Part shown: positions 1 to 64,000 of the stretch, one piece after another
How the letters are laid out: each line of letters starts with the position of its first letter
Position numbering within the stretch: the first letter of the stretch is position 1
IMG/VR virus record: IMGVR_UViG_3300029288_000147
DNA: 64,000 bases
Direction: 5' to 3' (one strand)
Source: an uncultured virus (IMG/VR IMGVR_UViG_3300029288_000147)
Taxonomy: Duplodnaviria > Heunggongvirae > Uroviricota > Caudoviricetes
Translations under genes and position numbers: made by a program
The notes under the pieces: generated by a model
Told to the model about the DNA's origin: nothing
Seen by the model: only the letters and a program-made list of their open reading frames with translations
Database searches by the model: none

Positions 1-816
1 AACTTGACTAGAAAATCTTCCTAATTCTGGGCCTCTCCACCAAGCCCATGTTCTACAATTAGTAGTAGAATGTAAATTCTTATGTCCAAAATATGAGTAC
101 CTATCATCATCGAGTTCACGCCAATCACCAATTGGGACTTCAACCTCTTCAATAGAACTAATCTTGAAATCTGCTGTCATAACTTGTGATCGGTCAGTAC
201 TGTTCGTAGGTAATATCCGAGCGAAGAGTTCCCAGTCATCGGTTTCTAAACTCGGAACTTCCATTACAGTTGTTCCAGTTTCAGTAAGATCATGGTGAAC
301 AGCCATAATCTTATTTCCCGATCTCCACCACATAAGCTGAAGCATACACCCGTTAGTTAAACCATCAACTTGAATGTTTACATGATATAATCGCTCTTTT
401 GGTAAAGTAATAGGGTAGTATAATCTTTCTACAACTGGAAGATTACCTACTTTACCATTTCGCATAGAAATAGTTTGATTGAACACCAAGCCTGGATGCC
501 AATTTCCTGTTGGGCCAAGATCATCTGTTTTATAGCGAATTGGAATAGAATTAGTATTTAGATGACTAGATGAACGCGGTTGCTTGAAAATATGATGAGC
601 ATACAACATAATATTTATATCATTATTATCAGCATAGTCAAATACTTGATGGCATGGAATTGATGCTCTGTTATCAAATATATTCCAGCCACCTTCATAT
701 TGAGAAAGTACGAAATGAGTAGCTCCAGCCGCTTTAGCACATTGTAACATAGTCATTGACTCTTCGGGATTTATATTAACTCTATAAGGTGGTATTACTA
801 TTTTTGGTATTGGCAT
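1..816 (-). CDS. Hypothetical protein, runs off the left edge of the window
   Basis: Manual translation from ATG at 816 (MPIPKIVIPPYRVNINPEE...) stays open to base 1; not in the ORF track because the stop lies outside the window. Confidence 0.8.
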   Translation of the reverse strand, partial: MPIPKIVIPPYRVNINPEESMTMLQCAKAAGATHFVLSQYEGGWNIFDNRASIPCHQVFDYADNNDINIMLYAHHIFKQPRSSSHLNTNSIPIRYKTDDLGPTGNWHPGLVFNQTISMRNGKVGNLPVVERLYYPITLPKERLYHVNIQVDGLTNGCMLQLMWWRSGNKIMAVHHDLTETGTTVMEVPSLETDDWELFARILPTNSTDRSQVMTADFKISSIEEVEVPIGDWRELDDDRYSYFGHKNLHSTTNCRTWAWWRGPELGRFSSQV

Positions 817-1177
817 ATTTTTACCTTTATTTTTTAAATGTTTATCTAAAACTTTTTAGTTTTTTTGTAATGATTCTATTTCCTTTTTCAATTCTTTGTT
901 TGTTGAATTGGATGATATTTTATTCTATAATTCTTTTTGTTTTTCATTTTCATCAGAATATCTTCCATATAATATAATATTGTCACCCTTTTTATAAACA
1001 GTTATAAATATACCCCATTCTATGTCATTGATGAAATAATAGTATCATGTATATCCTCATAATAAAATGCATTTTTATATTTTTTAAAATTTAAAGATGA
1101 TAACAATTTTTGGTGATCTTTATCTAAAGGTTCACCAAAAATATTAATCAATGCATTTTTTAATAATTGTTTTAATT

Positions 1178-2620
1178 TCATTTTACTTGTTTCCTTTTTA
1201 ATATTTTAATTATTTGATCTTTTGTGATATTTGGGTTTTCAAAATATAAATCTTTTACATAGTCTAATATTTGCCCAATTTGTGGGCCAGGTTTTAAATT
1301 GAATATTTTCATAATATCATTACCATCGACAGGGAGTATTATTTTTTCTGGTGTTTTAAGATTTCTTATTCTATTTCTTATATTAGAAATCTGATTAGGT
1401 AAATTAAATTGAGGTGAATGTGCTTTATTATCACTATCCATTAAATCTAAAGTCATTTCTAAATGCTGGCCTAATTCATCTTTTAATTTTCTTAAAGCTT
1501 TATCAGATATAATTTCACCTTGATTACCTGATGATTTTAATCTCATGTGATTTTTAATAGCAACATAAACACTATTTATAATATCATTTGGATATCTTAA
1601 TCTAGTCATGATATCTTTTGCTATTTCAGCAGAGATATCTTCATGTTCATAAAAATGGATATCCCCATCAATTATTGATTTTGTTTGTGATTTACCAATA
1701 TCATGAAATAGTGCTGCAAGTCTTGTTTTTACATCGTTAGGTACACCTCTGAGCACCTCCAGAGTATGTTTGTTTGCATCCCAGAGATGATATTTATTTT
1801 GTTTTAGACCTATTAATAGATCAAGCTCCGGAAACACATATTTGCTTAAATTCGTGATTTGAAGCAAACGAACTGCTTTATCAGGAAATGACGTAACAAG
1901 CATTTTATCTAATTCATCTCTTATTCTTTCTGAAGAAATTGTTTTAAGCATTGAAGCATTTTTCTTTAAAGACTTTATCATAAAAAGAGGTATATTAAAA
2001 TTATATTTAACAGAAAAACGAATCAATCGTAACATTCTTAGCGGATCGTCTTTAAATATTATATTAGGATCTAATGGTGTTCTTATAATTTTATTTTTTA
2101 TATCGTTTAATCCCATTCCAGTTAAATCATAAACCTCATCATTGCTAAGTTTCTGAAACAATGAATTAATTGTTAAATCTCTACGATCCGCATCGTTTTT
2201 TAAATTTGTAAATTGGACTTCAGGTTTTCTAGATCCACTAACATATTTTTCTGATCTTGGCATTACAGCTTCAATATCGAAATTAGACAAATCTACACCT
2301 TTGTAATTTATGCCCCTTAAATTAAATTTAGCTGTACCAAATTTTTTGTAGATTATAGGATTACTATTAGTCTTATATATTCCCAATTTTTTTGTTAACC
2401 AAATAGAAAATTCAATGCCGCCTTCTTTTTTATCTACCATAAGATCTAAATCTTTAGGTTCTTTTTTCATTAAAACGTCTCTTGGGTAGCCACCAACGGC
2501 ATATACAATATTTTCCCACTCAGAACCTCTTATTTCTTGTTTTATAAAATCATATAATAATTTAGCATTACCACTAGATTCTAATAATAAATTGATCAAC
2601 ATTATTTTTAATTTTATCAT
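1178..2620 (-). CDS. cca: CCA-adding tRNA nucleotidyltransferase (class II) with HD domain
   Basis: VGGYPRD..DLD, DADRRDLTINSL, DDPLRMLRLIRF, ERIRDEL, LFHDIGK, C-terminal GPQIG. Confidence 0.93.
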   Translation of the reverse strand: MIKLKIMLINLLLESSGNAKLLYDFIKQEIRGSEWENIVYAVGGYPRDVLMKKEPKDLDLMVDKKEGGIEFSIWLTKKLGIYKTNSNPIIYKKFGTAKFNLRGINYKGVDLSNFDIEAVMPRSEKYVSGSRKPEVQFTNLKNDADRRDLTINSLFQKLSNDEVYDLTGMGLNDIKNKIIRTPLDPNIIFKDDPLRMLRLIRFSVKYNFNIPLFMIKSLKKNASMLKTISSERIRDELDKMLVTSFPDKAVRLLQITNLSKYVFPELDLLIGLKQNKYHLWDANKHTLEVLRGVPNDVKTRLAALFHDIGKSQTKSIIDGDIHFYEHEDISAEIAKDIMTRLRYPNDIINSVYVAIKNHMRLKSSGNQGEIISDKALRKLKDELGQHLEMTLDLMDSDNKAHSPQFNLPNQISNIRNRIRNLKTPEKIILPVDGNDIMKIFNLKPGPQIGQILDYVKDLYFENPNITKDQIIKILKRKQVK

Positions 2621-3455
2621 TTATACATTCTTTTATTTTTTGTATATTATTATTAATAGTATTCTCCCAAATAAATATAGCTGAAATGTTATTTTCTTTG
2701 AGAAAATTTATTTTTCTTTCATCTCTTTTTATATTGGAAATTTGAGTTTTATCTAATTTTGTAAATTTATTTGGATTAGCATGCCAATAATCTCCTTGAC
2801 ATTCTATAACTAAATTGTATTCTGGAAGAAAAAAATCAAAAAAGAAAACGTTTTTATTATATTGATATTTAAAATATATATTTTGATCAGTTAATAATTC
2901 CGAAATTTTTTTCTCTATTTTTGTAGGATTTTTACAACCTCTACAAGCCTTGGTTGCTTTAATTAAGCTGTCTTTATATTTTTCTTTGTATTTTGGATTT
3001 TTAAATAATTCCTTTTTTATAATAGAAATTTTTTGACCATATTTCTTTACTCTTTTATCATTATATTTAGTTAATCCACTATTCCATGATTTTTTTCCAT
3101 ACATTCCATTCTTATCACCCACAAATAATAATGGATTTTCTTTGCGTCTTTTAATCATTAATTCTCTATTTTTCAAAGACATATTTAAAAGTGAACTGTT
3201 TGAATTTTTAGTTAATCCATTACTCCATGATTTTTTCCCATACATTGGGTTATTTTTACCTGATTTTGCAATAACATGTAAATTATGTTTTTGTTTATCC
3301 GTATGTTTTAGTTTTAATTTTTTAATTTTAACATGGACGGACACATTAGTTCTATTTGTAAAATAATTAGCACAATTTTTAGAATTTAATCCTCTTACGC
3401 AAAATAAATAAATTAATTTACTTATTTCTTTGTTTGTCCATTTTTTATAACTCAT
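2574..3455 (-). CDS. Putative homing endonuclease (NUMOD3-like repeats + Vsr/DUF559 nuclease)
   Basis: Repeated KNNPMYGKKSW/KNGMYGKKSW; C-terminal FDFFLPEYNLVIECQGDYWH. Confidence 0.8.
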   Translation of the reverse strand: MSYKKWTNKEISKLIYLFCVRGLNSKNCANYFTNRTNVSVHVKIKKLKLKHTDKQKHNLHVIAKSGKNNPMYGKKSWSNGLTKNSNSSLLNMSLKNRELMIKRRKENPLLFVGDKNGMYGKKSWNSGLTKYNDKRVKKYGQKISIIKKELFKNPKYKEKYKDSLIKATKACRGCKNPTKIEKKISELLTDQNIYFKYQYNKNVFFFDFFLPEYNLVIECQGDYWHANPNKFTKLDKTQISNIKRDERKINFLKENNISAIFIWENTINNNIQKIKECINDKIKNNVDQFIIRI

Positions 3456-3539
3456 AATATAAATCCTTAACTTTTTATATTATTAAATATATATAACTTT
3501 AATAAAAAGCACGAAACAAACACAAAAGATTTTTATTCT

Positions 3540-4292
3540 TTAATTTTCATTTTTTATATAAATTGTTTTTAACAAATCACTTTCATGCTTAAGATTGTCA
3601 TTTTTTAAATAAATAAAATCATATTGTTCTTCTTTTGCCTTTACTTCCATATTTGTTACATTATCATTTAATCCTTCTATAGCAATAAGAAGATTATATT
3701 TTACTAAAAAATAAGGATATGATATGTTTTCTAAAGAAAAATTTTTTATATAAAATACGTTATTTTTTTTAAATACTTCTTCAACGTCTATTATATTATT
3801 GTCCTTTATCAATTCCTGCCTTTTTATTTCTTTATTAACATTAAATTTTCTTGCTGCCCTTGCAGTGGCCATTATCTTATCAAACTTACCTTCTTGTCTT
3901 AATTTTTCATGTAATTTTCTTAAATGAGGCATTCTTTCTTCTTTGTGTTCAGACCAATATTTTCTTAAAGATTCGGCTACTTTTTTACCTCTATCTGGAT
4001 TATTTTCAAATATTTTTTTTCTTACATTAGGATTTGCCCAACCTAGTCCATCAATACTTTCTCTTTGTCTTCTTTTCATAGAATCAGCTAATTTTTTCTT
4101 TGTTTCACTATCACTTCTATATGCTAAAATCTTTAACTTTGTATCTTCTGACATAAGGCTGGTACCAGGAAATTTTTCTTTATATTCTTTTGTTGACATT
4201 TTGTGGTAATTAATAATATGTAAAGTTAATGATTTAAATCTTTTACCACAAATTCTACATTCTACAAAATGATTAAGATAAGTTTTTTCCAT
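3540..4292 (-). CDS. Zn-finger protein with degenerate endonuclease-like C-terminus
   Basis: CRICGKRFKSLTLHIINYH..EYKEKFP; C-terminal YNLLIAIEG resembles the neighbouring DUF559 domain. Confidence 0.55.
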   Translation of the reverse strand: MEKTYLNHFVECRICGKRFKSLTLHIINYHKMSTKEYKEKFPGTSLMSEDTKLKILAYRSDSETKKKLADSMKRRQRESIDGLGWANPNVRKKIFENNPDRGKKVAESLRKYWSEHKEERMPHLRKLHEKLRQEGKFDKIMATARAARKFNVNKEIKRQELIKDNNIIDVEEVFKKNNVFYIKNFSLENISYPYFLVKYNLLIAIEGLNDNVTNMEVKAKEEQYDFIYLKNDNLKHESDLLKTIYIKNEN

Positions 4293-4296
4293 TATT

Positions 4297-4614
4297 TTAT
4301 TTTGATAATGTTGATAAAAATGTATATATTGCTAGTGGCAATGCAACTAATATACCACCTAATAAACCCCATGTTCCAGATTTTACTTTTAACGCTGTTA
4401 TTTCTTTTGCAAAACTAACTTCTATTCTATTAATAGATGCATTTAAGCTATCTATTTTTTGTATTAACTCTTTATAATTTTTATCAACAGATCTTTCTAG
4501 TTCAGAATTAGATTGTGATAGTCTTTTTAATTCCATTATTGTAAGTCTTTCAAACCACTTTAAATTTTCACCATTTCCATTCATTTCATCTAGTTGTTTA
4601 TTAATTGGTGTCAT
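4297..4614 (-). CDS. Coiled-coil protein with C-terminal transmembrane helix (holin-like?)
   Basis: Heptad-rich N-terminus, hydrophobic WGLLGGILVALPLAIYTFL tail. Confidence 0.45.
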   Translation of the reverse strand: MTPINKQLDEMNGNGENLKWFERLTIMELKRLSQSNSELERSVDKNYKELIQKIDSLNASINRIEVSFAKEITALKVKSGTWGLLGGILVALPLAIYTFLSTLSK

Positions 4615-4681
4615 ATTTTTTTCTCTTTTAATTGTTTTTTTTATTTAAGTATCTAATTCAATTATAAATATAAATGTAAAC

Positions 4682-4703
4682 AAAAAAGGGCTAAAAAAAG
4701 CCC
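4682..4703 (-). terminator. Intrinsic terminator
   Basis: GGGCT/AGCCC hairpin followed by a T-run on the minus strand. Confidence 0.5.
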
Positions 4704-4928
4704 ATTTATTTTATAGTCAAAATATTAATTAAAAATACGTTAAGTTTTATCTTTTTTAATGTATTGTTTTGTTTTCACTTGAGGCTGATATTCATTTTTT
4801 GCTGTATCTTCAAATATAATATCTTTTTTTACTTCTTCTTTTTGTATATTTTTTTCATTTTTATTTTCTAAAATATCATCACTTGTTTGCTTTTGGGGCG
4901 TGTTATATTTACGAGATTTTTTTGCCAT

Positions 4929-5840
4929 TTAGTACTCTCCTATGCGTTTTATATTTTTTATTTCTAATGAATTTTTAAATTTTTGTGCTATTTCATCTAA
5001 TGAATAATCGTGATCCAAATAATATTTTTTAAATTTTCTATATGTTATATTTTTCTCTATTTTTATGCTAATATCTTCTTTAATCATTTCTCTATCTTGT
5101 TTCAAATTATTAATATTGTGTAAATATTTTTTATAATGATTTTCATATATATGAAGATTAGTAACAAAATGTGTTATCGCACCTAATTTCAAGTCATAAA
5201 ACTTATCGTATTGTTTTAGTTCATTATACATTAATTGAAGGAACATTGAAAAACAAAATATATCATTACATAAGCCATAAATTACATCTTGTGATCTCAT
5301 TATTGATGTTAGATTTAGGCTATTATTTTCTATATAAAAATTTAATCCAAAAGTACATGGCATATCTTTACCATTTGCGTACTTATGATATGGTTGTAAT
5401 ATATTAATAGTTACTCTTCTTGAATTTTCATATTGTAAAAATTCATCAATACACCAACTCCATTGTGACCTAAAAATATTTTTATTTATTTCATAATCAC
5501 TTGAAAAAGCATAATACCCATAGTTTGATTCAACCTCATTATTTTTATCTGATATATTTGCCCATAAAGTCGCGTGCTTTGATATTTCTGTTGAATCTTT
5601 TTTTGTACTTAAATACCATGCAAATTCTGTTATTGGATAATCTATATTTAAGTTTCGACTTTTTAATGAAACATAACAAAAATTAGGATTTTCTAATCTG
5701 AACAAAAAATTATCAATTTGAGTATAGTTTCCGTTTCTTCCATTTTTTATTGATATACCTTCATAAAGTAATTTTTGTAATGACTTAATGAATACGTTGT
5801 TCATGTTATGAAATATTATCATTTTTTCCTCTTTATGCAC
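4929..5840 (-). CDS. Thymidylate synthase-family enzyme, T4 gp42-like dCMP hydroxymethylase type
   Basis: ESNYG, SRR, DMPCT (catalytic Cys), MRSQDVIYGLCND, NLHIY; Asp at the dUMP/dCMP specificity position. Confidence 0.8.
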   Translation of the reverse strand: MHKEEKMIIFHNMNNVFIKSLQKLLYEGISIKNGRNGNYTQIDNFLFRLENPNFCYVSLKSRNLNIDYPITEFAWYLSTKKDSTEISKHATLWANISDKNNEVESNYGYYAFSSDYEINKNIFRSQWSWCIDEFLQYENSRRVTINILQPYHKYANGKDMPCTFGLNFYIENNSLNLTSIMRSQDVIYGLCNDIFCFSMFLQLMYNELKQYDKFYDLKLGAITHFVTNLHIYENHYKKYLHNINNLKQDREMIKEDISIKIEKNITYRKFKKYYLDHDYSLDEIAQKFKNSLEIKNIKRIGEY

Positions 5841-5883
5841 TTTTATTTAAAAATAATAAAAAATTTTGTTAAATAAAAATGTT

Positions 5884-6489
5884 TTAATTAATTATTTTAC
5901 TTAATTTTAGCATAAATAATCTGCCTGCCAATGAATTTGGATTATTATTAAATAGATGTTTATTTTCTTTGGCTAAATTTATAACTTTTTGTTGAGGTAT
6001 AAAATTCATTGCATATTCTTTTATATTTTGCTTATTTTTTGATTTTTTATATTCGTTAATTGCTTCAAACATTAGTTTTTTATAATCTATTTTTTTCTTG
6101 TCTTGTTTATTCTCTTTTATAATCTTTTCATTTTTACTTTTTGTTGAAATTTTAGGTTTGCTTATAGATAATTTTTCAATTAATTTTGTTTGTTTTGTCT
6201 CAACATTTTCTATTTTAATAGATGATGATAATTTGTATTGATCATTCCATGGTTGAAAATATATATTTTCTGCAACTAACTCAAGTTTTATTTTGCCAGA
6301 TTCCTGTAAGTTATAATTATCTAAGATAGGTATTACAACCTTACATTTAGAATCTTTTATTTCACCATTAAAACAATATGATAAATTATTATTTTCAATA
6401 ATTAGTCTAACTAAATCTACGTGCGTTGCACCATCTAGTTTGACATCACATTCAAATGTTTGTTCTTTATCTTTATATATGTTTAACAT
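5884..6489 (-). CDS. Hypothetical protein
   Basis: 201-aa ORF in gene-dense minus-strand run. Confidence 0.6.
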   Translation of the reverse strand: MLNIYKDKEQTFECDVKLDGATHVDLVRLIIENNNLSYCFNGEIKDSKCKVVIPILDNYNLQESGKIKLELVAENIYFQPWNDQYKLSSSIKIENVETKQTKLIEKLSISKPKISTKSKNEKIIKENKQDKKKIDYKKLMFEAINEYKKSKNKQNIKEYAMNFIPQQKVINLAKENKHLFNNNPNSLAGRLFMLKLSKIIN

Positions 6490-6916
6490 TTGTATATCTC
6501 TTTTCTTATTTACCTAAAGCGTTATTAAATTTTGCTATTATACTTTCAATAATATCTATTGGCAAAACAACAGAAATTTCTCCTGATGATTTATTTAATG
6601 TAGAAAATATTATCTGAACATAATTTTTATCATTGTTTAATATAATTTTTATTATTTTATTTTTATTATCTTCAAATTCATCATCATTAAAATATTGTAT
6701 TGTTTCACAACTTAATATTTCACTGCTATCTATTATATCATCTATTTTCATTTTTAAAATGTTCCTATAAATAATAAGTTTGGTTGAACATACCAATAAT
6801 TACAATCAGCACCATTTATATTTAAAATTATATTTGCTGATCTTTCATTTAATAAATTTGTTGAAACTATAACGTTTAATGCCAATATTTGTCTATTATT
6901 AATTTGATTAATCATT

Positions 6917-8581
6917 TTATATTCTCACTATTTCTGGTTGTGGATCAATATAAAAATAACAAGACTCTGCATTATCTGTATCAGATGAACAAAATATACA
7001 ACATTCTACTTTAGAATCAATAGGTATAGTAAAGTCAACGCTTATATATTGAGACCAATCTGCTGTATCAATATTTTTTGCTAATGTATTTGTTGATTTC
7101 ATAATTTCTTTTTTATAATTACTTTCATTAACATAATTTTTTATATAAGAACATTCTGCCCATATTCTTTTACTTGTATCAGCAATTTCTACGGTGCATT
7201 GACAATAATATATAATTCTCCAAGATCCTTTTGGTAAATTAAAGTAATGTTTTAAAATTTTTGGAACTAATAATTCGCTTGATCCACTTATGTAATTTTT
7301 TGGATATAAATAAGTATAGTAATACGAACCCCAACTTGAGCCATAATCTGTTTTTATTACATAATTTGATCCACCGCTTCTTTTTTCAACCTCACCACCA
7401 GATTCTGCATATACTATACTTGAACTTCCTAATCTTCGAATAGTTGATTGATTATTATATAATATTCTATTAAAATTTTCAAATTTAACAACTGAATAAC
7501 TAAAATTTGATGGCGTTAAAACATCATAACAATTAGTATATCCATCAAATTCACAATCTATAAATATGTTTTCTTCTTGAGGTATAAGATCACTTACTAA
7601 TCTAATAGGTGCTTTTATAGCAGGTGATTCAATATCTAATCCAAAACTACAATTTATATATGTTCCAATAGGACTTTTATCAACACCGATAAACCCATCA
7701 TCACCACCTAAAAAAGTACAATCTTCATATACCATATTTGGTGTTAAATAATTATATACTAAATATTGAGCTCCTGCTTGATTTGTAGTTCTTCCTCTAA
7801 ATTGACATCTATTAAATTTATTTGTATTTACAGCGTAATTATAAACGCAATATGTGTTCGCACTTCCTGTTTGCTCTATTATTAATCCATTAAATATACA
7901 ACCATACCCATCTCTTAAATACAATAAATTATTAGAACTATTTGAATTTCTTAAAAATAAATTGCTCAATATCCATCCACTTTCATATCTCATTTGTAAA
8001 TAATAAGTTCCATTAAAATCGGCTATTGGAAGATTATGCGAATCTGCATCCCATTGTGATTTACTATTTGCACCTTCTCCAGCACCAAAAGTATTAGAAG
8101 TTGCATAAAAACCATCAGCTGATATAGTAAAATATGATGTTCCAGTCTCACCTTTATAATTTTCAGATAAGAAAAAACTACTAGATTCTATTGTATCTAT
8201 ATTTCCAGATGGATGAGATATAATATAATTTTCGTCTGATTCATGAGCGTGTAATAATCTCGTAGAATGGGCGTATTTATTTATGTTAAAGCTTGATCCA
8301 GTTACTAATCTTAATCCTTGAGAAAAATATGCAGATCCATATAATTCACTTCTTGGCCAACATAATATTTCTAATGGCCTATATGGTTTTGGTGTTGTTG
8401 AAGTTGGAATTATATCTCCGGCAACTGTATTAATCATTCCTCTTCTTATAAAAACTTTAGCATCTTCGGCTAATGATTTTTCTAATGCATATTCTAATGT
8501 CTTCCAAGCAAGATGCATTGAAGATCCATTATTTGAATCACTTCCACTATCATAATCTACGTAATAATAAGTTTTTCCCAT
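6917..8581 (-). CDS. Putative virion protein with pectin-lyase-like beta-helix
   Basis: N-terminal YYVDYDSGSDSNNGS..AWKTL motif typical of beta-helix proteins; Asn/Cys-ladder repeats (NCSF, DCTF, DCEF). Confidence 0.6.
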   Translation of the reverse strand: MGKTYYYVDYDSGSDSNNGSSMHLAWKTLEYALEKSLAEDAKVFIRRGMINTVAGDIIPTSTTPKPYRPLEILCWPRSELYGSAYFSQGLRLVTGSSFNINKYAHSTRLLHAHESDENYIISHPSGNIDTIESSSFFLSENYKGETGTSYFTISADGFYATSNTFGAGEGANSKSQWDADSHNLPIADFNGTYYLQMRYESGWILSNLFLRNSNSSNNLLYLRDGYGCIFNGLIIEQTGSANTYCVYNYAVNTNKFNRCQFRGRTTNQAGAQYLVYNYLTPNMVYEDCTFLGGDDGFIGVDKSPIGTYINCSFGLDIESPAIKAPIRLVSDLIPQEENIFIDCEFDGYTNCYDVLTPSNFSYSVVKFENFNRILYNNQSTIRRLGSSSIVYAESGGEVEKRSGGSNYVIKTDYGSSWGSYYYTYLYPKNYISGSSELLVPKILKHYFNLPKGSWRIIYYCQCTVEIADTSKRIWAECSYIKNYVNESNYKKEIMKSTNTLAKNIDTADWSQYISVDFTIPIDSKVECCIFCSSDTDNAESCYFYIDPQPEIVRI

Positions 8582-8585
8582 AATT

Positions 8586-9440
8586 TTATACCGTCGTTAA
8601 GAAATTTCTTCCAATTTGTCCATATAAATAATCTCCATCAAAATAAAAAGAATATAAATCTATTGAACCAGCACTTGGTGATGATTTAGGAGAAATTCCT
8701 TCTATCCAATATATTCTAGATATTGTACCATCATTATTAAATAATATATCTGTATTTTCTTGGGAATTAATGCATTTTATTACATAATTTCTACAATATG
8801 TTTTATTATTATTGAATGACATTGTAAATATAGATGTTCCTATTGTTATTTTTTGATAAGATCCATTTTTAAAATCAATTGTATAACTGTCATTTTGTGT
8901 TCCATTATCATATTCTGTTAAATTCGTATATTCAGGAACACTTGTAGCAGTATTTGACGATCCTGCTGTGGTAGAATATTTTGAATATGATGAAGTTATT
9001 AATTGAGTTATTGATGTTTGATTTATATATGATGCTGTTAAACTTTGTGTTGCATAAATTGATTGAGTACTGAATTTTGAATAAGTAGAATATGTGCTTT
9101 GCGTTGAAAATAATGATGTTGTTGATAATCCAGATTCAGTTACCCAAGCTGGAAATACAGAAGAACCACCACCATTTAATGAATAAGAAGCTGTTATTGC
9201 ATAAGAAGATGAAAATGATTGACTAGACCAAGATGAAGATCCTGGAATATTTGTTACACCACCCATTGATGCTGCAGTATCTGCATAAGAACAAGATTCT
9301 ACTTTTATTGCAGCATAATATATAGGATTTCCAATACCATCATAAATAGGTTTATAAAAATCAACAGAAGAAGAGTCTATTTGTAAGACTCTCGTATATG
9401 TATTCCTAATTTGTTGTCCAGTTAGATCAAATGTTGACAT
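8586..9440 (-). CDS. Putative tail-fibre-like structural protein
   Basis: Ser/Thr-rich SSYA/STQS/TASY repeats; C-terminal IDFKNGSYQKITI...IDLYSFYFDG domain. Confidence 0.55.
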   Translation of the reverse strand: MSTFDLTGQQIRNTYTRVLQIDSSSVDFYKPIYDGIGNPIYYAAIKVESCSYADTAASMGGVTNIPGSSSWSSQSFSSSYAITASYSLNGGGSSVFPAWVTESGLSTTSLFSTQSTYSTYSKFSTQSIYATQSLTASYINQTSITQLITSSYSKYSTTAGSSNTATSVPEYTNLTEYDNGTQNDSYTIDFKNGSYQKITIGTSIFTMSFNNNKTYCRNYVIKCINSQENTDILFNNDGTISRIYWIEGISPKSSPSAGSIDLYSFYFDGDYLYGQIGRNFLTTV

Positions 9441-9443
9441 AAA

Positions 9444-9767
9444 TTACTTTATTATTAAATTATCTATTTTTATTTTGCTTTCTTTTACTTTATCATAATA
9501 ATTAACTAGAATTTTTATATCATCTACTGATAAAACCATTCTATTTCCTGTTAATTTTATGATTTGTTCATAATTTGTTCCTTGAATTGTGCATAAAATC
9601 TTAATTATTTTTTCTTTTTTTTCTTTTGGTAATCTTTTAAATTTCTTTTTTATAGAAGAAACACTTCTTTTTCCACCTTTTTCTTCTATAAGCTCAACAA
9701 GTATATACCAATATTCTGAAGTTATATTCCAATCTTCAGAAGTTATGTCCCAAATTTCATAACTCAC
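9444..9767 (-). CDS. Hypothetical protein
   Basis: ORF between structural genes. Confidence 0.55.
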   Translation of the reverse strand: MSYEIWDITSEDWNITSEYWYILVELIEEKGGKRSVSSIKKKFKRLPKEKKEKIIKILCTIQGTNYEQIIKLTGNRMVLSVDDIKILVNYYDKVKESKIKIDNLIIK

Positions 9768-9770
9768 TTT

Positions 9771-10949
9771 TTACCCTATGTAAATTCCTAAAGGCGCAAG
9801 AGATTGATTTTTAATTGCATATTCAGCCGCATCTGCTTTCTTTTGAATTGCTTTAAATGGATCTAATTCTTCTAAATCTTTAATAAGTTCTTCTTTTAAT
9901 TGTTGCATATTTTCTCTTGCATCACTTATTAATTTATCGCCATCTAAAGTTATTTCAGCATCAGGGATTGGTTGTGTTGAGTATTTTATTCTTATTTTTC
10001 CTAATGTTTCCATTGCTAATGAATGCGCATATCTTTTAATCCATCTTATACCCATAGGATTAATTTCAGAATAAGTCATTCTTTGATATGGGGCATTTGA
10101 AACATCAATTACATCATGATTTTCTGATGATATATCCCAATTTGTATCTCTTTGAGATAAATCTGATGGCATGATATAATAATTAAACCATATTGTTAGG
10201 CCTTGTTGAGCATCAGTTGGAACAGGATATATTCTTAATGTTGTATCATTTATTTCATATCCAAATGCGCTTCTTCTTATTCGATCACTTAATTCGATTT
10301 GTTGAGCTTTTTGGACTGTAAATGTATGTGGGTATAAATAAAATAAAGTTGCATCTCCAATTAATCCAAAATCAGCACCAAATTCTTGAGAAAAAGCTAA
10401 TTGTGTATTTTCTGTTCCACCATACCAAGCTGCTAAACTTCTATTAATTGATGAAGGTGCATAATGTAGAACATCCATAATTTGTACTTGAGAAGATGTA
10501 TGAATATCAGGTAAGTAATTTAAAATATTATATAACTGCTGTTCTGAGTTTAATGTAAATGATGCTGAATATAGTGTTTGTTTTCTACTAATGCCAGAAT
10601 CTCTTGCATATGGTTCAGCCATATCTTTTACAAACTCATTTGATTGTATTGGATATTTATGTGTAAGATTAGATGAAGTTGATTTGCCTATTACATCAAT
10701 CAACCAATATTTAAAATTTGCTGTATTGACAATTGATTGATATTCTTCTATTGCCTCTTCATAACAAGCATAAAAAGTATGATCAGTTAATTCTACTTGA
10801 ATAATATCATTTCCAAGTCTTCTAGAAGAATGTTTAGCGAATCTTTGAGCATCATCTTGAAACTCTTCATCAGAGTCCCAATAACCATATGGAGTACTTC
10901 CAGAAACTGCTGTTGTACCAAAGCTTTGTGATATTAATGTATCTGACAT
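9771..10949 (-). CDS. Neck/head-completion protein (T4 gp13-like)
   Basis: RRLG..IQVELTD..YACYEEAIEEY and WIKRYA..LGKIRIKY..P..ITLDGDKLISDA motifs. Confidence 0.75.
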   Translation of the reverse strand: MSDTLISQSFGTTAVSGSTPYGYWDSDEEFQDDAQRFAKHSSRRLGNDIIQVELTDHTFYACYEEAIEEYQSIVNTANFKYWLIDVIGKSTSSNLTHKYPIQSNEFVKDMAEPYARDSGISRKQTLYSASFTLNSEQQLYNILNYLPDIHTSSQVQIMDVLHYAPSSINRSLAAWYGGTENTQLAFSQEFGADFGLIGDATLFYLYPHTFTVQKAQQIELSDRIRRSAFGYEINDTTLRIYPVPTDAQQGLTIWFNYYIMPSDLSQRDTNWDISSENHDVIDVSNAPYQRMTYSEINPMGIRWIKRYAHSLAMETLGKIRIKYSTQPIPDAEITLDGDKLISDARENMQQLKEELIKDLEELDPFKAIQKKADAAEYAIKNQSLAPLGIYIG

Positions 10950-11853
10950 TATTTACCTTTTTTAGTTTTAGGAGAATTTATTTTCTTTAATAAATCATTA
11001 CATTCTTTTATTTTTTTATTTAAATCTTTTTTTATATTTGATATTTCTGAGGATTTTAATAACGTTATATTATATCCCATATTGTTATACTGTGGGACTA
11101 TTTTCTCAACTTCTTCAAGAGATTTTGCTGATACAAATTCAACCCAACGACCAAATCCCCATCCCATATTAGGATCAGACCAACTATGTACACCATATAT
11201 ATTGCTTTTATTTGATGACACTTCACTTAATATTTGTTTTATTTTCATTTTAATATACTTTCTCTAATTTGTATTGTATAATATTCTTTATTGTTTGTAT
11301 TAAAAATGCAAATTCATCTGAATCTAATGTATTACCTACACCATAATTTTTTAAAAATTGAGAATCAATTTTATTGTCTTCATTTTTAATATAAATTGTT
11401 TTTTCTATTTTTTGATTCAAATTTTTATATTCAATTATTTTAATTGTATATTTATTGTTGCTTTTATCATAAGACCATGTGCAATTACACATAAGAATGC
11501 CACTATGATAAAGATTTAATGATAAAGGCGCATTATCACCTTTTGTCATTTTAAAGTCAGAACCAAATTCTTTAAGCAATAATTCCATAAGCTTCATTTT
11601 TATATTAATCTAATATATAATTTTTAATAAAATTAATATATTGTGTACAATAATCTCGCATTTGTCTAAACTTTACTTTTGTATTATTGTCTTTTTTATT
11701 ATCAAAAGATAAAACTTCTTTTCCACTTTGTTCGCTTGCATAACTTTTAACTTTTTCTAAACATTTTATAATTTCATCCGCTTCTTTAGCATATTTATTG
11801 TTTTCTTCTAATAATGATTTTAATTTCATGTTTTGTTTTGATGTTGTTCCCAT
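10949..11853 (-). CDS. Three small hypothetical proteins (10949-11248, 11250-11597, 11605-11853) sharing an N-terminal MKL/I-xx-LL-xE motif
   Basis: MKIKQILSE, MKLMELLLKE, MKLKSLLEE. Confidence 0.55.
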
Positions 11854-12049
11854 AATTCTGTTCTCATTTTTTATTGATCTTAATTCATAATCTTGTAATA
11901 AATCTACAGCTTCAATTAATTTGCTTATAGCATCAGAAATTTTTTTATGTTTGGATTTTTAATTTCTTTTTTACCGTGTTTTATTAATTTTTTATTTGTT
12001 TCTATAATTGTGTCTATTAATTTATGAAGTTCATTAGAATAAGCTTCTT

Positions 12050-13030
12050 TTAGTTCCATTTTATATTCCTCTTTATATATTGTATGATTTCTTCTTCATC
12101 AATATTATTCAAATTATTGCCAAACTTTTTATTTAAAAGTAATAGTATTTGGCCGATAAGTGGGCCTGATTTTAAATTAAATGTATCTATAACCCACTTA
12201 CCATCATATTTAGTATTCTTATTATAAATATTTGAATTTATTTCATTTTTCAATTTTTCTACACGTAAAAATTGCTTTTTATAATATTTTTTGAAAAAAT
12301 AGTCTTCATCATGAATTAGAGCACGTTTATTTTGTTTTCTTAACTCATTAAGAACATAATTAATTACAGGTCTTTTTTCACTTTTTCTATCACTTTGATT
12401 CATTTCACCACTTGTAACATATTTAACATCATATAATGGCGAAGATGAAATATAATATACGAAATGATCTATGTTTTTTATTAATTTATAACCATTTGAA
12501 TCATAACCTAATATTTTTAATCCATCTTTTACAAGATTATGTGATATAAAGATGTCATGCCAATTTCCCTTTTTATCTCTAAATCTTTTGAAAAATCCTT
12601 CACTGCCAAATTTAAAATTAAGTTTTTTAGAAATAATACCTATAATGCCAGAAAAGTCATTAAGGGAAAAGTATTGCTCTCTTGTTTTAGATATTTTTTT
12701 ATCACTATTGCATATAAAATCTATGTGAACATTTTTATTGATTGATTTAGAATGATAAAGAATTGAATAAATATAACCATTTTTAGAATAATCTATTATT
12801 TTTATATTATTAAATAATATTTCTTTAACATTTGATTCTGGATAAGTTGTAACAACAAAATCTATGTCACCATGAGTTTCTTTGCTTGCTAAGCTTTTTG
12901 TTAGTTTCATAGAAATAAAAAATGAAGAAAGTAAAGAATAAACTTCTTTAAATACTTTCTTCATTTCATCAGTTGTTACTCTTTCAGCTCTTGGACCAAA
13001 TAATTTTCCGCCTTCTTTAACTAAATTCAT
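12050..13030 (-). CDS. Pol-beta-superfamily nucleotidyltransferase with CCA-like C-terminal tail
   Basis: SKETHGDIDFVV, VHIDFI; C-terminal YDGKWVIDTFNLKSGPLIGQIL parallels the CCA enzyme tail. Confidence 0.65.
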   Translation of the reverse strand: MNLVKEGGKLFGPRAERVTTDEMKKVFKEVYSLLSSFFISMKLTKSLASKETHGDIDFVVTTYPESNVKEILFNNIKIIDYSKNGYIYSILYHSKSINKNVHIDFICNSDKKISKTREQYFSLNDFSGIIGIISKKLNFKFGSEGFFKRFRDKKGNWHDIFISHNLVKDGLKILGYDSNGYKLIKNIDHFVYYISSSPLYDVKYVTSGEMNQSDRKSEKRPVINYVLNELRKQNKRALIHDEDYFFKKYYKKQFLRVEKLKNEINSNIYNKNTKYDGKWVIDTFNLKSGPLIGQILLLLNKKFGNNLNNIDEEEIIQYIKRNIKWN

Positions 13031-13391
13031 CTAATCTTTCCTTTTAAATTAATAATTTTTAATAAAATTCAGTAGGTGCTATAGATATTGCTTCTTTACA
13101 AAATCTTCTATAATACCATTTTTATCAGAAATAATTTGATAAGTAAAATTTTTATTACATTCTTCGCATTTGAACCTATAGAGTGTTTGCATAAAATATC
13201 TATGCTCATATAACCCAAATATTTTTTTTATTATATTTCTTTTATCGGACTTTCTACATCCAAGAATTTTATTATGAGACATATCCATAACATGAATATC
13301 ATTATTTTCTATTTTTAATTTTGTTAAACAATGAGCACATGTAATTATTTTCCCTATAACTTCTGTTTTATAAGGATAATAAAATTCTATT

Positions 13392-13955
13392 TCAATTGTT
13401 TTCATTTTGAATCCTTTCTTCGATAAATTTTTTACATGCTAATAAGTTTCTATTTTCTTTTTCAAGATTTATTTCAAAATAAACTTTATTTAAATCATAG
13501 TTCATATTATATAAATATTCAATTTCTTCTTTTAATAAACCATCTTCTACAAAAATAAAATCATCAAATTTATCTATATACTTTAATAAATCCATTGTTT
13601 TTGAACTAAACCATCTCAAATATTTTGCTTTTTTAAATAGTTTTTTTAATTCATTATAAAATAAATCTCTTTGTTTATTATCTTCATTTAATTCTTTTTC
13701 TTTTAGTTCAAAAAATATTTCAAACATTCTTCTTGAATAATGTTTTTTATAATCTATTTTTATATCTGAAGCTTTCTCTAATAAGTGAGCTCTTTGTAAT
13801 GGTGATAATGTTCTAAACCAACAAGTTGACCATATAATATCTATGCTATCATTTTCATTAAGAAATTTAATAAATTCATACGCATCTTTATTCCAAAAAC
13901 GGTCTATTAAAACACCATCAACATCAAGAAATATAGTTAATTTTTTATTATTCAT
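13392..13955 (-). CDS. HAD-superfamily phosphatase (RNA-repair-type HAD?)
   Basis: IFLDVDGVL, WSTCW, FIFVED. Confidence 0.65.
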   Translation of the reverse strand: MNNKKLTIFLDVDGVLIDRFWNKDAYEFIKFLNENDSIDIIWSTCWFRTLSPLQRAHLLEKASDIKIDYKKHYSRRMFEIFFELKEKELNEDNKQRDLFYNELKKLFKKAKYLRWFSSKTMDLLKYIDKFDDFIFVEDGLLKEEIEYLYNMNYDLNKVYFEINLEKENRNLLACKKFIEERIQNENN

Positions 13956-16681
13956 AATTTTTTAAAAATTCTTTTCCTTTTTCAGTAATCCAAATAACAC
14001 CTAAATCCGCCCCAAAGTCTGTAATAAGTCTTTTGTGCAATAATGACATACATTCAGAAAAACAATTATATCCATTCATATAGCTATCTATCATTGGTCC
14101 TGTTACACCATACTCTTTACCACCATCATCATGTTCATAGTATGTTTCATTTATATATTTTAATATTTTAATTTCTCTTAATATTCTAGTGTCAACAACA
14201 TATGTAAAATATGGGCAACATCCTTCAACCATTGTTTTTCCACATTCGTTTAATTCATCTTCTGTTAAACTATGCTTAATATAAATGTTACCATCTGGTC
14301 CTTCAAATTCAGTAAAATAAATTTTCATTTTGATATCCTTTTTTTATTTTTTTCGTTTATTTGTTGATGAATTATGTAACTTTTCTTAATAAGTTAAATA
14401 AAATTTTGTTTTTCTACATCTTTCACATGTTTTATAGTTTCTATAATAAGAATTAGGGGCAAGTCCACTAAATGAACCATCCCATTTATGAATTCTAATT
14501 TTGCACAAAAGTTTTCCAATTTACTTTTATAGCGTATTAAATATAAATACGCTTTATTTCTTTTTCTTTTTCCATAAACATAATATTTCTTTATATCTGG
14601 TTTTTATTTATTAATTTAATTTCAATTTTTTCCTTATTTTTTGTAGATGACTTTGTATTTAACCAATGTCCTGTTATCAATACAAGTTGAAACTTATCTT
14701 TATATTGTATTAATTCTTTGTTAGTATCATTAATCCATCGATAATTTGATTTAATAATCTTATAATTTTTAGGTATTTTTTGTTTTATAAATGGTAAGTC
14801 ATATTTAATAAATGCTTCCATCCCAGCTTTAGTAAAAAAATATGAATTTTTTCTTCCAATCCAACCTTTTTTATAATCAATTTCATTATTTGGTACCTTT
14901 AGCCATGATGATAATTGCATATCAAATTTTCTATTCATGAATTCATATGGTGATTCCATAAATCCATTAGGATGTTTTATATCAAAGCGATAAATAACCA
15001 TATTATAACATATCTCCTATATCTGCTGATGGATCAACAAGTTTTAATCGTCTTCCCATTTCTTCTATTTCTTCTTCTAAATTTGCTTTTGGGTCATTAC
15101 ATGCATATTTTTCATATACGTTTCTTACCTGATCAATTAATTCTATTAGCTCTTTAGAATACTTTGGGTTGTCTTGATAATTATTTATTGTATTTGATCT
15201 AACAAGCTCTAAACTATCTTCAGGAAATAATATTTCATAATAATTTAGTTTATAACAATTTAAATTGCAATTTATTTTGACAATTTTTTCTATTATTAAA
15301 GGTTTCGGCAATTCATGGTCAAATAAGTCTCTAAAGTCTTGGCCAATATATCTAACTTGATCTCCAACTTTAAATTTATGGCTGCTTAAACAAAAATACG
15401 TATTAAAATAGTCTTTATCATTGATATGATTATAAGGTTCATGAATATATTCATCATAACAATCTGATTTTTTTCCACATATTTCGCATAAACCAAAAGA
15501 AGTAGGTTCTTTTGAATGAGGATATTCTTTTTCATTTAAACAATTTTTACATACAAACATAATTTTTTTAACTCCAATCTGTAATAATAATCATAAGAAG
15601 TGTCCAAAAAGCAATTCCTGATCCTGCTTCTTGATCACTATTTTTATATTTTCTCGCTAAAATTAATAATACCCCAATTAATCCTATAATTAACTTTGTT
15701 GCCAACCAAATCGGAATTTGCATCATTTTTCTCCATTCATTGTATAATAAACTTCTGCACTAAATAAATATAAAGTACCTCGATCAGAAGTATAATAATT
15801 AGTGTTAATTTTTATTATGTTTATGCTTTTATTAGATATAAACTTCTGCAACTTATCTTTTATACATAATTCGTTGATTTTTATTGGATTATCAAGCAAT
15901 CGATTAGTTATATATTCTTTATATTCGCCACTAGAATAACAATCAATAAATTCAATCTTTATATTATTATTTGAAACATTTGCCGAATCAGTAATAAAAA
16001 CTGTTTCATTTGATTGTGTACTTCTATTATCACAACAACTGGTTATGAATAAAGAAGTTACCACGATCAATATTAAAATAATTACTTTCTTAATCATCTT
16101 TTAAAATCTCCTTATTATTTTACAATACTTCTTGCTTTTTTATAATCTTGCATATTATTGTTCTTATTAAATGTCTCTCGATACTTTAAAGCTCTAGGTA
16201 ATAACCATTCTAACATATCAATCAACGCTGTCTCTTCTGAATTTCTTACATCAATAAATTTACCTCTAGTACTTGGATTATTACCATTAAATGTCTTTCC
16301 TTTATAATTCTTTAACTTATCACCTGATAAATATTGTTGTACTGTTGATCTTGATGCTGCATCTACTGTCCATTTATTTGCGTGTGGATCACGAAGTCTT
16401 TCAAAATATCTATGTATATATCCTGTTTCTGCATTCACTGTAAAAACAACTCTTATTCCATCATCGATCTTTCCTCGATATTTATAAAGTTTTTCAGTTT
16501 TCTTATCAATTAATTTTAATGCTCCGGTCTTTAATGTATCAATTTCAAAACCTGCACTTTTAAATTTTTTAAGTATTGATTGTAATGATGACATAATTTC
16601 TACTTTCTCCTATTTATGTATGTTTTATTTGTATACCTATAAGTATACACTTTAATTCTAAATGCACCCATATGCCTTTAT

Positions 16682-16711
16682 ATAATATAACTCTTATAAA
16701 TGTCATATAGA
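16682..16711 (-). promoter_or_regulatory. Conserved phage promoter motif, copy 1
   Basis: TCTATATGACA-N13-TATTAT upstream of ORF 16594. Confidence 0.7.
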
Positions 16712-17080
16712 CATAAATACGAACTCTTAGAATATTACACTTATTGATGATTAAATCTTAGTATGTTAGATTATATATATTTATAAGTTTATATAAATCA
16801 ATATGATAATTTAAGCGTAATCTTTGTGTAAAATTATAAAGGGATTGTGATAAAAACGCAAGAATAACTCGATACGGGTGCATAGGATGAGGGGACCCAA
16901 TAATACTACCCTCTCTAAGTGTTCGCCCCATTTCCGGTACTTATATTTACCTTATTCCGGCTTAATTTTTATTTATATATTTGTTATTGTTAAACCCAAT
17001 CCCAAGGTTCATATACGGCATTTTCGGATTTTATTTTATCTAAGTTATGAAAAAGTATTTAATATTACTGCAACTTAAAT

Positions 17081-17116
17081 AAAAAAATGGCGTTCTATTG
17101 TTAGTAGACGCCATTT
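17081..17116 (-). terminator. Intrinsic terminator
   Basis: AAATGGCGT/ACGCCATTT stem with T-run on the minus strand. Confidence 0.6.
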
Positions 17117-17645
17117 CCATTTTAATTCTTTCTCTATTTATAATTAACTACCATCTCTATTAATATATAAGGTAACTAAATCATTATACACTCTCTCTCT
17201 TTTTTTAATTATATATTATAAGCTTCTAGATTAACTTAAATTATTCCTCATTTAATAATATATGAAGTAGCTACGTCATCTTGGTCTCTCTTTCTTTTAA
17301 TAATAAAATATTTTTAAAGTTTAGTGACAATGAAAGCCCTCACTTTTTAGAGTAATTTGTGAAAGATCAAAGTAAAAACTTTTAGTGTCACCGCCCCAAT
17401 CTTTTGTATCATTTTTCCATCCAGATCGTAAAGAATCATCGTTGCCTAAATCAAATTTTCCTCTTGAACATAAAGCTATGGGAGTACCATCATCTAATAT
17501 CGCTCCAATATAACCACAAAGACCAACATCATTTTGACACCATAATGCTTTTACTTTGATTTTATAGCGTTTCATGATTAAAGACTTTCTTTTTTTATTA
17601 CGATTTCGGATTTTTAAGATTGCGCTGTCATTTAAATGTACATAT

Positions 17646-17675
17646 ATAATATAGTCATTTATTTTGTCATATAGA
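17646..17675 (-). promoter_or_regulatory. Conserved phage promoter motif, copy 2
   Basis: TCTATATGACA-N13-TATTAT upstream of ORF 17575. Confidence 0.7.
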
Positions 17676-17752
17676 CATGTTTTCTTTAAATAATATATTA
17701 ATATACATTTAATTATTAAGTATATATTTTATAATATATCATCTTATTTGTT

Positions 17753-18499
17753 TTATAGATGCTTTACTTGTTTAACTCGATTTTGTGAAAACCATTCTAT
17801 GCCTTCAACAACAAAATCACTAGATTGGTTTCTACCATAATACAAACGATATAATTTACGAGGAGCAGTACCAAATTGTTCAATAAATTCATTTTGATCA
17901 ATAAAAAGATAAGAATCTTTCTCTAATTCTTCAATTGTCTTAGGTACGCACCATACACCATCATATGGATTTAAATCAGGAGATAAATCATTATAGTCGC
18001 ATAAATAACCATGGCCATCTTTATCTTTTATCATAATACGAGTATTATGTTCATCACGAAATATGGCAAAAACAGTTATAATTTCATTAAAAAACTTCTT
18101 ATTGATGTTAGGTCGAACTTTTACACGATACCGTCCAGTCGCAACAATATCAGCTCGATGAGTATTATCCTTCTCATAAAGAATGTTTTCAATATAAGCA
18201 CCTTCATGTATATGAGGGATGTTAGTGAAGAAATTTTGGTCATTCATATTCTTTTCATACTTAATTTTTTCCATATTTTTCTTATAATTATATAAGTCTT
18301 CTACAGCTTCCATATAAGTTTGAATTACCATTACCATATCTATCACTCGGTGCCAGCAGTAATAATCAATATCATAAAATTGCACATCAAATATACCATT
18401 TTCTGCATAGCGAATAAGTCGTCGATTCTGTTCTTTATTAATCCACATGATATCAAATTTATCCATTTTTTGTTCCTTTATTATGTAAAAATAATCCAA
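17753..18499 (-). CDS. Hypothetical protein sharing a C-terminal domain with 18698-19201
   Basis: EFIEQFGTAPRKL..VVEG vs EFTKQFGLAPRRV..IVEG. Confidence 0.6.
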   Translation of the reverse strand: MDYFYIIKEQKMDKFDIMWINKEQNRRLIRYAENGIFDVQFYDIDYYCWHRVIDMVMVIQTYMEAVEDLYNYKKNMEKIKYEKNMNDQNFFTNIPHIHEGAYIENILYEKDNTHRADIVATGRYRVKVRPNINKKFFNEIITVFAIFRDEHNTRIMIKDKDGHGYLCDYNDLSPDLNPYDGVWCVPKTIEELEKDSYLFIDQNEFIEQFGTAPRKLYRLYYGRNQSSDFVVEGIEWFSQNRVKQVKHL

Positions 18500-18697
18500 G
18501 AATTATTTTCTTCGTCTTTATAGAAACGTAAATCATTCAGTTTATTTGTTTCATTTTCTGTTAAATCATCAAATCCATCTAAATCACAAATATAAATTAC
18601 ATCATGATCGGACTCAGGGTAATCATTTAAAATATCAGGATTATGTTTTGATAAAATATCAATACCTTCCATTATCATTTTTAATGATGGCATAATC

Positions 18698-19201
18698 TTA
18701 TTCAGCTTTCTTATATAATTTGATTTGAGAACGAGCAGGTGACAACTTACCTTCTACAATTACATCACCGACATCATATTTTGGATCATATATTGTGCAA
18801 CCCTTTTTGCAACTACGTCGTTTAAAAGTATCAAGAACTCTACGAGGAGCAAGACCAAATTGCTTAGTAAATTCTTCATGATCAGCTCTTAATACACGTG
18901 ATACAAAATGGATATTATCTTGAGGTACAACTAAATCACCAATTTCAATATGATCAGGGTTAGGTTGCTTATCATAATTTATAAGAATTTTAATAAGTTT
19001 AGCTTCTTTCTCATTTTTTTCAGGTGGTAGCTTAACACGAGTTGCATAATATTCAACAGCAGAAAGAGCAGTAATTAATGACGGCCACGGAGCTGTTGCA
19101 GGATGATCACCTAAATTTACCCATTGTTTACGATTCGATTCAGCTTCATCTTTTAATTGCTTACAAAGATTTGCAAGCATAGTCCATTTATCTTCGTTCA
19201 T
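18698..19201 (-). CDS. Hypothetical protein sharing a domain with 17753-18499
   Basis: Shared QFGxAPR motif. Confidence 0.6.
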   Translation of the reverse strand: MNEDKWTMLANLCKQLKDEAESNRKQWVNLGDHPATAPWPSLITALSAVEYYATRVKLPPEKNEKEAKLIKILINYDKQPNPDHIEIGDLVVPQDNIHFVSRVLRADHEEFTKQFGLAPRRVLDTFKRRSCKKGCTIYDPKYDVGDVIVEGKLSPARSQIKLYKKAE

Positions 19202-20159
19202 TGTATTTATCCTATTTTATTTATTATATTTAAATCAATTGCTTATAAATATCAAGACGACCGCAAACATTTGCCATCTTATTGCGTGCTTGATTAATAT
19301 CATCTTCTAAACGTTGCTCAATACTGCATGTCATTGTTTGAATAACATAATTGTCAAGGTCACGAAGTCTGTTAAGAATTTCTTCAGCTTCTTTTGATAC
19401 ATAATCAGTTTGATCTTTAGTCATTTTTAAAAAATCCATATTAATTAAACAGTTGTTTCGAACAATTCTGAATCATATTCAATTAATAGCACTGGTTGGT
19501 CTTTATCAATATATTGGACGTATGTTTTCGCAAAATGCTGTTTTCTGTCATATTCATAGATTTCTAAACAAAATTCATCAACTGTATCCTCATGTGTCTT
19601 CCACAAAACGACTGATTTCAACTCCCAACCATTGTTACATGGTATATATATACGATAATTATTATCAGTATATTCTTTTGAAGTTGTAAAAACTTCTCTT
19701 GCAGTGCTGATCTTCATTTTTTAACCTTTATTCGGATTTGTGTAGTATAGTATATAGTTACGGAATGACAACATACGAAGATAATATTTCCTAATTAGTT
19801 GCCAATAATCACATCCAACATTTTCAGACGTTTGATAACCATCACGATATTTGTTAAGAGGATGCCAGATTGAATATACAAAGGGATTCTTGCGGCGACA
19901 ATAACCAGTACGAGGGTTAAAATAATATTGAACGTAATCATTCCATTCGTTTGGTAGGTGAAGATCACGAATAACTAAAGTACCATTCTTTTTAAAAAGA
20001 TTCCAATATCGTTTAGAAAGAAGAACTTCAAAACCATCATTAAACAATTTTTCAAATTGAAATGAATCTAAACCCATTTCCAAGAGTCGTTGAGATTTAA
20101 TATTAGTCGTATACATTTTAAAGACCTTTTCCTTGAGGTGATGTTTTTATAACGTATAT

Positions 20160-20189
20160 ATAATATAATCATTTTTTTTGTCATATAGA
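20160..20189 (-). promoter_or_regulatory. Conserved phage promoter motif, copy 3
   Basis: TCTATATGACA-N13-TATTAT upstream of ORF 20116. Confidence 0.7.
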
Positions 20190-20563
20190 AATAACCTAAG
20201 TATTATATTTCATTATGTTTAAACATAAGTTGTTTGATTTAAACTATAATATTTATATACACTTAGGTTATTTATAAGTTAAATAATAATAATATATTAT
20301 ATATATACTAAGTTATTATTTATATTCATTATAATGATTATTTAATACTTCATATATTAATTTCCACACGTTATTTTGTTTTCTTTTAAAGTTTTTCACT
20401 TTACCTTTTCCATGTTTTAATTGATGGCCACTTTTACCTTTTAATTCGTATGAATAATTCCCATTAGTTTTTGTACCTGTTCCATCATTACATATTTTTG
20501 CTTCACCTAATATTTCTTTATGACCATCTATCGCTGATGTTAATTCCACTATTATCTTTATCA

Positions 20564-22249
20564 TTAATAGACCTTATAACTATATTGTGATTGGATTTCT
20601 TTTTCTGCAGATGAAAACAATCTATGAATATGCGTATCTAAACAATATGTAATTGAATAGTCAGATTCATCTCTTGTTGATCTACCAAAGCCTTGTAATA
20701 TTCTAAACAATGTCATTGTATTATAAATATCTGGATATCGTTTTAAAATATATGCTATCCTTTTATCTGCTAAAGAATAGAACGGACTTTTAATCATGAT
20801 TTGATATCGAGATATATCACCAGGTAAATCAACACCTACAAATAAACTAGGTGATATTAATACAGACGGTTTTTTATATTGTTTAAATGATTTAAGAACT
20901 TGTGTTAAGTTTTCTCCTCTTTTATGTTCAAATAATTTTACTGACTTATTATTTTTTAATATATACGACGATATCTTTTCATTAATTAAAAATGATGGTG
21001 TTAATACAATTCCTTTATCATTAATATGTTGTTCAATAAGTTCATTTGTAAAATCACATATTTCACTAATACATCTTTCATCGTTTGTTGTGTAATAATT
21101 TAAATTATGAGTGTTGAAGAAAAAAACCTTTTTGTTTTCTTTTTCAAATGTAGAATCAACAACAATATGTTTAATTAGTTCTTTTTTAATAGATAATGTC
21201 CTTGATATATAAGAAGGTGAAATAGTAGCACTCATGAATAAATGCTTTTCACTATTCTTTATTGTATAAAAAAGATTTCTAATAAATATTGGTTTGATTG
21301 TAAATTCATCTTTCTTCTTATCAAAAACGTGCTCATAATTATATTTGAAAAAATCACCAATCTTGCAATGAAGATTAAAATACTTTAATGAATAATTTTT
21401 TAACTTTTTGTATTTGTCAAAATCATGATCTTCTAATGCTTCTTCTGAACATTTATCAAAATACGTATGTAGTGAACTATAAATTGGACTAAGTTTTTCT
21501 TTTAAGAACTCTTTATAATTCTTGTATGTAATTGAATCTACATTAATTGTTCTAACAATTTTTAATGCTGAGTTTAATATGTGGATTCCTTCTTCATCAG
21601 CATATTCTCTATAGTTCATTAACTCATCATTTAATTCATTAATTCTTTTTTTAGACAAATAGATACTATATACAGAAGTAAATGCATCATTTATTTCGTG
21701 AGCTTCGTCATATATAGTAATTAATCTTTGTGCAAGGTGCTTAGAATAAAGGTTTGATATAAAGAAATATGAATAATTTGTTATTAAATGTGGGATAGTA
21801 TTACAAACATCTCTTGATAACCGATAGAGACATGACTCACATTTACTAAATTTTGAATCTAAGCTTTTTTGTAGAAATGATGATATACAAATTTTTGCAC
21901 TTTCATTATTTAATACACCACATTGATAATTTTCTGAACCCTTTATGATATTTGTTGAATCAATATCACCAAATAATTTTTCGTATTGATCAACAAGAGC
22001 ATTGTTATGCATCAAAATAAAAGATGATTGACTTGTATTTGTAATACCTTTTAGAATATCAGCTACTATAAATCCAACAATTGATTTTCCACTTCCTGTT
22101 GGTGCTGATAATACAACATAATTAAATGATTCATCAATAAATGAAATTAATATTTTATTGATCGTATTTACTTGATGTTCTTTTATTTTAAAGTTATACT
22201 TTTTTAATTTTTCTACAATGATGTGCTTATAATCATTTTTCTTTGGCAT
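20564..22249 (-). CDS. SF2 helicase, DinG/Rad3-like
   Basis: APTGSGKS, DEAH, MSAT, GVDLPGD, QGFGRSTR; Cys cluster in the Fe-S region. Confidence 0.88.
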   Translation of the reverse strand: MPKKNDYKHIIVEKLKKYNFKIKEHQVNTINKILISFIDESFNYVVLSAPTGSGKSIVGFIVADILKGITNTSQSSFILMHNNALVDQYEKLFGDIDSTNIIKGSENYQCGVLNNESAKICISSFLQKSLDSKFSKCESCLYRLSRDVCNTIPHLITNYSYFFISNLYSKHLAQRLITIYDEAHEINDAFTSVYSIYLSKKRINELNDELMNYREYADEEGIHILNSALKIVRTINVDSITYKNYKEFLKEKLSPIYSSLHTYFDKCSEEALEDHDFDKYKKLKNYSLKYFNLHCKIGDFFKYNYEHVFDKKKDEFTIKPIFIRNLFYTIKNSEKHLFMSATISPSYISRTLSIKKELIKHIVVDSTFEKENKKVFFFNTHNLNYYTTNDERCISEICDFTNELIEQHINDKGIVLTPSFLINEKISSYILKNNKSVKLFEHKRGENLTQVLKSFKQYKKPSVLISPSLFVGVDLPGDISRYQIMIKSPFYSLADKRIAYILKRYPDIYNTMTLFRILQGFGRSTRDESDYSITYCLDTHIHRLFSSAEKEIQSQYSYKVY

Positions 22250-22280
22250 TTTTTTCCTTTAAGATTATTGGGGTAATTGT

Positions 22281-22310
22281 ATAATATAATCAATAATCTT
22301 GTCAAATAGA
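22281..22310 (-). promoter_or_regulatory. Conserved phage promoter motif, copy 4
   Basis: TCTATTTGACA-N13-TATTAT upstream of the helicase. Confidence 0.7.
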
Positions 22311-22509
22311 AATTTTATTCTAATCAATTACAGACAAATCTTTTATGAATCTTTCTACATCACATACGAATGCACCTTCTTTAACACAAGTTTGCCCAAT
22401 CATAAATTCATTAAATTCTTTATTTTCCTCTTTTGTTAATATGTTTTCTATAGCGGTCCAATAAACAATTCCATTGACATTATATCTTTCAATAAGTAAT
22501 TTCATTAAT

Positions 22510-22893
22510 TCATTTTGTCTTTGTCGCGATAGCTTCATAATTTAATTTCCTATTAATCCATTTTTGAACATCTTCAGACTTTAATTTAAATCCATTATTC
22601 ATATCTAGGTTTGAAATAACATCCCATTTAAAATCCATATAATATTTTAATGCAAATTCTTTATCACCTGTATGATCTGCTAAAATTGCCAATGATAATT
22701 GAGATGGTCCACTTCCACCATAACCCCAAGCAAATCCATCAGGAGAATGATTAGCTAAATCCCATCGTGGATTAAGAAATGAATTTTCATGAACTTCATC
22801 GTCATATACAATAACAATTGGATCGGATGTATGATTAATTTCACCGATGTAAATTTTCATAATAAAAACCTTTATCATTAAAGATATTTTCAA
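22510..22893 (-). CDS. Conserved hypothetical protein (DUF6166-like)
   Basis: NHSPDGFAWGYGGSGPSQLSLAILAD. Confidence 0.65.
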   Translation of the reverse strand: MKISLMIKVFIMKIYIGEINHTSDPIVIVYDDEVHENSFLNPRWDLANHSPDGFAWGYGGSGPSQLSLAILADHTGDKEFALKYYMDFKWDVISNLDMNNGFKLKSEDVQKWINRKLNYEAIATKTK

Positions 22894-23334
22894 TTTTTTC
22901 TACATTAGGAACATCATAAATTTTGCTATATACTTTTGTATCACTATCTGGATGTTTATAAAATAATTGAATAGAAAATACAGGATAACCATTTGATCGA
23001 TTAACTGTATAAAGAATTCTATATCCATTCCAATCAATAGATGTATCTGCTTTTAAAATTTCTTTACAAAAAGCCAAAACTTTTTCTGGTTTATTGGTTG
23101 TGCACCATTCTCTTAAATGAAGTTCTCCAGTTTTAAGATACTTATTATAAACTTTTCTTGCATAAGAATAATCCCATGAAAAAATTCTATCATCGTCTGC
23201 TGAAATAATTTTGTCTAAATCATCATCATAATTAAATGGAAAATTATATTGAGTTAAAATCATATACGATGCTTTTCCAAATGAACCCATTTCAGAAGGA
23301 TCATAATTTTGAGCAATTAAAACTGTTCGTTTCA

Positions 23335-24039
23335 TTAAACTAATTCCTTAAGTTTATTTATTCTACTTGGATCCCATAGAGTCATCCAATGAGTACCATC
23401 TTCATTTAATTCTTTAATAAAATCAGGTCTAACTAATTTTGCACGCTTTTGCTTTCTGTAATTTTTAACAACAATACCTTCCTTAAAACATGGAATATGC
23501 TTATTAGATATTTTATCAAATGAAAAAGAATTATATGCACTATTCCCATCAAGCATATTCATTATTTCTTTTTTATTAAAATATCCTTGGGCAATTAATG
23601 GAACACATTTTAAATTAAAATCATTACAAAATTTTTCTTTATCTGTACGATTTAAATAACCATAATTTTTATGAAAGACATCAAAACAAATAAACCAATC
23701 TGGTAATTCATTATAATATATATGATGAGTTGCCCACATAAATTCACCATATGCAATAACACCTTGAGGTATCTTAATTAAATCATTATAATGTTCAATA
23801 GACCAAGCTTTAAATCTTCCATATTGAGGATGTTCTGATGTGTCCACTAATGAACTTCTCTTTTGAAGTCTGAATTGATCTCTTTTGAGACCTATTATTC
23901 CTGTATTGGCACCATCTATTTTTTCTTCGACAATAACAAAACCTGTTAATAATTCTTTTAATTGTTGATCTGATATATTTAACTTATTAGATACTTCGGG
24001 GTGAGGTATTCTATATGTTTTTTCATATTCTCTAAACAT
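23335..24039 (-). CDS. ATP-dependent RNA ligase family protein
   Basis: Motif I EEKIDGAN, YGEF, FDV, EGIVVK, AKLV. Confidence 0.85.
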   Translation of the reverse strand: MFREYEKTYRIPHPEVSNKLNISDQQLKELLTGFVIVEEKIDGANTGIIGLKRDQFRLQKRSSLVDTSEHPQYGRFKAWSIEHYNDLIKIPQGVIAYGEFMWATHHIYYNELPDWFICFDVFHKNYGYLNRTDKEKFCNDFNLKCVPLIAQGYFNKKEIMNMLDGNSAYNSFSFDKISNKHIPCFKEGIVVKNYRKQKRAKLVRPDFIKELNEDGTHWMTLWDPSRINKLKELV

Positions 24040-25282
24040 TTTATTTAAAATCAGGCTCCATTTTTTTAATTCTTTGTGTTTTTGTTTCTTGTTTCAATCC
24101 ACAAATCTTACATGTTCTAACCCATCTATCAATTCTTCTTTCTGGAATATCACAACCACTATAATAATCTGATCCTTGTTTAATTGGTTCAATTTTTAAT
24201 GGGGGCTCAATGATTGGGTCAAAAATTGTTTCACCCCACTCATGATTACATCTTTCTTTAATTTTTCTTTTTTGTTCAATTAATTTTTCAAGCTCACTTT
24301 TTACTTCTTGCAAAGACATAATCCTTGCGTTTAGTTCTAAAATTTCTGGATTCATGATTTTTCCTAATTTTTTTCTTTTATATTAAAAAATGATCATAAA
24401 AATTTTATATTAATTTTTTGAATTATTTCATGAAATATAAGACGAAATAATTGGACCATCATTTGAAAAATTCTTTTTTGGTATAAATGGAAATGACCAA
24501 TGAATAAATTTATTATTTTTTATTCCATTTTTAAATTCTATTTTATCTGTTAAAAAAAATTGCTCTTTATTGAATTTTGCTTCTACAATTTCTAATGCTT
24601 TTTCATATGATTCTGCGGCAACTAAAAAATATCCTTTTTTCTTTTTTATTTTACCAGTTTTTTTAATTTTTAATTCAGTTATGAATGTTCCTGTAAATAA
24701 TTGAATATCTTTTTTGTTTTTCATTTGTCGTGTCCTAAACTTAAATCTAATTGGTTGCTATTCTTATTATGTGTTTTTTGAAAGTTTATAAATTTTATTG
24801 GGTTTTCTAATGTTCTCCAAAATCTAAATTTATGATTATTTTTTTTTAGAGCAACATCGTGATTCTTTAACCAAGTTTTTTTATAATACTTATTAATGTC
24901 TTTTGTTGAATCAATTTTTTCGATTAAAATCGATTGATCATAGGGTCCATTAAATTGACCATATGTTGGATCAACTAAATATAAACATTTACCAATCTTA
25001 CATAATATAGCGTAATGATTTTCTTCATATGACTTATCAGAATATATTTGATTAAAACAAACATATTTAATTGAAAAATCTCTTAGCATATTAACTAATA
25101 TAAATGAAGATATTGCACACCACCCACATAAATTATGTTTTGGGTTGCATAAAATACTACCTTGTATTTGAGAATGTTTATCTAATTTACTATTCGGGAT
25201 ACTTTCAAAATAATCATTTATTTTTTCGTGGACTAATTTACATTGAAATTGGAAAAAATCTTTAATGGTGTCCATTTTATTC

Positions 25283-25702
25283 TCATAGAAATTGAACTAC
25301 AAAAAATAAAGTAATGATAGCAGTATTTAGAAAGATATGATATCCATTATCTATGATGATATACATAGATGGGTACCAATTACTATTAGTTCCATTTTTA
25401 GCAATCAATATCATAAAATATTTCATCGGCCACTTATGCCTATCCTGGAAAAAATGGAACAAACCTATCAATGCCGAGCAAATAATAGAATATAACCAAC
25501 CTAGATATACACTGAATATTAAACAATGAGCTATAGAATAATATAAACAATGTTCAGCGCATGCTAGTGAATTTCTTGACTTTTCTATATGAAGTGGTTT
25601 TCCATTATGAGTCTTAAATGGGATTTGAAGCAAATAATCACCAACCCAATGTGCAAATAAAATCACTGGGAAATATAATAAAAGTAAAATTAAAATAAAC
25701 AT
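25283..25702 (-). CDS. DUF3307-like membrane protein
   Basis: AHWVGDYLLQ, HCLYY, HFFQD, DNGYH. Confidence 0.65.
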   Translation of the reverse strand: MFILILLLLYFPVILFAHWVGDYLLQIPFKTHNGKPLHIEKSRNSLACAEHCLYYSIAHCLIFSVYLGWLYSIICSALIGLFHFFQDRHKWPMKYFMILIAKNGTNSNWYPSMYIIIDNGYHIFLNTAIITLFFVVQFL

Positions 25703-26997
25703 TTCTACACTAACTTTTTATGAATTAATCTACAATAATATATTTTTCCATTTTTGCATATATTCTGATTCGAAATCAACTCTATTTTTTATTACATCAT
25801 CATCGTTAGGTTTATAAGATTTAAAATTCTTTATGTCATTAATGATGATTCTTATAAAAAGATAAGAAAAAATAACCAAGGCCAATATAACAATGACATT
25901 CACAAATGTCCAATTGGTATAGCTAAATTCTTTACCGAAATATTTTAATGTGTCAATTACAGGTTTCATTGTTACGAACAAATTTTAGATTTAATGAACT
26001 CAACACCAAATTTATAATTTTTTCCATTATTAAGATTTTCACAAATAATAGGAAATTTTTGCTTTCTGGATTTAATTCCAATTACAATATATTGTTCATC
26101 TTTATAAATAAATTTCTTTTGAAAATCTCTTTCTTTTAAACCATATTTATGACAACTTTTAGCAAAATCTCTTGCACGAATGAGTAAAACATCTGACCCC
26201 AACTTTACTTCAAAGCTATACTTAAACTGATCATCACTATAAACAAGTTTACCACCAAAAATCTTCATACCGTTTTTTTCACAATATTTACTAATTAAAT
26301 TACGTAAATCTTTGCTGATAACTTTGACATTTTGTTTATCGAATTTTTCCATTTTATAAAACCCTTTATAATTCTTTATATTCAAATTTGAATTGAGTAT
26401 CACTCATCACCTTAATATGACCATATACATTTCTAACAACCCAATTACCGGGATATACATCTTGGCCATCAACATATCCCATTCTTTGTGGTGGTATAAA
26501 ATTTGTTAAGCGTCCTAATGCAATCCCATATTTAAAATAACGTATGAATGGCAAATTATAAACTTTTGTATCATGTCCAATATCATCACCTTTCTTATTC
26601 CATTGAAATGCTTCAACATGTGGTGATTTTTGTGTATAATTAAATTTCATTTTAATACTCTTAGTTTAGAATTAAATAAATTACAATAGCAACTATATTA
26701 AAATTAGATAATGATACCACGGAAACAAGCTTCACTTACAAAAGCATCAACGACATAACAATCTGCTTTTGTTTCTTTGTTTTTAAATGCAACAATAGCT
26801 TGCTGAATTTTCGAATCAGGAATTGCTTGAACCATTCCATCAATTTGGTCTTCATCATATTGATAGTAGCAATAATTCGTATTGACACAATTTGTTGATT
26901 CGAGATTTGCTGAAGTTTGGTGAATTGAGCGAAGATTGCGAAAGTCGTTTTTCGAAATGAGAGTAGACATTGTAAAACCTTTATTTTTAATGTTATA

Positions 26998-27027
26998 ATA
27001 ATATAATAAAAAATCTTGTCATATAGA
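26998..27027 (-). promoter_or_regulatory. Conserved phage promoter motif, copy 5
   Basis: TCTATATGACA-N13-TATTAT upstream of ORF 26970. Confidence 0.7.
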
Positions 27028-27134
27028 AATGTTTATTATATTATTAAAAAATATACACTTAATATATTAAGTATAAAATAAATATGTACTTAATAAATAT
27101 AGATAATATATTATATAAGTACATATTTAATTTT

Positions 27135-27885
27135 TTATGCTTGCCAATATTCAAAAGTATCACAATCCATAATTGTTAATGGCCCACCATATCCAGCAGA
27201 AGTATCTAAATCAATTATCCGATCTTTTCTCATAAATGGTTTATATTCATTTCCATTACTTCCATAAAAGGTAAGAAGCTTAACTGGGGTGTGTCCAACA
27301 ATAAACATATAATTTTTGTAAATTTTAACAGGTAAATCATATTGAGCAAATCGTTGTATTATATCTCTGTCCCATATAAAATCATCTTCTTCAGATTTTT
27401 CAAATCCTTTTCCCATATTAAAGCCACCATGAACAAATATAATTTTTCTTTGTTCATCGATATAATATGGCAATAAATCATTTATAAATTTAATATGATC
27501 ATCTGGTATTTTATCAACTTCATAATCATAATATGCCATATGAATTCAATGTTCCATAACCACCTTGAGATAACCAATTTTTATCAATTTTTTTTGTCCT
27601 TATAAATTCCCTCAACCATTTATCATGATTTCCTAATAGACATATTCTATTTAAAACTATGTTAATTATTGTGTCTATTGTTTTCTTTGCATCAATAACT
27701 AATTTATTACATTGAGTTTGCTGTATTAAACCACCTCTACAACCATCTATATAATCACCTAAAAATATTATTGTATCATTTTCTTGGTTATAATTACATT
27801 TTAAGAGAACATATTTTAATTTTTGATGCCTTCCATGAATATCACCAATTACTAATTGTCTTTTTTTATCGTTCATAATTATCAT
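27135..27885 (-). pseudogene. Calcineurin-like metallophosphoesterase (PPP/ApaH-like) split into two frames
   Basis: GDIHG, GDYID, GNHD in 27526-27885; FVHGG, GHTP, DTSAG in 27135-27539; frame break near 27535. Confidence 0.75.
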
Positions 27886-28220
27886 CCCCTTGGTATATAC
27901 TTAAACCATCTTTCTTGTAATGTTGGTATAAAACCATTCATTTTATACCATGTTTCTAAATCTTTATAATTTGATCTCTTATTGCAAATATTTACCAAAA
28001 TCTGTATATTATTTTGATTAGAAAATTCTTTTACTTTTTTTAATATTCTATACCCAGCATCTTTTCTTTTTGAATTATTTGTAGTTATTTTTACAATACT
28101 ATAAAAATGTTCATTTAATCCAAATTTTTTCATAGTTGATACATCACTCTTATCAGTATACACAAGATCAATATATCCGCCAGCTTCATCCTTTATTTCT
28201 ACATTATATTCCATGAACAT
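27882..28220 (-). CDS. Possible GNAT-like protein
   Basis: KRKDAGYRIL and LETWYKMNGF resemble GNAT motifs. Confidence 0.4.
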   Translation of the reverse strand: MFMEYNVEIKDEAGGYIDLVYTDKSDVSTMKKFGLNEHFYSIVKITTNNSKRKDAGYRILKKVKEFSNQNNIQILVNICNKRSNYKDLETWYKMNGFIPTLQERWFKYIPRG

Positions 28221-30832
28221 AACCTAATATTTAATGCAAAAAATTATTTTCTTTTACTCTTACTCTCAAATTTTCTCATTTGTGATTTACCGTATTCAGT
28301 AATTATATGAATACCATTTCTATCTTTATCGATATAACCACTCATTCTCAATAAATTTAGTTGGCCCAAATTTTGAGGTGTTAATGTGTTATAAAAATTT
28401 TCCCTATTTTCTCTTAATTTCTTCATCAATGAATAATCATTTTGATTTAGCTTAGTCATTTTTGTTTTCCTTTTTGTTTTTATTCATGCTTAATTAAAAA
28501 GTCATTATTAATGACTTTAAATGATAATCTACCTAACTCAACATCAACGTCTTCTTCAACTGATCTAACAACAATACCTTATTATTCAATTTTCCTTTTT
28601 GTTGACATTAAAATTATTTTATCAGCAGTAGTTGATGCTTCCTCTATTGTATAAAAATCCCTTTCTAATAATTCTAATATAATTCTAACCTTCAATGTAT
28701 CAACATATTGATCTTGATAAGTAATAATAGTACCATCTTCTTTTACTGTTTCAATTCCTAATATTTGGGCGGCGCGATCTGCTGCGGCAGTTCCTGGATA
28801 TTTTTCAACAACTTGTTGGTATTCACCTTTATTAAAAATAATTTGTGCTCTTTGATTAGGCGTTGCGCAGCCTATTGCAATGACACCACATAATATAATA
28901 AAAGCAGCCCAAACAAAACATATCTTTTTAAAAGTGTTCATTTTAATTTTAACCATTATGATATTTTGCACCTGTTATTTGTGTACTTAATTCTCTCATG
29001 CATGCTTCATTAAAGCACCAATCATGCCATTGATTATGTGGTGAAAACAAAATTCTCTGTCTATAATCTTTTACATATTCTCTAATAATCCAATCTTTAA
29101 GATCGTCAAATATCTTTGGATCATTATAATTTATTTTTGTATTGGTATTATTTGTTTTTAATCGCACCCTAAAACCATTTTGTTGATGATTCTTTTACAA
29201 TTTTATGTAAATGACATAATGTAAATGTTGTTTTGCGAGCTTCTTTATATAACCAATGATTAATAACTTTCCTTATCTGTGTATATAAATACAATTCTTT
29301 AAATTTTTCATTAATTTGTTTGCGGAAATTAGAATATATTTCACTTTCACTTAGTGGGTATCTAATCTCAATTGTTATTTTATGCATAGTTTTTGGGCAA
29401 CATTCTCTTAACACCATATCTTCATCATAAAATAAACATGTAGATGCGCAAGAACCAGGAATTGTTGGAAAAATTGCAACTAATTTCCCATTTTCGACAA
29501 GTTCACGATAAACTACTATTACTGATCCAATGTATTTCATTTTAAAACCATCCTTTCCACTTTTTATTCTCTTTTTCTCGTCTTAGTCTTTCTTGTTTCT
29601 TTTTAGGGTCTCTTTGTTCAGCATAACATAAGTAACATGGTTGACCATTTAGATATTTTGAATCATCTTTTTGTACAAGAATATGATGAACATCACAATA
29701 ATGAATAATGGACGCAATTTCTTCATCATCCATAAATTTTGGGCGAAATGGAATTTCTTCCATAATTCCTTGTGTAATATCATACCATAATGTGAGATCA
29801 TCACTATACCATCTCCATCGTGGCGCAGTTGATGTTTCATCAAAACTTTCCCATTGTGAATAGTATGCATTACCATCTTTGTCAACTGCTCGCCACCCTT
29901 CGAAAACATCACTTGAATAATTACCTTTTACTTGTTTTGCTTCAACAATTGTGGCAACAATAATTTTATCTTCATCTTCACCCCAGCCATAAGGATGTGC
30001 CACGCTATGAAGAACTAATTTCTTTTTGTTTTCCATTTTTAAAATCCTTGTTATAATATTAAACTACTTTGCTGTTTTTGTCAGCTACTAAAATAATTAC
30101 CAAAACTGAAATTGCAATCATGCAATAAATTAACGGCATTTGGCTTACATAAATAATCATTTTTTATTCCTTAATTTTTATTGAGAATTTTTAAAAAAAT
30201 TTCTCATTCTCATGACAAAATTTCTGTCCATATTTTGGTGAACACAAACATATACTGTTGGTTCATCAGAAGTAAGTAGAGGTGATGATGATGGGTTATA
30301 TTGTGGATGTGTGTAATAAAAAGAAACTAAATTACCATTTTGCCAAGTAATTCCTTGTTCATCTTATAATACATTGTTCTATATTAAATCTTTCTCTATT
30401 TGGTAATGGATTTGTATGAGCGATTTGCCCTATGAAATCATTTCGGTTTGAATTTGATATAATAAAAGTTTCTGAATCAAAAGTTATAAATTGATCTTGA
30501 AAATTTCTGATTGTTATTTCCATTTTTCCAATTCTTTAATTTTAATACAAAGTTCTCCAAAAGGCTTTTTCAGATGCAGATCGAAGGTCCTGAACTTTTT
30601 TCATTGTATCAAGAAGTGCATTATATTTCTTAACAGCTTCAACCCAACTTGTTCCTTGAACCGTAATATATGATGGATCCTCTAATCCACGGAACATTAC
30701 AGTTCCTTGCAATTTATAAGATTTTGGTTTTGATTCCAAAACATCAAGATTGTGTTTCTTTACAAATTGAAGTGCTTTCTTAAGCAATATATCATCCATC
30801 AGATTTTCTCCTGTCTTTCGTTATTTATTGAT

Positions 30833-31105
30833 CTAATTACTATCTTTTTGATCCATTTTAACCCACCACTCTTGTTGGAATGTCATTCTATCAAATAAAT
30901 ATCTTTGATCCCAATTACGTGATTCAAAACAATCTTGGTGATAATGATAAGCAGCATTTTCAAATCTATCTATATCCCAACATTCAGGTAAAGGTTTACT
31001 GAAATCGATATTATTTACATTATCAACTTTATAAAATCTACCGCAGTAATATTTAAATCCATTAGATTTTATTCAATTAATAAATCGATAAAAATCGGTA
31101 CTCAT
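30833..31105 (-). pseudogene. 90-codon ORF with in-frame TGA at codon 11
   Basis: SD AAAGGA + ATG; MSTDFYRFIN*IKSNGFKYYCGRF...; frame stays open to TAG at 30833. Confidence 0.55.
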
Positions 31106-31132
31106 TTCTTATTCCTTTATTGTTTGGTTATA

Positions 31133-31162
31133 ATAATATAATAATATTTTTTGTCATATAGA
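31133..31162 (-). promoter_or_regulatory. Conserved phage promoter motif, copy 6
   Basis: TCTATATGACA-N13-TATTAT. Confidence 0.7.
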
Positions 31163-31282
31163 AATTAATACTTTATTATAAATATAAAGTTTATATATAA
31201 AAAGCATCAAATATATATAAAAACATAAGTTCAATATATTCAATGCTTTATTATATAAGTAATTAATTATTATATACTTATT

Positions 31283-31813
31283 TTAATCTAATTTATACCC
31301 AATTGTAATAATCGCGAATGGAATAAAATTACTTTTCTCTTCTTGAGTTTCATACCATAATTCTGATATAAATTTTAAAATACTTTCGTTGTTAGGATCT
31401 AAACCAACCCAACATGCGCCCAAATCCAAACTATGAGCTGCCAATAAAATATTTTCAACTGCAGCAGAACAATCTTGCTGAAAATATGCCCATTGATATT
31501 TATTATTTAACGCGCAATTATCATATGATACTAATATTGCAGAATATGCATGCCATAATGGTTCATTATTCCCAAGCCATACACTATTAGTGCTAACAAG
31601 TTGTTCTCTATTTTTATTAATTTTAAATCTAAATGGGTGTTCATTCCCAGCAGATGGTGCAGCATTACCACATTGAATTAATTTTTTAATTAATTCTATA
31701 GCTACTGGTTTTTCTTTATATTCCCTAACACTTCGTCTTGTTAAGATGCATTCAATTGCTTCCATTCTTTTAATATCTCCTCTTCTTGCGTTAAAAACAA
31801 ATGGCATGGACAT
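31283..31813 (-). CDS. Nitroreductase family protein
   Basis: RRSVREY, AAPSAGN, DCSAAVENILLAAHSLDLGACW; true start probably MEAIE. Confidence 0.88.
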   Translation of the reverse strand: MSMPFVFNARRGDIKRMEAIECILTRRSVREYKEKPVAIELIKKLIQCGNAAPSAGNEHPFRFKINKNREQLVSTNSVWLGNNEPLWHAYSAILVSYDNCALNNKYQWAYFQQDCSAAVENILLAAHSLDLGACWVGLDPNNESILKFISELWYETQEEKSNFIPFAIITIGYKLD

Positions 31814-32532
31814 TTACAATTTTCTTGTGTACAAAAATATCTAAAATATTTTGCCTTATCAATTAATTTTTTTGTATTATTTAAATATTTTTCATCATAT
31901 TTGACAAAATTATCTTCACATTCGAAGTTATGTGAATTTTCTCCACAAAATCTTATTCTATCAACTCCAAAATTTATTGTAGCAACATCCAAACCAATAC
32001 CATTAAATATACATCCACTTTGTAGCATGTCTACAAAAAATTCAGAATTTTTTCCTATATAATCCTTAGCTCTTCCTTTATCTCTTAAAACTACACAATT
32101 ATTAATTGATAATTTGTGACACATTTGTGAGTATTGTTTTACTTTTGATAAATGCCCTTTGTGTCTTTCATGAAATATACTTCTTCCTATATTAATTGTT
32201 GATATAAAACGTTTATTTTCTATTTTGTCATCTATATCTATACTTCCGTTAGTATGCAATTCAATATAGAGTTTTTTACGATTTAATATTTGAAATGTTT
32301 CAAATTTATACATTATATATTTGAATAAAGGATGTAATGTTGGTTCACCTCCAGTAATACCAATAATACCAACTTCTTTTTTATTTTCTTCCAAATATTT
32401 TTCTATAAAACTTAATGCGAAATCTACCTCATATTCACTCATATGATTTCCATCAGGTGAGCAATTATGGCAACAATGTTCACATCTGAAATTACATTTT
32501 TCAGTTAAGTATAAATTAAAAACTATGTTCAT
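31741..32532 (-). CDS. Radical SAM protein
   Basis: CNFRCEHC, TGGEPTLHP, TNG; C-terminal Cys cluster. Confidence 0.85.
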   Translation of the reverse strand: MNIVFNLYLTEKCNFRCEHCCHNCSPDGNHMSEYEVDFALSFIEKYLEENKKEVGIIGITGGEPTLHPLFKYIMYKFETFQILNRKKLYIELHTNGSIDIDDKIENKRFISTINIGRSIFHERHKGHLSKVKQYSQMCHKLSINNCVVLRDKGRAKDYIGKNSEFFVDMLQSGCIFNGIGLDVATINFGVDRIRFCGENSHNFECEDNFVKYDEKYLNNTKKLIDKAKYFRYFCTQENCKCPCHLFLTQEEEILKEWKQLNAS

Positions 32533-32550
32533 GATGTTATTTTATATCAA

Positions 32551-33444
32551 TTAACGATCACCAAGAATCAATGGAAGGCCATTTTTTGATGAACCGATAA
32601 TTACAACTTTTGTGTTAGGTGATTTTGCAATTTCTTGTGTTGCTTCAATACCTTTCCATTCAAGTAATTGCTGATCAATTCCTTTCTTAACAATTTCTTG
32701 GAATTTTTGGATACCAGTTGCTTCAATTTCTTTTCTTTCAGCTTCTTGTCTTTCTTTTTGAAGGACAAAAGTCATTCTTTGTGCGTCTTGTTCTGCTCTC
32801 AATTTTTCTTCAATAGAATTTGATACCCTTTCAGGAAGATGAACTGATCTTAAAAGAACATTTTCAACAAATACACTTCTTTTTGTCAACACATTACTCA
32901 TCAATGAATCCATTTGCAAGGCTAACAATTCTCTATTAGATGTATAAAGAGCTTGCGCTTCATATGATGCTGTAATACCTCTTGTAACACTTCTAAAATT
33001 TGGCTCAATAATAATAGATTTATAATTTGATCCAATTTCTCTATAAAGTTTAGGTGCCATATTAGGGTCAATATGGAATAATAGTGATGCTTCTAATTCT
33101 ATAGATAGTCCTTCCTTTGAAGGAACGCTCATTGTTTCTTTTAGCTCTTGTGTTTTAATAGACATTTTTTCAATATGAGCAAATGGATTAACTAAATGAA
33201 TTCCAGGATTTAATGACCTATCAGGAACTTTACCAAAGACGTCAATTACACCAACATGACCGGCTGGAACTTGTGTTAGTAATGACATAATGAAAAGTAT
33301 TGCAGAAATAGACAATAGTGGAAGCCCAATAAAGCCTCTCATATTAAATTTCTTTTGTTCGTTATATGTCGTCTGATATGAGATATAACCTTTCGCGATA
33401 ACAATAATTGAAATAATTGCCAATACAATTGAAAAATAAATCAT
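32551..33444 (-). CDS. SPFH/prohibitin family membrane protein
   Basis: Two N-terminal TMs, VPAGHVGV, PGIH..NPF, coiled-coil AEQ..EAERK. Confidence 0.88.
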   Translation of the reverse strand: MIYFSIVLAIISIIVIAKGYISYQTTYNEQKKFNMRGFIGLPLLSISAILFIMSLLTQVPAGHVGVIDVFGKVPDRSLNPGIHLVNPFAHIEKMSIKTQELKETMSVPSKEGLSIELEASLLFHIDPNMAPKLYREIGSNYKSIIIEPNFRSVTRGITASYEAQALYTSNRELLALQMDSLMSNVLTKRSVFVENVLLRSVHLPERVSNSIEEKLRAEQDAQRMTFVLQKERQEAERKEIEATGIQKFQEIVKKGIDQQLLEWKGIEATQEIAKSPNTKVVIIGSSKNGLPLILGDR

Positions 33445-33456
33445 GTTTTTCTCCTT

Positions 33457-34101
33457 TTATTTTTTTCTTCTCATTTTATTACTGTATAACATTACTCTGT
33501 TATCAGTTTCTTTTGTTAATCCTTTATTCCATGGGATTTGAAGATTTTTTTTCCCTTTATTCCATGGTATTTTACCCTTTAATGATTTTTTTAATTTATT
33601 AATTGTTTCCTGAGATAATGATTTACTAGCACATTTAATACTAATTAATTTCATCCTTTCATCAGTTTCTTTTGTTAATCCTTTATTCCAAGGTATCTGT
33701 GCTCCTTTTTTTCCTTTATTCCATGGTATTTGTCCTTTATGTGATTCACTTAATTTTCTTTTAGTTTCTTGAGACGGTTTATAATTTAATCTATAAAGTC
33801 CGCAAGTGATATTACATAAATTTCGCAATCCAATTTTCTTTATTTTACTTTTTTCAATTCTATATGCTTCTTTTTCATTATATGTTTCGAAAATCTTTTT
33901 ATAAATTGGTTTATAATTTTCTTTGATTAATTCTTTTAATTTTTCATATAGTTTTTGATTAAGGTTTGATTTTCTGGATTTTAATGCTAATTTATAATGT
34001 ATATACATCCTTTTTCCATGACCTTTGCCTACATAAAATATTTTATTATCTCTTGGGTCAATAAGTTCATATACATAATAAGATTTAGTTTTTTCTTCCA
34101 T
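33457..34101 (-). CDS. GIY-YIG homing endonuclease with NUMOD3/IPWNKG repeats
   Basis: YVYELIDPR..FYVGKG..R; four IPWNKG repeats. Confidence 0.82.
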   Translation of the reverse strand: MEEKTKSYYVYELIDPRDNKIFYVGKGHGKRMYIHYKLALKSRKSNLNQKLYEKLKELIKENYKPIYKKIFETYNEKEAYRIEKSKIKKIGLRNLCNITCGLYRLNYKPSQETKRKLSESHKGQIPWNKGKKGAQIPWNKGLTKETDERMKLISIKCASKSLSQETINKLKKSLKGKIPWNKGKKNLQIPWNKGLTKETDNRVMLYSNKMRRKK

Positions 34102-34182
34102 AATTTCTCCTATACTTAATAATTGACGTTTACAATTATAAATATATATAAATTATGGGAAGTATCAACTTTTTATAAATAA

Positions 34183-34725
34183 TTAGTTTCTAACACCTTT
34201 AACGATCAAATCCGCTGCCGTAGTTGCAGCCCATGAATCTGGTTTAATTTTTCCATTAAATCCCATTCCAGTTATATATCCAAGTGCTGCCGAAACAACA
34301 CCATTTGATTTATGAGCCGGATTTGGATTATAATCACAGTGAATACTCATAGGAATGGCATATTCATTGCACAAATCAACAAGTTTTGTAGCAGCAGCTA
34401 ATGAATATTCTGCTTCTCTAATCAATCTGCTTTCCATATTCATTTTAATTTTTTCTACATTTCTGCAGAAAAATACTGCCCCACCACTTTTCTCAAAATA
34501 TAAAATTACGACAAGTGCGAAATAAACAAATGGTCCTCTTTTTTTTGAGTCAGTTCCAATAAATAATTCTGGATTCTTATTAAAATTATCTTCATTATCA
34601 ATAAGAAGTTTTTCTAATCTTGATTTTAATTCATCAATTCCAAATTTTTCACCTTTACTTTCAAGCCTTTTAAATTTGAAATTGCGCAACAAATCTTCTA
34701 CTGACTTTATTTCACCTGAAAACAT
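34183..34725 (-). CDS. RNase H-like YkuK (DUF458) family protein
   Basis: FIGTDS, RLIREAEYS, IHCDYN, KPDSWAATTAAD. Confidence 0.75.
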   Translation of the reverse strand: MFSGEIKSVEDLLRNFKFKRLESKGEKFGIDELKSRLEKLLIDNEDNFNKNPELFIGTDSKKRGPFVYFALVVILYFEKSGGAVFFCRNVEKIKMNMESRLIREAEYSLAAATKLVDLCNEYAIPMSIHCDYNPNPAHKSNGVVSAALGYITGMGFNGKIKPDSWAATTAADLIVKGVRN

Positions 34726-34751
34726 TTTTTATTCCTTATGTTTTTAATCTC

Positions 34752-35315
34752 TTACTCAAATTCATCATAACTGTCTTCATCTTCAATAAATGTAATATCA
34801 ATTTTTATAGCTTCGTTATTACCATCATATGTTACAAGTCCATTATATGAACCATCACCAAATCCTGATGAAGAAACACAACCATGTTCAAAGCATCCAG
34901 CACTTTCTTCGCTTAATGAAATTTCTGAAATCATACGATACCATTCATCACCTTCATTTTCACAATAATGATCCCCCCATTCTTTTGTAAGATTAGGAAC
35001 AAAATCTTTTGCGTCTTCATCATTTTTATAATGTTCAAAGTCTACAATTGACATTTGGCCAGAATCTACACAAAGATTTTTAATCATAACGCCACGCTTT
35101 AAAGACTCATCATATTGATAACTTTCATGACGGGCAATAATGCCTGCAACTCTATCACCCCATGGTCCTTCATCGCTATAGCATACTTCAAAAAACCATT
35201 TTCCATTTTTTGCTTTAACAACCTTTAAATAATCTTGAACTACATTTTCATCACATCGATAACATGGGTCACTAATAACTAATTTACCACTTGTTACATT
35301 AAACGAATCATTCAT
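34752..35315 (-). CDS. DUF4241-like protein
   Basis: SGKLVISDPCY, VDSGQ, SGFGDGSY. Confidence 0.65.
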   Translation of the reverse strand: MNDSFNVTSGKLVISDPCYRCDENVVQDYLKVVKAKNGKWFFEVCYSDEGPWGDRVAGIIARHESYQYDESLKRGVMIKNLCVDSGQMSIVDFEHYKNDEDAKDFVPNLTKEWGDHYCENEGDEWYRMISEISLSEESAGCFEHGCVSSSGFGDGSYNGLVTYDGNNEAIKIDITFIEDEDSYDEFE

Positions 35316-36447
35316 TGTTATTTCCTTTATTATTTAATCCAAAATCATACATTGTTTTCATTGTTTGAATTAACATTTCTTCTATATTTTCGTCAAACTT
35401 TTTACCAAATTGTTTTTTCATAAAAGAAATTGTAATAAGACATGTTTCTATAATTTCCTTTTTGTTCTCACATTTATTGAATAATTTGTTAAGAACATTG
35501 TATATATTGTCACTTTTATTCATCATACTTATTTCTTGAATTAATTTTTGCCTTAATTCTTTTTGTTATTTTTTTCTGTGTTTGTTCCTGTTTAAACTGA
35601 TACTTATCAATATCAATTTCATTAATTCTTTTTGAATTGTAAATATTCACTAAATCTTTTGTGTTCATTTTCAAACTATTCTTTTTGTTTTTGGTATAAA
35701 GCTTTCACATAGCTTAAGAAATTCTATCCAACTATCTTCATCGTAAAATGTGATATAAAATCCATTGCAATATGCTGTTACTTCATAATCACCTTCATCA
35801 TCTTGATCTATCGATACATCAATACTTTTATCATATCGATTGAACTTATTAGAAACAAGTGATTTGATATAATCAATATCTTTTTTTTTCATTTTGGTAT
35901 AATTATTTTTAATTCAGGATCATATAAAAATTTATATCCAACTATTACTATATTACGACCATAAAATGGATTTGCTTGATCATTTTTAAAATGATTTCTA
36001 TACCATTATATCAAAATTTATTTGTTTTACAATAAATTTTTTTCGTATATTAAATGGATAATTAAAATATGGATTTTTTTGTATAGATGCTTGCGCATGA
36101 TGTTTTTTTTCATATTTTGTAGCTGATTCAATACTCCCAACCAAATATCCACCATAATTTGCTTTTTTGAAGTAGTGATCACCTTTTATACTTTGTATAA
36201 CAAAAAATTTCATGTTTTGTTATTCCTTCTTAACAAACATCACACCATTTAGCACAAGTGGCCAATAAATTATCATAATCACTTGACATTGCTTCTTTCT
36301 GAAATTGTTTAATCATTTCTGATGTATATTGCTTATCTTTTTTCATTTCTCGTTGACAAATACCCATCAAATTAAATGCATTTCCATCTTGCCCAATAAG
36401 TTTCACCTTGCATTTCTTTTTAGGCGGCGGGAATTCATTTTCGTTTT

Positions 36448-37230
36448 TCATACTTTAACCTTTCTTTTTTTTGTTGTTTGCCTTTTTACATTATCTTTTT
36501 TGTCTTTTTGGGATGTATAAACATTTGTTTCATTCATTATTGAATCTATAATGTCTCCTGTATAACCAAGTTGCTCCCTATCTTTTATTTCACCATTTAC
36601 AACTTTCAAGTATGTAAATATTGCATCTTCTGTTTTGTTACACAATGCAGAATTTTTATATGGTACACCATACGCTTTGAATACCGATGCTTTTTTATCT
36701 CTTTTAGGTGTAACATAAACCGATATGTTTTTACCAATTTTTACAGAATTAAGATCACATCTCCATTTTTCTTCTGATCTGCTATCGTATACAAAGAAGA
36801 AATATTGATTACCAACCATTGAAACTGTTTTGTATATCCTTAAATCTGTTTTGAATCTCCAATTTTCTTTTTGTTTTTGATTTGGTGATATTTCTCTATC
36901 AAACCATTGGCCAGAAGAAAGCATATTAGAATTTGGGTCATTTTCTTGATGATTGTACAAAAGGTGTTCAAACCTATGACCAGTTACTTTCTTACGTGCT
37001 TCTCTTTTTTCATTTGGTGTTTTAATGACCTTCTTATTGAAGTCATAACCCCAAATTTTATCTTCTAGTTCACGAAACACAACTTCAAAATAAAAAAACC
37101 ACTGATATTCATTCCAAGGTTTGTTTTTATCTCTACAATTTTTTGCAACAGTTCTTATTAAAGAATCATTTGATCTTTTTTCAACTGCTGTTTCAATTAC
37201 AGATTTTGTTCCATTAATTTTACGAGACAT
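36448..37230 (-). CDS. Hypothetical protein
   Basis: 260-aa ORF directly behind a promoter motif. Confidence 0.6.
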   Translation of the reverse strand: MSRKINGTKSVIETAVEKRSNDSLIRTVAKNCRDKNKPWNEYQWFFYFEVVFRELEDKIWGYDFNKKVIKTPNEKREARKKVTGHRFEHLLYNHQENDPNSNMLSSGQWFDREISPNQKQKENWRFKTDLRIYKTVSMVGNQYFFFVYDSRSEEKWRCDLNSVKIGKNISVYVTPKRDKKASVFKAYGVPYKNSALCNKTEDAIFTYLKVVNGEIKDREQLGYTGDIIDSIMNETNVYTSQKDKKDNVKRQTTKKRKVKV

Positions 37231-37278
37231 TTTTAAAACCTTTTTTGATGTTTACGGAGGGACTAAAAATTAATGTAT

Positions 37279-37308
37279 ATAATATAATACATTATTTTGT
37301 TATATAGA
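37279..37308 (-). promoter_or_regulatory. Conserved phage promoter motif, copy 7
   Basis: TCTATATAACA-N13-TATTAT. Confidence 0.6.
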
Positions 37309-37581
37309 AATGATATAAGTTATTGTTTTATTAATTACTTATCTATTTTATCTATATATCTTTTGAGCGGAGCTATTAATATTGTTGTTATTGATACTTT
37401 AATAAGAGTAAATATAACAAATATTGTTCCATATATTCTTGTATTATTTAAGTATTGTAAAGTATCTGTATTATGATTGTAAGAATTTATAACATGATAA
37501 AAGTATATTATTGCTAAAGTGTACAATATAATGTTTCCTAATATTACGGTGTAATAAGGTTTCTTCAATAAATTTTTTATA

Positions 37582-38043
37582 TTATTCATATATTACAATT
37601 TCCACATTAGTTTGTCGTATTTCATTTATTATCTTTTGTTTCATTTTATTCCAATCTAACCCCCCTAACCCACAACCTAATTTAGGCATTGCAATACTTT
37701 TTATATCAGAATGTTTTAATTTCTTTATTAGAGATTTTATACCATTTATTATCCATTTTTCTTTAGAGGAATTCTTGTAATGTATTTTTGTGGGGAATAA
37801 ACATATATATTTTGGTTGTTTTGTTAATTTATTCTCCATTATAACTGGATTTTCTATTGTGAGAGCTTCATTAGTACAAAGGTCTTTATAGATATATTCT
37901 ATACCTAAAAATTTTTCTTTGCATTGTTTTGCTAATCCTGCTCCCATAACGCCTACTATATTTACAGGAATAATTATGCAATCACAATTAGAATTAAATA
38001 TATCATCTGAATATCTGAATTTAATATTATTATTTTCACTCAT
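37582..38043 (-). CDS. Macrodomain protein (ADP-ribose hydrolase, DarG/Poa1p-like)
   Basis: PVNIVGVMGAGLA, FPTK, SIAMPKLGCGLGGLDW. Confidence 0.85.
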   Translation of the reverse strand: MSENNNIKFRYSDDIFNSNCDCIIIPVNIVGVMGAGLAKQCKEKFLGIEYIYKDLCTNEALTIENPVIMENKLTKQPKYICLFPTKIHYKNSSKEKWIINGIKSLIKKLKHSDIKSIAMPKLGCGLGGLDWNKMKQKIINEIRQTNVEIVIYE

Positions 38044-38254
38044 AATTATACTTTTGAAATGCGTATATCATATTTTTCTTTTGTTTGACTAATGACATTA
38101 CTATCATTTGTTGCCCAACAATCAATATACGTTATCGACCATTGTTTCCATTTCCACCCTAATTCATCTAACTTTGATTTTTTACCCTTATCAAAACTTT
38201 GAAAACAAATATAATACTTATATTTCTTTGAATATGTTATATTCAACTTTTGTT

Positions 38255-38773
38255 TCATGATGTTTTTTTCCATTCTATATTTTTTTCATTTGATGAATAT
38301 TTCGAAACCATTGAATAAAAATTATTTTTTTCAAGTCTATTTACAATAATCATATCAGAATTTTTTATAAGAAAACTATCACAGAAAAACTTAAATACTT
38401 TTTCATAATCAAATGATTTGCAGCTAAATACATCTGTCGCAAATGTCATCATTTCTGGCCAAGTATGTATTGTTGCATGAGATTCAAGCCATATTGTGAC
38501 ACCAGATATACCAGATTGTTCAAAATTTCTTATAAGAAGATGTCTTTTCATCTCCTTTAATGCTTGTGATTTTATATTTTCTTTATTAAGTCTTTCAGTA
38601 TATTTTTGAAGTTCTGAATTTGCAAATGGGAAACTTGCGACTAACGGTGGGTATACTAATGTCATATCAGCAACTTTTGATAATTCTTCTAGAAAATTAT
38701 ATATGAAATTTCTATCTGTCAATAATTTTCTGTTTGTACAGTGAGCATCTATAATAAGGTGGCATCCATTCAT
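38255..38773 (-). CDS. speD: S-adenosylmethionine decarboxylase proenzyme family
   Basis: GCHLIID, GISG..LESHATIHTWPE (E|S autocleavage), DVFSC. Confidence 0.8.
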   Translation of the reverse strand: MNGCHLIIDAHCTNRKLLTDRNFIYNFLEELSKVADMTLVYPPLVASFPFANSELQKYTERLNKENIKSQALKEMKRHLLIRNFEQSGISGVTIWLESHATIHTWPEMMTFATDVFSCKSFDYEKVFKFFCDSFLIKNSDMIIVNRLEKNNFYSMVSKYSSNEKNIEWKKTS

Positions 38774-39079
38774 TCTTTCTCTCCTTAAATTAGATAATTA
38801 ATGTTTTGTTCAAAAAGAAAGCGCCCACTGCTTGTCATTAATAATGCATTAAGTCATTGCCTTCTTCGTCTTTTTATTTTTTATTTGTTCGTGTCTTTCA
38901 TAGAGTTTAAATATTCTATCAATATGTTTACAATATATTTTTGTTGAATATGGGCTTTTTATCCCATGTCTATTATAAAAATCATCTTTCCATAAGCCTA
39001 TTTCATATATAATTTGTTTCTCAATATCATCAATTGATTCATTCATATTATTACCTCTTTATATTTTAAAATAATTTTG

Positions 39080-39155
39080 TGACATTAATGGGGTTCGAAC
39101 CCATATCAACCAGGTTGAGAACCTGGTATCCTATTCCTATTTAGACGATAATGTC
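39080..39155 (-). tRNA. tRNA-Glu(CTC)
   Basis: Cloverleaf; loop TT-CTC-AA; no CCA. Confidence 0.88.
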
Positions 39156-39163
39156 AAATTTTG

Positions 39164-39234
39164 CTGGAGAATAAGGATTCAAACCTTAATGCTCTGATTC
39201 AGAATCAGATATCCTGTCGTTAGATGATTCTCCA
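39164..39234 (-). tRNA. tRNA-Gln(CTG)
   Basis: Cloverleaf; loop TT-CTG-AA. Confidence 0.82.
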
Positions 39235-39242
39235 ATGTCATG

Positions 39243-39316
39243 AGCCTCTATTGAGAATTGAACTCAAATTAATAGTTTACGAGACTATTGTTTTTTGCCA
39301 TTTAAACTATAGAGGC
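39243..39316 (-). tRNA. tRNA-Thr(CGT)
   Basis: Cloverleaf; loop CT-CGT-AA. Confidence 0.85.
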
Positions 39317-39334
39317 GTCATCTTAGCAAGCTAG

Positions 39335-39410
39335 TCGAGGTGGTGGGATTTGAACCCACGTACCCACGGCCCCAAACCGCGTGAGATAAACCGAACTCCT
39401 CTACACCTCG
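39335..39410 (-). tRNA. tRNA-Pro(TGG)
   Basis: Cloverleaf; loop TT-TGG-GG. Confidence 0.85.
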
Positions 39411-40019
39411 ATTTAATTTATTCTTTTGCTACAGTATCCTTATGAAGTTGAAAATCTATTATGTTTTTATTTATGTCAGATAATTTTTGTTTATATATTT
39501 TAAGTAAAGTTTTAAATGCAGATAACTGGCATTTTTCTTTATTATCAGTACCAAAAATCATTATATTTTTTTTGCATAAATTAATATTTTTTTCTATTAA
39601 ATCTTTGTCTATAATTAGAGAATTATAATAATCCCAATTCTGTATGTTATTTTTTTTCATAAAACTTCATTTATTTTTATTATTTTTTAAAATATACTTC
39701 AGTAGATAGCGCTACCCACGTGATATCATCGTTTATTTCTACAATATCAGAATAATTATTGTCGTCTTTTTCATAATGCGCCTCAAATATTTTCTTATAT
39801 GAACTATTTATTTTTATTGGGTGTAATCTCCATAATCCATCATTATCATAGTTTACTTTTATTACTATACCATTAGATAGCGTTAAATATCTATAATAAT
39901 CTTCTTCAGTTAAACATACATTAAATTCTTCAAGAATGTCACCTTCTATTTCTATTAGATCATCAGAACGACCGTATATTTTTATCATGATATAATTTTC
40001 CTTATCTTTATTTAATTAG

Positions 40020-40093
40020 TGCACTCGGTAGGAATTGAACCTACTTAGTATTGGTTAAGAGCCAATTGCATATATCCGGTCTGCCACGAGTGC
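40020..40093 (-). tRNA. tRNA-Lys(CTT)
   Basis: Cloverleaf; loop CT-CTT-AA. Confidence 0.85.
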
Positions 40094-40099
40094 ATATAG

Positions 40100-40116
40100 A
40101 TGCTGATTTTCAGCAT
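40100..40116 (-). terminator. Hairpin just after the Ro60 stop codon
   Basis: ATGCTGA/TCAGCAT inverted repeat. Confidence 0.4.
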
Positions 40117-40123
40117 CATATAA

Positions 40124-41773
40124 TTATTGTTGTTTGTTTTCTATTCTATCCCATTCATCAATAAGTGCTTTCGCAAATATTGCTTCTTTACCAGTCCAAC
40201 CACTTAAGATTGCACCTCTGTAAAGATGTTCTGGAATAACTGAATTCTTATATCCGCCTGTTTGAACAGAAATTACATTAACCTTTTTATTTACTTTCTT
40301 ACGATATTCATCAACAAGTTTAAGAACGTCAACATATCGGTGATTTATTGTGTAATTTTTATATTCATCAGGATTTATTCCATATAGACCACCATGACCT
40401 GCTTGCATATCAGAATAAATAAATACAGTATCCCAATGTTCCTTGTTTCTAATAGCTTTGTCCCAAAACAACCAAATACCATTTTCTGTTGAGCCACCTA
40501 ATTTACGATGAACTCTTTCTATTGCATTGAGATCTTTAAGTTGATTAAGAACACCATTTCTTTTTGAAACAGAACATACTTCAAGTTTATCACCAAATAA
40601 TCCAACATATCCTTCATCAGCTGTCATCGCCGTCATTAATGATGATAAATTATCAATTTTACCTATCAATGTTTTTGAACCTTCAAATGTAAATGCGCCC
40701 CATGCTGAACCACTATTATCTGATAAGCACATAACTTTTCCATTTAATTTTGGATGCAGTTCTAACGCCTTATCTAAACAAAATTCTAATGCATCTAGAA
40801 CAAGTTGCCTATGGTTAATTGAAGAATTTTCAAGGATGTTATACGCTGTCCAATAACGATATGGAAATGCCATAGAATTAATAGATGAATTAACTAATGA
40901 ATCTAAAATCTTCTTTGCAAGTTCTAAATCAATATCTTCAGAGAATATTCCTCTTAAATTAAAAAGAATATCTTGATGGGTCATGAATGTTTTGTTGAAT
41001 ATATATTCCCATGTTCTACCGTCTGAACGATATGTTCTCCATGATACCTTATCTTCATCTGCTGTAACTTTACCATTCTTCATTAATTCGTCAATCAAAT
41101 CATTATGCGCATGTGTAATTCTTACAACATCAACTAAACCAATACCTTTATTCGCATGCTTTGCCATTTGATATCTGTCATATTCTTTGATTCTCTTTGC
41201 AATTGAATCTTTAAGAATTCTTGGTATACCATTTTTTGAACCATTTGCATAAATATAGTACTCAATCATTGATGTAAGGTCATCAGGTCTCTTTGCAACA
41301 ACTGAAACTATATCTTTAAATAGCCCTGGATATGTTGATGTAAATTCTTTTCTTTTTGGATGCATTGCAGCACGTACACAAATGACTGAAGGATTTAATC
41401 TCATCCAATATTTATTTCTCAATTCATCTGCAAATCTCATTGTAGCTGCAAAATCATATGATAATGCATCATCGATAGTCTTTTCCATAACATTAGCCGT
41501 TGTTAAGCCCTTATTTCTTTCTCTTAACAATAAAGCATATAATTCACCAAATAAACTATCTTGTAAATGATTAATGTTGCTAATAGTAGCTGGTGAAGAA
41601 TCACCATCTCTATAATATTGAGGTTCCCCAAAAATACAACTTGTTGCCATGATACGAAGTGCATCAAGTGGATTTAATTTGTAACTGATACCACCCATAT
41701 AATTTACTTCTGCTTGTTCTGCAAACTTTAATGCTATTGATGGTTTTTCTGCTGATTTTGTAAGTCTTGACAT
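40124..41773 (-). CDS. rsr: Ro60/Rsr TROVE-domain RNA-binding protein with C-terminal vWA domain
   Basis: FGEPQYY, LRNKYWMRLNP, RPDDL, YQMAK, DVVRITH, FPYRY, vWA MIDAS DNSGS and YSDMQ. Confidence 0.9.
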   Translation of the reverse strand: MSRLTKSAEKPSIALKFAEQAEVNYMGGISYKLNPLDALRIMATSCIFGEPQYYRDGDSSPATISNINHLQDSLFGELYALLLRERNKGLTTANVMEKTIDDALSYDFAATMRFADELRNKYWMRLNPSVICVRAAMHPKRKEFTSTYPGLFKDIVSVVAKRPDDLTSMIEYYIYANGSKNGIPRILKDSIAKRIKEYDRYQMAKHANKGIGLVDVVRITHAHNDLIDELMKNGKVTADEDKVSWRTYRSDGRTWEYIFNKTFMTHQDILFNLRGIFSEDIDLELAKKILDSLVNSSINSMAFPYRYWTAYNILENSSINHRQLVLDALEFCLDKALELHPKLNGKVMCLSDNSGSAWGAFTFEGSKTLIGKIDNLSSLMTAMTADEGYVGLFGDKLEVCSVSKRNGVLNQLKDLNAIERVHRKLGGSTENGIWLFWDKAIRNKEHWDTVFIYSDMQAGHGGLYGINPDEYKNYTINHRYVDVLKLVDEYRKKVNKKVNVISVQTGGYKNSVIPEHLYRGAILSGWTGKEAIFAKALIDEWDRIENKQQ

Positions 41774-41821
41774 GATTTTTCTCCTTCTGCTACGTTAATT
41801 TAACGTGAATTTATAAAATTG

Positions 41822-41885
41822 GATAGGAATAATAATAATGTTATTTTGTACGATATTAACGTTGTAAACATTATTCCGCTCTATC
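41822..41885 (-). ncRNA. Y-RNA-like element A (minimal, 64 nt)
   Basis: GATAG-AGCGG-AATAATGTT-TACAACG..AACATTATT..ATTC-CTATC. Confidence 0.7.
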
Positions 41886-42005
41886 AATATGGACAACTAT
41901 GTTAATGTTTTAGAGGTGGTAGTCATTAACTTGGAGTTAAGATTCTTGTTTCATAATCTCTCTATTTGCATCCTCACGCCTTCTTTGCCCATTTTCCAAT
42001 AATCA

Positions 42006-42150
42006 ATATAGGAATATTATAAATGATATTTTTTTTTACTGTGCTACCACTACACTATCTCCTCCATATAAACATAATTTGGGAGAAGATCAGGAATCGA
42101 ACCTGAGCCAGTAGCTTAATATGCGTTGTAATCATTTATCCGCTCTATAT
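42006..42150 (-). ncRNA. YrlA-like Y RNA (element B) with circularly permuted tRNA domain
   Basis: Same closing motif; interior has T arm CAGG-TTCGATT-CCTG, then loop-closed acceptor stem, then D arm GTG-TAGTGGTAG-CAC. Confidence 0.82.
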
Positions 42151-42164
42151 TTTAATAAATAAAC

Positions 42165-42252
42165 TAAACATGAATTTTGATAATGTTATTTTTTGTGTAT
42201 GACTTATTTCAATAATAATTTATACGTTGTAAACATTATCCCGCTATGTTTA
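42165..42252 (-). ncRNA. Y-RNA-like element C
   Basis: TAAACAT-AGCGG-GATAATGTT-TACAACG..AACATTATC..ATTC-ATGTTTA. Confidence 0.7.
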
Positions 42253-42255
42253 TTG

Positions 42256-42342
42256 TGTTCTCGGTGAGACTTGAACTCACAGGTTTAGGTTACCCATCCA
42301 TGGTTCTTAGCCATGTGACTTTCCCAATTTGTCTACGAGAAC
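42256..42342 (-). tRNA. tRNA-Leu(AAG)
   Basis: Cloverleaf with long variable arm; loop CT-AAG-AA. Confidence 0.82.
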
Positions 42343-42354
42343 ATATTGTAATTG

Positions 42355-42426
42355 TGGACCTGAGGGGATTCGAACCCCTTACTTCGCGGTGCAAGCGCAA
42401 TGTTTTCCCAATTATACTACAGGCCC
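42355..42426 (-). tRNA. tRNA-Ala(TGC)
   Basis: G3:U70; loop CT-TGC-AC. Confidence 0.85.
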
Positions 42427-42560
42427 ATAGATTATTTACAAAACTTAGGATTTATTAGCGCGTCTCACCATAACCCAGTTTCCATGATTCCTATTACAGA
42501 AACGCTCTTTCAAGGTGATACAGGTATTGAGGCTACGCACCATATTTTGTAAACAATTTG

Positions 42561-42634
42561 CGGTGCATACGAGACTCGAACTCGCACTAACTTGCCGCGA
42601 CAAAGCAAGGTTCTACACATTAAACTAATGCACC
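42561..42634 (-). tRNA. tRNA-Asp(GTC)
   Basis: Loop TT-GTC-GC; G73. Confidence 0.75.
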
Positions 42635-42640
42635 AAATTG

Positions 42641-42747
42641 TGGGAATACCCGGATTTGAACCGAGATTTGGTTCAGAGATAAATCTCGTCATAACCAACG
42701 ACTACTTATAAAGATGCTGTCTGTCTTTACCATTTGACTATATTCCC
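42641..42747 (-). ncRNA. tRNA-like RNA with aberrant anticodon arm and extended variable region
   Basis: Acceptor GGGAATA/TATTCCC, D and T arms intact, ~57 nt between D and T arms. Confidence 0.65.
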
Positions 42748-42809
42748 AGGCGATAAATCAACATAGTGTACTTTACGATCGATTATTTCCAAGCTATATT
42801 AATTTATCA

Positions 42810-42893
42810 TGGTGGTAGTGGTAGGACTCGAACCTACATAGCCTCACGGCGTCTGATTTACAGTCAGGTTACCTTGCCATCGGAATCACTACC
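42810..42893 (-). tRNA. tRNA-Tyr(GTA), CCA encoded
   Basis: Loop CT-GTA-AA, long variable arm, ACCA end. Confidence 0.85.
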
Positions 42894-43518
42894 TAATATT
42901 TTTTAAGAATGTTTTACCATAATATTTTTGCCAAATATTACCAAATTGATTTTCTATGGACAATAGTTCTTCTTTTTTTAACATATTAGAATGAACTAAT
43001 CTATGACAGTTAGGGCATAAATAACATAAGTTTGTATGATCATCAAAATTTTTTATTTTTTTACCATTTATATGATGTATATCACCAACCGCTTCATTCC
43101 AGCCACAATTTGAACATCCTATATTTTCATACCTTATTAGTCTTTTCATAATTTTTGAAATAGTTCTTTTACTTAATTGAGAAAATTTTTGAGGTTTTTG
43201 TATATTATGTTCAACCTTTCTTATACAATTACTACAATGTTTTTTTCTATCACTTTTAAAATATCTAATAAATTTTTTACCACATTTTTCACATATATGT
43301 GTTAACTGTTCCCGCTTACATTCTTCACATAATGAATCATTTTTTATATAAGCTGACGCTATAAATTTTTTGGAACATTTTTTACATATTATTTCTTTTG
43401 TGTATAATCTTATATGATGATTTTTTTTACATTCTCTACATACTTTATTATTAGGTGATCTTAGTCCAACTTTTAATTCTTTTTTACATATAAAACATTT
43501 TATTATTTTTGTTTTCAT
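42889..43518 (-). CDS. HNH endonuclease with multiple CxxC zinc ribbons
   Basis: CSNCGW..DIHHING..NLCYLCPNCHRLVH. Confidence 0.85.
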   Translation of the reverse strand: MKTKIIKCFICKKELKVGLRSPNNKVCRECKKNHHIRLYTKEIICKKCSKKFIASAYIKNDSLCEECKREQLTHICEKCGKKFIRYFKSDRKKHCSNCIRKVEHNIQKPQKFSQLSKRTISKIMKRLIRYENIGCSNCGWNEAVGDIHHINGKKIKNFDDHTNLCYLCPNCHRLVHSNMLKKEELLSIENQFGNIWQKYYGKTFLKNIR

Positions 43519-43583
43519 AATATTACTCTTATATCTATGTTTATATATATTAAATATAATGTATATTATGAAAAGTCACTATT

Positions 43584-43610
43584 TTTACAGTCAGGTGCCG
43601 TTACACTACC
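43584..43610 (-). pseudogene. 5'-half remnant of tRNA-Tyr
   Basis: GGTAGTG..ACCTGA-CTGTAAA matches the 5' acceptor strand and anticodon arm of tRNA-Tyr 42810-42893. Confidence 0.55.
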
Positions 43611-43873
43611 ATTTTTAATTTTATCTTGAATATAAGAAGTAAGAATATTTATTCCTTTATATTCGGGGATTACATCATAAGAATTATCTTTATTTCTTAT
43701 TTGATATTCTATTTTATATCTAGAATTTATAATAATTCTTAAAACGCCATATTTTGTTTCATATTTGCATTTTCCAAAGGTTTGCAAATCTACTAATAAG
43801 TCACTATAAAACTTGCAAATTTCATCTGTAATTAATTGCTCATTATCTTTAAATGTTTTCATTATTAAAACCT

Positions 43874-44257
43874 TTATTGTAATTCTAAACAATAATATTC
43901 ATTTCTATCTTCGTCGTTTTGTCTCAATATACTATGTTGAGTTGGGATAAAAATATTATCTTCAATTAGATATCCATATTGAGCCCATACATATTGATTT
44001 ATAGTATGTTCATCTAAGTTTCCACATCCTCGTATAGGATAAATTTTCATGCAAGTTACACAATCATTAGGTATGTCAATAATCATATGCACATCATTAG
44101 ATACAAATGCTGTATCATTTATTTCACAGAACCAATCTCCCACAGCTACAATCTTGACCACCCGATCATAAACATCTGTATTATTATATTGTGTAGGAGT
44201 GCTACAACTTAAACACAAAATAATAGACAATATTAAAATCAGATATTTGATGTTCAT
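43874..44257 (-). CDS. Putative lipoprotein
   Basis: Signal peptide with LSC lipobox-like sequence. Confidence 0.5.
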   Translation of the reverse strand: MNIKYLILILSIILCLSCSTPTQYNNTDVYDRVVKIVAVGDWFCEINDTAFVSNDVHMIIDIPNDCVTCMKIYPIRGCGNLDEHTINQYVWAQYGYLIEDNIFIPTQHSILRQNDEDRNEYYCLELQ

Positions 44258-44287
44258 TTATAAAATCCCTTATATAATTAATGTTTG

Positions 44288-44359
44288 CTCCCACCCGAGG
44301 GTTTGAACCTCAATTATCAGATTCAAAGTCTGATGTCCTGCCAATTAGACGAGATGGGA
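44288..44359 (-). tRNA. tRNA-Gln(TTG)
   Basis: Loop CT-TTG-AA. Confidence 0.88.
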
Positions 44360-44595
44360 ATATTTATTGTGTTTCTAATTCACCATATTTCATATTCATT
44401 TTAGCTGGGATTAATTGAATTAAATCATTCCCAGGTAATATTAAATGACGAGCGTATCCATTTTTTACTTTAATTTCAACATAATCACCATATTTATCAA
44501 TTTCATAAAATGATTTTGAATTAGATGCTTTTATAACCCAAAATGACTTTTTACCACTGGGAGTTTTCATTATTAGTTTATAATATGTCATAGTG

Positions 44596-44672
44596 TACTC
44601 GTGGTTGGAATCGAACCAACATGTTACCAATTAACCTTTCTACTCCTTATCAGAGAGAGGGTATACACGAGT
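44596..44672 (-). tRNA. Arm-swapped tRNA-like gene, anticodon GAT (Ile)
   Basis: Acceptor-TATACCCT-anticodon arm CTCT/CTGATAA/GGAG-D-like arm GTT/AATTGGT/AAC-T arm-A73. Confidence 0.72.
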
Positions 44673-44674
44673 AT

Positions 44675-44780
44675 AGGAAATAGTAGGATTTGAACCTACA
44701 CATATGTGCAGAGCATCGATGAATACACATACTTATCAACAATTTCTAAGATTGTCAGCTTAATCTTTGCTCATATTTCC
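44675..44780 (-). tRNA. tRNA-Leu(TAG)-like with ~39-nt variable arm
   Basis: ACAAT-CTTAGAA-ATTGT; oversized variable hairpin; U73. Confidence 0.65.
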
Positions 44781-44782
44781 TG

Positions 44783-44858
44783 TAGCCCGGGTAGGATTTG
44801 AACCTACGCATATTGGTATGTAACACCAGTGCCGTAGACCAGACTTGGCGACCGGGCT
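44783..44858 (-). tRNA. tRNA-Val(TAC)
   Basis: Loop GT-TAC-AT. Confidence 0.78.
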
Positions 44859-44863
44859 ATAGT

Positions 44864-44979
44864 AATTAAATAGGAATATAGAAGATGATGGTTCCAGTTT
44901 TTTTTAAGTGAACTTGGTAAAAACACTGAGCTGTGTTCAATGCATAGCGTTGTAATCACCTCCACCGCTCTATTTAATT
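44864..44979 (-). ncRNA. Y-RNA-like element D
   Basis: AATTAAATAG-AGCGG-TGGAGGTGAT-TACAACG..ATCATCTTCTA-T-ATTC-CTATTTAATT. Confidence 0.7.
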
Positions 44980-44980
44980 G

Positions 44981-45053
44981 TGCCGATGGGTGGAACCGAC
45001 CCACAACTCTCAAGTGCTTATGAAACACTGATTCTAACCCGTAGATCATCGGC
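44981..45053 (-). tRNA. Degenerate tRNA, anticodon CAT (Met/Ile2)
   Basis: Loop TT-CAT-AA; non-canonical T loop GTCGGTT and small D arm. Confidence 0.55.
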
Positions 45054-45072
45054 ATTAACCTTTATGCATTTG

Positions 45073-45166
45073 AAGCGGAAACGTGGGAGTCGAACCCACT
45101 ATCACGAGCTTATGAGGCTACGTATGGTATGACAAAATTAATTATCTTCCGTTCCACCCGTCCGCT
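45073..45166 (-). tRNA. tRNA-Met(CAT)-like with enlarged D loop
   Basis: Loop CT-CAT-AA, T arm GTGGG-TTCGACT-CCCAC, ~20-nt insertion in D loop. Confidence 0.6.
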
Positions 45167-45182
45167 ATAATTTATTTAATTG

Positions 45183-45256
45183 CCCCAACAGAAGGATTCG
45201 AACCCTCAACTTTGGTTTTGGAGACCAATGTGTTGCGCAATTGATACCATGCTGGG
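45183..45256 (-). tRNA. tRNA-Trp(CCA)
   Basis: Loop CT-CCA-AA. Confidence 0.82.
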
Positions 45257-45260
45257 ATTG

Positions 45261-45333
45261 TGGCGACTCGCGGTATCGAACCGCGTTCTTTGGATTTTCA
45301 GTCCAACGCAATGACCTCACTTGCTCAGCCGCC
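45261..45333 (-). tRNA. tRNA-Phe(GAA)
   Basis: Loop CT-GAA-AA. Confidence 0.82.
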
Positions 45334-45495
45334 ATTTTTTAAATTAATATTGTGTTGGACCTAAACGTGAACACAACCACGCTTCAATAAAACATCATGT
45401 TGTCATCATGTGCTATCTCTCTGCCGCTCCAGTGACAACCATTACATAATGACTAACTTTATATAATTGGTTGTTTGCGTATTAATTTAAAATTG

Positions 45496-45578
45496 AGGAA
45501 GGTAAGGGACTCGAACCCTTAGACGCTTACACGCCTCCAGTTTTCAGGACTGGTTCCTCATCCAGCCGGATACCTTCC
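45496..45578 (-). tRNA. tRNA-Ser(TGA)
   Basis: Long variable arm; loop CC-TGA-AA (C33). Confidence 0.82.
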
Positions 45579-45586
45579 ATATTTTG

Positions 45587-45660
45587 AGCACCTTATGGGG
45601 TACGATCCCATATAATTAGAGTGGAAGTCTAATATGTTGTTCCATTTACATCAAAGGTGC
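45587..45660 (-). tRNA. tRNA-Gly(TCC)
   Basis: Loop CT-TCC-AC; U73. Confidence 0.8.
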
Positions 45661-46486
45661 GTAAGTTATGCATTTTTATTAATCGACTAACTTGAGTATG
45701 ACTTATATTTAAATCCTCAGCAATTTTAGTAATAGATCCCCACTTTAATTGCTTATTTTTGTTTATAAAATCTATAATATAATTTATTTGATTTATTTTT
45801 ATTTCTTCTCTAATTTTTATACAAGAAGATTTTTTTATTTCTCTTTCTTTTATTTTATTATTTTTTCTTTCAATTCTATGATTAATTATTTGCTGTATTT
45901 CTTTTTCTAAAACTATATGATTTTTGGACGATATTGTATCATTTATTGTTTTTAGAATAAATTTTTCATTAAAACATAAATAGTATGGTATTTCTATTAT
46001 TACCCAACCTCTTTTTTCAAAATAATTATGTCTATTTCTATAATATTCTAATAACTCTCCACTTTTATCATAATGGAAATTTCCATTTATTTCAAATCCT
46101 ATTTTTAATTCTGGAATAGCAAAATCTAATTCATATAATCTGTCATTATCTTGTGGTATATAATATTGATAAAATCTTATGTTTGTTTTTTGTGCTATTT
46201 CTCTAAATCTTTTTTCTGGCTTTGTTTCTTTTTTGGGATTTGGAAATCTATTTTTTATATTTTGTTTTATATATTCTTTTAATTTTTTTGAAATTTTTTG
46301 TTTTGTTTCTTTAGATAGATGCTTACCATACCAATAATTTTTATTACCACTATTAGATTCACTTATTTTTCTTTTATGGTTATATGAAAAAAAGTATTTA
46401 TGTGGGTTTTTGTCACAATGTATAATGTGACCACCCAACTGTTGCTTTTTATTAAATTCTGAATTACAATATTTACATTGATACAT
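45629..46486 (-). CDS. Putative homing endonuclease (C2H2-like finger + NUMOD3 + DUF559 + HTH)
   Basis: CKYC..H..HC; NYWYGKHLSKETKQKIS; YELDFAIPELKIGFEINGNFHY. Confidence 0.78.
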   Translation of the reverse strand: MYQCKYCNSEFNKKQQLGGHIIHCDKNPHKYFFSYNHKRKISESNSGNKNYWYGKHLSKETKQKISKKLKEYIKQNIKNRFPNPKKETKPEKRFREIAQKTNIRFYQYYIPQDNDRLYELDFAIPELKIGFEINGNFHYDKSGELLEYYRNRHNYFEKRGWVIIEIPYYLCFNEKFILKTINDTISSKNHIVLEKEIQQIINHRIERKNNKIKEREIKKSSCIKIREEIKINQINYIIDFINKNKQLKWGSITKIAEDLNISHTQVSRLIKMHNLRTFDVNGTTY

Positions 46487-46492
46487 TAAATG

Positions 46493-46717
46493 CTAATCCG
46501 TTAAACACCATAGATACATATAATATTCTTTTAAATCTAAATCAGCAGCTCTTCTTTTTTTTCTATCAAAAAACGTTTTACCATTTCTACAATAACCACA
46601 ATTCCCTCTTCCACCATGATTTGGGTTTGTTGATCGACATGACCAATCAAATCTCCTTGAATCATAGTATGGTTTTCTCCAATCTTTTCTATTTGGATAG
46701 AGATTATCAAAAGCCAT
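46493..46717 (-). CDS. Small hypothetical protein
   Basis: RKPYYDSRRFDWSCR..HGG..CGYC. Confidence 0.55.
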   Translation of the reverse strand: MAFDNLYPNRKDWRKPYYDSRRFDWSCRSTNPNHGGRGNCGYCRNGKTFFDRKKRRAADLDLKEYYMYLWCLTD

Positions 46718-46750
46718 AAACTACCCTTTATTAAATTATATAAAATATTG

Positions 46751-46821
46751 TAGGCCTGCACGGTATTGATCCGTGTTCAATTGGTTAAAAGCCAATTGCT
46801 TCACCTTAAAGCTTCAGACCC
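46751..46821 (-). tRNA. tRNA-Lys(TTT)
   Basis: Loop CT-TTT-AA. Confidence 0.82.
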
Positions 46822-46852
46822 ATAAAACCAATCTTCAATATCTTTTATCTTG

Positions 46853-46926
46853 AGCAAAGGACGGGAATTGAACCCGCGTAGTCTACCTTGGCAAGGTAGT
46901 GCATAAAGCCTCTCTGCCACCTTCGC
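46853..46926 (-). tRNA. tRNA-Gly(GCC)
   Basis: Loop TT-GCC-AA. Confidence 0.85.
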
Positions 46927-47053
46927 AAATTTATTGGACATTGTAAACCATTGCAATGGGCTTTCTTTTACAATATCACTATAATAATCTCACTTCAGAT
47001 TGGTATGCGCATACCCAGAAAGCTCTCCTTTCAATGAGATTGTTTTATATTTG

Positions 47054-47127
47054 TGGACCTACTGAGACTTGAACTCAGATGCATGGGTTAAAAGCCCATT
47101 CCGTTACTCTTTTACGGGCATAGGTCC
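47054..47127 (-). tRNA. tRNA-Lys(TTT)
   Basis: Loop CT-TTT-AA. Confidence 0.82.
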
Positions 47128-47138
47128 AAATTTAATTG

Positions 47139-47211
47139 CTGCACCGGTCAGACTTGAACTGACATCTCCATGCTTAACAGGCACGTGTTTTAACATTAGT
47201 ACTACGGTGCA
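47139..47211 (-). tRNA. tRNA-Asn(GTT)
   Basis: Loop CT-GTT-AA. Confidence 0.85.
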
Positions 47212-47233
47212 ATATCCCAAAATGACTTCTTTG

Positions 47234-47317
47234 TGGAGCTATGAGATTCGAACTCACGAAAGCACATCATTAATTACTTGATGCCGAATTCCAATTCGTT
47301 TACTTACTATGAGCCCC
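47234..47317 (-). ncRNA. tRNA-like RNA with Ala-type acceptor and no canonical D/anticodon arm
   Basis: GGGGCT..GTGAG-TTCGAAT-CTCAT-AGCTCC-A; G3:U70. Confidence 0.6.
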
Positions 47318-47318
47318 T

Positions 47319-47409
47319 TGGTCACGGTGATCGGACTCGAACCGATTAACAGATGATTAGTCTTACAAGGTTGAAGGCCTTGCTGCTCGTCCACTTTGCA
47401 TTCACCGCG
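47319..47409 (-). tRNA. Atypical tRNA, anticodon TTC (Glu), long variable arm, CCA encoded
   Basis: CAAGG-CCTTCAA-CCTTG; ~19-nt variable region. Confidence 0.7.
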
Positions 47410-47412
47410 ATA

Positions 47413-47664
47413 TTACGTATAAACATCATATGTTTTCTTAAAAATGTCAAGTTTTACAGGATAAAATTCATTATGAATTCCCTTAACAATCATATCATTT
47501 TTGTGTGCAAACATTTCACCTTCTAATGTTTTAATGATAAGATTACCTTTATCATCAAATTTTGCGTGTCTATCAACAAATTCAATAATATCTTGTTTGT
47601 TATTACCAGTCCATTGTAATGCAAAAACAACAATTGGTTTTTTAACGTATCTTTTGGCTTTCAT
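47413..47664 (-). CDS. Conserved phage protein (related to 26366-26650)
   Basis: YVKKPIVVFALQWTG..IKTLEG..GEFYP-like motif. Confidence 0.6.
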   Translation of the reverse strand: MKAKRYVKKPIVVFALQWTGNNKQDIIEFVDRHAKFDDKGNLIIKTLEGEMFAHKNDMIVKGIHNEFYPVKLDIFKKTYDVYT

Positions 47665-47967
47665 TTTATGTTTGGTCCAATATAATATTTTTTGTATTTA
47701 TGAACTAAAGTCTTAAATCTTTTGTTCATATCATTGCTTCTTTTTGAAAAACAACCTTGATCAATATAATATAAAATATTGTATTTTTGTTCTATGGTCT
47801 CAGTTGCATTAGGTAATGCTGATTTTTTTAAGTCTTTTACAAAATCAAACCATTCATCAGGTATACTAGGCGTTGGCATCATTTCCCAATAAAATGCTGG
47901 TATAAATGTATGCTCTACGCCAGATATTGTCTGTTTAAATTTTTTAAAATTATACATATTAATTATG

Positions 47968-48053
47968 CTCCACGATTAGGAATCGAACCTAAGATGAGAG
48001 TTTCCTCTGATTGGTTAACAGCCAATTGCCTTCGTCCGCTCGGCCACCGTGGA
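47968..48053 (-). tRNA. tRNA-Asn(GTT) with long variable arm
   Basis: Loop CT-GTT-AA; variable hairpin AGAG-GAAA-CTCT. Confidence 0.78.
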
Positions 48054-48062
48054 ATAAATTTC

Positions 48063-48208
48063 CGTAGCGGCGGGAATTCCACCCGCTTAAAATAGCTCTC
48101 GAGATACTATTTTTCTGTTAGGCAACAGAATTACCATTATAATCCTTCGGGCGCCTATCTCCTATCTATTATAATGTGTCATAGCTTCTTTACTATGATT
48201 CACGCACG
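48063..48208 (-). ncRNA. Multi-hairpin RNA with tRNA-like acceptor/T-arm end
   Basis: Four AU-rich hairpins then GCGGG-TGGAATT-CCCGC and closing CGTGCG/CGCTACG. Confidence 0.55.
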
Positions 48209-48210
48209 TG

Positions 48211-48282
48211 TGGTAACGAGTGGACTTGAACCACCAACACCCTGGGCTTCAGCCAAGTGCTCTACATTTGAGCTACGTTACC
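48211..48282 (-). tRNA. tRNA-Phe(GAA)
   Basis: Loop CT-GAA-GC. Confidence 0.85.
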
Positions 48283-49259
48283 ATATATTCATTCTTTATA
48301 AGGATTCGGTTTTATGTGGTCACCATATAGTTTATTAATCAAATCCTTAATATATCTATTATTATCACCTTTAATCTTAACTTCTCTATAACAGGGCCAA
48401 TGTCCGTCTTTTAATTGACGATAATAAACTAATTCCCATTCATGTTCAATGCATAAATCTCGTAATTGATCCTCAACTATAAAATGTTCATTTTCAGTTA
48501 AGTATAAGCAAAAATAATGCGCATCTTTCATATAATCAATTTAATATTATTATTTAAATATATCATCCTGACATTTTTGACAAATACCTGAGATTAAATA
48601 TTCTTTTTTTGATAATACATCTCTGAAATCATTCATGTCAATTTTATTGTGACAAAATACGCAAATATTTTCTTTAATGCAATCTGTTAATGATTTGCCA
48701 AAAAGTGTTTCTGAAACTTGGTTACATAATTGTTCAAGTTGTTCTGATTTTTCTTTCATTTTAAAATCCTTTTAATATTGATTTAAGCTATACTTTTGTC
48801 AAAAACTGAGCAAGTAATGTATATCCATTATTAAGTTTAACTAATGCATCTTGATTATTAAATTCTTTTTCTGGTGTATTTTTGACCCATTTACCTTTGT
48901 ATAAAAATGTTTTAACAACATATACTTTATCTGGTGACATATTATGTTTTTTTAAATTTTGTTTAGTTTCTCTATCACCATCAGTCCATAAGTTTTGTCT
49001 AATTTTGACTTTATCTCCTGATTTTAAATTAGTTGTTAATGATTCTTTAATTAAAGATTTTAATTTTACCATTTAATATTCCTCAAATATTATATTTTTT
49101 CTTTCTCTAAGTATTTCATATGCCTTGTCACAATCGATACTATTATCATTTTTTGTAGGTATATTTAAATGGTAAAAATCTAAATATTCTAACAAATCAT
49201 CTTCATCTAATGACCAAATGTCACGGTCATCCATTTGTTCGATTGATGTAAACAACATT

Positions 49260-49679
49260 TTAACCCTCTTTTTTAACTGGCCAATAATAAGGTAAATTAT
49301 CTTTCTCTTTCCAATTAAATTGAGAATACCATTGTAAATTTTTTCTTAAAAGATTTGATCTATGACTTGAGTGTAATTTTTTATTACCAAACCAAAAAGG
49401 ATAATCAAAATAAATATCATAAGGAATATATTTTAATTTGATATTATTAAAACCTTTTAATTGCCATAATTCACATGCATAATTGTAGTAACATTTTAAT
49501 GCATCTAAATTATCTTTCCACATTAATACAGCTGGGTGATTTTTCCATGCATTTGTCTTTTGTTTACCTGACAATATATTAATGATTTGAAAAGCTTCTA
49601 CTCGTTGTTTTCCTAATCGTTTATTATCCAAACAGTCTAATGATAAAAAGAAATCTTCATAAGGAATGAATGTTTGCAT
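49260..49679 (-). CDS. Pyrimidine-dimer DNA glycosylase / MSMEG_6728-like protein
   Basis: MQTFIPY..LDNKRLGKQRVEA..HPAVLMW..HSSHRSNLLRK. Confidence 0.8.
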   Translation of the reverse strand: MQTFIPYEDFFLSLDCLDNKRLGKQRVEAFQIINILSGKQKTNAWKNHPAVLMWKDNLDALKCYYNYACELWQLKGFNNIKLKYIPYDIYFDYPFWFGNKKLHSSHRSNLLRKNLQWYSQFNWKEKDNLPYYWPVKKEG

Positions 49680-49683
49680 AATA

Positions 49684-49713
49684 TAAATATAATAAAATCA
49701 TTTGTCATATAGA
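49684..49713 (-). promoter_or_regulatory. Conserved phage promoter motif, copy 8
   Basis: TCTATATGACA-N13-TATTTA immediately before the ATG. Confidence 0.6.
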
Positions 49714-49764
49714 CATTTTTATTAAGTATAATAAAAACATAAAATTATATATTATTTATATATT

Positions 49765-49973
49765 TATATAGACTATAAGCGGGATTCTGTTTTATGTAAT
49801 TATCTTTCTAAGCCTCTACCAGATTATCATAGGTCTGCTCACCACCTAAATCACTTTGAGTTGCATCCTCAGTAGTATAACGAAATATATATTTCTTCTA
49901 CTTTAAGCAGAGATGTCCCGACTTTCCTCAGATAAAAACTGGAATGTTCCATCTGCAATTACTCGTCTATATA
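49765..49973 (-). ncRNA. rnpB: Minimal RNase P RNA (~210 nt)
   Basis: P1 TATATAGAC/GTCTATATA; CR-I GAGGAAAGTCGGGAC; CR-V AACAGAATCCCGCTTA; P2 GTAATT/AATTAC; P3 CAGAT/ATCTG; P5 CATC/GATG. Confidence 0.85.
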
Positions 49974-50232
49974 ATAAAATATTGTTCTAGCAACTGAACG
50001 TATAGCCTGTTTTCTATACTCACCTCGGTTGGTTACGTGGACTGTAGTAGCATGTCTAAATCACTAACAATTTAATGTAGCCTTGGTAAATGTCCTCTTT
50101 GACATCAGCATGATTTAGCTCCGTTGAACAATATTTATAACTTGTATAATGATTTTGGGCTGACTTTTAAATTACAACCAATACAACACATTTAATAGTG
50201 TCCGCTAATACGCGTTCAAAATCATTATATTG

Positions 50233-50318
50233 TATCCCAGGTGGGAATTGAACCCACACGCCTACTTTATTCGGCACTGGCTCCTAAGGCCAGCGTGTCT
50301 GCGTTCCACCACTGAGAC
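50233..50318 (-). tRNA. tRNA-Leu(TAG)
   Basis: Loop CT-TAG-GA, long variable arm. Confidence 0.88.
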
Positions 50319-50415
50319 ATATACAGTTAACAATCCTAAACATATCCTAGTTGATAATACATATAGACGTCTTATATGTCTCCAACATTACCAGTGCGGT
50401 GTTGTTAACTATTTG

Positions 50416-50491
50416 GGTAGCCGAGGAGATTTGAACTCCCGATCATTGGATTCACAGTCCAAGGTCTTAAACCAACTAAACGACGGCTACC
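50416..50491 (-). tRNA. tRNA-His(GTG)
   Basis: Loop CT-GTG-AA; G-1:C73. Confidence 0.9.
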
Positions 50492-50538
50492 ATGAAATTA
50501 ATCAAAAACTTTTTTAAGAACATCAACCTTCCAAGTTG

Positions 50539-50618
50539 TACCCCCAGAGGGACTCGAACCCTCATTTTTCATTCCAATTACCTGCTTACAGTTTAGAAGA
50601 CTGCGCGGATACGGGGGC
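50539..50618 (-). tRNA. Arm-swapped tRNA-like gene, anticodon TCT (Arg)
   Basis: GCCCCCG-TATCCGC-GCAGT/CTTCTAA/ACTGT-..AATTGGAA..-T arm-TGGGGGT-A. Confidence 0.68.
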
Positions 50619-50625
50619 ATATTTG

Positions 50626-50699
50626 TACTCGAGGAAGGACTTGAACCTTCGATCTTTGCCATGTCAAGGCAACGATTTAGCCAACTAATCTACTCGAGC
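50626..50699 (-). tRNA. tRNA-Val(GAC)
   Basis: Loop TT-GAC-AT. Confidence 0.88.
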
Positions 50700-50951
50700 A
50701 CATAAACAATTACTGTATAGCTATAAAATTTGTGCCATTTCCATCTTCAGGCCATTCAGGAATTTGTTCATGCATTACTTTATGAAAGTTATAAATATTT
50801 CCTTTTTCAAGAAGTAAAAGAGCATCGCAGTGAGGGCAATTAAGTGTAGCACTAATATTCATTAATTCGTTATTATTAATGTCAGTATAAAAACTTTTAT
50901 TGCACTCAGTACAAATAAATTGCATAATTTTTAACCTTTACTTGATTTTAG

Positions 50952-51027
50952 TGGACCTCCTGGGATTCCAACCCAGCTGCTATCTCGGGTGCAAGCCGAG
51001 TGACCACCGCTAGCAGTCCCGAAGCCC
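50952..51027 (-). tRNA. tRNA-Ala(TGC)
   Basis: G3:U70; loop CT-TGC-AC; T loop TTGGAAT. Confidence 0.8.
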
Positions 51028-51348
51028 ATTTTTTAACTATTGCTTATATACAGCCAAAGGTTTATAATCATCCCTATTGGGGTTAATACCTTTTTCTACA
51101 ATATGAATTTCATCAAAATTATTTTCAGGATTGAAACTTTGCGCAAGATTATTTATATCTTCTGCCATTCCTTCCCAATCTAAATCATCTGCATCAAATC
51201 CTTTTTTTACGCTGAAATTAACTGCGAACTGTTTCTTAAAATTTTGAAACTCACCATTCTTTTTTTGCTTTCTTGTCCAAGCTACACATGAAATTAACAT
51301 AGTTTTTTCTCCATTTAACTTTTGATTGATAAAATAGGGTATTTTTTG

Positions 51349-51425
51349 CACCGTATACGGGAATTGAACCCGCCTGATATCCTCCGTGACAGGGAGGCGG
51401 CCACAACCAAGCAGCCCCATACGGT
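51349..51425 (-). tRNA. tRNA-Asp(GTC)
   Basis: Loop CT-GTC-AC. Confidence 0.85.
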
Positions 51426-51433
51426 ATATTTTG

Positions 51434-51503
51434 CTTACATAATAGGATTCGAACCTATACCCCTGAACTAAGGTTCAGTGTGCTTCCATTACACTATATA
51501 TAA
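51434..51503 (-). tRNA. tRNA of undetermined identity (6-nt anticodon loop CCTTAG)
   Basis: Good acceptor, D and T arms; stem CTGAA/TTCAG encloses only 6 nt. Confidence 0.55.
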
Positions 51504-51594
51504 CAATCTTGATAATATTTCGGCAGTATATTATATGATTGTAGGCTGGGTGATAAGTTATTCCCTGCCGAGAAGCGTCTATCACTGTCCCTAG

Positions 51595-51672
51595 TACCCT
51601 TGATAGGATTTGAACCTACATGATTCCAAGTTAATCTTTCTACTCGTTCGTAGCGAGAGGATATACAAGGGC
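51595..51672 (-). tRNA. Arm-swapped tRNA-like gene, anticodon ACG (Arg)
   Basis: GCCCTTG-TATATCCT-CTCG/CTACGAA/CGAG-D-like arm GATT/AACTTGG/AATC-T arm-CAAGGGT-A. Confidence 0.72.
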
Positions 51673-51692
51673 ATATTTACTTAATTAAAATG

Positions 51693-51780
51693 AGCCGGCG
51701 ACAGGACTCGAACCTGCAGTGGACTTTTACATCGGCGGCTTACAAAACCGCTGCCTTCAGCCAATTCGGCTCACGCCGGC
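51693..51780 (-). tRNA. tRNA-Thr(TGT) with long variable region
   Basis: Loop TT-TGT-AA. Confidence 0.78.
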
Positions 51781-52022
51781 AAAATGTTATTATCTTTACA
51801 AACTTTATATAGAAGCTGCTCTAAATTTTCACAATTTTTACCAAACTCAACATATTCTGATGATAATTTTTCGTCATCATCTTTGAAATAACCATGGAAC
51901 ATATAATTATATTTTTCTCCATCATGAGAAATAATCTTTATATTCCAAAATTTATTTGTTATTGCAGCTAAATATTTTCCAATTAATTCATTATTCATTA
52001 TATAACCTTTTTATTTAATTTG

Positions 52023-52094
52023 TCGAGAAAGCTGGATTTGAACCTGCATCTCCGTGCTTCCAGGGCACGAGCTTTAACATTAAGCTACTTCTCG
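52023..52094 (-). tRNA. tRNA-Pro(TGG)
   Basis: Loop CC-TGG-AA (C33, A37). Confidence 0.75.
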
Positions 52095-52100
52095 ATATTG

Positions 52101-52174
52101 AGCTGCCAATGAGAATTGAACTCATATCCTATCCTTACCAAGGACAAATTCTAAACCGATTAAACTATGACAGC
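52101..52174 (-). tRNA. tRNA-Thr(GGT)
   Basis: Loop TT-GGT-AA. Confidence 0.82.
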
Positions 52175-52180
52175 AAATTG

Positions 52181-52256
52181 AGGCCCCAGTAGGAATCGAA
52201 CCTACGAATAGAGAGGTTGCAGCTCTCCGCGTTATAAACCATTTCGCCATGGAGCC
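52181..52256 (-). tRNA. tRNA-Cys(GCA)
   Basis: Loop CT-GCA-AC; U73. Confidence 0.88.
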
Positions 52257-52393
52257 ATATTTTAAATAAATAATTGATCTTCTATATTGTAATTATAGTG
52301 TTTTTTTCTAAAAATACAAATAATAAAGTTTAAAACTTTTTTCAATTTAATTACCAATTTTAATTATACTATATAAGGCAGGAATTTATTGTG

Positions 52394-52466
52394 TGCTTCG
52401 GATGGGACTTGAACCCATAAACCCATGCTTTTGAGACACGTTCCTTTGCCAATTTGGTACCGAAGC
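52394..52466 (-). tRNA. tRNA-Leu(CAA) with short variable loop
   Basis: Loop CT-CAA-AA; 5-nt variable loop. Confidence 0.75.
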
Positions 52467-52499
52467 ATATTCGATTTAGCAGAATCTTTTAAAAAATAT

Positions 52500-52598
52500 C
52501 AACATCCAAGAATAATCATCGTAATATGGATCGTATAAATCATACATCGATTGATAATATAATTCATAAGCAAATAATTCAAGAAATGATTTTTGCAT
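52500..52598 (-). CDS. 32-aa Tyr/Asp-rich small ORF
   Basis: SD AAAGGA; MQKSFLELFAYELYYQSMYDLYDPYYDDYLGC. Confidence 0.4.
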
Positions 52599-52622
52599 TT
52601 TTATTTTCCTTTAAAGATTTTG

Positions 52623-52697
52623 TAGGAGCGGTGGGAATTGAACCCGACCTCGGGGTGTTTATAAGACACCTTCCACCAACCAGATGGACTCGCTCCT
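52623..52697 (-). tRNA. tRNA-Ile(TAT)
   Basis: GGTGT-CTTATAA-ACACC; A73. Confidence 0.8.
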
Positions 52698-52815
52698 ATA
52701 TTTAATAATCAAGAAATGATGGTTTTTATTTTATTTCGAAACTCAACAAAACGAAACTTTAATAAAATTAATATGGTTTTTTTACAAGAACATTTACATA
52801 TTTTAAACTTGCTTG

Positions 52816-52898
52816 TATCGGAGGCGAGATTTGAACTCGCACGGCAATATTGCCTTGAGGGTTTAAGCCTCATATGTCTCCCGTTCCATCACTCCGAC
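52816..52898 (-). tRNA. tRNA-Leu(TAA)
   Basis: Loop CT-TAA-AC, long variable arm. Confidence 0.88.
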
Positions 52899-52909
52899 AT
52901 AATGTACAT

Positions 52910-52939
52910 ATAATATAACCTATTTCTTTGTCATATAGA
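52910..52939 (-). promoter_or_regulatory. Conserved phage promoter motif, copy 9, heading the tRNA array
   Basis: TCTATATGACA-N13-TATTAT ending 11 nt before tRNA-Leu(TAA). Confidence 0.72.
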
Positions 52940-54125
52940 CAAGTTTTTATAATTTATTATTTATATTATACTTATGCACTAAACTACTTATTATATTATA
53001 TTTATAAATATTATTATATATTAGAAATGTCATATTTTTGGCTAAATAAATTTTTATTTTTTCATAATTATTCATTACCACTTTTAAATCCTACTGATCT
53101 ATTATCCAATTTACCATCTATATATGGTTTAAATAAATTAATTTCTCTATCTTTGTCGACTTTTATACTATAGCCTAATTCTAATTTAGAGTCATATTCC
53201 ATCATTGTTTTTGAAAAAATAGAATTAATTTGTTTTGAAAATCTTTCTATTTGAGTTAATCCAGATATTGGAAAATAAAAATATTTATCACCAGTTTTTG
53301 TAACTAGAACATGATTGTCATGACTATAATATGTTGTTAATACTTTTATTCTAGTATTGTCTGGCACTATAATATCACCTTTCTTTATTCCTTTTATGCA
53401 ACTTTTAAATTCGATTAATTTCATATTTAGAAACTCCATACTTTATTATTAATCTATATAAAATTTCATGAATAATATAAAATACAAGGATTATTATACA
53501 ACTAAACACATTATTCTCCTTTTTCTTTCCATTCCTTATTTTCACCCGTGGGAATAAATTCTTCAATTACTCTAAATATTCTAAATATAGGGTATTTTTG
53601 AACCTCATTTTTATGACGATTAACCATACAATAAAATCCTTCTTTAACATAACAGTTATCAATATCTTCAAATGCCATTGGCAAAGATTGATCTCTATTT
53701 TGTACTTTAATTGTCAATGTTTTATGCTTTTTCATTTTTAATTTCCTTTTATATATTATAAAAAATTATGACTCTGATGTATATGGTGGTCTATAATCTT
53801 CCAGATGATAATTTTTGTATTGTTTTTCTAAATCTTCTAATTCTTTTTTAAGATTTGATTATCATTATTCTTTAAATATTCCTTCAAATAAGCAAGTCTA
53901 TCAATATCTTCTTCTATTCTTCCACCTGATGATGTCATTATTTGGCCTCCTCATTTTTATTAATATGTTCAATTATATTATCTATGTCTTTATTTATCGC
54001 ATATATTATGCTTTTTAATTCTTCTATTTTACATAACACATGATCATCTGGTAATTCTTTTACTCCAAATACTCCTTCATGAATAATTTTTGATCTTGGT
54101 GGAATTGGGTATCTTTTTATCATTT

Positions 54126-55238
54126 TTAACCTCTAGTCTTATTTTCAATTAAAGTATTAGTTGAAACCTTAATAAATTCTGTATTTTCTTGATAATGTTG
54201 AATATTCATAGCGTTACAATAACTCATTGATGATCGTAGCCCACCTTCATAATCTTTTATAATTTCTTTTAATGATTTAGGTTCACCAAATGATTTTAAC
54301 ACATGAGAAACACCTTCATATGTTCTATTTATAGCAAATGTTGATTCACCTTTATATTCTTTTCTCCAATCCATTGTTGGTTGCCAATCATAACCTTTAC
54401 CTATCGGTAGTCTATTATACGAAGGAACTTGTTCCATTATTGGACCCCAATCTGGGCTTTCTTTAGCATAAGCTAATATTTTGCCCATCATTACACAATC
54501 AGCACCCGCAGCAATTGCTTTACAAAAATCAGCAGGTTTTTCAATTCCACCATCCGCGATTAATGTAATATCACTTCTTTTAAGTACAGAAGCAATTTCA
54601 ATTATGGCAGATAATTGAGGAACACCAATTCCAGTCATAATTCTCGTACTACAACAACTTCCCGGTCCAATTCCGACTTTAATCCCATCTATATCTAATT
54701 CTTTATATATTTTTGCTGCTTCAGTAGTTGCTATATTTCCAACAACAATGTCAAAATTTAATTCTGTATGTTCTTTTAATCTATTTTTGTATTGTATTAT
54801 TTTTTTTACTTCTTCATAAACTTTATCATTGGCAGCATTTGCTACATCTAGAACAACAACTTTTGGGAAAAAATAATCATAATGAACAGAATCATCAAAT
54901 TCTTTTTTTACTTTGTGTAAAACTAATTCATCTAATAGTTGTTTCCAACCAATAATTCCAATTGAAATTCCAAAATTTTCATTTTTTATTTTTGTTATTT
55001 CTAAAAAATGATCATGTATTGGACCAAATCCTCTATGCAATATCCCAATACCACCTTCGTCTGACATAGCTTTGCACATATTAGAATCAGTTACGGTTCT
55101 CATATTAGCTGAAGATATTGGAATACGTAATTTTACGTTTCTTGAAAAATTAGAAGATATATCGACATCCATTCTTGAATTAATATGAGTCCAAGATGGA
55201 TTAATTAAAACATCATCAAATGTAAATTTTTCTATCAT
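54126..55238 (-). CDS. guaB: IMP dehydrogenase / GMP reductase family (no CBS domains)
   Basis: TFDDVLI, SANMRTVT, GIGPGSCCSTR, IADGGI, AGADCVMMG, GGLRSSMSY; IMPDH vs GMPR not resolved. Confidence 0.82.
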   Translation of the reverse strand: MIEKFTFDDVLINPSWTHINSRMDVDISSNFSRNVKLRIPISSANMRTVTDSNMCKAMSDEGGIGILHRGFGPIHDHFLEITKIKNENFGISIGIIGWKQLLDELVLHKVKKEFDDSVHYDYFFPKVVVLDVANAANDKVYEEVKKIIQYKNRLKEHTELNFDIVVGNIATTEAAKIYKELDIDGIKVGIGPGSCCSTRIMTGIGVPQLSAIIEIASVLKRSDITLIADGGIEKPADFCKAIAAGADCVMMGKILAYAKESPDWGPIMEQVPSYNRLPIGKGYDWQPTMDWRKEYKGESTFAINRTYEGVSHVLKSFGEPKSLKEIIKDYEGGLRSSMSYCNAMNIQHYQENTEFIKVSTNTLIENKTRG

Positions 55239-56768
55239 CTATATTTCCTTATTGCTGAATTCAAACCCAATAGGTTTGTTTTTAATATCATTAAAATCTC
55301 CTAATTAATTTATTACGCATTTGTTATGGCATATAATAACATATTTTGCTATATATGAGGCAATTTTATTATTTATCATTAATTCATCAAATTCATTTAT
55401 TAATTTACTTTTTCTTTTTTTTAAGAAAAAACATAATATGCCATTTATTTTCATACTTAATTCTATAATTCTATGTGCTATAACAATATCAGTTGATGTT
55501 GCATTATATTTTTTACATGCATAATCAAAATTATAAGAATCTATTACGGCAATAGCTACTCCGACCGGTGGCATATTTTGCTCCTATTAATAAACCACGT
55601 CTTCTAAATTAATATCATAAGGCGGGATTCCTTCGATGTCAATGACTTCTGTTTCTATTCCCTCTAAATTTCCAATGATAATATTCATTATTGAAAGTCC
55701 ACATCATCATCAAACAAGACGAGTTGATCATTATTTTTTTCTAATGATATAAATAAATGAGGCGTTTTTTCTTCTTTTTGTTCACCATTTGATGAAATAA
55801 ATGATAAGTCATATAATTTAACTAAAATACCAATTGTTTTATTTTCATTGGATATTTTAATAAATAAAGAATCATCATTTTCTTTTTTTTCTAAAGAATA
55901 TTTCATGAATTAATACCTCTTTTTTAATTTGCTGGTTTACTATTTTTATTTTGTGTATTTTTGCAAATATTAATTAATTCATAACAAGCATCATATAAAC
56001 TATCACAATCACCTACTTTTTGTGTTATTATTGCTTCATCAATTCTTTCAAATGACCTTACATCACAAGAAGAATATGAAGATATAGAGTTGATATATTC
56101 TACATTTTTTGCAAATGTTTCTTGTATTTTTCTCAACGTTGTATTAATAAGTTCTACAACAACAATGTCTTTATAATTAGAAAGATTTTCTATTCTTTCT
56201 TTTTTCATAAGAAGAAGAGTTTCAATTTGTTTTTCTAATTCTAATAGTCTAATTGTTGGATGGTTTGGATTCATCATTTTGATTTTCCTCTGTTTTTATT
56301 TTTTTGTGTCTATCTCTAATAATATTTACTGCTTCTAATAATTTAAACGCAAATCTTTCTGCATATTCTGCATCAACTAATAGTGAAAAAGAATCTTCTA
56401 AATAATTATTTATTTCTTCTTCTGTTCCATTTAATCTATTAGGATATCTTAAATTACCATTTCTATCATAATTTTCACCAACAATCATAATGCCATCTTG
56501 TGGTATTATTTCACCATTATCTTCAATATAATCTTTCAAAATTTGTATTGACATTATATATTGAAATTCATTTGAACACTCTAAAAATTCTTTAAAGTTG
56601 TTGTTATAACATTGTTTTCTTTCGTTTTCTAATTCGTTCCATTCTTTTAAATCTGTAGCATCCATATCATCATCAATGTCATCATTCCAATAGACTTCAT
56701 AAAATTCTTCAACAGGCGTAATTGATTTGCTCATTGTGAAACTCCTTTTTATTTTTATATGGTTATTG

Positions 56769-56843
56769 TACCCTTAATGAGACTCGAACTCATACCATAT
56801 CATCTTAGGAGGATGATGTTCTTTCCAATTAAACTATAAGGGC
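56769..56843 (-). tRNA. tRNA-Arg(CCT)
   Basis: Loop CT-CCT-AA. Confidence 0.88.
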
Positions 56844-56847
56844 ATAT

Positions 56848-56879
56848 ATATGCAGCATACGCTAGCGTATGCTGCATAT
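56848..56879. repeat. Perfect 32-bp palindrome (terminator or processing hairpin)
   Basis: ATATGCAGCATACGCTAGCGTATGCTGCATAT. Confidence 0.7.
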
Positions 56880-56885
56880 TTTTAA

Positions 56886-57671
56886 TTAATGTTTGATTCT
56901 ATTTCCACAATTTGGGCAAAATTTAAAATTGAGATTCGTTACCTCTTTTCCACAATAACCGCAAAATAAATTATCACAATAATATTTTTTATTGTGTGGT
57001 TTATTTATTCTTTTCGTTGAACTTATAGAATTATTATATGGTTTTAATTGAATCTGTAGAATTATTTCGTTATTTTCACAACTAAAATCATTTACATTTA
57101 CAAATTTTTGATTAGATTCAGATCCATAATCAGTAATTCCTTTTTCATTTACATCACTCAAAGTTTGATTTGATGTTAATGATACATTATTTAAACAAGC
57201 TGTTGTTGTTGTTGTCCCGCACCATCTAATCGAATAGTCTTTAAGTCTATTAACTCCATATTTCATATTATCCCATCTATATTGTTTAATTGAGATAGTT
57301 TTTGGAAAAATATAACTGTAATCAATTACTTTTTCTTTTAGAATTTTCAATTGAACAAGTCCATTAATTGGATTTCCTGGATCAGAATTGTTTGAATAAT
57401 CTGTTTTTACAAATTTAAATTTTGGCCCATTATTTAAGCTTCCCAACATAAACCTTTCAATAGTAATTGTTGAATGAGCATTAACTACGAACCAATCTTT
57501 TTGTTCATCTCCATCTAAACAAATTTTAAATTTGATTCTAACATCATTATCGTTTCTTAAACGAATTGAATATTCCGTATTAAAAGGAATATAAGTGCAT
57601 CCATTAATGATTTTTTGTTCTTGACCATCAACAACTATGGTCATTGTGAGATTTTCTGAATTGTGTGACAT
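56886..57671 (-). CDS. Hypothetical protein with C-terminal zinc ribbon
   Basis: EYSIRLRN..LDG; C-terminal CGYCG..FCPNCG. Confidence 0.65.
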   Translation of the reverse strand: MSHNSENLTMTIVVDGQEQKIINGCTYIPFNTEYSIRLRNDNDVRIKFKICLDGDEQKDWFVVNAHSTITIERFMLGSLNNGPKFKFVKTDYSNNSDPGNPINGLVQLKILKEKVIDYSYIFPKTISIKQYRWDNMKYGVNRLKDYSIRWCGTTTTTACLNNVSLTSNQTLSDVNEKGITDYGSESNQKFVNVNDFSCENNEIILQIQLKPYNNSISSTKRINKPHNKKYYCDNLFCGYCGKEVTNLNFKFCPNCGNRIKH

Positions 57672-58547
57672 GTTTTTGTTTCCTTTCCTAAGAGTACCAT
57701 AGAAATAAATTCCATAGCCATCCTAAGTTTTTTGTTCTTGATTTTTAGATACGTTAACTTATTTTTCGACCTATTTTTACACTCCTTTCTATTTAATTTT
57801 GAATTTCATTTTATAATCCTTTTTCTCTATATTGATTATAAACATCTAATATAGCTTCTATTGCAGTTTCTTTGCCATCTGAATAATAAATTTGTTTATC
57901 AGAATTTTTTCCACATTCTTTACAAAATGATTTTTTATAAATAGTAAATTCCCATCCAGTTATCCCTATACAATTGATGTCGTGAAAATATATCAGTGTT
58001 GTAAAATAATTTGGGTGTTTTGAAATTGTTTCGTAAAATTCAATTGCATCTATTAATTCATAAATACTTTTTGATTTTATCATTTCTTGTACTATTTTGT
58101 CTTTTTCAAGATACGTTTTGCACGTGTTACCCATTTTCGTATTTTTCCTTTAATTTTAAATATTTGTTATATTCAGCTTTTTCTAGTTTCTCTTTCATTA
58201 ACTTTTGCTTTTCTTCTTTTTCTTTTTCTTTTTGAGCCTTTAATTCTTCAGTTCTTTTCTTTTGTTTCTCTATAAAGTCTTCATCATACAAAAATTCAAC
58301 AGGAATATAAATATATTCTGTATCCCCACAACTAACATCAAATTCAAGACGAAGAACTAATTCATTGTTCGAATTAAAACTTAATGGAGATTCCCAATTA
58401 ATTGAAAAACTTCTATAATAGTAATATTCACCATATCCCATAGATTCTAATATAGATGGCATCATTGGAGTTAAAAACTCTTTAGCTTTTACTACAAATT
58501 TTTCAATTTTTTGTGTTGATTCATATATATCAACAATTTCTTCTCTT

Positions 58548-58893
58548 TTAAACATAATATCTCCAAAATATTTTAAGACCTAATTCTTTTGCAGTTTCAA
58601 TCATGTTCTTTGTTCCTTTAGAGGTTGGTATCATAATTGCAATTAATGCTTCACCATATTCTGCCATCTGTTTATTTCTAATTGGTCCAGCTGATTTTCC
58701 ATATTTGTCCCATTCTGCAGGAAATCTTTTTTACTGATATATGATTTTCTTCTGCAAATCTTTCACCTAATTTATCTACACCTCTTGCAGTTCCTGATAT
58801 TACTTCTGTTATTTCAAATTCTGATTCTTTTATGACCTTTTTAAGAAATTCATAGTCATTTATTTCTCTTGATCCTGCTATTATTGTTTTCAT
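58548..58893 (-). pseudogene. SLOG/YspA-like (DUF2493) gene with a frameshift in an A-run
   Basis: IIAGSR..SGTARGVD then, one base on, FPAEWDKYGKSAGPIRNKQM..SKGTKNMI. Confidence 0.75.
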
Positions 58894-58902
58894 TTTAATA
58901 TT

Positions 58903-59577
58903 TTAATAAATTTTTGATTTGTCTTTTAAATACCAATATGCTAAAACACATGCACAACTAAATGTATTTCCTGAATGTCCATCATCTAAATCTTTAACTA
59001 ATGATTTTTGTTTATCCCAATCAAGGTTTTTAAATTCTGAAATCATTTCTGGATCTTTTAGAGTATCAGCAATAACAACAGCTTGTTGTAAAATAAACAT
59101 TTCATATGGTTCCCAATCCCATATTTCTTCTTTTTTGAATTCTGATTCTTTTGTTAATCTATCCAATCTATTTTTGAAACATTGAGGAAGAGAATCATAT
59201 ATTTTATTTCTTTTTTCTATATTTTCTTCATATTCTTTTTTTCTTTTTATTCCAGTATCAATAAGCCATTGTTTATCTTTTTCTTTTTGTTCTTTAACTG
59301 TTCTATAAAAATAAACGATGCCATTAGAAGTAAATCCTCTTACAGTAAATCCTGTACCTTTTCCATAAAGATGTGCAATTTCTCCAACAATCGGATCTGG
59401 TAATAATTTATCCCTTTTTCCTACACAAAGAGACCAACCATCATCAAAGGTAATTTCCCAACCATTACTAATAATTTTTACTTTTTCAATAATACACTTA
59501 TTATATTGTGTATCATTAAAAAATTCTTCATTTTGACCATCAACAAAAATTGATTTTTCCATATAAACCTCAATCAC
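58903..59577 (-). CDS. Hypothetical protein
   Basis: C-terminal GHSGNTFSCA motif. Confidence 0.55.
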   Translation of the reverse strand: MIEVYMEKSIFVDGQNEEFFNDTQYNKCIIEKVKIISNGWEITFDDGWSLCVGKRDKLLPDPIVGEIAHLYGKGTGFTVRGFTSNGIVYFYRTVKEQKEKDKQWLIDTGIKRKKEYEENIEKRNKIYDSLPQCFKNRLDRLTKESEFKKEEIWDWEPYEMFILQQAVVIADTLKDPEMISEFKNLDWDKQKSLVKDLDDGHSGNTFSCACVLAYWYLKDKSKIY

Positions 59578-62192
59578 TTCTTTTTAAATATTCTTCAACA
59601 ATTTTTAAATTACATGTCAAAAATTTGCTATTAAATGAATTTCCTGAGCAATAAGTGCGACAACAGATAATACATCCACATTCTTTACAAATATACATTT
59701 TTACTGAATTTCTTCCACCACACTCACAATCATGAGAAATATAGTTTATTCCACTATTAATTATAGCTAATTTTTCATAATTTACATAAACATTATTAAC
59801 CAATATAATATTGTCATAATTTTTTAATACATATAATTTTGTATGATAATGTTTATATCTATCTTCTCTATATTGATGGCAATTACATTCATACATTGAT
59901 TTTTCAGATAATGATAAATTAGAAATTATTTTTGGTAAAATAACATTAATATATTTTTCTTCTTCATTTATTTCATTTAATTGCTCTGATACAAAATTAA
60001 TTTTTTTATTTAAGTTTCCTATTATATCATTATTAATAAAATAATTGTCTTCTTTTTCATATTTTAACAAAAAATTATTAATGTCCTTATATATATCTAA
60101 TTCTCTTTGTAATTGTTCTTTTTCCATATGAATCTCACTTTTTTGACTCTTTTGCACAAATATCAGTTACTCTTATTGGGTAATATAATCTAAAACATTC
60201 TTCTTTTGATAATTCTGGATGATATTTCTTATGAAATTCTTCAGGACTTATTTCAATAGCATATTTAGTTAAATCTACTGGTATATAAAACCCTTGTACT
60301 ATAGAAGATGACATACCATTATTAAATTTAATTTCTTTTGACGGCCATGATTTCCATATAAATTTTGTTGTTTTCATTTTTAATATTATTTCCTCCCAGG
60401 AAAATTAATCAAATATGTCAACCGCTATCAGAACAATTTCTTATTATAATGCTTAATGTACCATTTTTAATTTTATCTTGAAACTTTTCTAATTGATTTT
60501 TATGAATATATGTTTTCTTTCCTTTTTTATCTTTAACACATATTAATGAATCTTCTTCACAACCTTCTTTATTGTTGAAAATTTTATCAAAATGTTCTTT
60601 TGTTATTTTCATAGAAGTTTGTTGATTTGATATTGACATTTTATTATTATCCTCCGCAATAAAATGATGTTGATACTCCAACCGAATGATTATCTTTATA
60701 TTTTTCTAAAATATAATTATAATTCATCATATAATGTAAATAGGTTCCAATTAATAAAGCTTTATTTTCACATTTTTTATAGTCTTTATGTATTATTTGA
60801 TAAATTCCATATTCATCTTGATAAGCATATGTTAAAAATCCATATTGTATTAATTTTTCTATTGCACTTTCAAAATGTTTTGATAAACAAAATTCATAAA
60901 TTATATTATCTTCTTTATCAAATTTTAATTTGGCAATTAATTCATAATTAGATTTATTTTCATTTATTTTTTTTCCATATATTTTTAAAATAGCATTATC
61001 ATAATGATTAAATTTATTAGACCTTGTTTCATGAAACTTTATAATAGCATCTATATGCCTAGAAACTTTATCTAATAAATTATATCCATATGAATAATCA
61101 TCCAAACTATATTTTCTTTTTTCATTATTATCAAAAAAACAAATTCCTCTACAATGCATTAAAGCAAATTTTAATTCATCTAATCTATTTTTAATATCAA
61201 TTTTTTGATTATCATATAATCCCTTATCCTTTAAATAAATTAAAAAATCAAGATCATCTTTCAATCTATTTGTTAGAATTGTTGTATATTTAATATTATC
61301 AAATCTTGGTTTATCTGTATTATATACAACATATATTGTTTTGCTTAATAAAGATGAAATTTCACCAAGTGTATCATTCGAATAAAAAATTTTCATTGTT
61401 TAAACCTTTTATTTGCTTCATCTGGATGTAATGCATAATATGGTTGATTATACATTCTTATATCATTGTCTGAAAAATATTTACAACATGATAGATGATA
61501 AAATAATTTTGACAATACACTGTCGCTGTCATCTAATATTCTTCCTATTCCCATTTGAACATTTACATAATCATTATATATTTTTTCTGTATGTTTATGT
61601 TCTTTACATAATTTCCAAAATTCTTCATTTACTTTTTTATACGATTTAAAATCTATATTTACATATTTACCACCAGGAATTTCATAAGGATCATGATATA
61701 AATCTTTAATAAGATTGAGAACAATTTTCATATCATTATCATATTGTACAGCTGCCTCATATGTTTGAAACAATTTTCCAAAAGACTTGAAATAAGATGA
61801 TTTTTCTACCATGATAAACTCCTTTTAATAAAAAATTTTATAACTCTTTGTACTTATTATAATAATATTCAATAACCCAGTCTTTTATATGTATCGCTGT
61901 ATTTTTAATATCATCATACTTAAATGCCTCTTTGGTTAAAACAATATCCCACTCTGCAGAGCAACAATCAATAAAGTAAACTTCTTCTCCATCTCTCAAA
62001 TTTAATTTTTCATTTAATTGTGTTTCAATACCCCACAATTTTTTTCCAAATATTGACCACATTACAAAATCTTGTGAACATTGGTCGCATTTTTTAAATA
62101 TATTAAGATATAATTCCGCTGATCTTTTTGTAGGAAATCCATAAACACATTGAATATTATTAGACGGTATATAAATTACGCAGTACATTATT

Positions 62193-62609
62193 TTACTCTT
62201 TTATTACAAATGAATCAAAATACAAACCCTTGTTATAATATTCATATGCTAAATTAAAATCAAAATTAGCTTTTCTTAAGCATTTCATGAGATATTTTCT
62301 GCCAACATGTATATTAAGAAATGGATATTTTCTAACAGCTTCGTAACTATATCCTAAATCTTTACAACACGTTTTTGTAACTTGCATAAAACCACACGCA
62401 GTAGAATTTTTATTTTTTGCAAAAGGATTAAATGAACTTTCTATTTGTATTGTTTTTAGTATTTGTTTATGATAAGTAGGGTATGTTGATTTTACATATA
62501 ATTCAACATTTTTTTTATTATGCCAATTAATTGAATCAGGTACAACAATTAATTGTCCATATAATATTAGTGGGATGAATAATAATAATATGAATATAAA
62601 TTTTTTCAC
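62193..62609 (-). CDS. Lytic transglycosylase (SLT domain)
   Basis: IESSFNPFAKN, ACGFMQV, NIHVGRKYL, YYNKG; signal peptide. Confidence 0.82.
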   Translation of the reverse strand: MKKFIFILLLFIPLILYGQLIVVPDSINWHNKKNVELYVKSTYPTYHKQILKTIQIESSFNPFAKNKNSTACGFMQVTKTCCKDLGYSYEAVRKYPFLNIHVGRKYLMKCLRKANFDFNLAYEYYNKGLYFDSFVIKE

Positions 62610-62983
62610 TATACTTATGACAAACTTTAATTATTGATATATAGTTTCTAATTTATTTGTAAAATACATTATGTTAAGAACTGGCAAATCACCCAATGCT
62701 GACATCCCGGTCGGTGGCCAATTAGCTGAAACATATTGTGTATTAGCATTATTTATAATTAATGGTTTATTTGCTTTTAATAAAAAATATGAAGTAAAAT
62801 TATTAGGAGCCGCTACCACAACTTCTGATGATCCAAAATTTATATTTAAATCATAATTTGAGACCAATTGAATATGTTGAGCTTTTTCTCCTAAATCCTT
62901 TACATAAAACTTACCATGATTTATTAATTCTAATGCTGTTGACTTCCATTCACCATTTATTATTCCATTTTTATATATAGTTT

Positions 62984-63576
62984 TCATATAGAGGGTAGGG
63001 GTTTATTTATTATTTGTCAATTATTTCTATTTTCTTAATTTTATCTGTTTCTTTTTTATCTTCAACTAATTTAGGTATTTTTATTGTTAAAATACCTTTT
63101 TCTAATGTTGATGTAATATTTTCCTTATTATGATTTTTTGAAAGCTTAATAAGTCTTGAGCTTGATGTCTTTTTTAATTCTCTATAGCAATAAAAACCAC
63201 ATTCATCAATTTCGTTTTGATCTTGTTTGTCACATTTGATATTAAGAATATCATTTTCAATTTGTATTGTTATTTGTTCCTTATTTAATCCAGGAACAGC
63301 AGCTTGAATTATTGTTTCTTTTGGTTCTTCAATAACATCAATTTTTGGATATACATTCTTCATAAAGAAATCTGAACCAAGAAAATCATCATTACCAAAT
63401 AATTCTTTTCTTATGGTATCGAATAACTTTGGTAGACTTACAAAATCATAATCGTCAAAATTTTTCATTAGAGAACGTGATACTTCATCGTTATGTTTTA
63501 CGAGTTTATTCATAATAATCCTCCTTTTATAATACTGCATAAAGCATGTATTTATTATAGCCTACCCTCTATATGA
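62984..63576. repeat. 16-bp perfect inverted repeat bracketing hsp20
   Basis: TCATATAGAGGGTAGG (62984-62999) and CCTACCCTCTATATGA (63561-63576). Confidence 0.8.
63010..63540 (-). CDS. Small heat-shock protein (Hsp20/alpha-crystallin)
   Basis: PKIDVIE, AVPGLNKEQITI, RE, LEKGILTIKIPK, IEI; likely start MNKLV after SD AAGGAGG. Confidence 0.9.
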   Translation of the reverse strand: MQYYKRRIIMNKLVKHNDEVSRSLMKNFDDYDFVSLPKLFDTIRKELFGNDDFLGSDFFMKNVYPKIDVIEEPKETIIQAAVPGLNKEQITIQIENDILNIKCDKQDQNEIDECGFYCYRELKKTSSSRLIKLSKNHNKENITSTLEKGILTIKIPKLVEDKKETDKIKKIEIIDK

Positions 63577-63644
63577 TATGACTATATTATAACTATATTT
63601 TTTTGTATATGAAAATGTTATAAGTATATTATAAACATAATTTG

Positions 63645-63994
63645 TGGAGATGGTCGGTTTCGAACCGACGTCCAAAATAATTTCATAAATAGGAATTACA
63701 TGTTTTCTATTTTTTATATGATTCTCTATAGAAATAGAAAACTATAATTGAGAACCATTTGTGATAATTTTTATTGTGATTATCGCACAACACATTTTTT
63801 CTCGATTTTATAACAAATACAATATACCTACGAGAATCGAAATACTGTATTCGCTTGTGCTATTTTATATATTAAGCAGCAAGAGCAAAATTTTCGTTTG
63901 CGTTTATTATTTCATTGAATTTTTTACGATATATCAATGTTTATCGACATGCCTAGTTTACTTCAATTTATTCTGTCGAATCCAATTCATCCCC
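63645..63994 (-). ncRNA. ssrA: tmRNA, tag ANENFALAA*
   Basis: 5' GGGGATGAATTGGATTCGAC; tag GCA AAC GAA AAT TTT GCT CTT GCT GCT TAA; 3' T arm GTCGG-TTCGAAA-CCGAC-CATCTCC-A. Confidence 0.93.
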
Positions 63995-64000
63995 ATATTT

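Follow-up and report, generated by a model that had tools for sequence, protein, structure and literature searches.

Phage tRNA-like genes for isoleucine and arginine with the anticodon arm apparently nested inside a rewired D stem

Permuted tRNA genes are known from the red alga Cyanidioschyzon merolae, in which processing restores the canonical mature tRNA, and circularly permuted tRNAs have been engineered. In D-armless mitochondrial tRNAs, a short loop on the 5' side replaces the D arm and the contact between GG and the T loop is lost. Metazoan tRNA-Ser(AGY) and nematode tRNAs are among the examples treated in PMC7609411 and PMC4013460. Allo-tRNAs and tRNA-Sec-like tRNAs, as presented in PMC5389517, have 8/4 or 9/3 acceptor/T branches. 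The account in PMC11551756 has E. coli HisRS, EF-Tu and the ribosome tolerating a tRNA that lacks the D arm. A literature search of open-access full text and bioRxiv returned no description of the architecture reported here, in agreement, for open-access text, with a first-pass annotation that had not recognised it as a described class.

Three genes with this architecture were found on the minus strand of the window, i.e. the whole 64-kb stretch of viral DNA that was analysed. All three have the order that had been claimed for them, with the anticodon arm before the D-like segment: a 7-bp acceptor stem, UAU, an anticodon hairpin, a purine-rich linker, UAA(C)UUGG, a canonical T arm, the acceptor strand and A73. 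The anticodon stem has 5 positions and the loop reads CU-NNN-AA in each (GAU, UCU and ACG). Only 3 nt separate the acceptor stem from the predicted outer stem, and the D hairpin (positions 10-25) is absent. The features are as follows.

44596..44672, minus strand: rewired tRNA-Ile(GAU), type-1, 77 nt, CCA not encoded
44660..44662, minus strand: Ile gene, 5' strand (ACC) of the outer stem, the putative D-stem analogue; partner GGU at 44634-44636
44642..44658, minus strand: Ile gene, anticodon arm with a U.U opposition, 4 bp and the loop CUGAUAA; GAU at 44649-44651
44634..44636, minus strand: Ile gene, 3' strand (GGU) of the outer stem, preceded by the linker A-GAAA
44621..44633, minus strand: Ile gene, D-loop mimic, predicted single-stranded, with a short variable-like tail, UAAUUGGUAACAU
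44604-44620, minus strand: Ile gene, T arm
44597-44603, minus strand: Ile gene, 3' acceptor strand, with A73 at 44596
51595..51672, minus strand: rewired tRNA-Arg(ACG), type-1, 78 nt, anticodon ACG at 51649-51651
51660-51662 with 51634-51636, minus strand: Arg-ACG gene, outer stem, AUC with GAU
51620-51633, minus strand: Arg-ACG gene, connector UAACUUGGAAUCAU, with A after GG
50539..50618, minus strand: rewired tRNA-Arg(UCU), type-2 (variant), 80 nt, anticodon UCU at 50595-50597
50605-50608 with 50581-50585, minus strand: Arg-UCU gene, outer stem, CCGC with GC-A-GG, one A bulged
50564-50580, minus strand: Arg-UCU gene, connector UAAUUGGAAUGAAAAAU
39079..56843, minus strand: tRNA gene array enclosing the three genes, with 35 ARAGORN tRNAs, all on the minus strand
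1178..2620, minus strand: phage tRNA nucleotidyltransferase (CCA-adding enzyme), PHROG phrog_2244, E 3e-59

The 3' flanks of all three genes were read and none encodes CCA, which makes the CCA-adding enzyme relevant. Single-sequence folding gave Z-scores of -1.8 to -2.4, and for the Arg-ACG gene the anticodon arm was folded wrongly at minimum energy. A search of RNA runs found none that contains the stretch.

We consider it probable (about 80%) that the three genes are working phage tRNAs for Ile-GAU, Arg-ACG and Arg-UCU, which belong to a phage-borne structural class with a rewired core. Comparison of the homologs shows a canonical acceptor stem and T arm, and pairing of the three bases after U8-A9-U with three that lie beyond the anticodon arm on its 3' side. 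The resulting D-stem analogue encloses the anticodon arm and presumably stacks on it. Counted on the consensus, the stack would have about ten layers (a U.U opposition, 3 bp, C-G, another U.U and 4 bp), as many as an ordinary tRNA has in its D stem, position 26 and anticodon stem taken together. The D-loop sequence, U-A14-R15-Y-Y-G18-G19-N20-N-R, closes no hairpin but runs on unpaired from the 3' strand of the D-stem analogue, and C-A-Y48 connects it to the T stem. This strand could make the contacts U8-A14, R15-Y48 and G18/G19 with the T loop, and with these usual tertiary contacts made, the molecule would take an L shape. Transcripts would be excised from the tRNA array, receive CCA from a host or phage CCA-adding enzyme, and be charged by host IleRS or ArgRS. 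Charging would rely on the anticodon together with position 20 (A in Arg, U in Ile) and position 73. The charged tRNAs would then decode normally, supplying isoacceptors that are missing from the canonical set of the phage.

Because the anticodon arm would be enclosed by the D stem and followed by the D loop, standard tRNA finders miss the class. ARAGORN called 35 tRNAs and one tmRNA in the 64-kb window, none of them one of the three rewired genes, and overlooked 57 of 60 family loci. The Rfam tRNA model (RF00005), whose cut-off is 29 bits, matched one of the three, 51595-51672, at 28.5 bits, and its alignment deletes the D arm and inserts 19 nt in the variable region; the Ile-GAU and Arg-UCU genes had no match at E<=1. 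With a covariance model of the family (R1), for which all three genes were in the training set, the Ile-GAU and Arg-ACG genes scored 92.2 and 82.2 bits, and the best canonical tRNA of the window reached at most 24.3 bits. The Arg-UCU gene, at 56.2 bits and with 4 non-standard pairs, was a poor fit to this type-1 model. It belongs to a variant (type-2) subfamily of 22 sequences, only 3 of which have its exact subtype; in two close structural relatives the 4-bp outer stem covaries and carries its bulge at the corresponding position.

Four motif scans of IMG/VR gave at least 92, at least 103, at least 99 and 21 distinct sequences, in overlapping sets. The three large scans are samples, and their counts apply to the matches listed, of which 100/126, 116/121 and 117/121 were real members. 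Among the motif matches in bacterial and archaeal genomes, 2 of 120 were real members, and the two had no tRNA neighbours and uninformative surroundings. Since every scan fixed some positions, invariance counts only where a position was left free in at least one scan. Two alignments were used: set A1, with 95 sequences (5'-anchored homologs and the three window genes), and set A2, with 100 sequences for which the connector was left free in the search. Covariation counts in these sets are inflated by kinship, the number of independent events being bounded only roughly. Homologs were present in 84 phage records, mostly of Streptomyces phages and usually without annotation, and those of the Arg-ACG gene in 7 Streptomyces phage records. 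A model search through five whole phage records found one member in each at E<=1e-6, a number that may undercount divergent type-2 copies. Known cultured carriers are Streptomyces BE-cluster phages and a Pseudomonas phage. The anticodons of the family are UAU, GAU, CAU, ACG, UCU, CCU, UCG and one UAC. This is a widespread and apparently undescribed class of Ile and Arg tRNAs in phages.

Family members were located in phage tRNA arrays. Within the 64-kb window, neither ARAGORN nor Rfam called a canonical Ile-GAU, Arg-UCU or Arg-ACG gene, as had been noted at first pass, and the idea that the rewired genes fill these slots carries over to other phages, where the isoacceptor provided by a member is usually one for which the array has no canonical gene. 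A 60-base tag from the end of the window was absent from IMG/VR, and megablast with 25 kb matched no phage record. A 310-kb phage with 23 canonical tRNAs, none of them Arg-ACG, has one rewired Arg-ACG in its array, and a 208-kb phage with 6 canonical tRNAs, none for Arg, has one rewired Arg-UCU. Phage Mildred21 has four members (Ile-GAU, Arg-UCG, Arg-ACG and Arg-UCU), the Arg-UCG being its gene 169, labelled 'tRNA-Phe'; in the 40-kb stretch examined, Arg-CCU is the sole tRNA annotated as Arg. This phage also has a canonical Ile-GAU, so gap-filling is not universal. A gene for a Ro-like RNA-binding protein was observed inside the tRNA array of the window and of Streptomyces phages.

Table 1 of PMC9976931 gives A20, C35, U/G36 and A/G73 as elements of bacterial tRNA-Arg, and A73, the anticodon, A37, A38, U20, U12-A23, C29-G41 and C4-G69 as those of bacterial tRNA-Ile. 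The A after GG that had been seen in the Arg genes of the window, and the U in its Ile gene, proved to be general. Among the matches listed, A follows GG in 41/42, 24/24 and 12/12 Arg members of three sets, the lone exception by column being an alignment shift, and in 0/53, 1/79 and 1/87 non-Arg members; U follows GG in 84/87 non-Arg members listed. The proposed link between A20 and arginine is thereby borne out, as A20 tracks the Arg anticodons across members. Position 73 is A in 53/53 Ile and CAU members listed, and A or G in 37 and U in 5 of the 42 Arg members listed. Both Arg genes of the window have A after GG, C35 and A73. The Arg members thus appear to carry the element set of bacterial tRNA-Arg. 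With positions equated by presumed correspondence, the Ile gene has A73, GAU, A37, A38, U after GG, an A-U pair in the outer stem and C4-G69, with U29-A41 instead of C29-G41.

These results bear on the possibility, which we regard as unlikely, that the transcripts are non-translational tRNA-like RNAs acting as decoys for tRNA-cleaving defence nucleases, as ligands of Ro-like proteins, or as regulators. Phages counter tRNA-targeting defences with tRNAs of their own, and the Ro-like protein is encoded within the tRNA array. A decoy, however, has no obvious need for A20, A73 and the anticodon to be kept in step, and, within a phage, the anticodons are a complement to those of the canonical tRNAs. 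Nor was any Rfam Y-RNA-like family matched.

Further analysis of the homologs showed that the rewired order, with the D-loop-like element 3' of the anticodon arm, is shared, and that the connector is highly conserved. When it was left free in the search, U, A14, GG and CA were each found in 100/100 of the matches listed, and a purine two positions after N20 in 97/100. Positions R15 and Y48 covary (AU 65, GC 30, GU 2 and other 3 of 100 in A2), and their states flip in 4 clusters between relatives that are at least 90% identical elsewhere. A19 occurs with U56 in 2/2 sequences, and U56 in 0/93 sequences with G19. U8 is invariant in the family. The signatures of the tertiary core (U8/A14, R15/Y48, and G18G19 with the T loop) thus seem to be kept, and the earlier suggestion that an L shape can still form gains support, in sequence and covariation, from homologs that keep the features it needs.

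It could be argued that the genes encode ordinary D-armless tRNAs of the mitochondrial tRNA-Ser(AGY) kind, in which the anticodon stem is extended and the 3' connector is a loose spacer that does not mimic a D loop. The Rfam alignment of the Arg-ACG gene, with its deleted D arm and 19-nt insert, reads this way, and the outer stem could also count as a lengthened anticodon stem. We find this improbable, because a loose spacer would have none of the signatures of the connector. Left free in the search, the connector is conserved more strongly than any other part of the molecule; it also shows the R15/Y48 covariation and the A19/U56 switch, and its A20, the determinant for Arg, follows the anticodon.

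The helices of the rewired class were evaluated in the same alignments. In A2, the three positions before the anticodon arm are paired with the three after it in 299/300 cells, and 12 different stems occur. In A1 (columns 11-13 / 37-39), standard pairs were present in 93-95 of the 95 sequences (94, 95 and 94 for the three pairs), and both sides had changed in 43, 40 and 20 sequences, respectively. RNAalifold yielded this outer stem unprompted, and only 3 of 117 chance motif matches in bacterial genomes had all 3 of its positions paired. The acceptor stem was paired in 98.2% and 98.4% of cells, with both-sided changes at 7/7 and 6/7 pairs (A1 and A2, respectively), and the T stem in 98.5% (A1), its loop starting with TTCG or TTCA in 91/95. 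In the scan with the 5' half left free, the anticodon loop started with CU in 99/103, position 37 was A in 103/103, and all 4 inner pairs of the anticodon stem were formed in 99/103 of the matches listed; the anticodon stem of the Ile gene covaries across homologs. A GAAA bulge and two U.U oppositions are conserved in the family. According to these alignments, the D-stem analogue is most plausibly formed by the strands before and after the anticodon arm, which would thereby lie within it, the D-loop-like sequence being left unpaired.

The first-pass annotation had instead placed a displaced D stem after the anticodon arm (GTT/AAC and GATT/AATC). A complete D arm, stem and loop, moved there as a local hairpin is very unlikely. 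Complements of this kind are present in the Ile gene (GUUA/UAAC), the Arg-ACG gene (GAUU/AAUC) and the Arg-UCG of Mildred21 (GUA/UAC), but in two registers only 40% and 47% of cells in the 95 homologs are standard, nearly all variation disrupts the pair, and there is no convincing covariation. The hairpin would also need outer-stem bases that are paired in >98% of cells, and RNAalifold predicted no hairpin after the anticodon arm. The long variable arm of a type II tRNA was rejected likewise: no covarying hairpin lies between the anticodon arm and the T arm (40-47% of cells paired), and RNAalifold gave none. Decaying tRNA pseudogenes or chance tRNA-like sequence, suggested by the rejection by tRNA finders, are refuted by the conservation pattern, since hundreds of distinct sequences retain all helices via compensatory changes and the family motif, with 2 occurrences in the window, was found in 0 of 100 window shuffles.

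The fold of the rewired tRNAs may have been retained because it escapes tRNA-directed defence, or as a neutral frozen accident. A bolder reading, which we hold less likely than not, is that they are a topological isomer of tRNA, with the anticodon arm in the D stem and the tertiary core kept, that is restricted to class Ia substrates (Ile, Arg, CAU-type Met/Ile, perhaps Val). It might persist as a poor substrate for host defence nucleases or decay that can yet be charged and decoded, and would then be a natural, structurally orthogonal scaffold. As cultured carriers exist, the question is directly testable. If the main reading is true, it adds to tRNA structural biology an entry with a different chain topology and the same tertiary logic, an L shape reachable by more than one wiring, and accounts for phage tRNA sets from which Arg and Ile isoacceptors seem to be 'missing'. 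Annotation corrections would follow, as most copies are unannotated, along with a new model for tRNA finders and a ready-made test of which core parts are read by synthetases, EF-Tu, the ribosome and tRNA-cleaving defence nucleases.

Compared with canonical elongator tRNA of bacteria and phages (RF00005), the rewired class has the same 7-bp acceptor stem, 5-bp T stem and GUUCRANYC-type loop, a 7-nt anticodon loop with U33 and A37, a length of 75-80 nt, position 73, the U8, A14, R15/Y48 and G18G19 signatures, and what appear to be the same synthetase determinants. It differs in having no D hairpin: the strand after U8-A9 enters the anticodon arm directly, and its pairing partner and the D-loop sequence come 3' of that arm, with the conserved GAAA bulge and two U.U oppositions. 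D-armless mitochondrial tRNAs likewise have no D hairpin and an anticodon limb that departs from the cloverleaf, whereas the 5' linker of the rewired class is 3 nt (UAU) and its 13-17-nt connector lies on the 3' side with the full D-loop signature, including GG in 100/100 of the matches listed. Permuted tRNAs also change the order of segments and keep the L shape, but the rewired class has normal acceptor ends, and its internal rearrangement would persist in the mature RNA. The allo-tRNAs described in PMC5389517 are similarly noncanonical and mined from metagenomes, some in phage tRNA clusters; as set out there, their helix lengths are altered and the order acceptor-D-anticodon-variable-T is kept, whereas in the rewired class it is the reverse.

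The three candidate genes, to which canonical tRNA numbering is applied by analogy throughout, lie in the window as follows:

44596-44672, minus strand, tRNA-like gene with anticodon GAU (Ile)
50539-50618, minus strand, tRNA-like gene with anticodon UCU (Arg)
51595-51672, minus strand, tRNA-like gene with anticodon ACG (Arg)

Inspection of the minus-strand sequence upheld, in all three, the order of elements proposed in the first-pass annotation, in which the anticodon arm precedes the D-like segment. All three begin with a 7-bp acceptor stem and U8-A9-U, continue with a hairpin whose anticodon loop is of textbook form (CU-GAU-AA in Ile, CU-UCU-AA in Arg-UCU, CU-ACG-AA in Arg-ACG), a purine-rich linker and UAA(C)UUGG, and end with a T arm of canonical form, the 3' strand of the acceptor stem and A73; CCA is encoded by none of them. 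ARAGORN called 35 tRNA genes and a tmRNA in the window, all on the minus strand, and none of the three candidates was among its tRNA calls. The Rfam tRNA model matched only 51595-51672, at 28.5 bits vs. a cut-off of 29, in an alignment that omits the D arm and places 19 additional bases in the variable region.

Other unusual tRNA-like stretches were observed in the window:

42641-42747, minus strand, Rfam tRNA match (43.5 bits) with 52 nt where a 17-nt anticodon arm is expected, which may carry an intron or insertion; no ARAGORN call
42813-42893, minus strand, Rfam match (37.7 bits) having a long variable region, and anticodon GUA (Tyr) in the loop CUGUAAA; no ARAGORN call
44675-44780, minus strand, 106-nt tRNA-like gene separated by 2 nt from the rewired Ile gene; Rfam tRNA 50.5 bits; loop CUUAGAA (anticodon UAG, Leu), a variable region with a 36-nt insert, a D loop lacking GG, and U at position 73; no ARAGORN call
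51433-51503, minus strand, ARAGORN 'tRNA-???' with a two-base anticodon (tt) and apparently a shortened anticodon loop; Rfam tRNA 52.8 bits

The three genes were compared by BLAST with 50,697 phage records. Stretches with 80-90% identity to the Ile gene occurred in 84 records, of which 82 were Streptomyces, 1 Microbacterium and 1 uncultured; among the 60 matches listed, almost all lacked an annotated feature and one was labelled 'tRNA-Leu'. Matches to the Arg-ACG gene were found in 7 Streptomyces phage records, and matches to the Arg-UCU gene in two Pseudomonas phages. IMG/VR was scanned with three motifs, each anchored in a different section and otherwise unconstrained, which yielded overlapping sets. 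All figures from these sets, and from the alignments drawn on them, are among the matches listed.

Motifs used to scan IMG/VR, with the matches having acceptor and T arm in register
Motif 1: anchored in the 5' half, GAAA and UAA; 100 of 126 matches listed; at least 92 distinct sequences
Motif 2: anchored in GAAA, connector and T loop, with no constraint on the 5' half; 116 of 121 matches listed; at least 103 distinct sequences
Motif 3: anchored in the 5' half and GGTTC, with no constraint on the connector; 117 of 121 matches listed; at least 99 distinct sequences

The 26 motif-1 rejects included about nine that resembled members with a weaker acceptor stem, and these were excluded. When applied to bacterial and archaeal genomes (596 Gb), motif 1 matched at least 120 loci; only 2 of the 120 listed are real members, which makes the family strongly phage-enriched. 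ARAGORN made no call at 57 of 60 family loci; at two it called an over-long tRNA-Ile and at one it made a call on the opposite strand. Groundwater-metagenome DNA contigs from a different study matched window 44449-45284, which spans the Ile gene, and other stretches with 0-1 differences. The same phage therefore has a second habitat, in addition to the landfill sample from which the window may come. The stretch was found in no RNA run.

The secondary structure of the main form (type 1, including the window Ile-GAU and Arg-ACG genes) was evaluated in an alignment of 95 sequences, comprising the motif-1 set and the three window genes. The displaced D stem that had been proposed within the segment 3' of the anticodon arm was not supported: standard pairs were found in 40% and 47% of cells in its two registers, and variation was nearly always pair-breaking. 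Pairing was found instead in an outer stem, in which the three bases 5' of the anticodon arm oppose the three bases 3' of it (standard pairs in 94, 95 and 94 of 95 sequences, with 43, 40 and 20 both-sided changes). In a second alignment (n=100), for which neither the stem columns nor the connector was fixed by the motif, 299 of 300 cells were paired and 12 different stems occurred: CCC/GGG, CUC/GAG, CGG/CCG, ACC/GGU, CGC/GCG, UCC/GGA, CAC/GUG, CCG/CGG, AAC/GUU, AGG/CCU, GCC/GGC and CGG/GCG (this one containing a mispair). Shifting the partner by one column reduced overall pairing from 94% to 46-49% in this connector-free alignment, and only 3 of 117 chance motif-1 matches listed from bacterial genomes paired at all three positions. 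RNAalifold predicted the outer stem unprompted and no hairpin within the connector; the stem was also present in the minimum-energy folds of the window Ile and Arg-UCU genes. The type-1 consensus reads acceptor(7) - U A U - NNN - C - U NNNN - CUNNNA(A/C) - NNNN U - N GAAA - N'N'N' - U A R (Y) Y G G W N R C A Y - T arm - acceptor - N73, with the GAAA bulge and two U.U oppositions conserved.

Judged by its sequence, the single-stranded connector 3' of the outer stem appears to act like a D loop followed by a short variable loop. In the connector-free alignment, U, the A following it, GG and C-A were each present in 100/100 sequences, and a purine stood two positions past N20 in 97/100. Ordinary tRNAs follow a covariation rule for the Levitt pair 15/48, and the third connector base (R15) and the last base 5' of the T stem (Y48) show the same pattern (AU 65, GC 30, GU 2, other 3 of 100). 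The R15/Y48 double switch separates relatives at least 90% identical elsewhere in four clusters, and is thus not one single inherited event. In the 95-sequence alignment, for which the motif fixed neither GG nor the T loop, two sequences carried G-A in place of G-G, both with U at T-loop position 56, which occurred in 0/93 sequences with G19 (as read from the alignment rows). This combination would be the expected A19-U56 replacement of G19-C56, and the two sequences may have a common origin. Three Arg-ACG members from IMG/VR lacked GG (L088, L096 and L097): two with G-A and a UUUG T loop (A19/U56), and one with A-G and the T loop UGCA, which has G at position 55.

The window Arg-UCU gene represents a variant form (type 2). 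A motif built from this gene and its Pseudomonas-phage relative matched 26 IMG/VR loci (23 distinct sequences, 21 with a good acceptor stem). For a 22-row alignment, 20 of these sequences were joined by the window gene and the copy from the Pseudomonas phage; L492 (shorter) and L498 and L507 (chance matches) were omitted. Type 2 has the 5' linker U-A-N-N, an outer stem of C-N-N with N-N-G (88% of cells paired, both-sided changes at 2/3 pairs) and the connector UAAUUGGA-NNNN-AAAAU. Its linker N-N pairs with the two bases directly 3' of GGA, as pairs 10-49 (GC 12, AU 6, CG 1, UA 1, other 2 of 22) and 11-48 (CG 12, UA 4, AU 2, other 4 of 22). With the outer stem included, one side is therefore an uninterrupted 5-nt strand, and the 3' strand with which it pairs is split by a D-loop-like bulge. 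The window gene, L486 and L489 form a subtype with a 4-bp outer stem whose 3' strand bulges out a single base; their stems CCGC/GC-A-GG, UGGC/GU-G-CA and UGGU/AC-G-CA are concordant (n=3 sequences, as read from the rows). By analogy, the type-1 U10, which never varies, may pair with the conserved purine past N20.

Connectivity and covariation suggest a three-dimensional model in which the rewired molecule would map onto ordinary tRNA. The strand after U8-A9 heads toward and continues into the anticodon stem, and would therefore occupy the place of 22-25-26-27. The strand 3' of the anticodon arm leads away and then reads A14...G18G19...N20, and so would occupy the place of 10-13 and then the D loop, with the final connector bases C-A-Y standing in for the end of the variable loop. 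The net change would be a shift of the segment [10-13 + D loop] from before [22-25, 26, anticodon arm] to after it. The layers count U.U, 3 bp, C-G, U.U and 4 bp, as many as the D stem, position 26 and anticodon stem take up together in ordinary tRNA.

The anticodon was unconstrained in motifs 2 and 3, and the entire anticodon loop in motif 2; the range of Ile, Arg, CAU and one Val among the matches listed was therefore not imposed by the search.

Anticodon counts in the motif 1, 2 and 3 sets, among the matches listed
UAU: 23, 61, 69
GAU: 15, 13, 14
ACG: 28, 10, 7
CAU: 14, 4, 4
UCU: 6, 11, 5
CCU: 4, 2, 0
UCG: 2, 1, 0
UAC: one in all

UAU and UCU are one anticodon change apart. A CAU anticodon is read as Met, or as Ile once lysidine is formed, and Ile, Arg, Met and Val are all class Ia synthetase substrates. 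Arg and Ile are placed in subclass Ia in PMC9976931. The base following GG tracked the anticodon in all three sets, among the matches listed.

Members with A after GG, Arg anticodons and all others
95-sequence alignment: 41/42 and 0/53
Motif 2 set, among the matches listed: 24/24 and 1/79
Motif 3 set, among the matches listed: 12/12 and 1/87

The lone Arg exception, L073, reflects an alignment shift, and A also follows its GG. According to Table 1 and the respective amino acid sections of PMC9976931, A20 is the main determinant for bacterial ArgRS, and the Ile determinants include U20 and A73. A73 was present in 53/53 Ile and CAU members of the 95-sequence alignment.

Family members were located inside tRNA arrays. 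The first-pass annotation had held that the three genes fill gaps in the canonical set, and this was borne out within the 64-kb window: ARAGORN and Rfam found canonical Ile-UAU and Arg-CCU, and no canonical Ile-GAU, Arg-ACG or Arg-UCU. A complete 310-kb phage record with 23 ARAGORN tRNAs, none for Arg-ACG, carried one member (Arg-ACG) within the array, and a 208-kb record with 6 tRNAs, none for Arg, carried Arg-UCU likewise. The 40-kb tRNA region of the Streptomyces BE-cluster phage Mildred21 contained four members (Ile-GAU, Arg-UCG, Arg-ACG and Arg-UCU); its sole annotated Arg tRNA was Arg-CCU. Ile-UAU and Ile-GAU were also annotated there, so the rewired Ile-GAU member is redundant.

In Mildred21, gene 169 (31368-31443), a BLAST match of Arg-ACG, was labelled 'tRNA-Phe(gaa)', while its loop CUUCGAA gives anticodon UCG; gene 147 (26380-26454), an Arg-UCU variant, was labelled 'tRNA-OTHER', and the rewired Ile-GAU and Arg-ACG were both unannotated. 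In EGole, gene 108 (H39), an Ile-GAU homolog, was labelled 'tRNA-Leu'. In BE-cluster phages (region L365 13168-13780 in Mildred21, L001 1494-2105 in Jay2Jay), a short gene labelled 'nucleotidyltransferase' ends ~15 nt before the unannotated rewired Ile-GAU; in Mildred21 this short gene bears the note 'tRNA nucleotidyltransferase'. The window encodes further RNA-related functions:

1178-2620, minus strand, CCA-adding enzyme (E 3e-59)
40124-41773, minus strand, Ro-like RNA-binding protein of 549 aa, within the tRNA array
63644-63994, minus strand, tmRNA with tag ANENFALAA (ARAGORN)

The same set of CCA-adding enzyme, Ro-like protein and tmRNA, plus an RNA ligase, was observed in Mildred21. A tRNA without a D arm is tolerated by the E. 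coli translation machinery (PMC11551756), so function of the rewired tRNAs is plausible. A speculative reason for phages to use the rewired fold would be escape from tRNA-directed defences.

Rfam 15 holds no family for the three window genes beyond the sub-threshold tRNA match, and no description of this architecture was found in the main full text of open-access papers and bioRxiv preprints. A 2020 review of noncanonical tRNAs (PMC7609411) covers tRNA-Sec, allo-tRNA, tRNA-Pyl and mitochondrial tRNAs, and the word 'phage' is absent from it. We file the genes as tRNA with a new wiring, which differs from the novel cloverleaf structures treated in PMC5389517, those being of 8/4 and 9/3 branches.

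Follow-up and report, generated by a model that had tools for sequence, protein, structure and literature searches.

RNase P RNA, a ribozyme by which new tRNAs are trimmed at their 5′ end, is counted among the housekeeping ribozymes of the cell. The locus described here lies among the tRNA genes of a large uncultured phage and raises the question of whether a phage can carry an RNase P RNA of its own, in strongly reduced form, and what such an RNA would do in the infected cell. A sequence-only reading of this DNA had proposed a phage-borne miniature RNase P RNA that has lost most of its specificity domain, and had suggested a search with the Rfam RNase P models.

Comparison of the region 49600–50230 with all Rfam families by cmscan, at an E-value threshold, gave one strong match, to bacterial RNase P class A (RF00010) at 49760–49974 (−), with 64.1 bits and an E-value of 3.2e-19. 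The match runs end to end over model positions 1–367, with the specificity-domain (S-domain) blocks and P18 deleted. This bears out the proposal of a strongly reduced, phage-borne RNA in which the catalytic domain is kept and CR-II/III and P18 are gone, at a score below the curated cut-off. A scan of the whole window (the full 64,000-nt stretch of uncultured-phage DNA that was analysed) at the gathering threshold reported 33 tRNA matches and a tmRNA but not RNase P RNA, which was missed because 64.1 bits falls under the RF00010 cut-off of 100 bits; by score, then, the RNA does not reach the gathering threshold for RF00010 membership. The earlier reading had placed the locus correctly at 49765–49973, but its exact ends did not hold: the P1 helix, by which we define the gene ends, gives 49764–49974 (−), 211 nt, with RNA position 1 at 49974. 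CR-I (GAGGAAAGTCGGG, 49929–49917) and CR-V (ACAGAATCCCGCTTA, 49790–49776) were confirmed on the minus strand. The window holds one copy, being matched once by the covariance model R1 derived from it. The stretch was found in landfill and groundwater metagenome DNA contigs only, with no variants within the RNA, and in no RNA data set; a peak in depth at 49774–49807 corresponds to the conserved CR-V of other organisms. Judged by its sequence, the stretch encodes an RNase P RNA homologue that has lost the S-domain and P18 and retains a covarying catalytic-domain fold (Table 1).

Table 1. The miniature RNase P RNA, its parts and the neighbouring or related genes of the window
Feature	RNA positions	Window positions	Strand	Observation
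Whole miniature RNase P RNA		49764–49974	−	RF00010 match, P1 helix ends
P1 5′ strand	1–10	49965–49974	−	pairs with 49764–49773; 10 perfect pairs in the window
P1 3′ strand	202–211	49764–49773	−	10/10 pairs doubly changed, 93.4% paired, 38 relatives
P2 5′ strand	13–18	49957–49962	−	pairs with 49796–49801 (RNA 174–179)
P3 hairpin	21–45	49930–49954	−	8/8 pairs covary, 96.9% paired; also in MFE fold
CR-I GAGGAAAGUCGGG	46–58	49917–49929	−	P4 5′ strand; exact match to Rfam consensus block
P5 5′ strand	60–63	49912–49915	−	pairs with 49864–49867 (RNA 108–111)
Specificity-domain stub, 44 nt	64–107	49868–49911	−	no match to RF00010 CR-II/III block
P6 pseudoknot 5′ strand CUGC	65–68	49907–49910	−	pairs with GCAG 49835–49838
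J5/15 strand GCAA	111–114	49861–49864	−	aligned to RF00010 GCAA; conserved in at least 85% of relatives
P15–P16–P17 module with L15 internal loop	115–161	49814–49860	−	helices covary
J18/2 (CR-IV) equivalent GCUUAGAAAGAU	162–173	49802–49813	−	12 nt, P15 directly to P2
CR-V ACAGAAUCCCGCUUA	185–199	49776–49790	−	holds P4 3′ strand, RNA 192–198
tRNA region enclosing the RNase P RNA		39079–56843	−	35 tRNA genes (ARAGORN); 33 Rfam matches
tRNA-Leu(UAG), nearest upstream gene		50232–50318	−	257 nt before the RNA, same strand
Pyrimidine-dimer glycosylase-like ORF, 139 aa, nearest downstream		49260–49679	−	84 nt after the RNA; PF03013, E 1e-19
CCA-adding enzyme (tRNA nucleotidyltransferase)		1178–2620	−	PF01743, PF12627, PF01966; phrog_2244, E 3e-59
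tmRNA gene		63642–63994	−	RF00023, 117.2 bits; ARAGORN

The elements that the earlier reading had listed, namely P1, P2, P3, P5, a P15 region and P4 formed by CR-I and CR-V, were all found, and they pair across relatives. The catalytic-domain helices P1, P2, P3, P5, P15 and P16/17 are 83.6–99.1% paired, with almost every pair changed on both sides, in an alignment fitted to the RNA's own model. P2 covaries in 6/6 pairs (99.1% paired) and P5 in 3/4 (98.7%), each over 38 sequences, and the three helices of the P15–P16–P17 module (helices 9–11 of the alignment; P15, RNA 115–117/159–161; P16, 123–126/150–153; P17, 127–131/141–145) are 97.4, 94.0 and 83.6% paired in the same set. P4 is made of seven pairs, RNA 51–53 and 55–58 with 192–198, and leaves U54 bulged. 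The 3′ strand of L15 reads UGGUA (RNA 154–158); its GGU (49818–49820, RNA 155–157) is kept in at least 85% of relatives, and we take it to be the type A motif that binds the tRNA CCA. Within the J18/2 strand, UAGAAAGAU aligns to the RF00010 consensus and is conserved in relatives. The J5/15 GCAA is the counterpart of the E. coli region around A248, a residue described in PMC6582537 as meeting tRNA residue −1. P18 is absent, the corresponding RF00010 block of 24 positions being reduced to 0 in the cmscan alignment; a hairpin is inserted at this site in the larger relatives L020, L023, L025, L028 and L030. The missing P18 and the missing CR-II/III thus agree with the earlier description, the corresponding RF00010 blocks being deleted or replaced.

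A second long-range pairing, P6, joins the start of the stub to GCAG (RNA 137–140) in the P17 loop. All 4/4 of its pairs are doubly changed and 91.3% are paired in the 38 sequences, P6 being outside the search model. The pairing recurs in an independent subfamily of 147–162 nt, where the loops of P5 and P17 are joined in this way through four different pairing sequences. A 2-bp extension of P5 (RNA 64–65 with 105–106) was rejected in favour of P6, as it is not kept in relatives.

Whether this fold has been maintained was assessed by comparison with relatives, which were gathered by a pattern consisting of CR-I and CR-V, with one free letter per P4 half and a set gap. Because MAFFT alignments misplaced the variable 5′ helices P1–P3, a single-sequence covariance model (R1) was built from the window RNA with a hand-drawn nested structure and the relatives were aligned by Infernal; R1 matched 41 of 46 sources in one search and 46 of 54 in the next. 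The covariation set comprised the 38 sources scoring at least 70 bits with R1, after removal of duplicates by contig or score (L050, L073, L087, L068, L081, L060, L077, L092), of L022 and L044, and of the badly aligned P18-bearing L020, L023, L028 and L030. P4 and P6, neither of which is in R1, were added to the alignment as pseudoknots. Standard pairs occupy 94.8% of the 2096 pair cells in these 38 sequences, against 65.5% in shuffles, a result that for the nested helices leans towards the RNA's own structure, the alignment having been fitted to R1, and that for P4 and P6 is independent of R1. None of 500 shuffles was as high, and with the partners slid only 33–42% were paired; 52 of the 61 pairs are changed on both sides. 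The invariance of CR-I and CR-V is not independent evidence, being fixed by the search pattern (for CR-I in all but one letter). At the single P4 pair that the pattern leaves open, with N on either side, 24 sequences have A-U, nine G-C and four C-G, and one is unpaired (n=38).

The relatives are diverged, with a mean column identity of 50%, and of the 63 columns that at least 85% of the other 37 sequences share, the window copy matches 60. Among its three deviating columns are the two of the innermost P2 pair, which is U-A in the window and C-G in 37/37 relatives, a compensated double change. Measured against these columns, the window copy is intact. The minimum free energy fold shows no unusual stability, with a z-score of −1.42 and 12 of 200 shuffles as stable, and recovers P1, P3 and P4 but not P2.

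In place of the S-domain there is a short stub. The RF00010 S-domain blocks of 15, 15 and 110 positions correspond to 16, 8 and 16 nt in the phage RNA, and no CR-II/CR-III (P7–P14, the T-loop docking module) was found by the RF00010 alignment. The sequence-only reading had put about 45 nt and two small hairpins between the P5 strands; the size stands (44 nt), but the two hairpins give way to one bipartite stem-loop, composed of a 5-bp P7-like helix (RNA 73–77/100–104) and a distal 5-bp hairpin (80–84/89–93), along with the P6 5′ strand, an AA bulge, the internal loop GUUAUA and a GAG junction. The P6 strand within the stub had not been mentioned in that reading. Both stub helices (helices 7 and 8) covary, with 95.7% and 89.9% paired in the 38 sequences. 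The two-base bulge has the form NA, ending in A, in 37/38 sequences; the opposite (3′) loop, of 5–7 nt, likewise ends in A in 37/38, and the GAG junction is present in 25/38. A T-loop-like UUNNA reading of the internal loop fits only 20 of the 38 sequences. Identification of the internal loop as a K-turn was rejected, there being no tandem G-A.

By motif, fold and alignment, the phage RNA belongs to a large family with dozens of relatives, which occur in viral, metagenome and some bacterial contigs. The earlier reading had tied its proposal to conserved homologues of the reduced form, and these exist in numbers. Loci carrying the exact CR-I/CR-V search pattern in IMG/VR were sorted by the gap between the motifs, as follows, with the loci having a co-oriented tRNA within ∼300 nt in brackets: 7 loci at 80–110 nt (7), 9 at 110–140 nt (8), 15 at 141–171 nt (9), 11 at 172–202 nt (10), 14 at 203–233 nt (10), 28 at 234–264 nt (17) and 37 at 265–295 nt (18). 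Among metagenome contigs the same motif pair was found at 49 loci, and among contigs of bacterial genomes or MAGs at 14. To judge from these gaps, the forms in viral contigs make up a continuous range, from the fully stripped to those near full size, and the window RNA is in the smaller half of it. Some long forms sit at the end of a contig and may belong to host flanks. Of the first 9 viral loci, 8 were matched to RNase P class A by Rfam, 2 of them above the cut-off; the relatives passing 100 bits are L005 (118.5 bits) and L008 (106.8 bits). The P1 helix of the relatives, as delimited by script, has 4–27 bp, mostly at least 7, in a sequence that varies by locus, and it gives RNA lengths of 147–252 nt. 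A tRNA lies within 2 kb in 25 of 31 viral loci, often abutting the RNA. Among GenBank phages, a blastn search (“distant”) gave no match for the window RNA with its flank, nor for L012, L048 or L026. The window RNA shows the traits of the miniature family, i.e. a length within 147–250 nt, the full catalytic domain, P4 and P6, the stub, co-oriented tRNAs and a phage setting.

The window is phage-like by its gene content. All 111 scanned ORFs (at least 60 aa) lie on one strand and ∼70% have no Pfam match; those that can be named include an RNA ligase, a thymidylate synthase, a helicase, HNH and GIY-YIG homing endonucleases, an Hsp20 and a lytic transglycosylase, and PHROG families agree with the Pfam-based names. 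RnpA (PF00825) was found in none of the 111 ORFs of the window, which is only part of a phage genome that may carry rnpA elsewhere, and in none of 5 related viral records, 3 of which are at least 90% complete. A promoter scan gave 6 promoter-like sites, against 6.7 expected, none usefully placed, and no terminator above chance. The tmRNA, whose precursors are RNase P substrates, the CCA-adding enzyme and the RNA ligase are further tRNA maturation or repair genes of this phage; the CCA-adding enzyme is relevant because CCA is encoded in only 2 of the 35 tRNA genes.

The tRNAs themselves are largely ordinary. Thirty-three matches reach the Rfam tRNA cut-off end to end, and 31 of the 35 ARAGORN tRNAs have a UUCNA T-loop and 29 of the 35 the D-loop GG. 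The earlier suggestion that the RNA matures many non-canonical tRNAs is not supported by these counts, nor by the position of the relatives in ordinary tRNA arrays. Residue −1 is U in 31/35 tRNA leaders, and tRNA-His has G at −1; in E. coli, ∼60% of leaders have U at this position according to the available part of PMC6582537. The substrates thus look suited to a domain that reads the cleavage site only. Two tRNA matches reported by Rfam only, of 106 nt (44675–44780) and 107 nt (42641–42747), and a tRNA with an odd anticodon loop (51433–51503) are also present in the window.

Comparison with known systems indicates where such an RNA may belong. With class A RNase P RNA (RF00010; E. coli M1/rnpB) it shares P1–P3, P4 with its bulged U, P5, P15–P17, the P6 pseudoknot (a class A trait), the L15 GGU, J5/15 and J18/2. 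Class A RNAs, however, are roughly 350–400 nt long and encoded by a single-copy cellular gene, whereas the phage RNA has 211 nt, lacks CR-II/III, P8–P14 and P18, and lies inside a tRNA array. The archaeal type T RNA (Thermoproteaceae/Pyrobaculum) also has an S-domain that is degenerate, lacks P18, has a P6 by prediction, and is reported to be catalytically active in the portions available of PMC7191817 and PMC5839562. Type T is archaeal, works with archaeal proteins and is the sole RNase P RNA of its cell, whereas the phage RNA has a bacteriophage context. An archaeal-type catalytic domain was not found in the phage RNA; its best RNase P-clan match is bacterial class A, and the likeness to type T is convergent for that reason.

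The closest architectural counterpart is engineered. Eco CP RPR (Mao et al. 2018, PMC5839562), obtained by S-domain deletion, has the same architecture as the phage RNA; it is a laboratory construct, whereas the phage RNA is natural, retains a 44-nt stub that is conserved, and is a member of a diverged family. PMC5839562 describes that the E. coli C-domain on its own cleaves whether or not the C5 protein is present, ∼120-fold more slowly, that an S-domain-less B. subtilis RNase P RNA is ∼25,000-fold less efficient, that the E. coli C-domain requires a “P6-mimic” pairing, and that P18 contributes nothing once the S-domain, which holds its P8 partner, is removed. On this comparison, the phage family has kept the pattern of the laboratory deletions, with P6 under selection and P18 lost in the window RNA.

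Extra RNase P RNA homologues have been described in Mycobacterium austroafricanum and M. sp. YC-RL4 (Behra et al. 2022, PMC9569102, available in part), where they occur beside the normal gene, with functional residues conserved and mainly the specificity domain altered, and where horizontal acquisition is suspected. Those copies are chromosomal and, in the accessible part of that paper, are not described as a phage or tRNA-array family. The RNase P-like RNA of camelpox virus is also a virus-encoded RNA resembling RNase P RNA, but it comes from a eukaryotic virus, is reported to be inactive in pre-tRNA processing and has no tRNA-gene link in the available text of PMC3001073. A search of full-text literature, with subscription journals outside its reach, returned no description of a phage-encoded RNase P RNA, and the available parts of two RNase P gene-finder papers and of a huge-phage survey do not mention one.

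We consider it probable that the window encodes a functional, selection-maintained accessory RNase P RNA, derived from class A, that borrows the host RnpA to process phage pre-tRNAs. The strands on which function depends (the P4 bulged U, the J5/15 GCAA, the L15 GGU and J18/2) are kept. Such an RNA would be transcribed together with the neighbouring tRNA array and would fold into a catalytic domain, P1–P5 plus P15–P17, locked by the P4 and P6 pseudoknots. It would then bind host RnpA, the use of which is plausible, and the complex would cut the 5′ leaders off phage pre-tRNAs and perhaps pre-tmRNA. We infer a relaxed recognition of the tRNA elbow; where the elbow is not read, the RNA would recognise its substrates by the acceptor stem, by residue −1 and by the contact between leader and protein, and the L15 GGU would add substrate recognition after CCA addition. 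The phage would thereby gain extra or host-independent capacity for tRNA 5′-processing in infection.

Other readings have to be weighed against this one. RnpA binds the catalytic-domain region of RNase P RNA, which is the part retained here, and rnpA was found neither in the window nor in the five related records, so that the RNA might be a non-catalytic decoy or regulator that sequesters host RnpA or pre-tRNAs and thereby slows or diverts the processing of host tRNAs; an inactive virus-borne precedent is reported in camelpox virus (PMC3001073, available in part). We regard this as unlikely, since the strands for chemistry and substrate (P4 bulged U, GCAA, GGU and the P6 lock) are conserved beyond what protein binding would ask for, and since the genes lie inside phage tRNA arrays, whose transcripts depend on RNase P; a block of the enzyme would deprive the phage of its own 35 tRNAs.

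It also seems improbable that an active ribozyme works independently of host RnpA, either with an unrecognised phage protein as cofactor or protein-free in the infected cell. The large share of window ORFs that have no Pfam match could hide a new cofactor, yet no conserved neighbouring ORF is evident in an unsystematic comparison, the window having the glycosylase-like ORF and the relatives tRNAs. Protein-free activity of C-domain constructs needs non-physiological salt. C-domains can cleave without protein in vitro, although such cleavage is slow in the available text of PMC5839562.

Since the S-domain reads the T/D-loop elbow (PMC7191817 and PMC5839562, both available in part), its loss could also have shifted the substrate range of an active ribozyme, towards non-tRNA or odd tRNA-like substrates such as insertion-bearing tRNAs, pre-tmRNA or phage mRNAs, a reading that comes near the earlier suggestion. 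The window does contain a few unusual tRNA-like genes and a tmRNA; the predominance of canonical T-loops (31/35) and D-loop GG (29/35), together with the occurrence of the same RNA family in arrays of ordinary tRNAs, makes such a shift very unlikely.

That the locus is a functionless, decaying fragment of a captured host rnpB, as its score under the Rfam cut-off and the loss of about half of the normal RNA might suggest, is barely credible and is contradicted by a precise deletion, by the pairing and covariation of the catalytic-domain helices across dozens of diverged relatives, and by the family-conserved columns and compensated P2 change in the window copy.

The probable role as an accessory RNase P RNA can be set beside copies found outside phages. 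In the chromosome of the cultured Achromobacter anxifer LMG 26857, a full-size rnpB (202 bits) is accompanied by a mini copy (82.7 bits), which is flanked by tRNA-Pro and tRNA-Arg within a region of 47 tRNAs and a tmRNA-like gene; this region adjoins a type IV secretion coupling protein, as in a conjugative-element-like array. Gemmataceae MAG contigs, too, have window-like copies next to runs of tRNAs. Among 41 sampled Gemmataceae genomes, 33 have a full-size RNase P RNA gene and 3 have a mini-size match only, and the mini form is accessory in this group because 33/41 carry the normal full-size gene. A cellular mini RNase P of Gemmataceae was rejected on the same count and on the position of the mini copies beside tRNA arrays.

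A wider proposal, which we advance tentatively and hold to be doubtful, is that mobile tRNA arrays bring along a streamlined RNase P ribozyme within a portable, host-independent kit for tRNA production, that these natural RNAs of 147–250 nt are fully competent in vivo, and that the stub of the window's subfamily senses the tRNA body. If so, the kit would consist of tRNAs, tmRNA, the CCA-adding enzyme, RNA repair enzymes and RNase P RNA, and would be shared by phages and conjugative elements; the stub, with its NA bulge, G...A internal loop and GAG junction, would be a minimal replacement of the specificity domain and not a leftover.

Standard annotation misses most members of the family, because their scores fall below the Rfam cut-off; the cultured Achromobacter copy makes the family experimentally reachable. 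The natural deletion series, from 147 to ∼250 nt and beyond, would show which parts of RNase P RNA are dispensable in vivo, and it agrees with the laboratory deletions in that P6 is needed and P18 is dispensable once the S-domain is gone. The series also offers natural scaffolds of very small size to structural and synthetic-biology studies of tRNA processing. With a diverged family of half-size copies on phages and other mobile elements, the housekeeping picture of RNase P RNA would change, to one in which viruses, too, carry the RNase P ribozyme.

The array in which the mini RNase P RNA lies holds several unusual tRNA-like genes. Two Rfam matches, of 106 and 107 nt, lie where ARAGORN makes no call and look like tRNAs bearing an insertion of ∼30 nt; a third gene is read with an anticodon of just two bases. 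Among the tRNA genes of the window, CCA is encoded in only 2 of the 35, most being followed 3′ by C and then A-rich sequence (discriminator-C-A-A); the last leader base is U in 31 of the 35, with ...AU common. The phage carries its own CCA-adding enzyme, and the tRNA region also contains a 549-aa ORF that matches a PHROG annotated as an RNA-binding protein and has no Pfam match.

Upstream of the mini RNase P RNA, the spacer that separates it from tRNA-Leu is devoid of any ORF, tRNA or Rfam match. Its predicted fold is more stable than those of shuffled sequences (MFE −59.2 kcal/mol, z −2.46, 1 of 200 shuffles equally good), and the spacer may contain a further small RNA. Within the mini RNase P gene, four metagenome runs show a peak in contig depth at window 49774–49807, over CR-V; this conserved stretch also matches RNase P genes carried by other organisms from the same samples.

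Coordinates of the features discussed
Feature	Location	Strand	Details
tRNA match	window 44675–44780	−	106 nt; Rfam 50.5 bits; no ARAGORN call
tRNA match	window 42641–42747	−	107 nt; Rfam 43.5 bits; no ARAGORN call
tRNA of undetermined identity	window 51433–51503	−	two-base 'anticodon' (tt); ARAGORN; Rfam 52.8 bits
CCA-adding enzyme	window 1178–2620		
549-aa ORF	window 40124–41773	−	phrog_850 'RNA-binding protein', E 1e-27
tRNA-Leu/mini RNase P RNA spacer	window 49975–50231	−	257 nt
Tandem mini RNase P-like matches	L075 1–137 and 208–393		
Tandem mini RNase P-like matches	L091 711–870 and 873–1069		
GOLLD RNA/tmRNAs near mini RNase P genes	L006 3719–4162; L007 2587–2975; L012 107–426		
Achromobacter anxifer LMG 26857 array (L196)	G008:C5:4100–24000		
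RF00010 match, Candidatus Shapirobacteria MAG (L096/L038)	G009:C2:34048–34259		212 nt; 88.9 bits

Elsewhere, two metagenome contigs (L075 and L091) each carry a tandem pair of mini RNase P-like matches. On viral contigs, further large structured RNAs, namely GOLLD RNA and tmRNAs, were observed near mini RNase P genes, the GOLLD match scoring 149.9 bits and being cut by the locus end.

The cultured Achromobacter anxifer strain carries a mini RNase P RNA in a stretch of ∼15 kb that also contains 47 tRNA genes, together with a permuted tmRNA-like gene and an AlkB-like oxygenase. A type IV secretion coupling protein adjoins this stretch, which resembles a mobile tRNA array borne by a conjugative element.

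The Candidatus Shapirobacteria match is the sole RF00010 (bacterial RNase P class A) match in a 0.9-Mb candidate-phyla-radiation genome, and no tRNA lies close to it; across 40 further genomes from the same class, the single RF00010 matches span 259–494 nt (38–122 bits). It shares a remnant of the specificity domain with the viral locus L004, and may represent a case of natural reduction in a cellular RNase P RNA.
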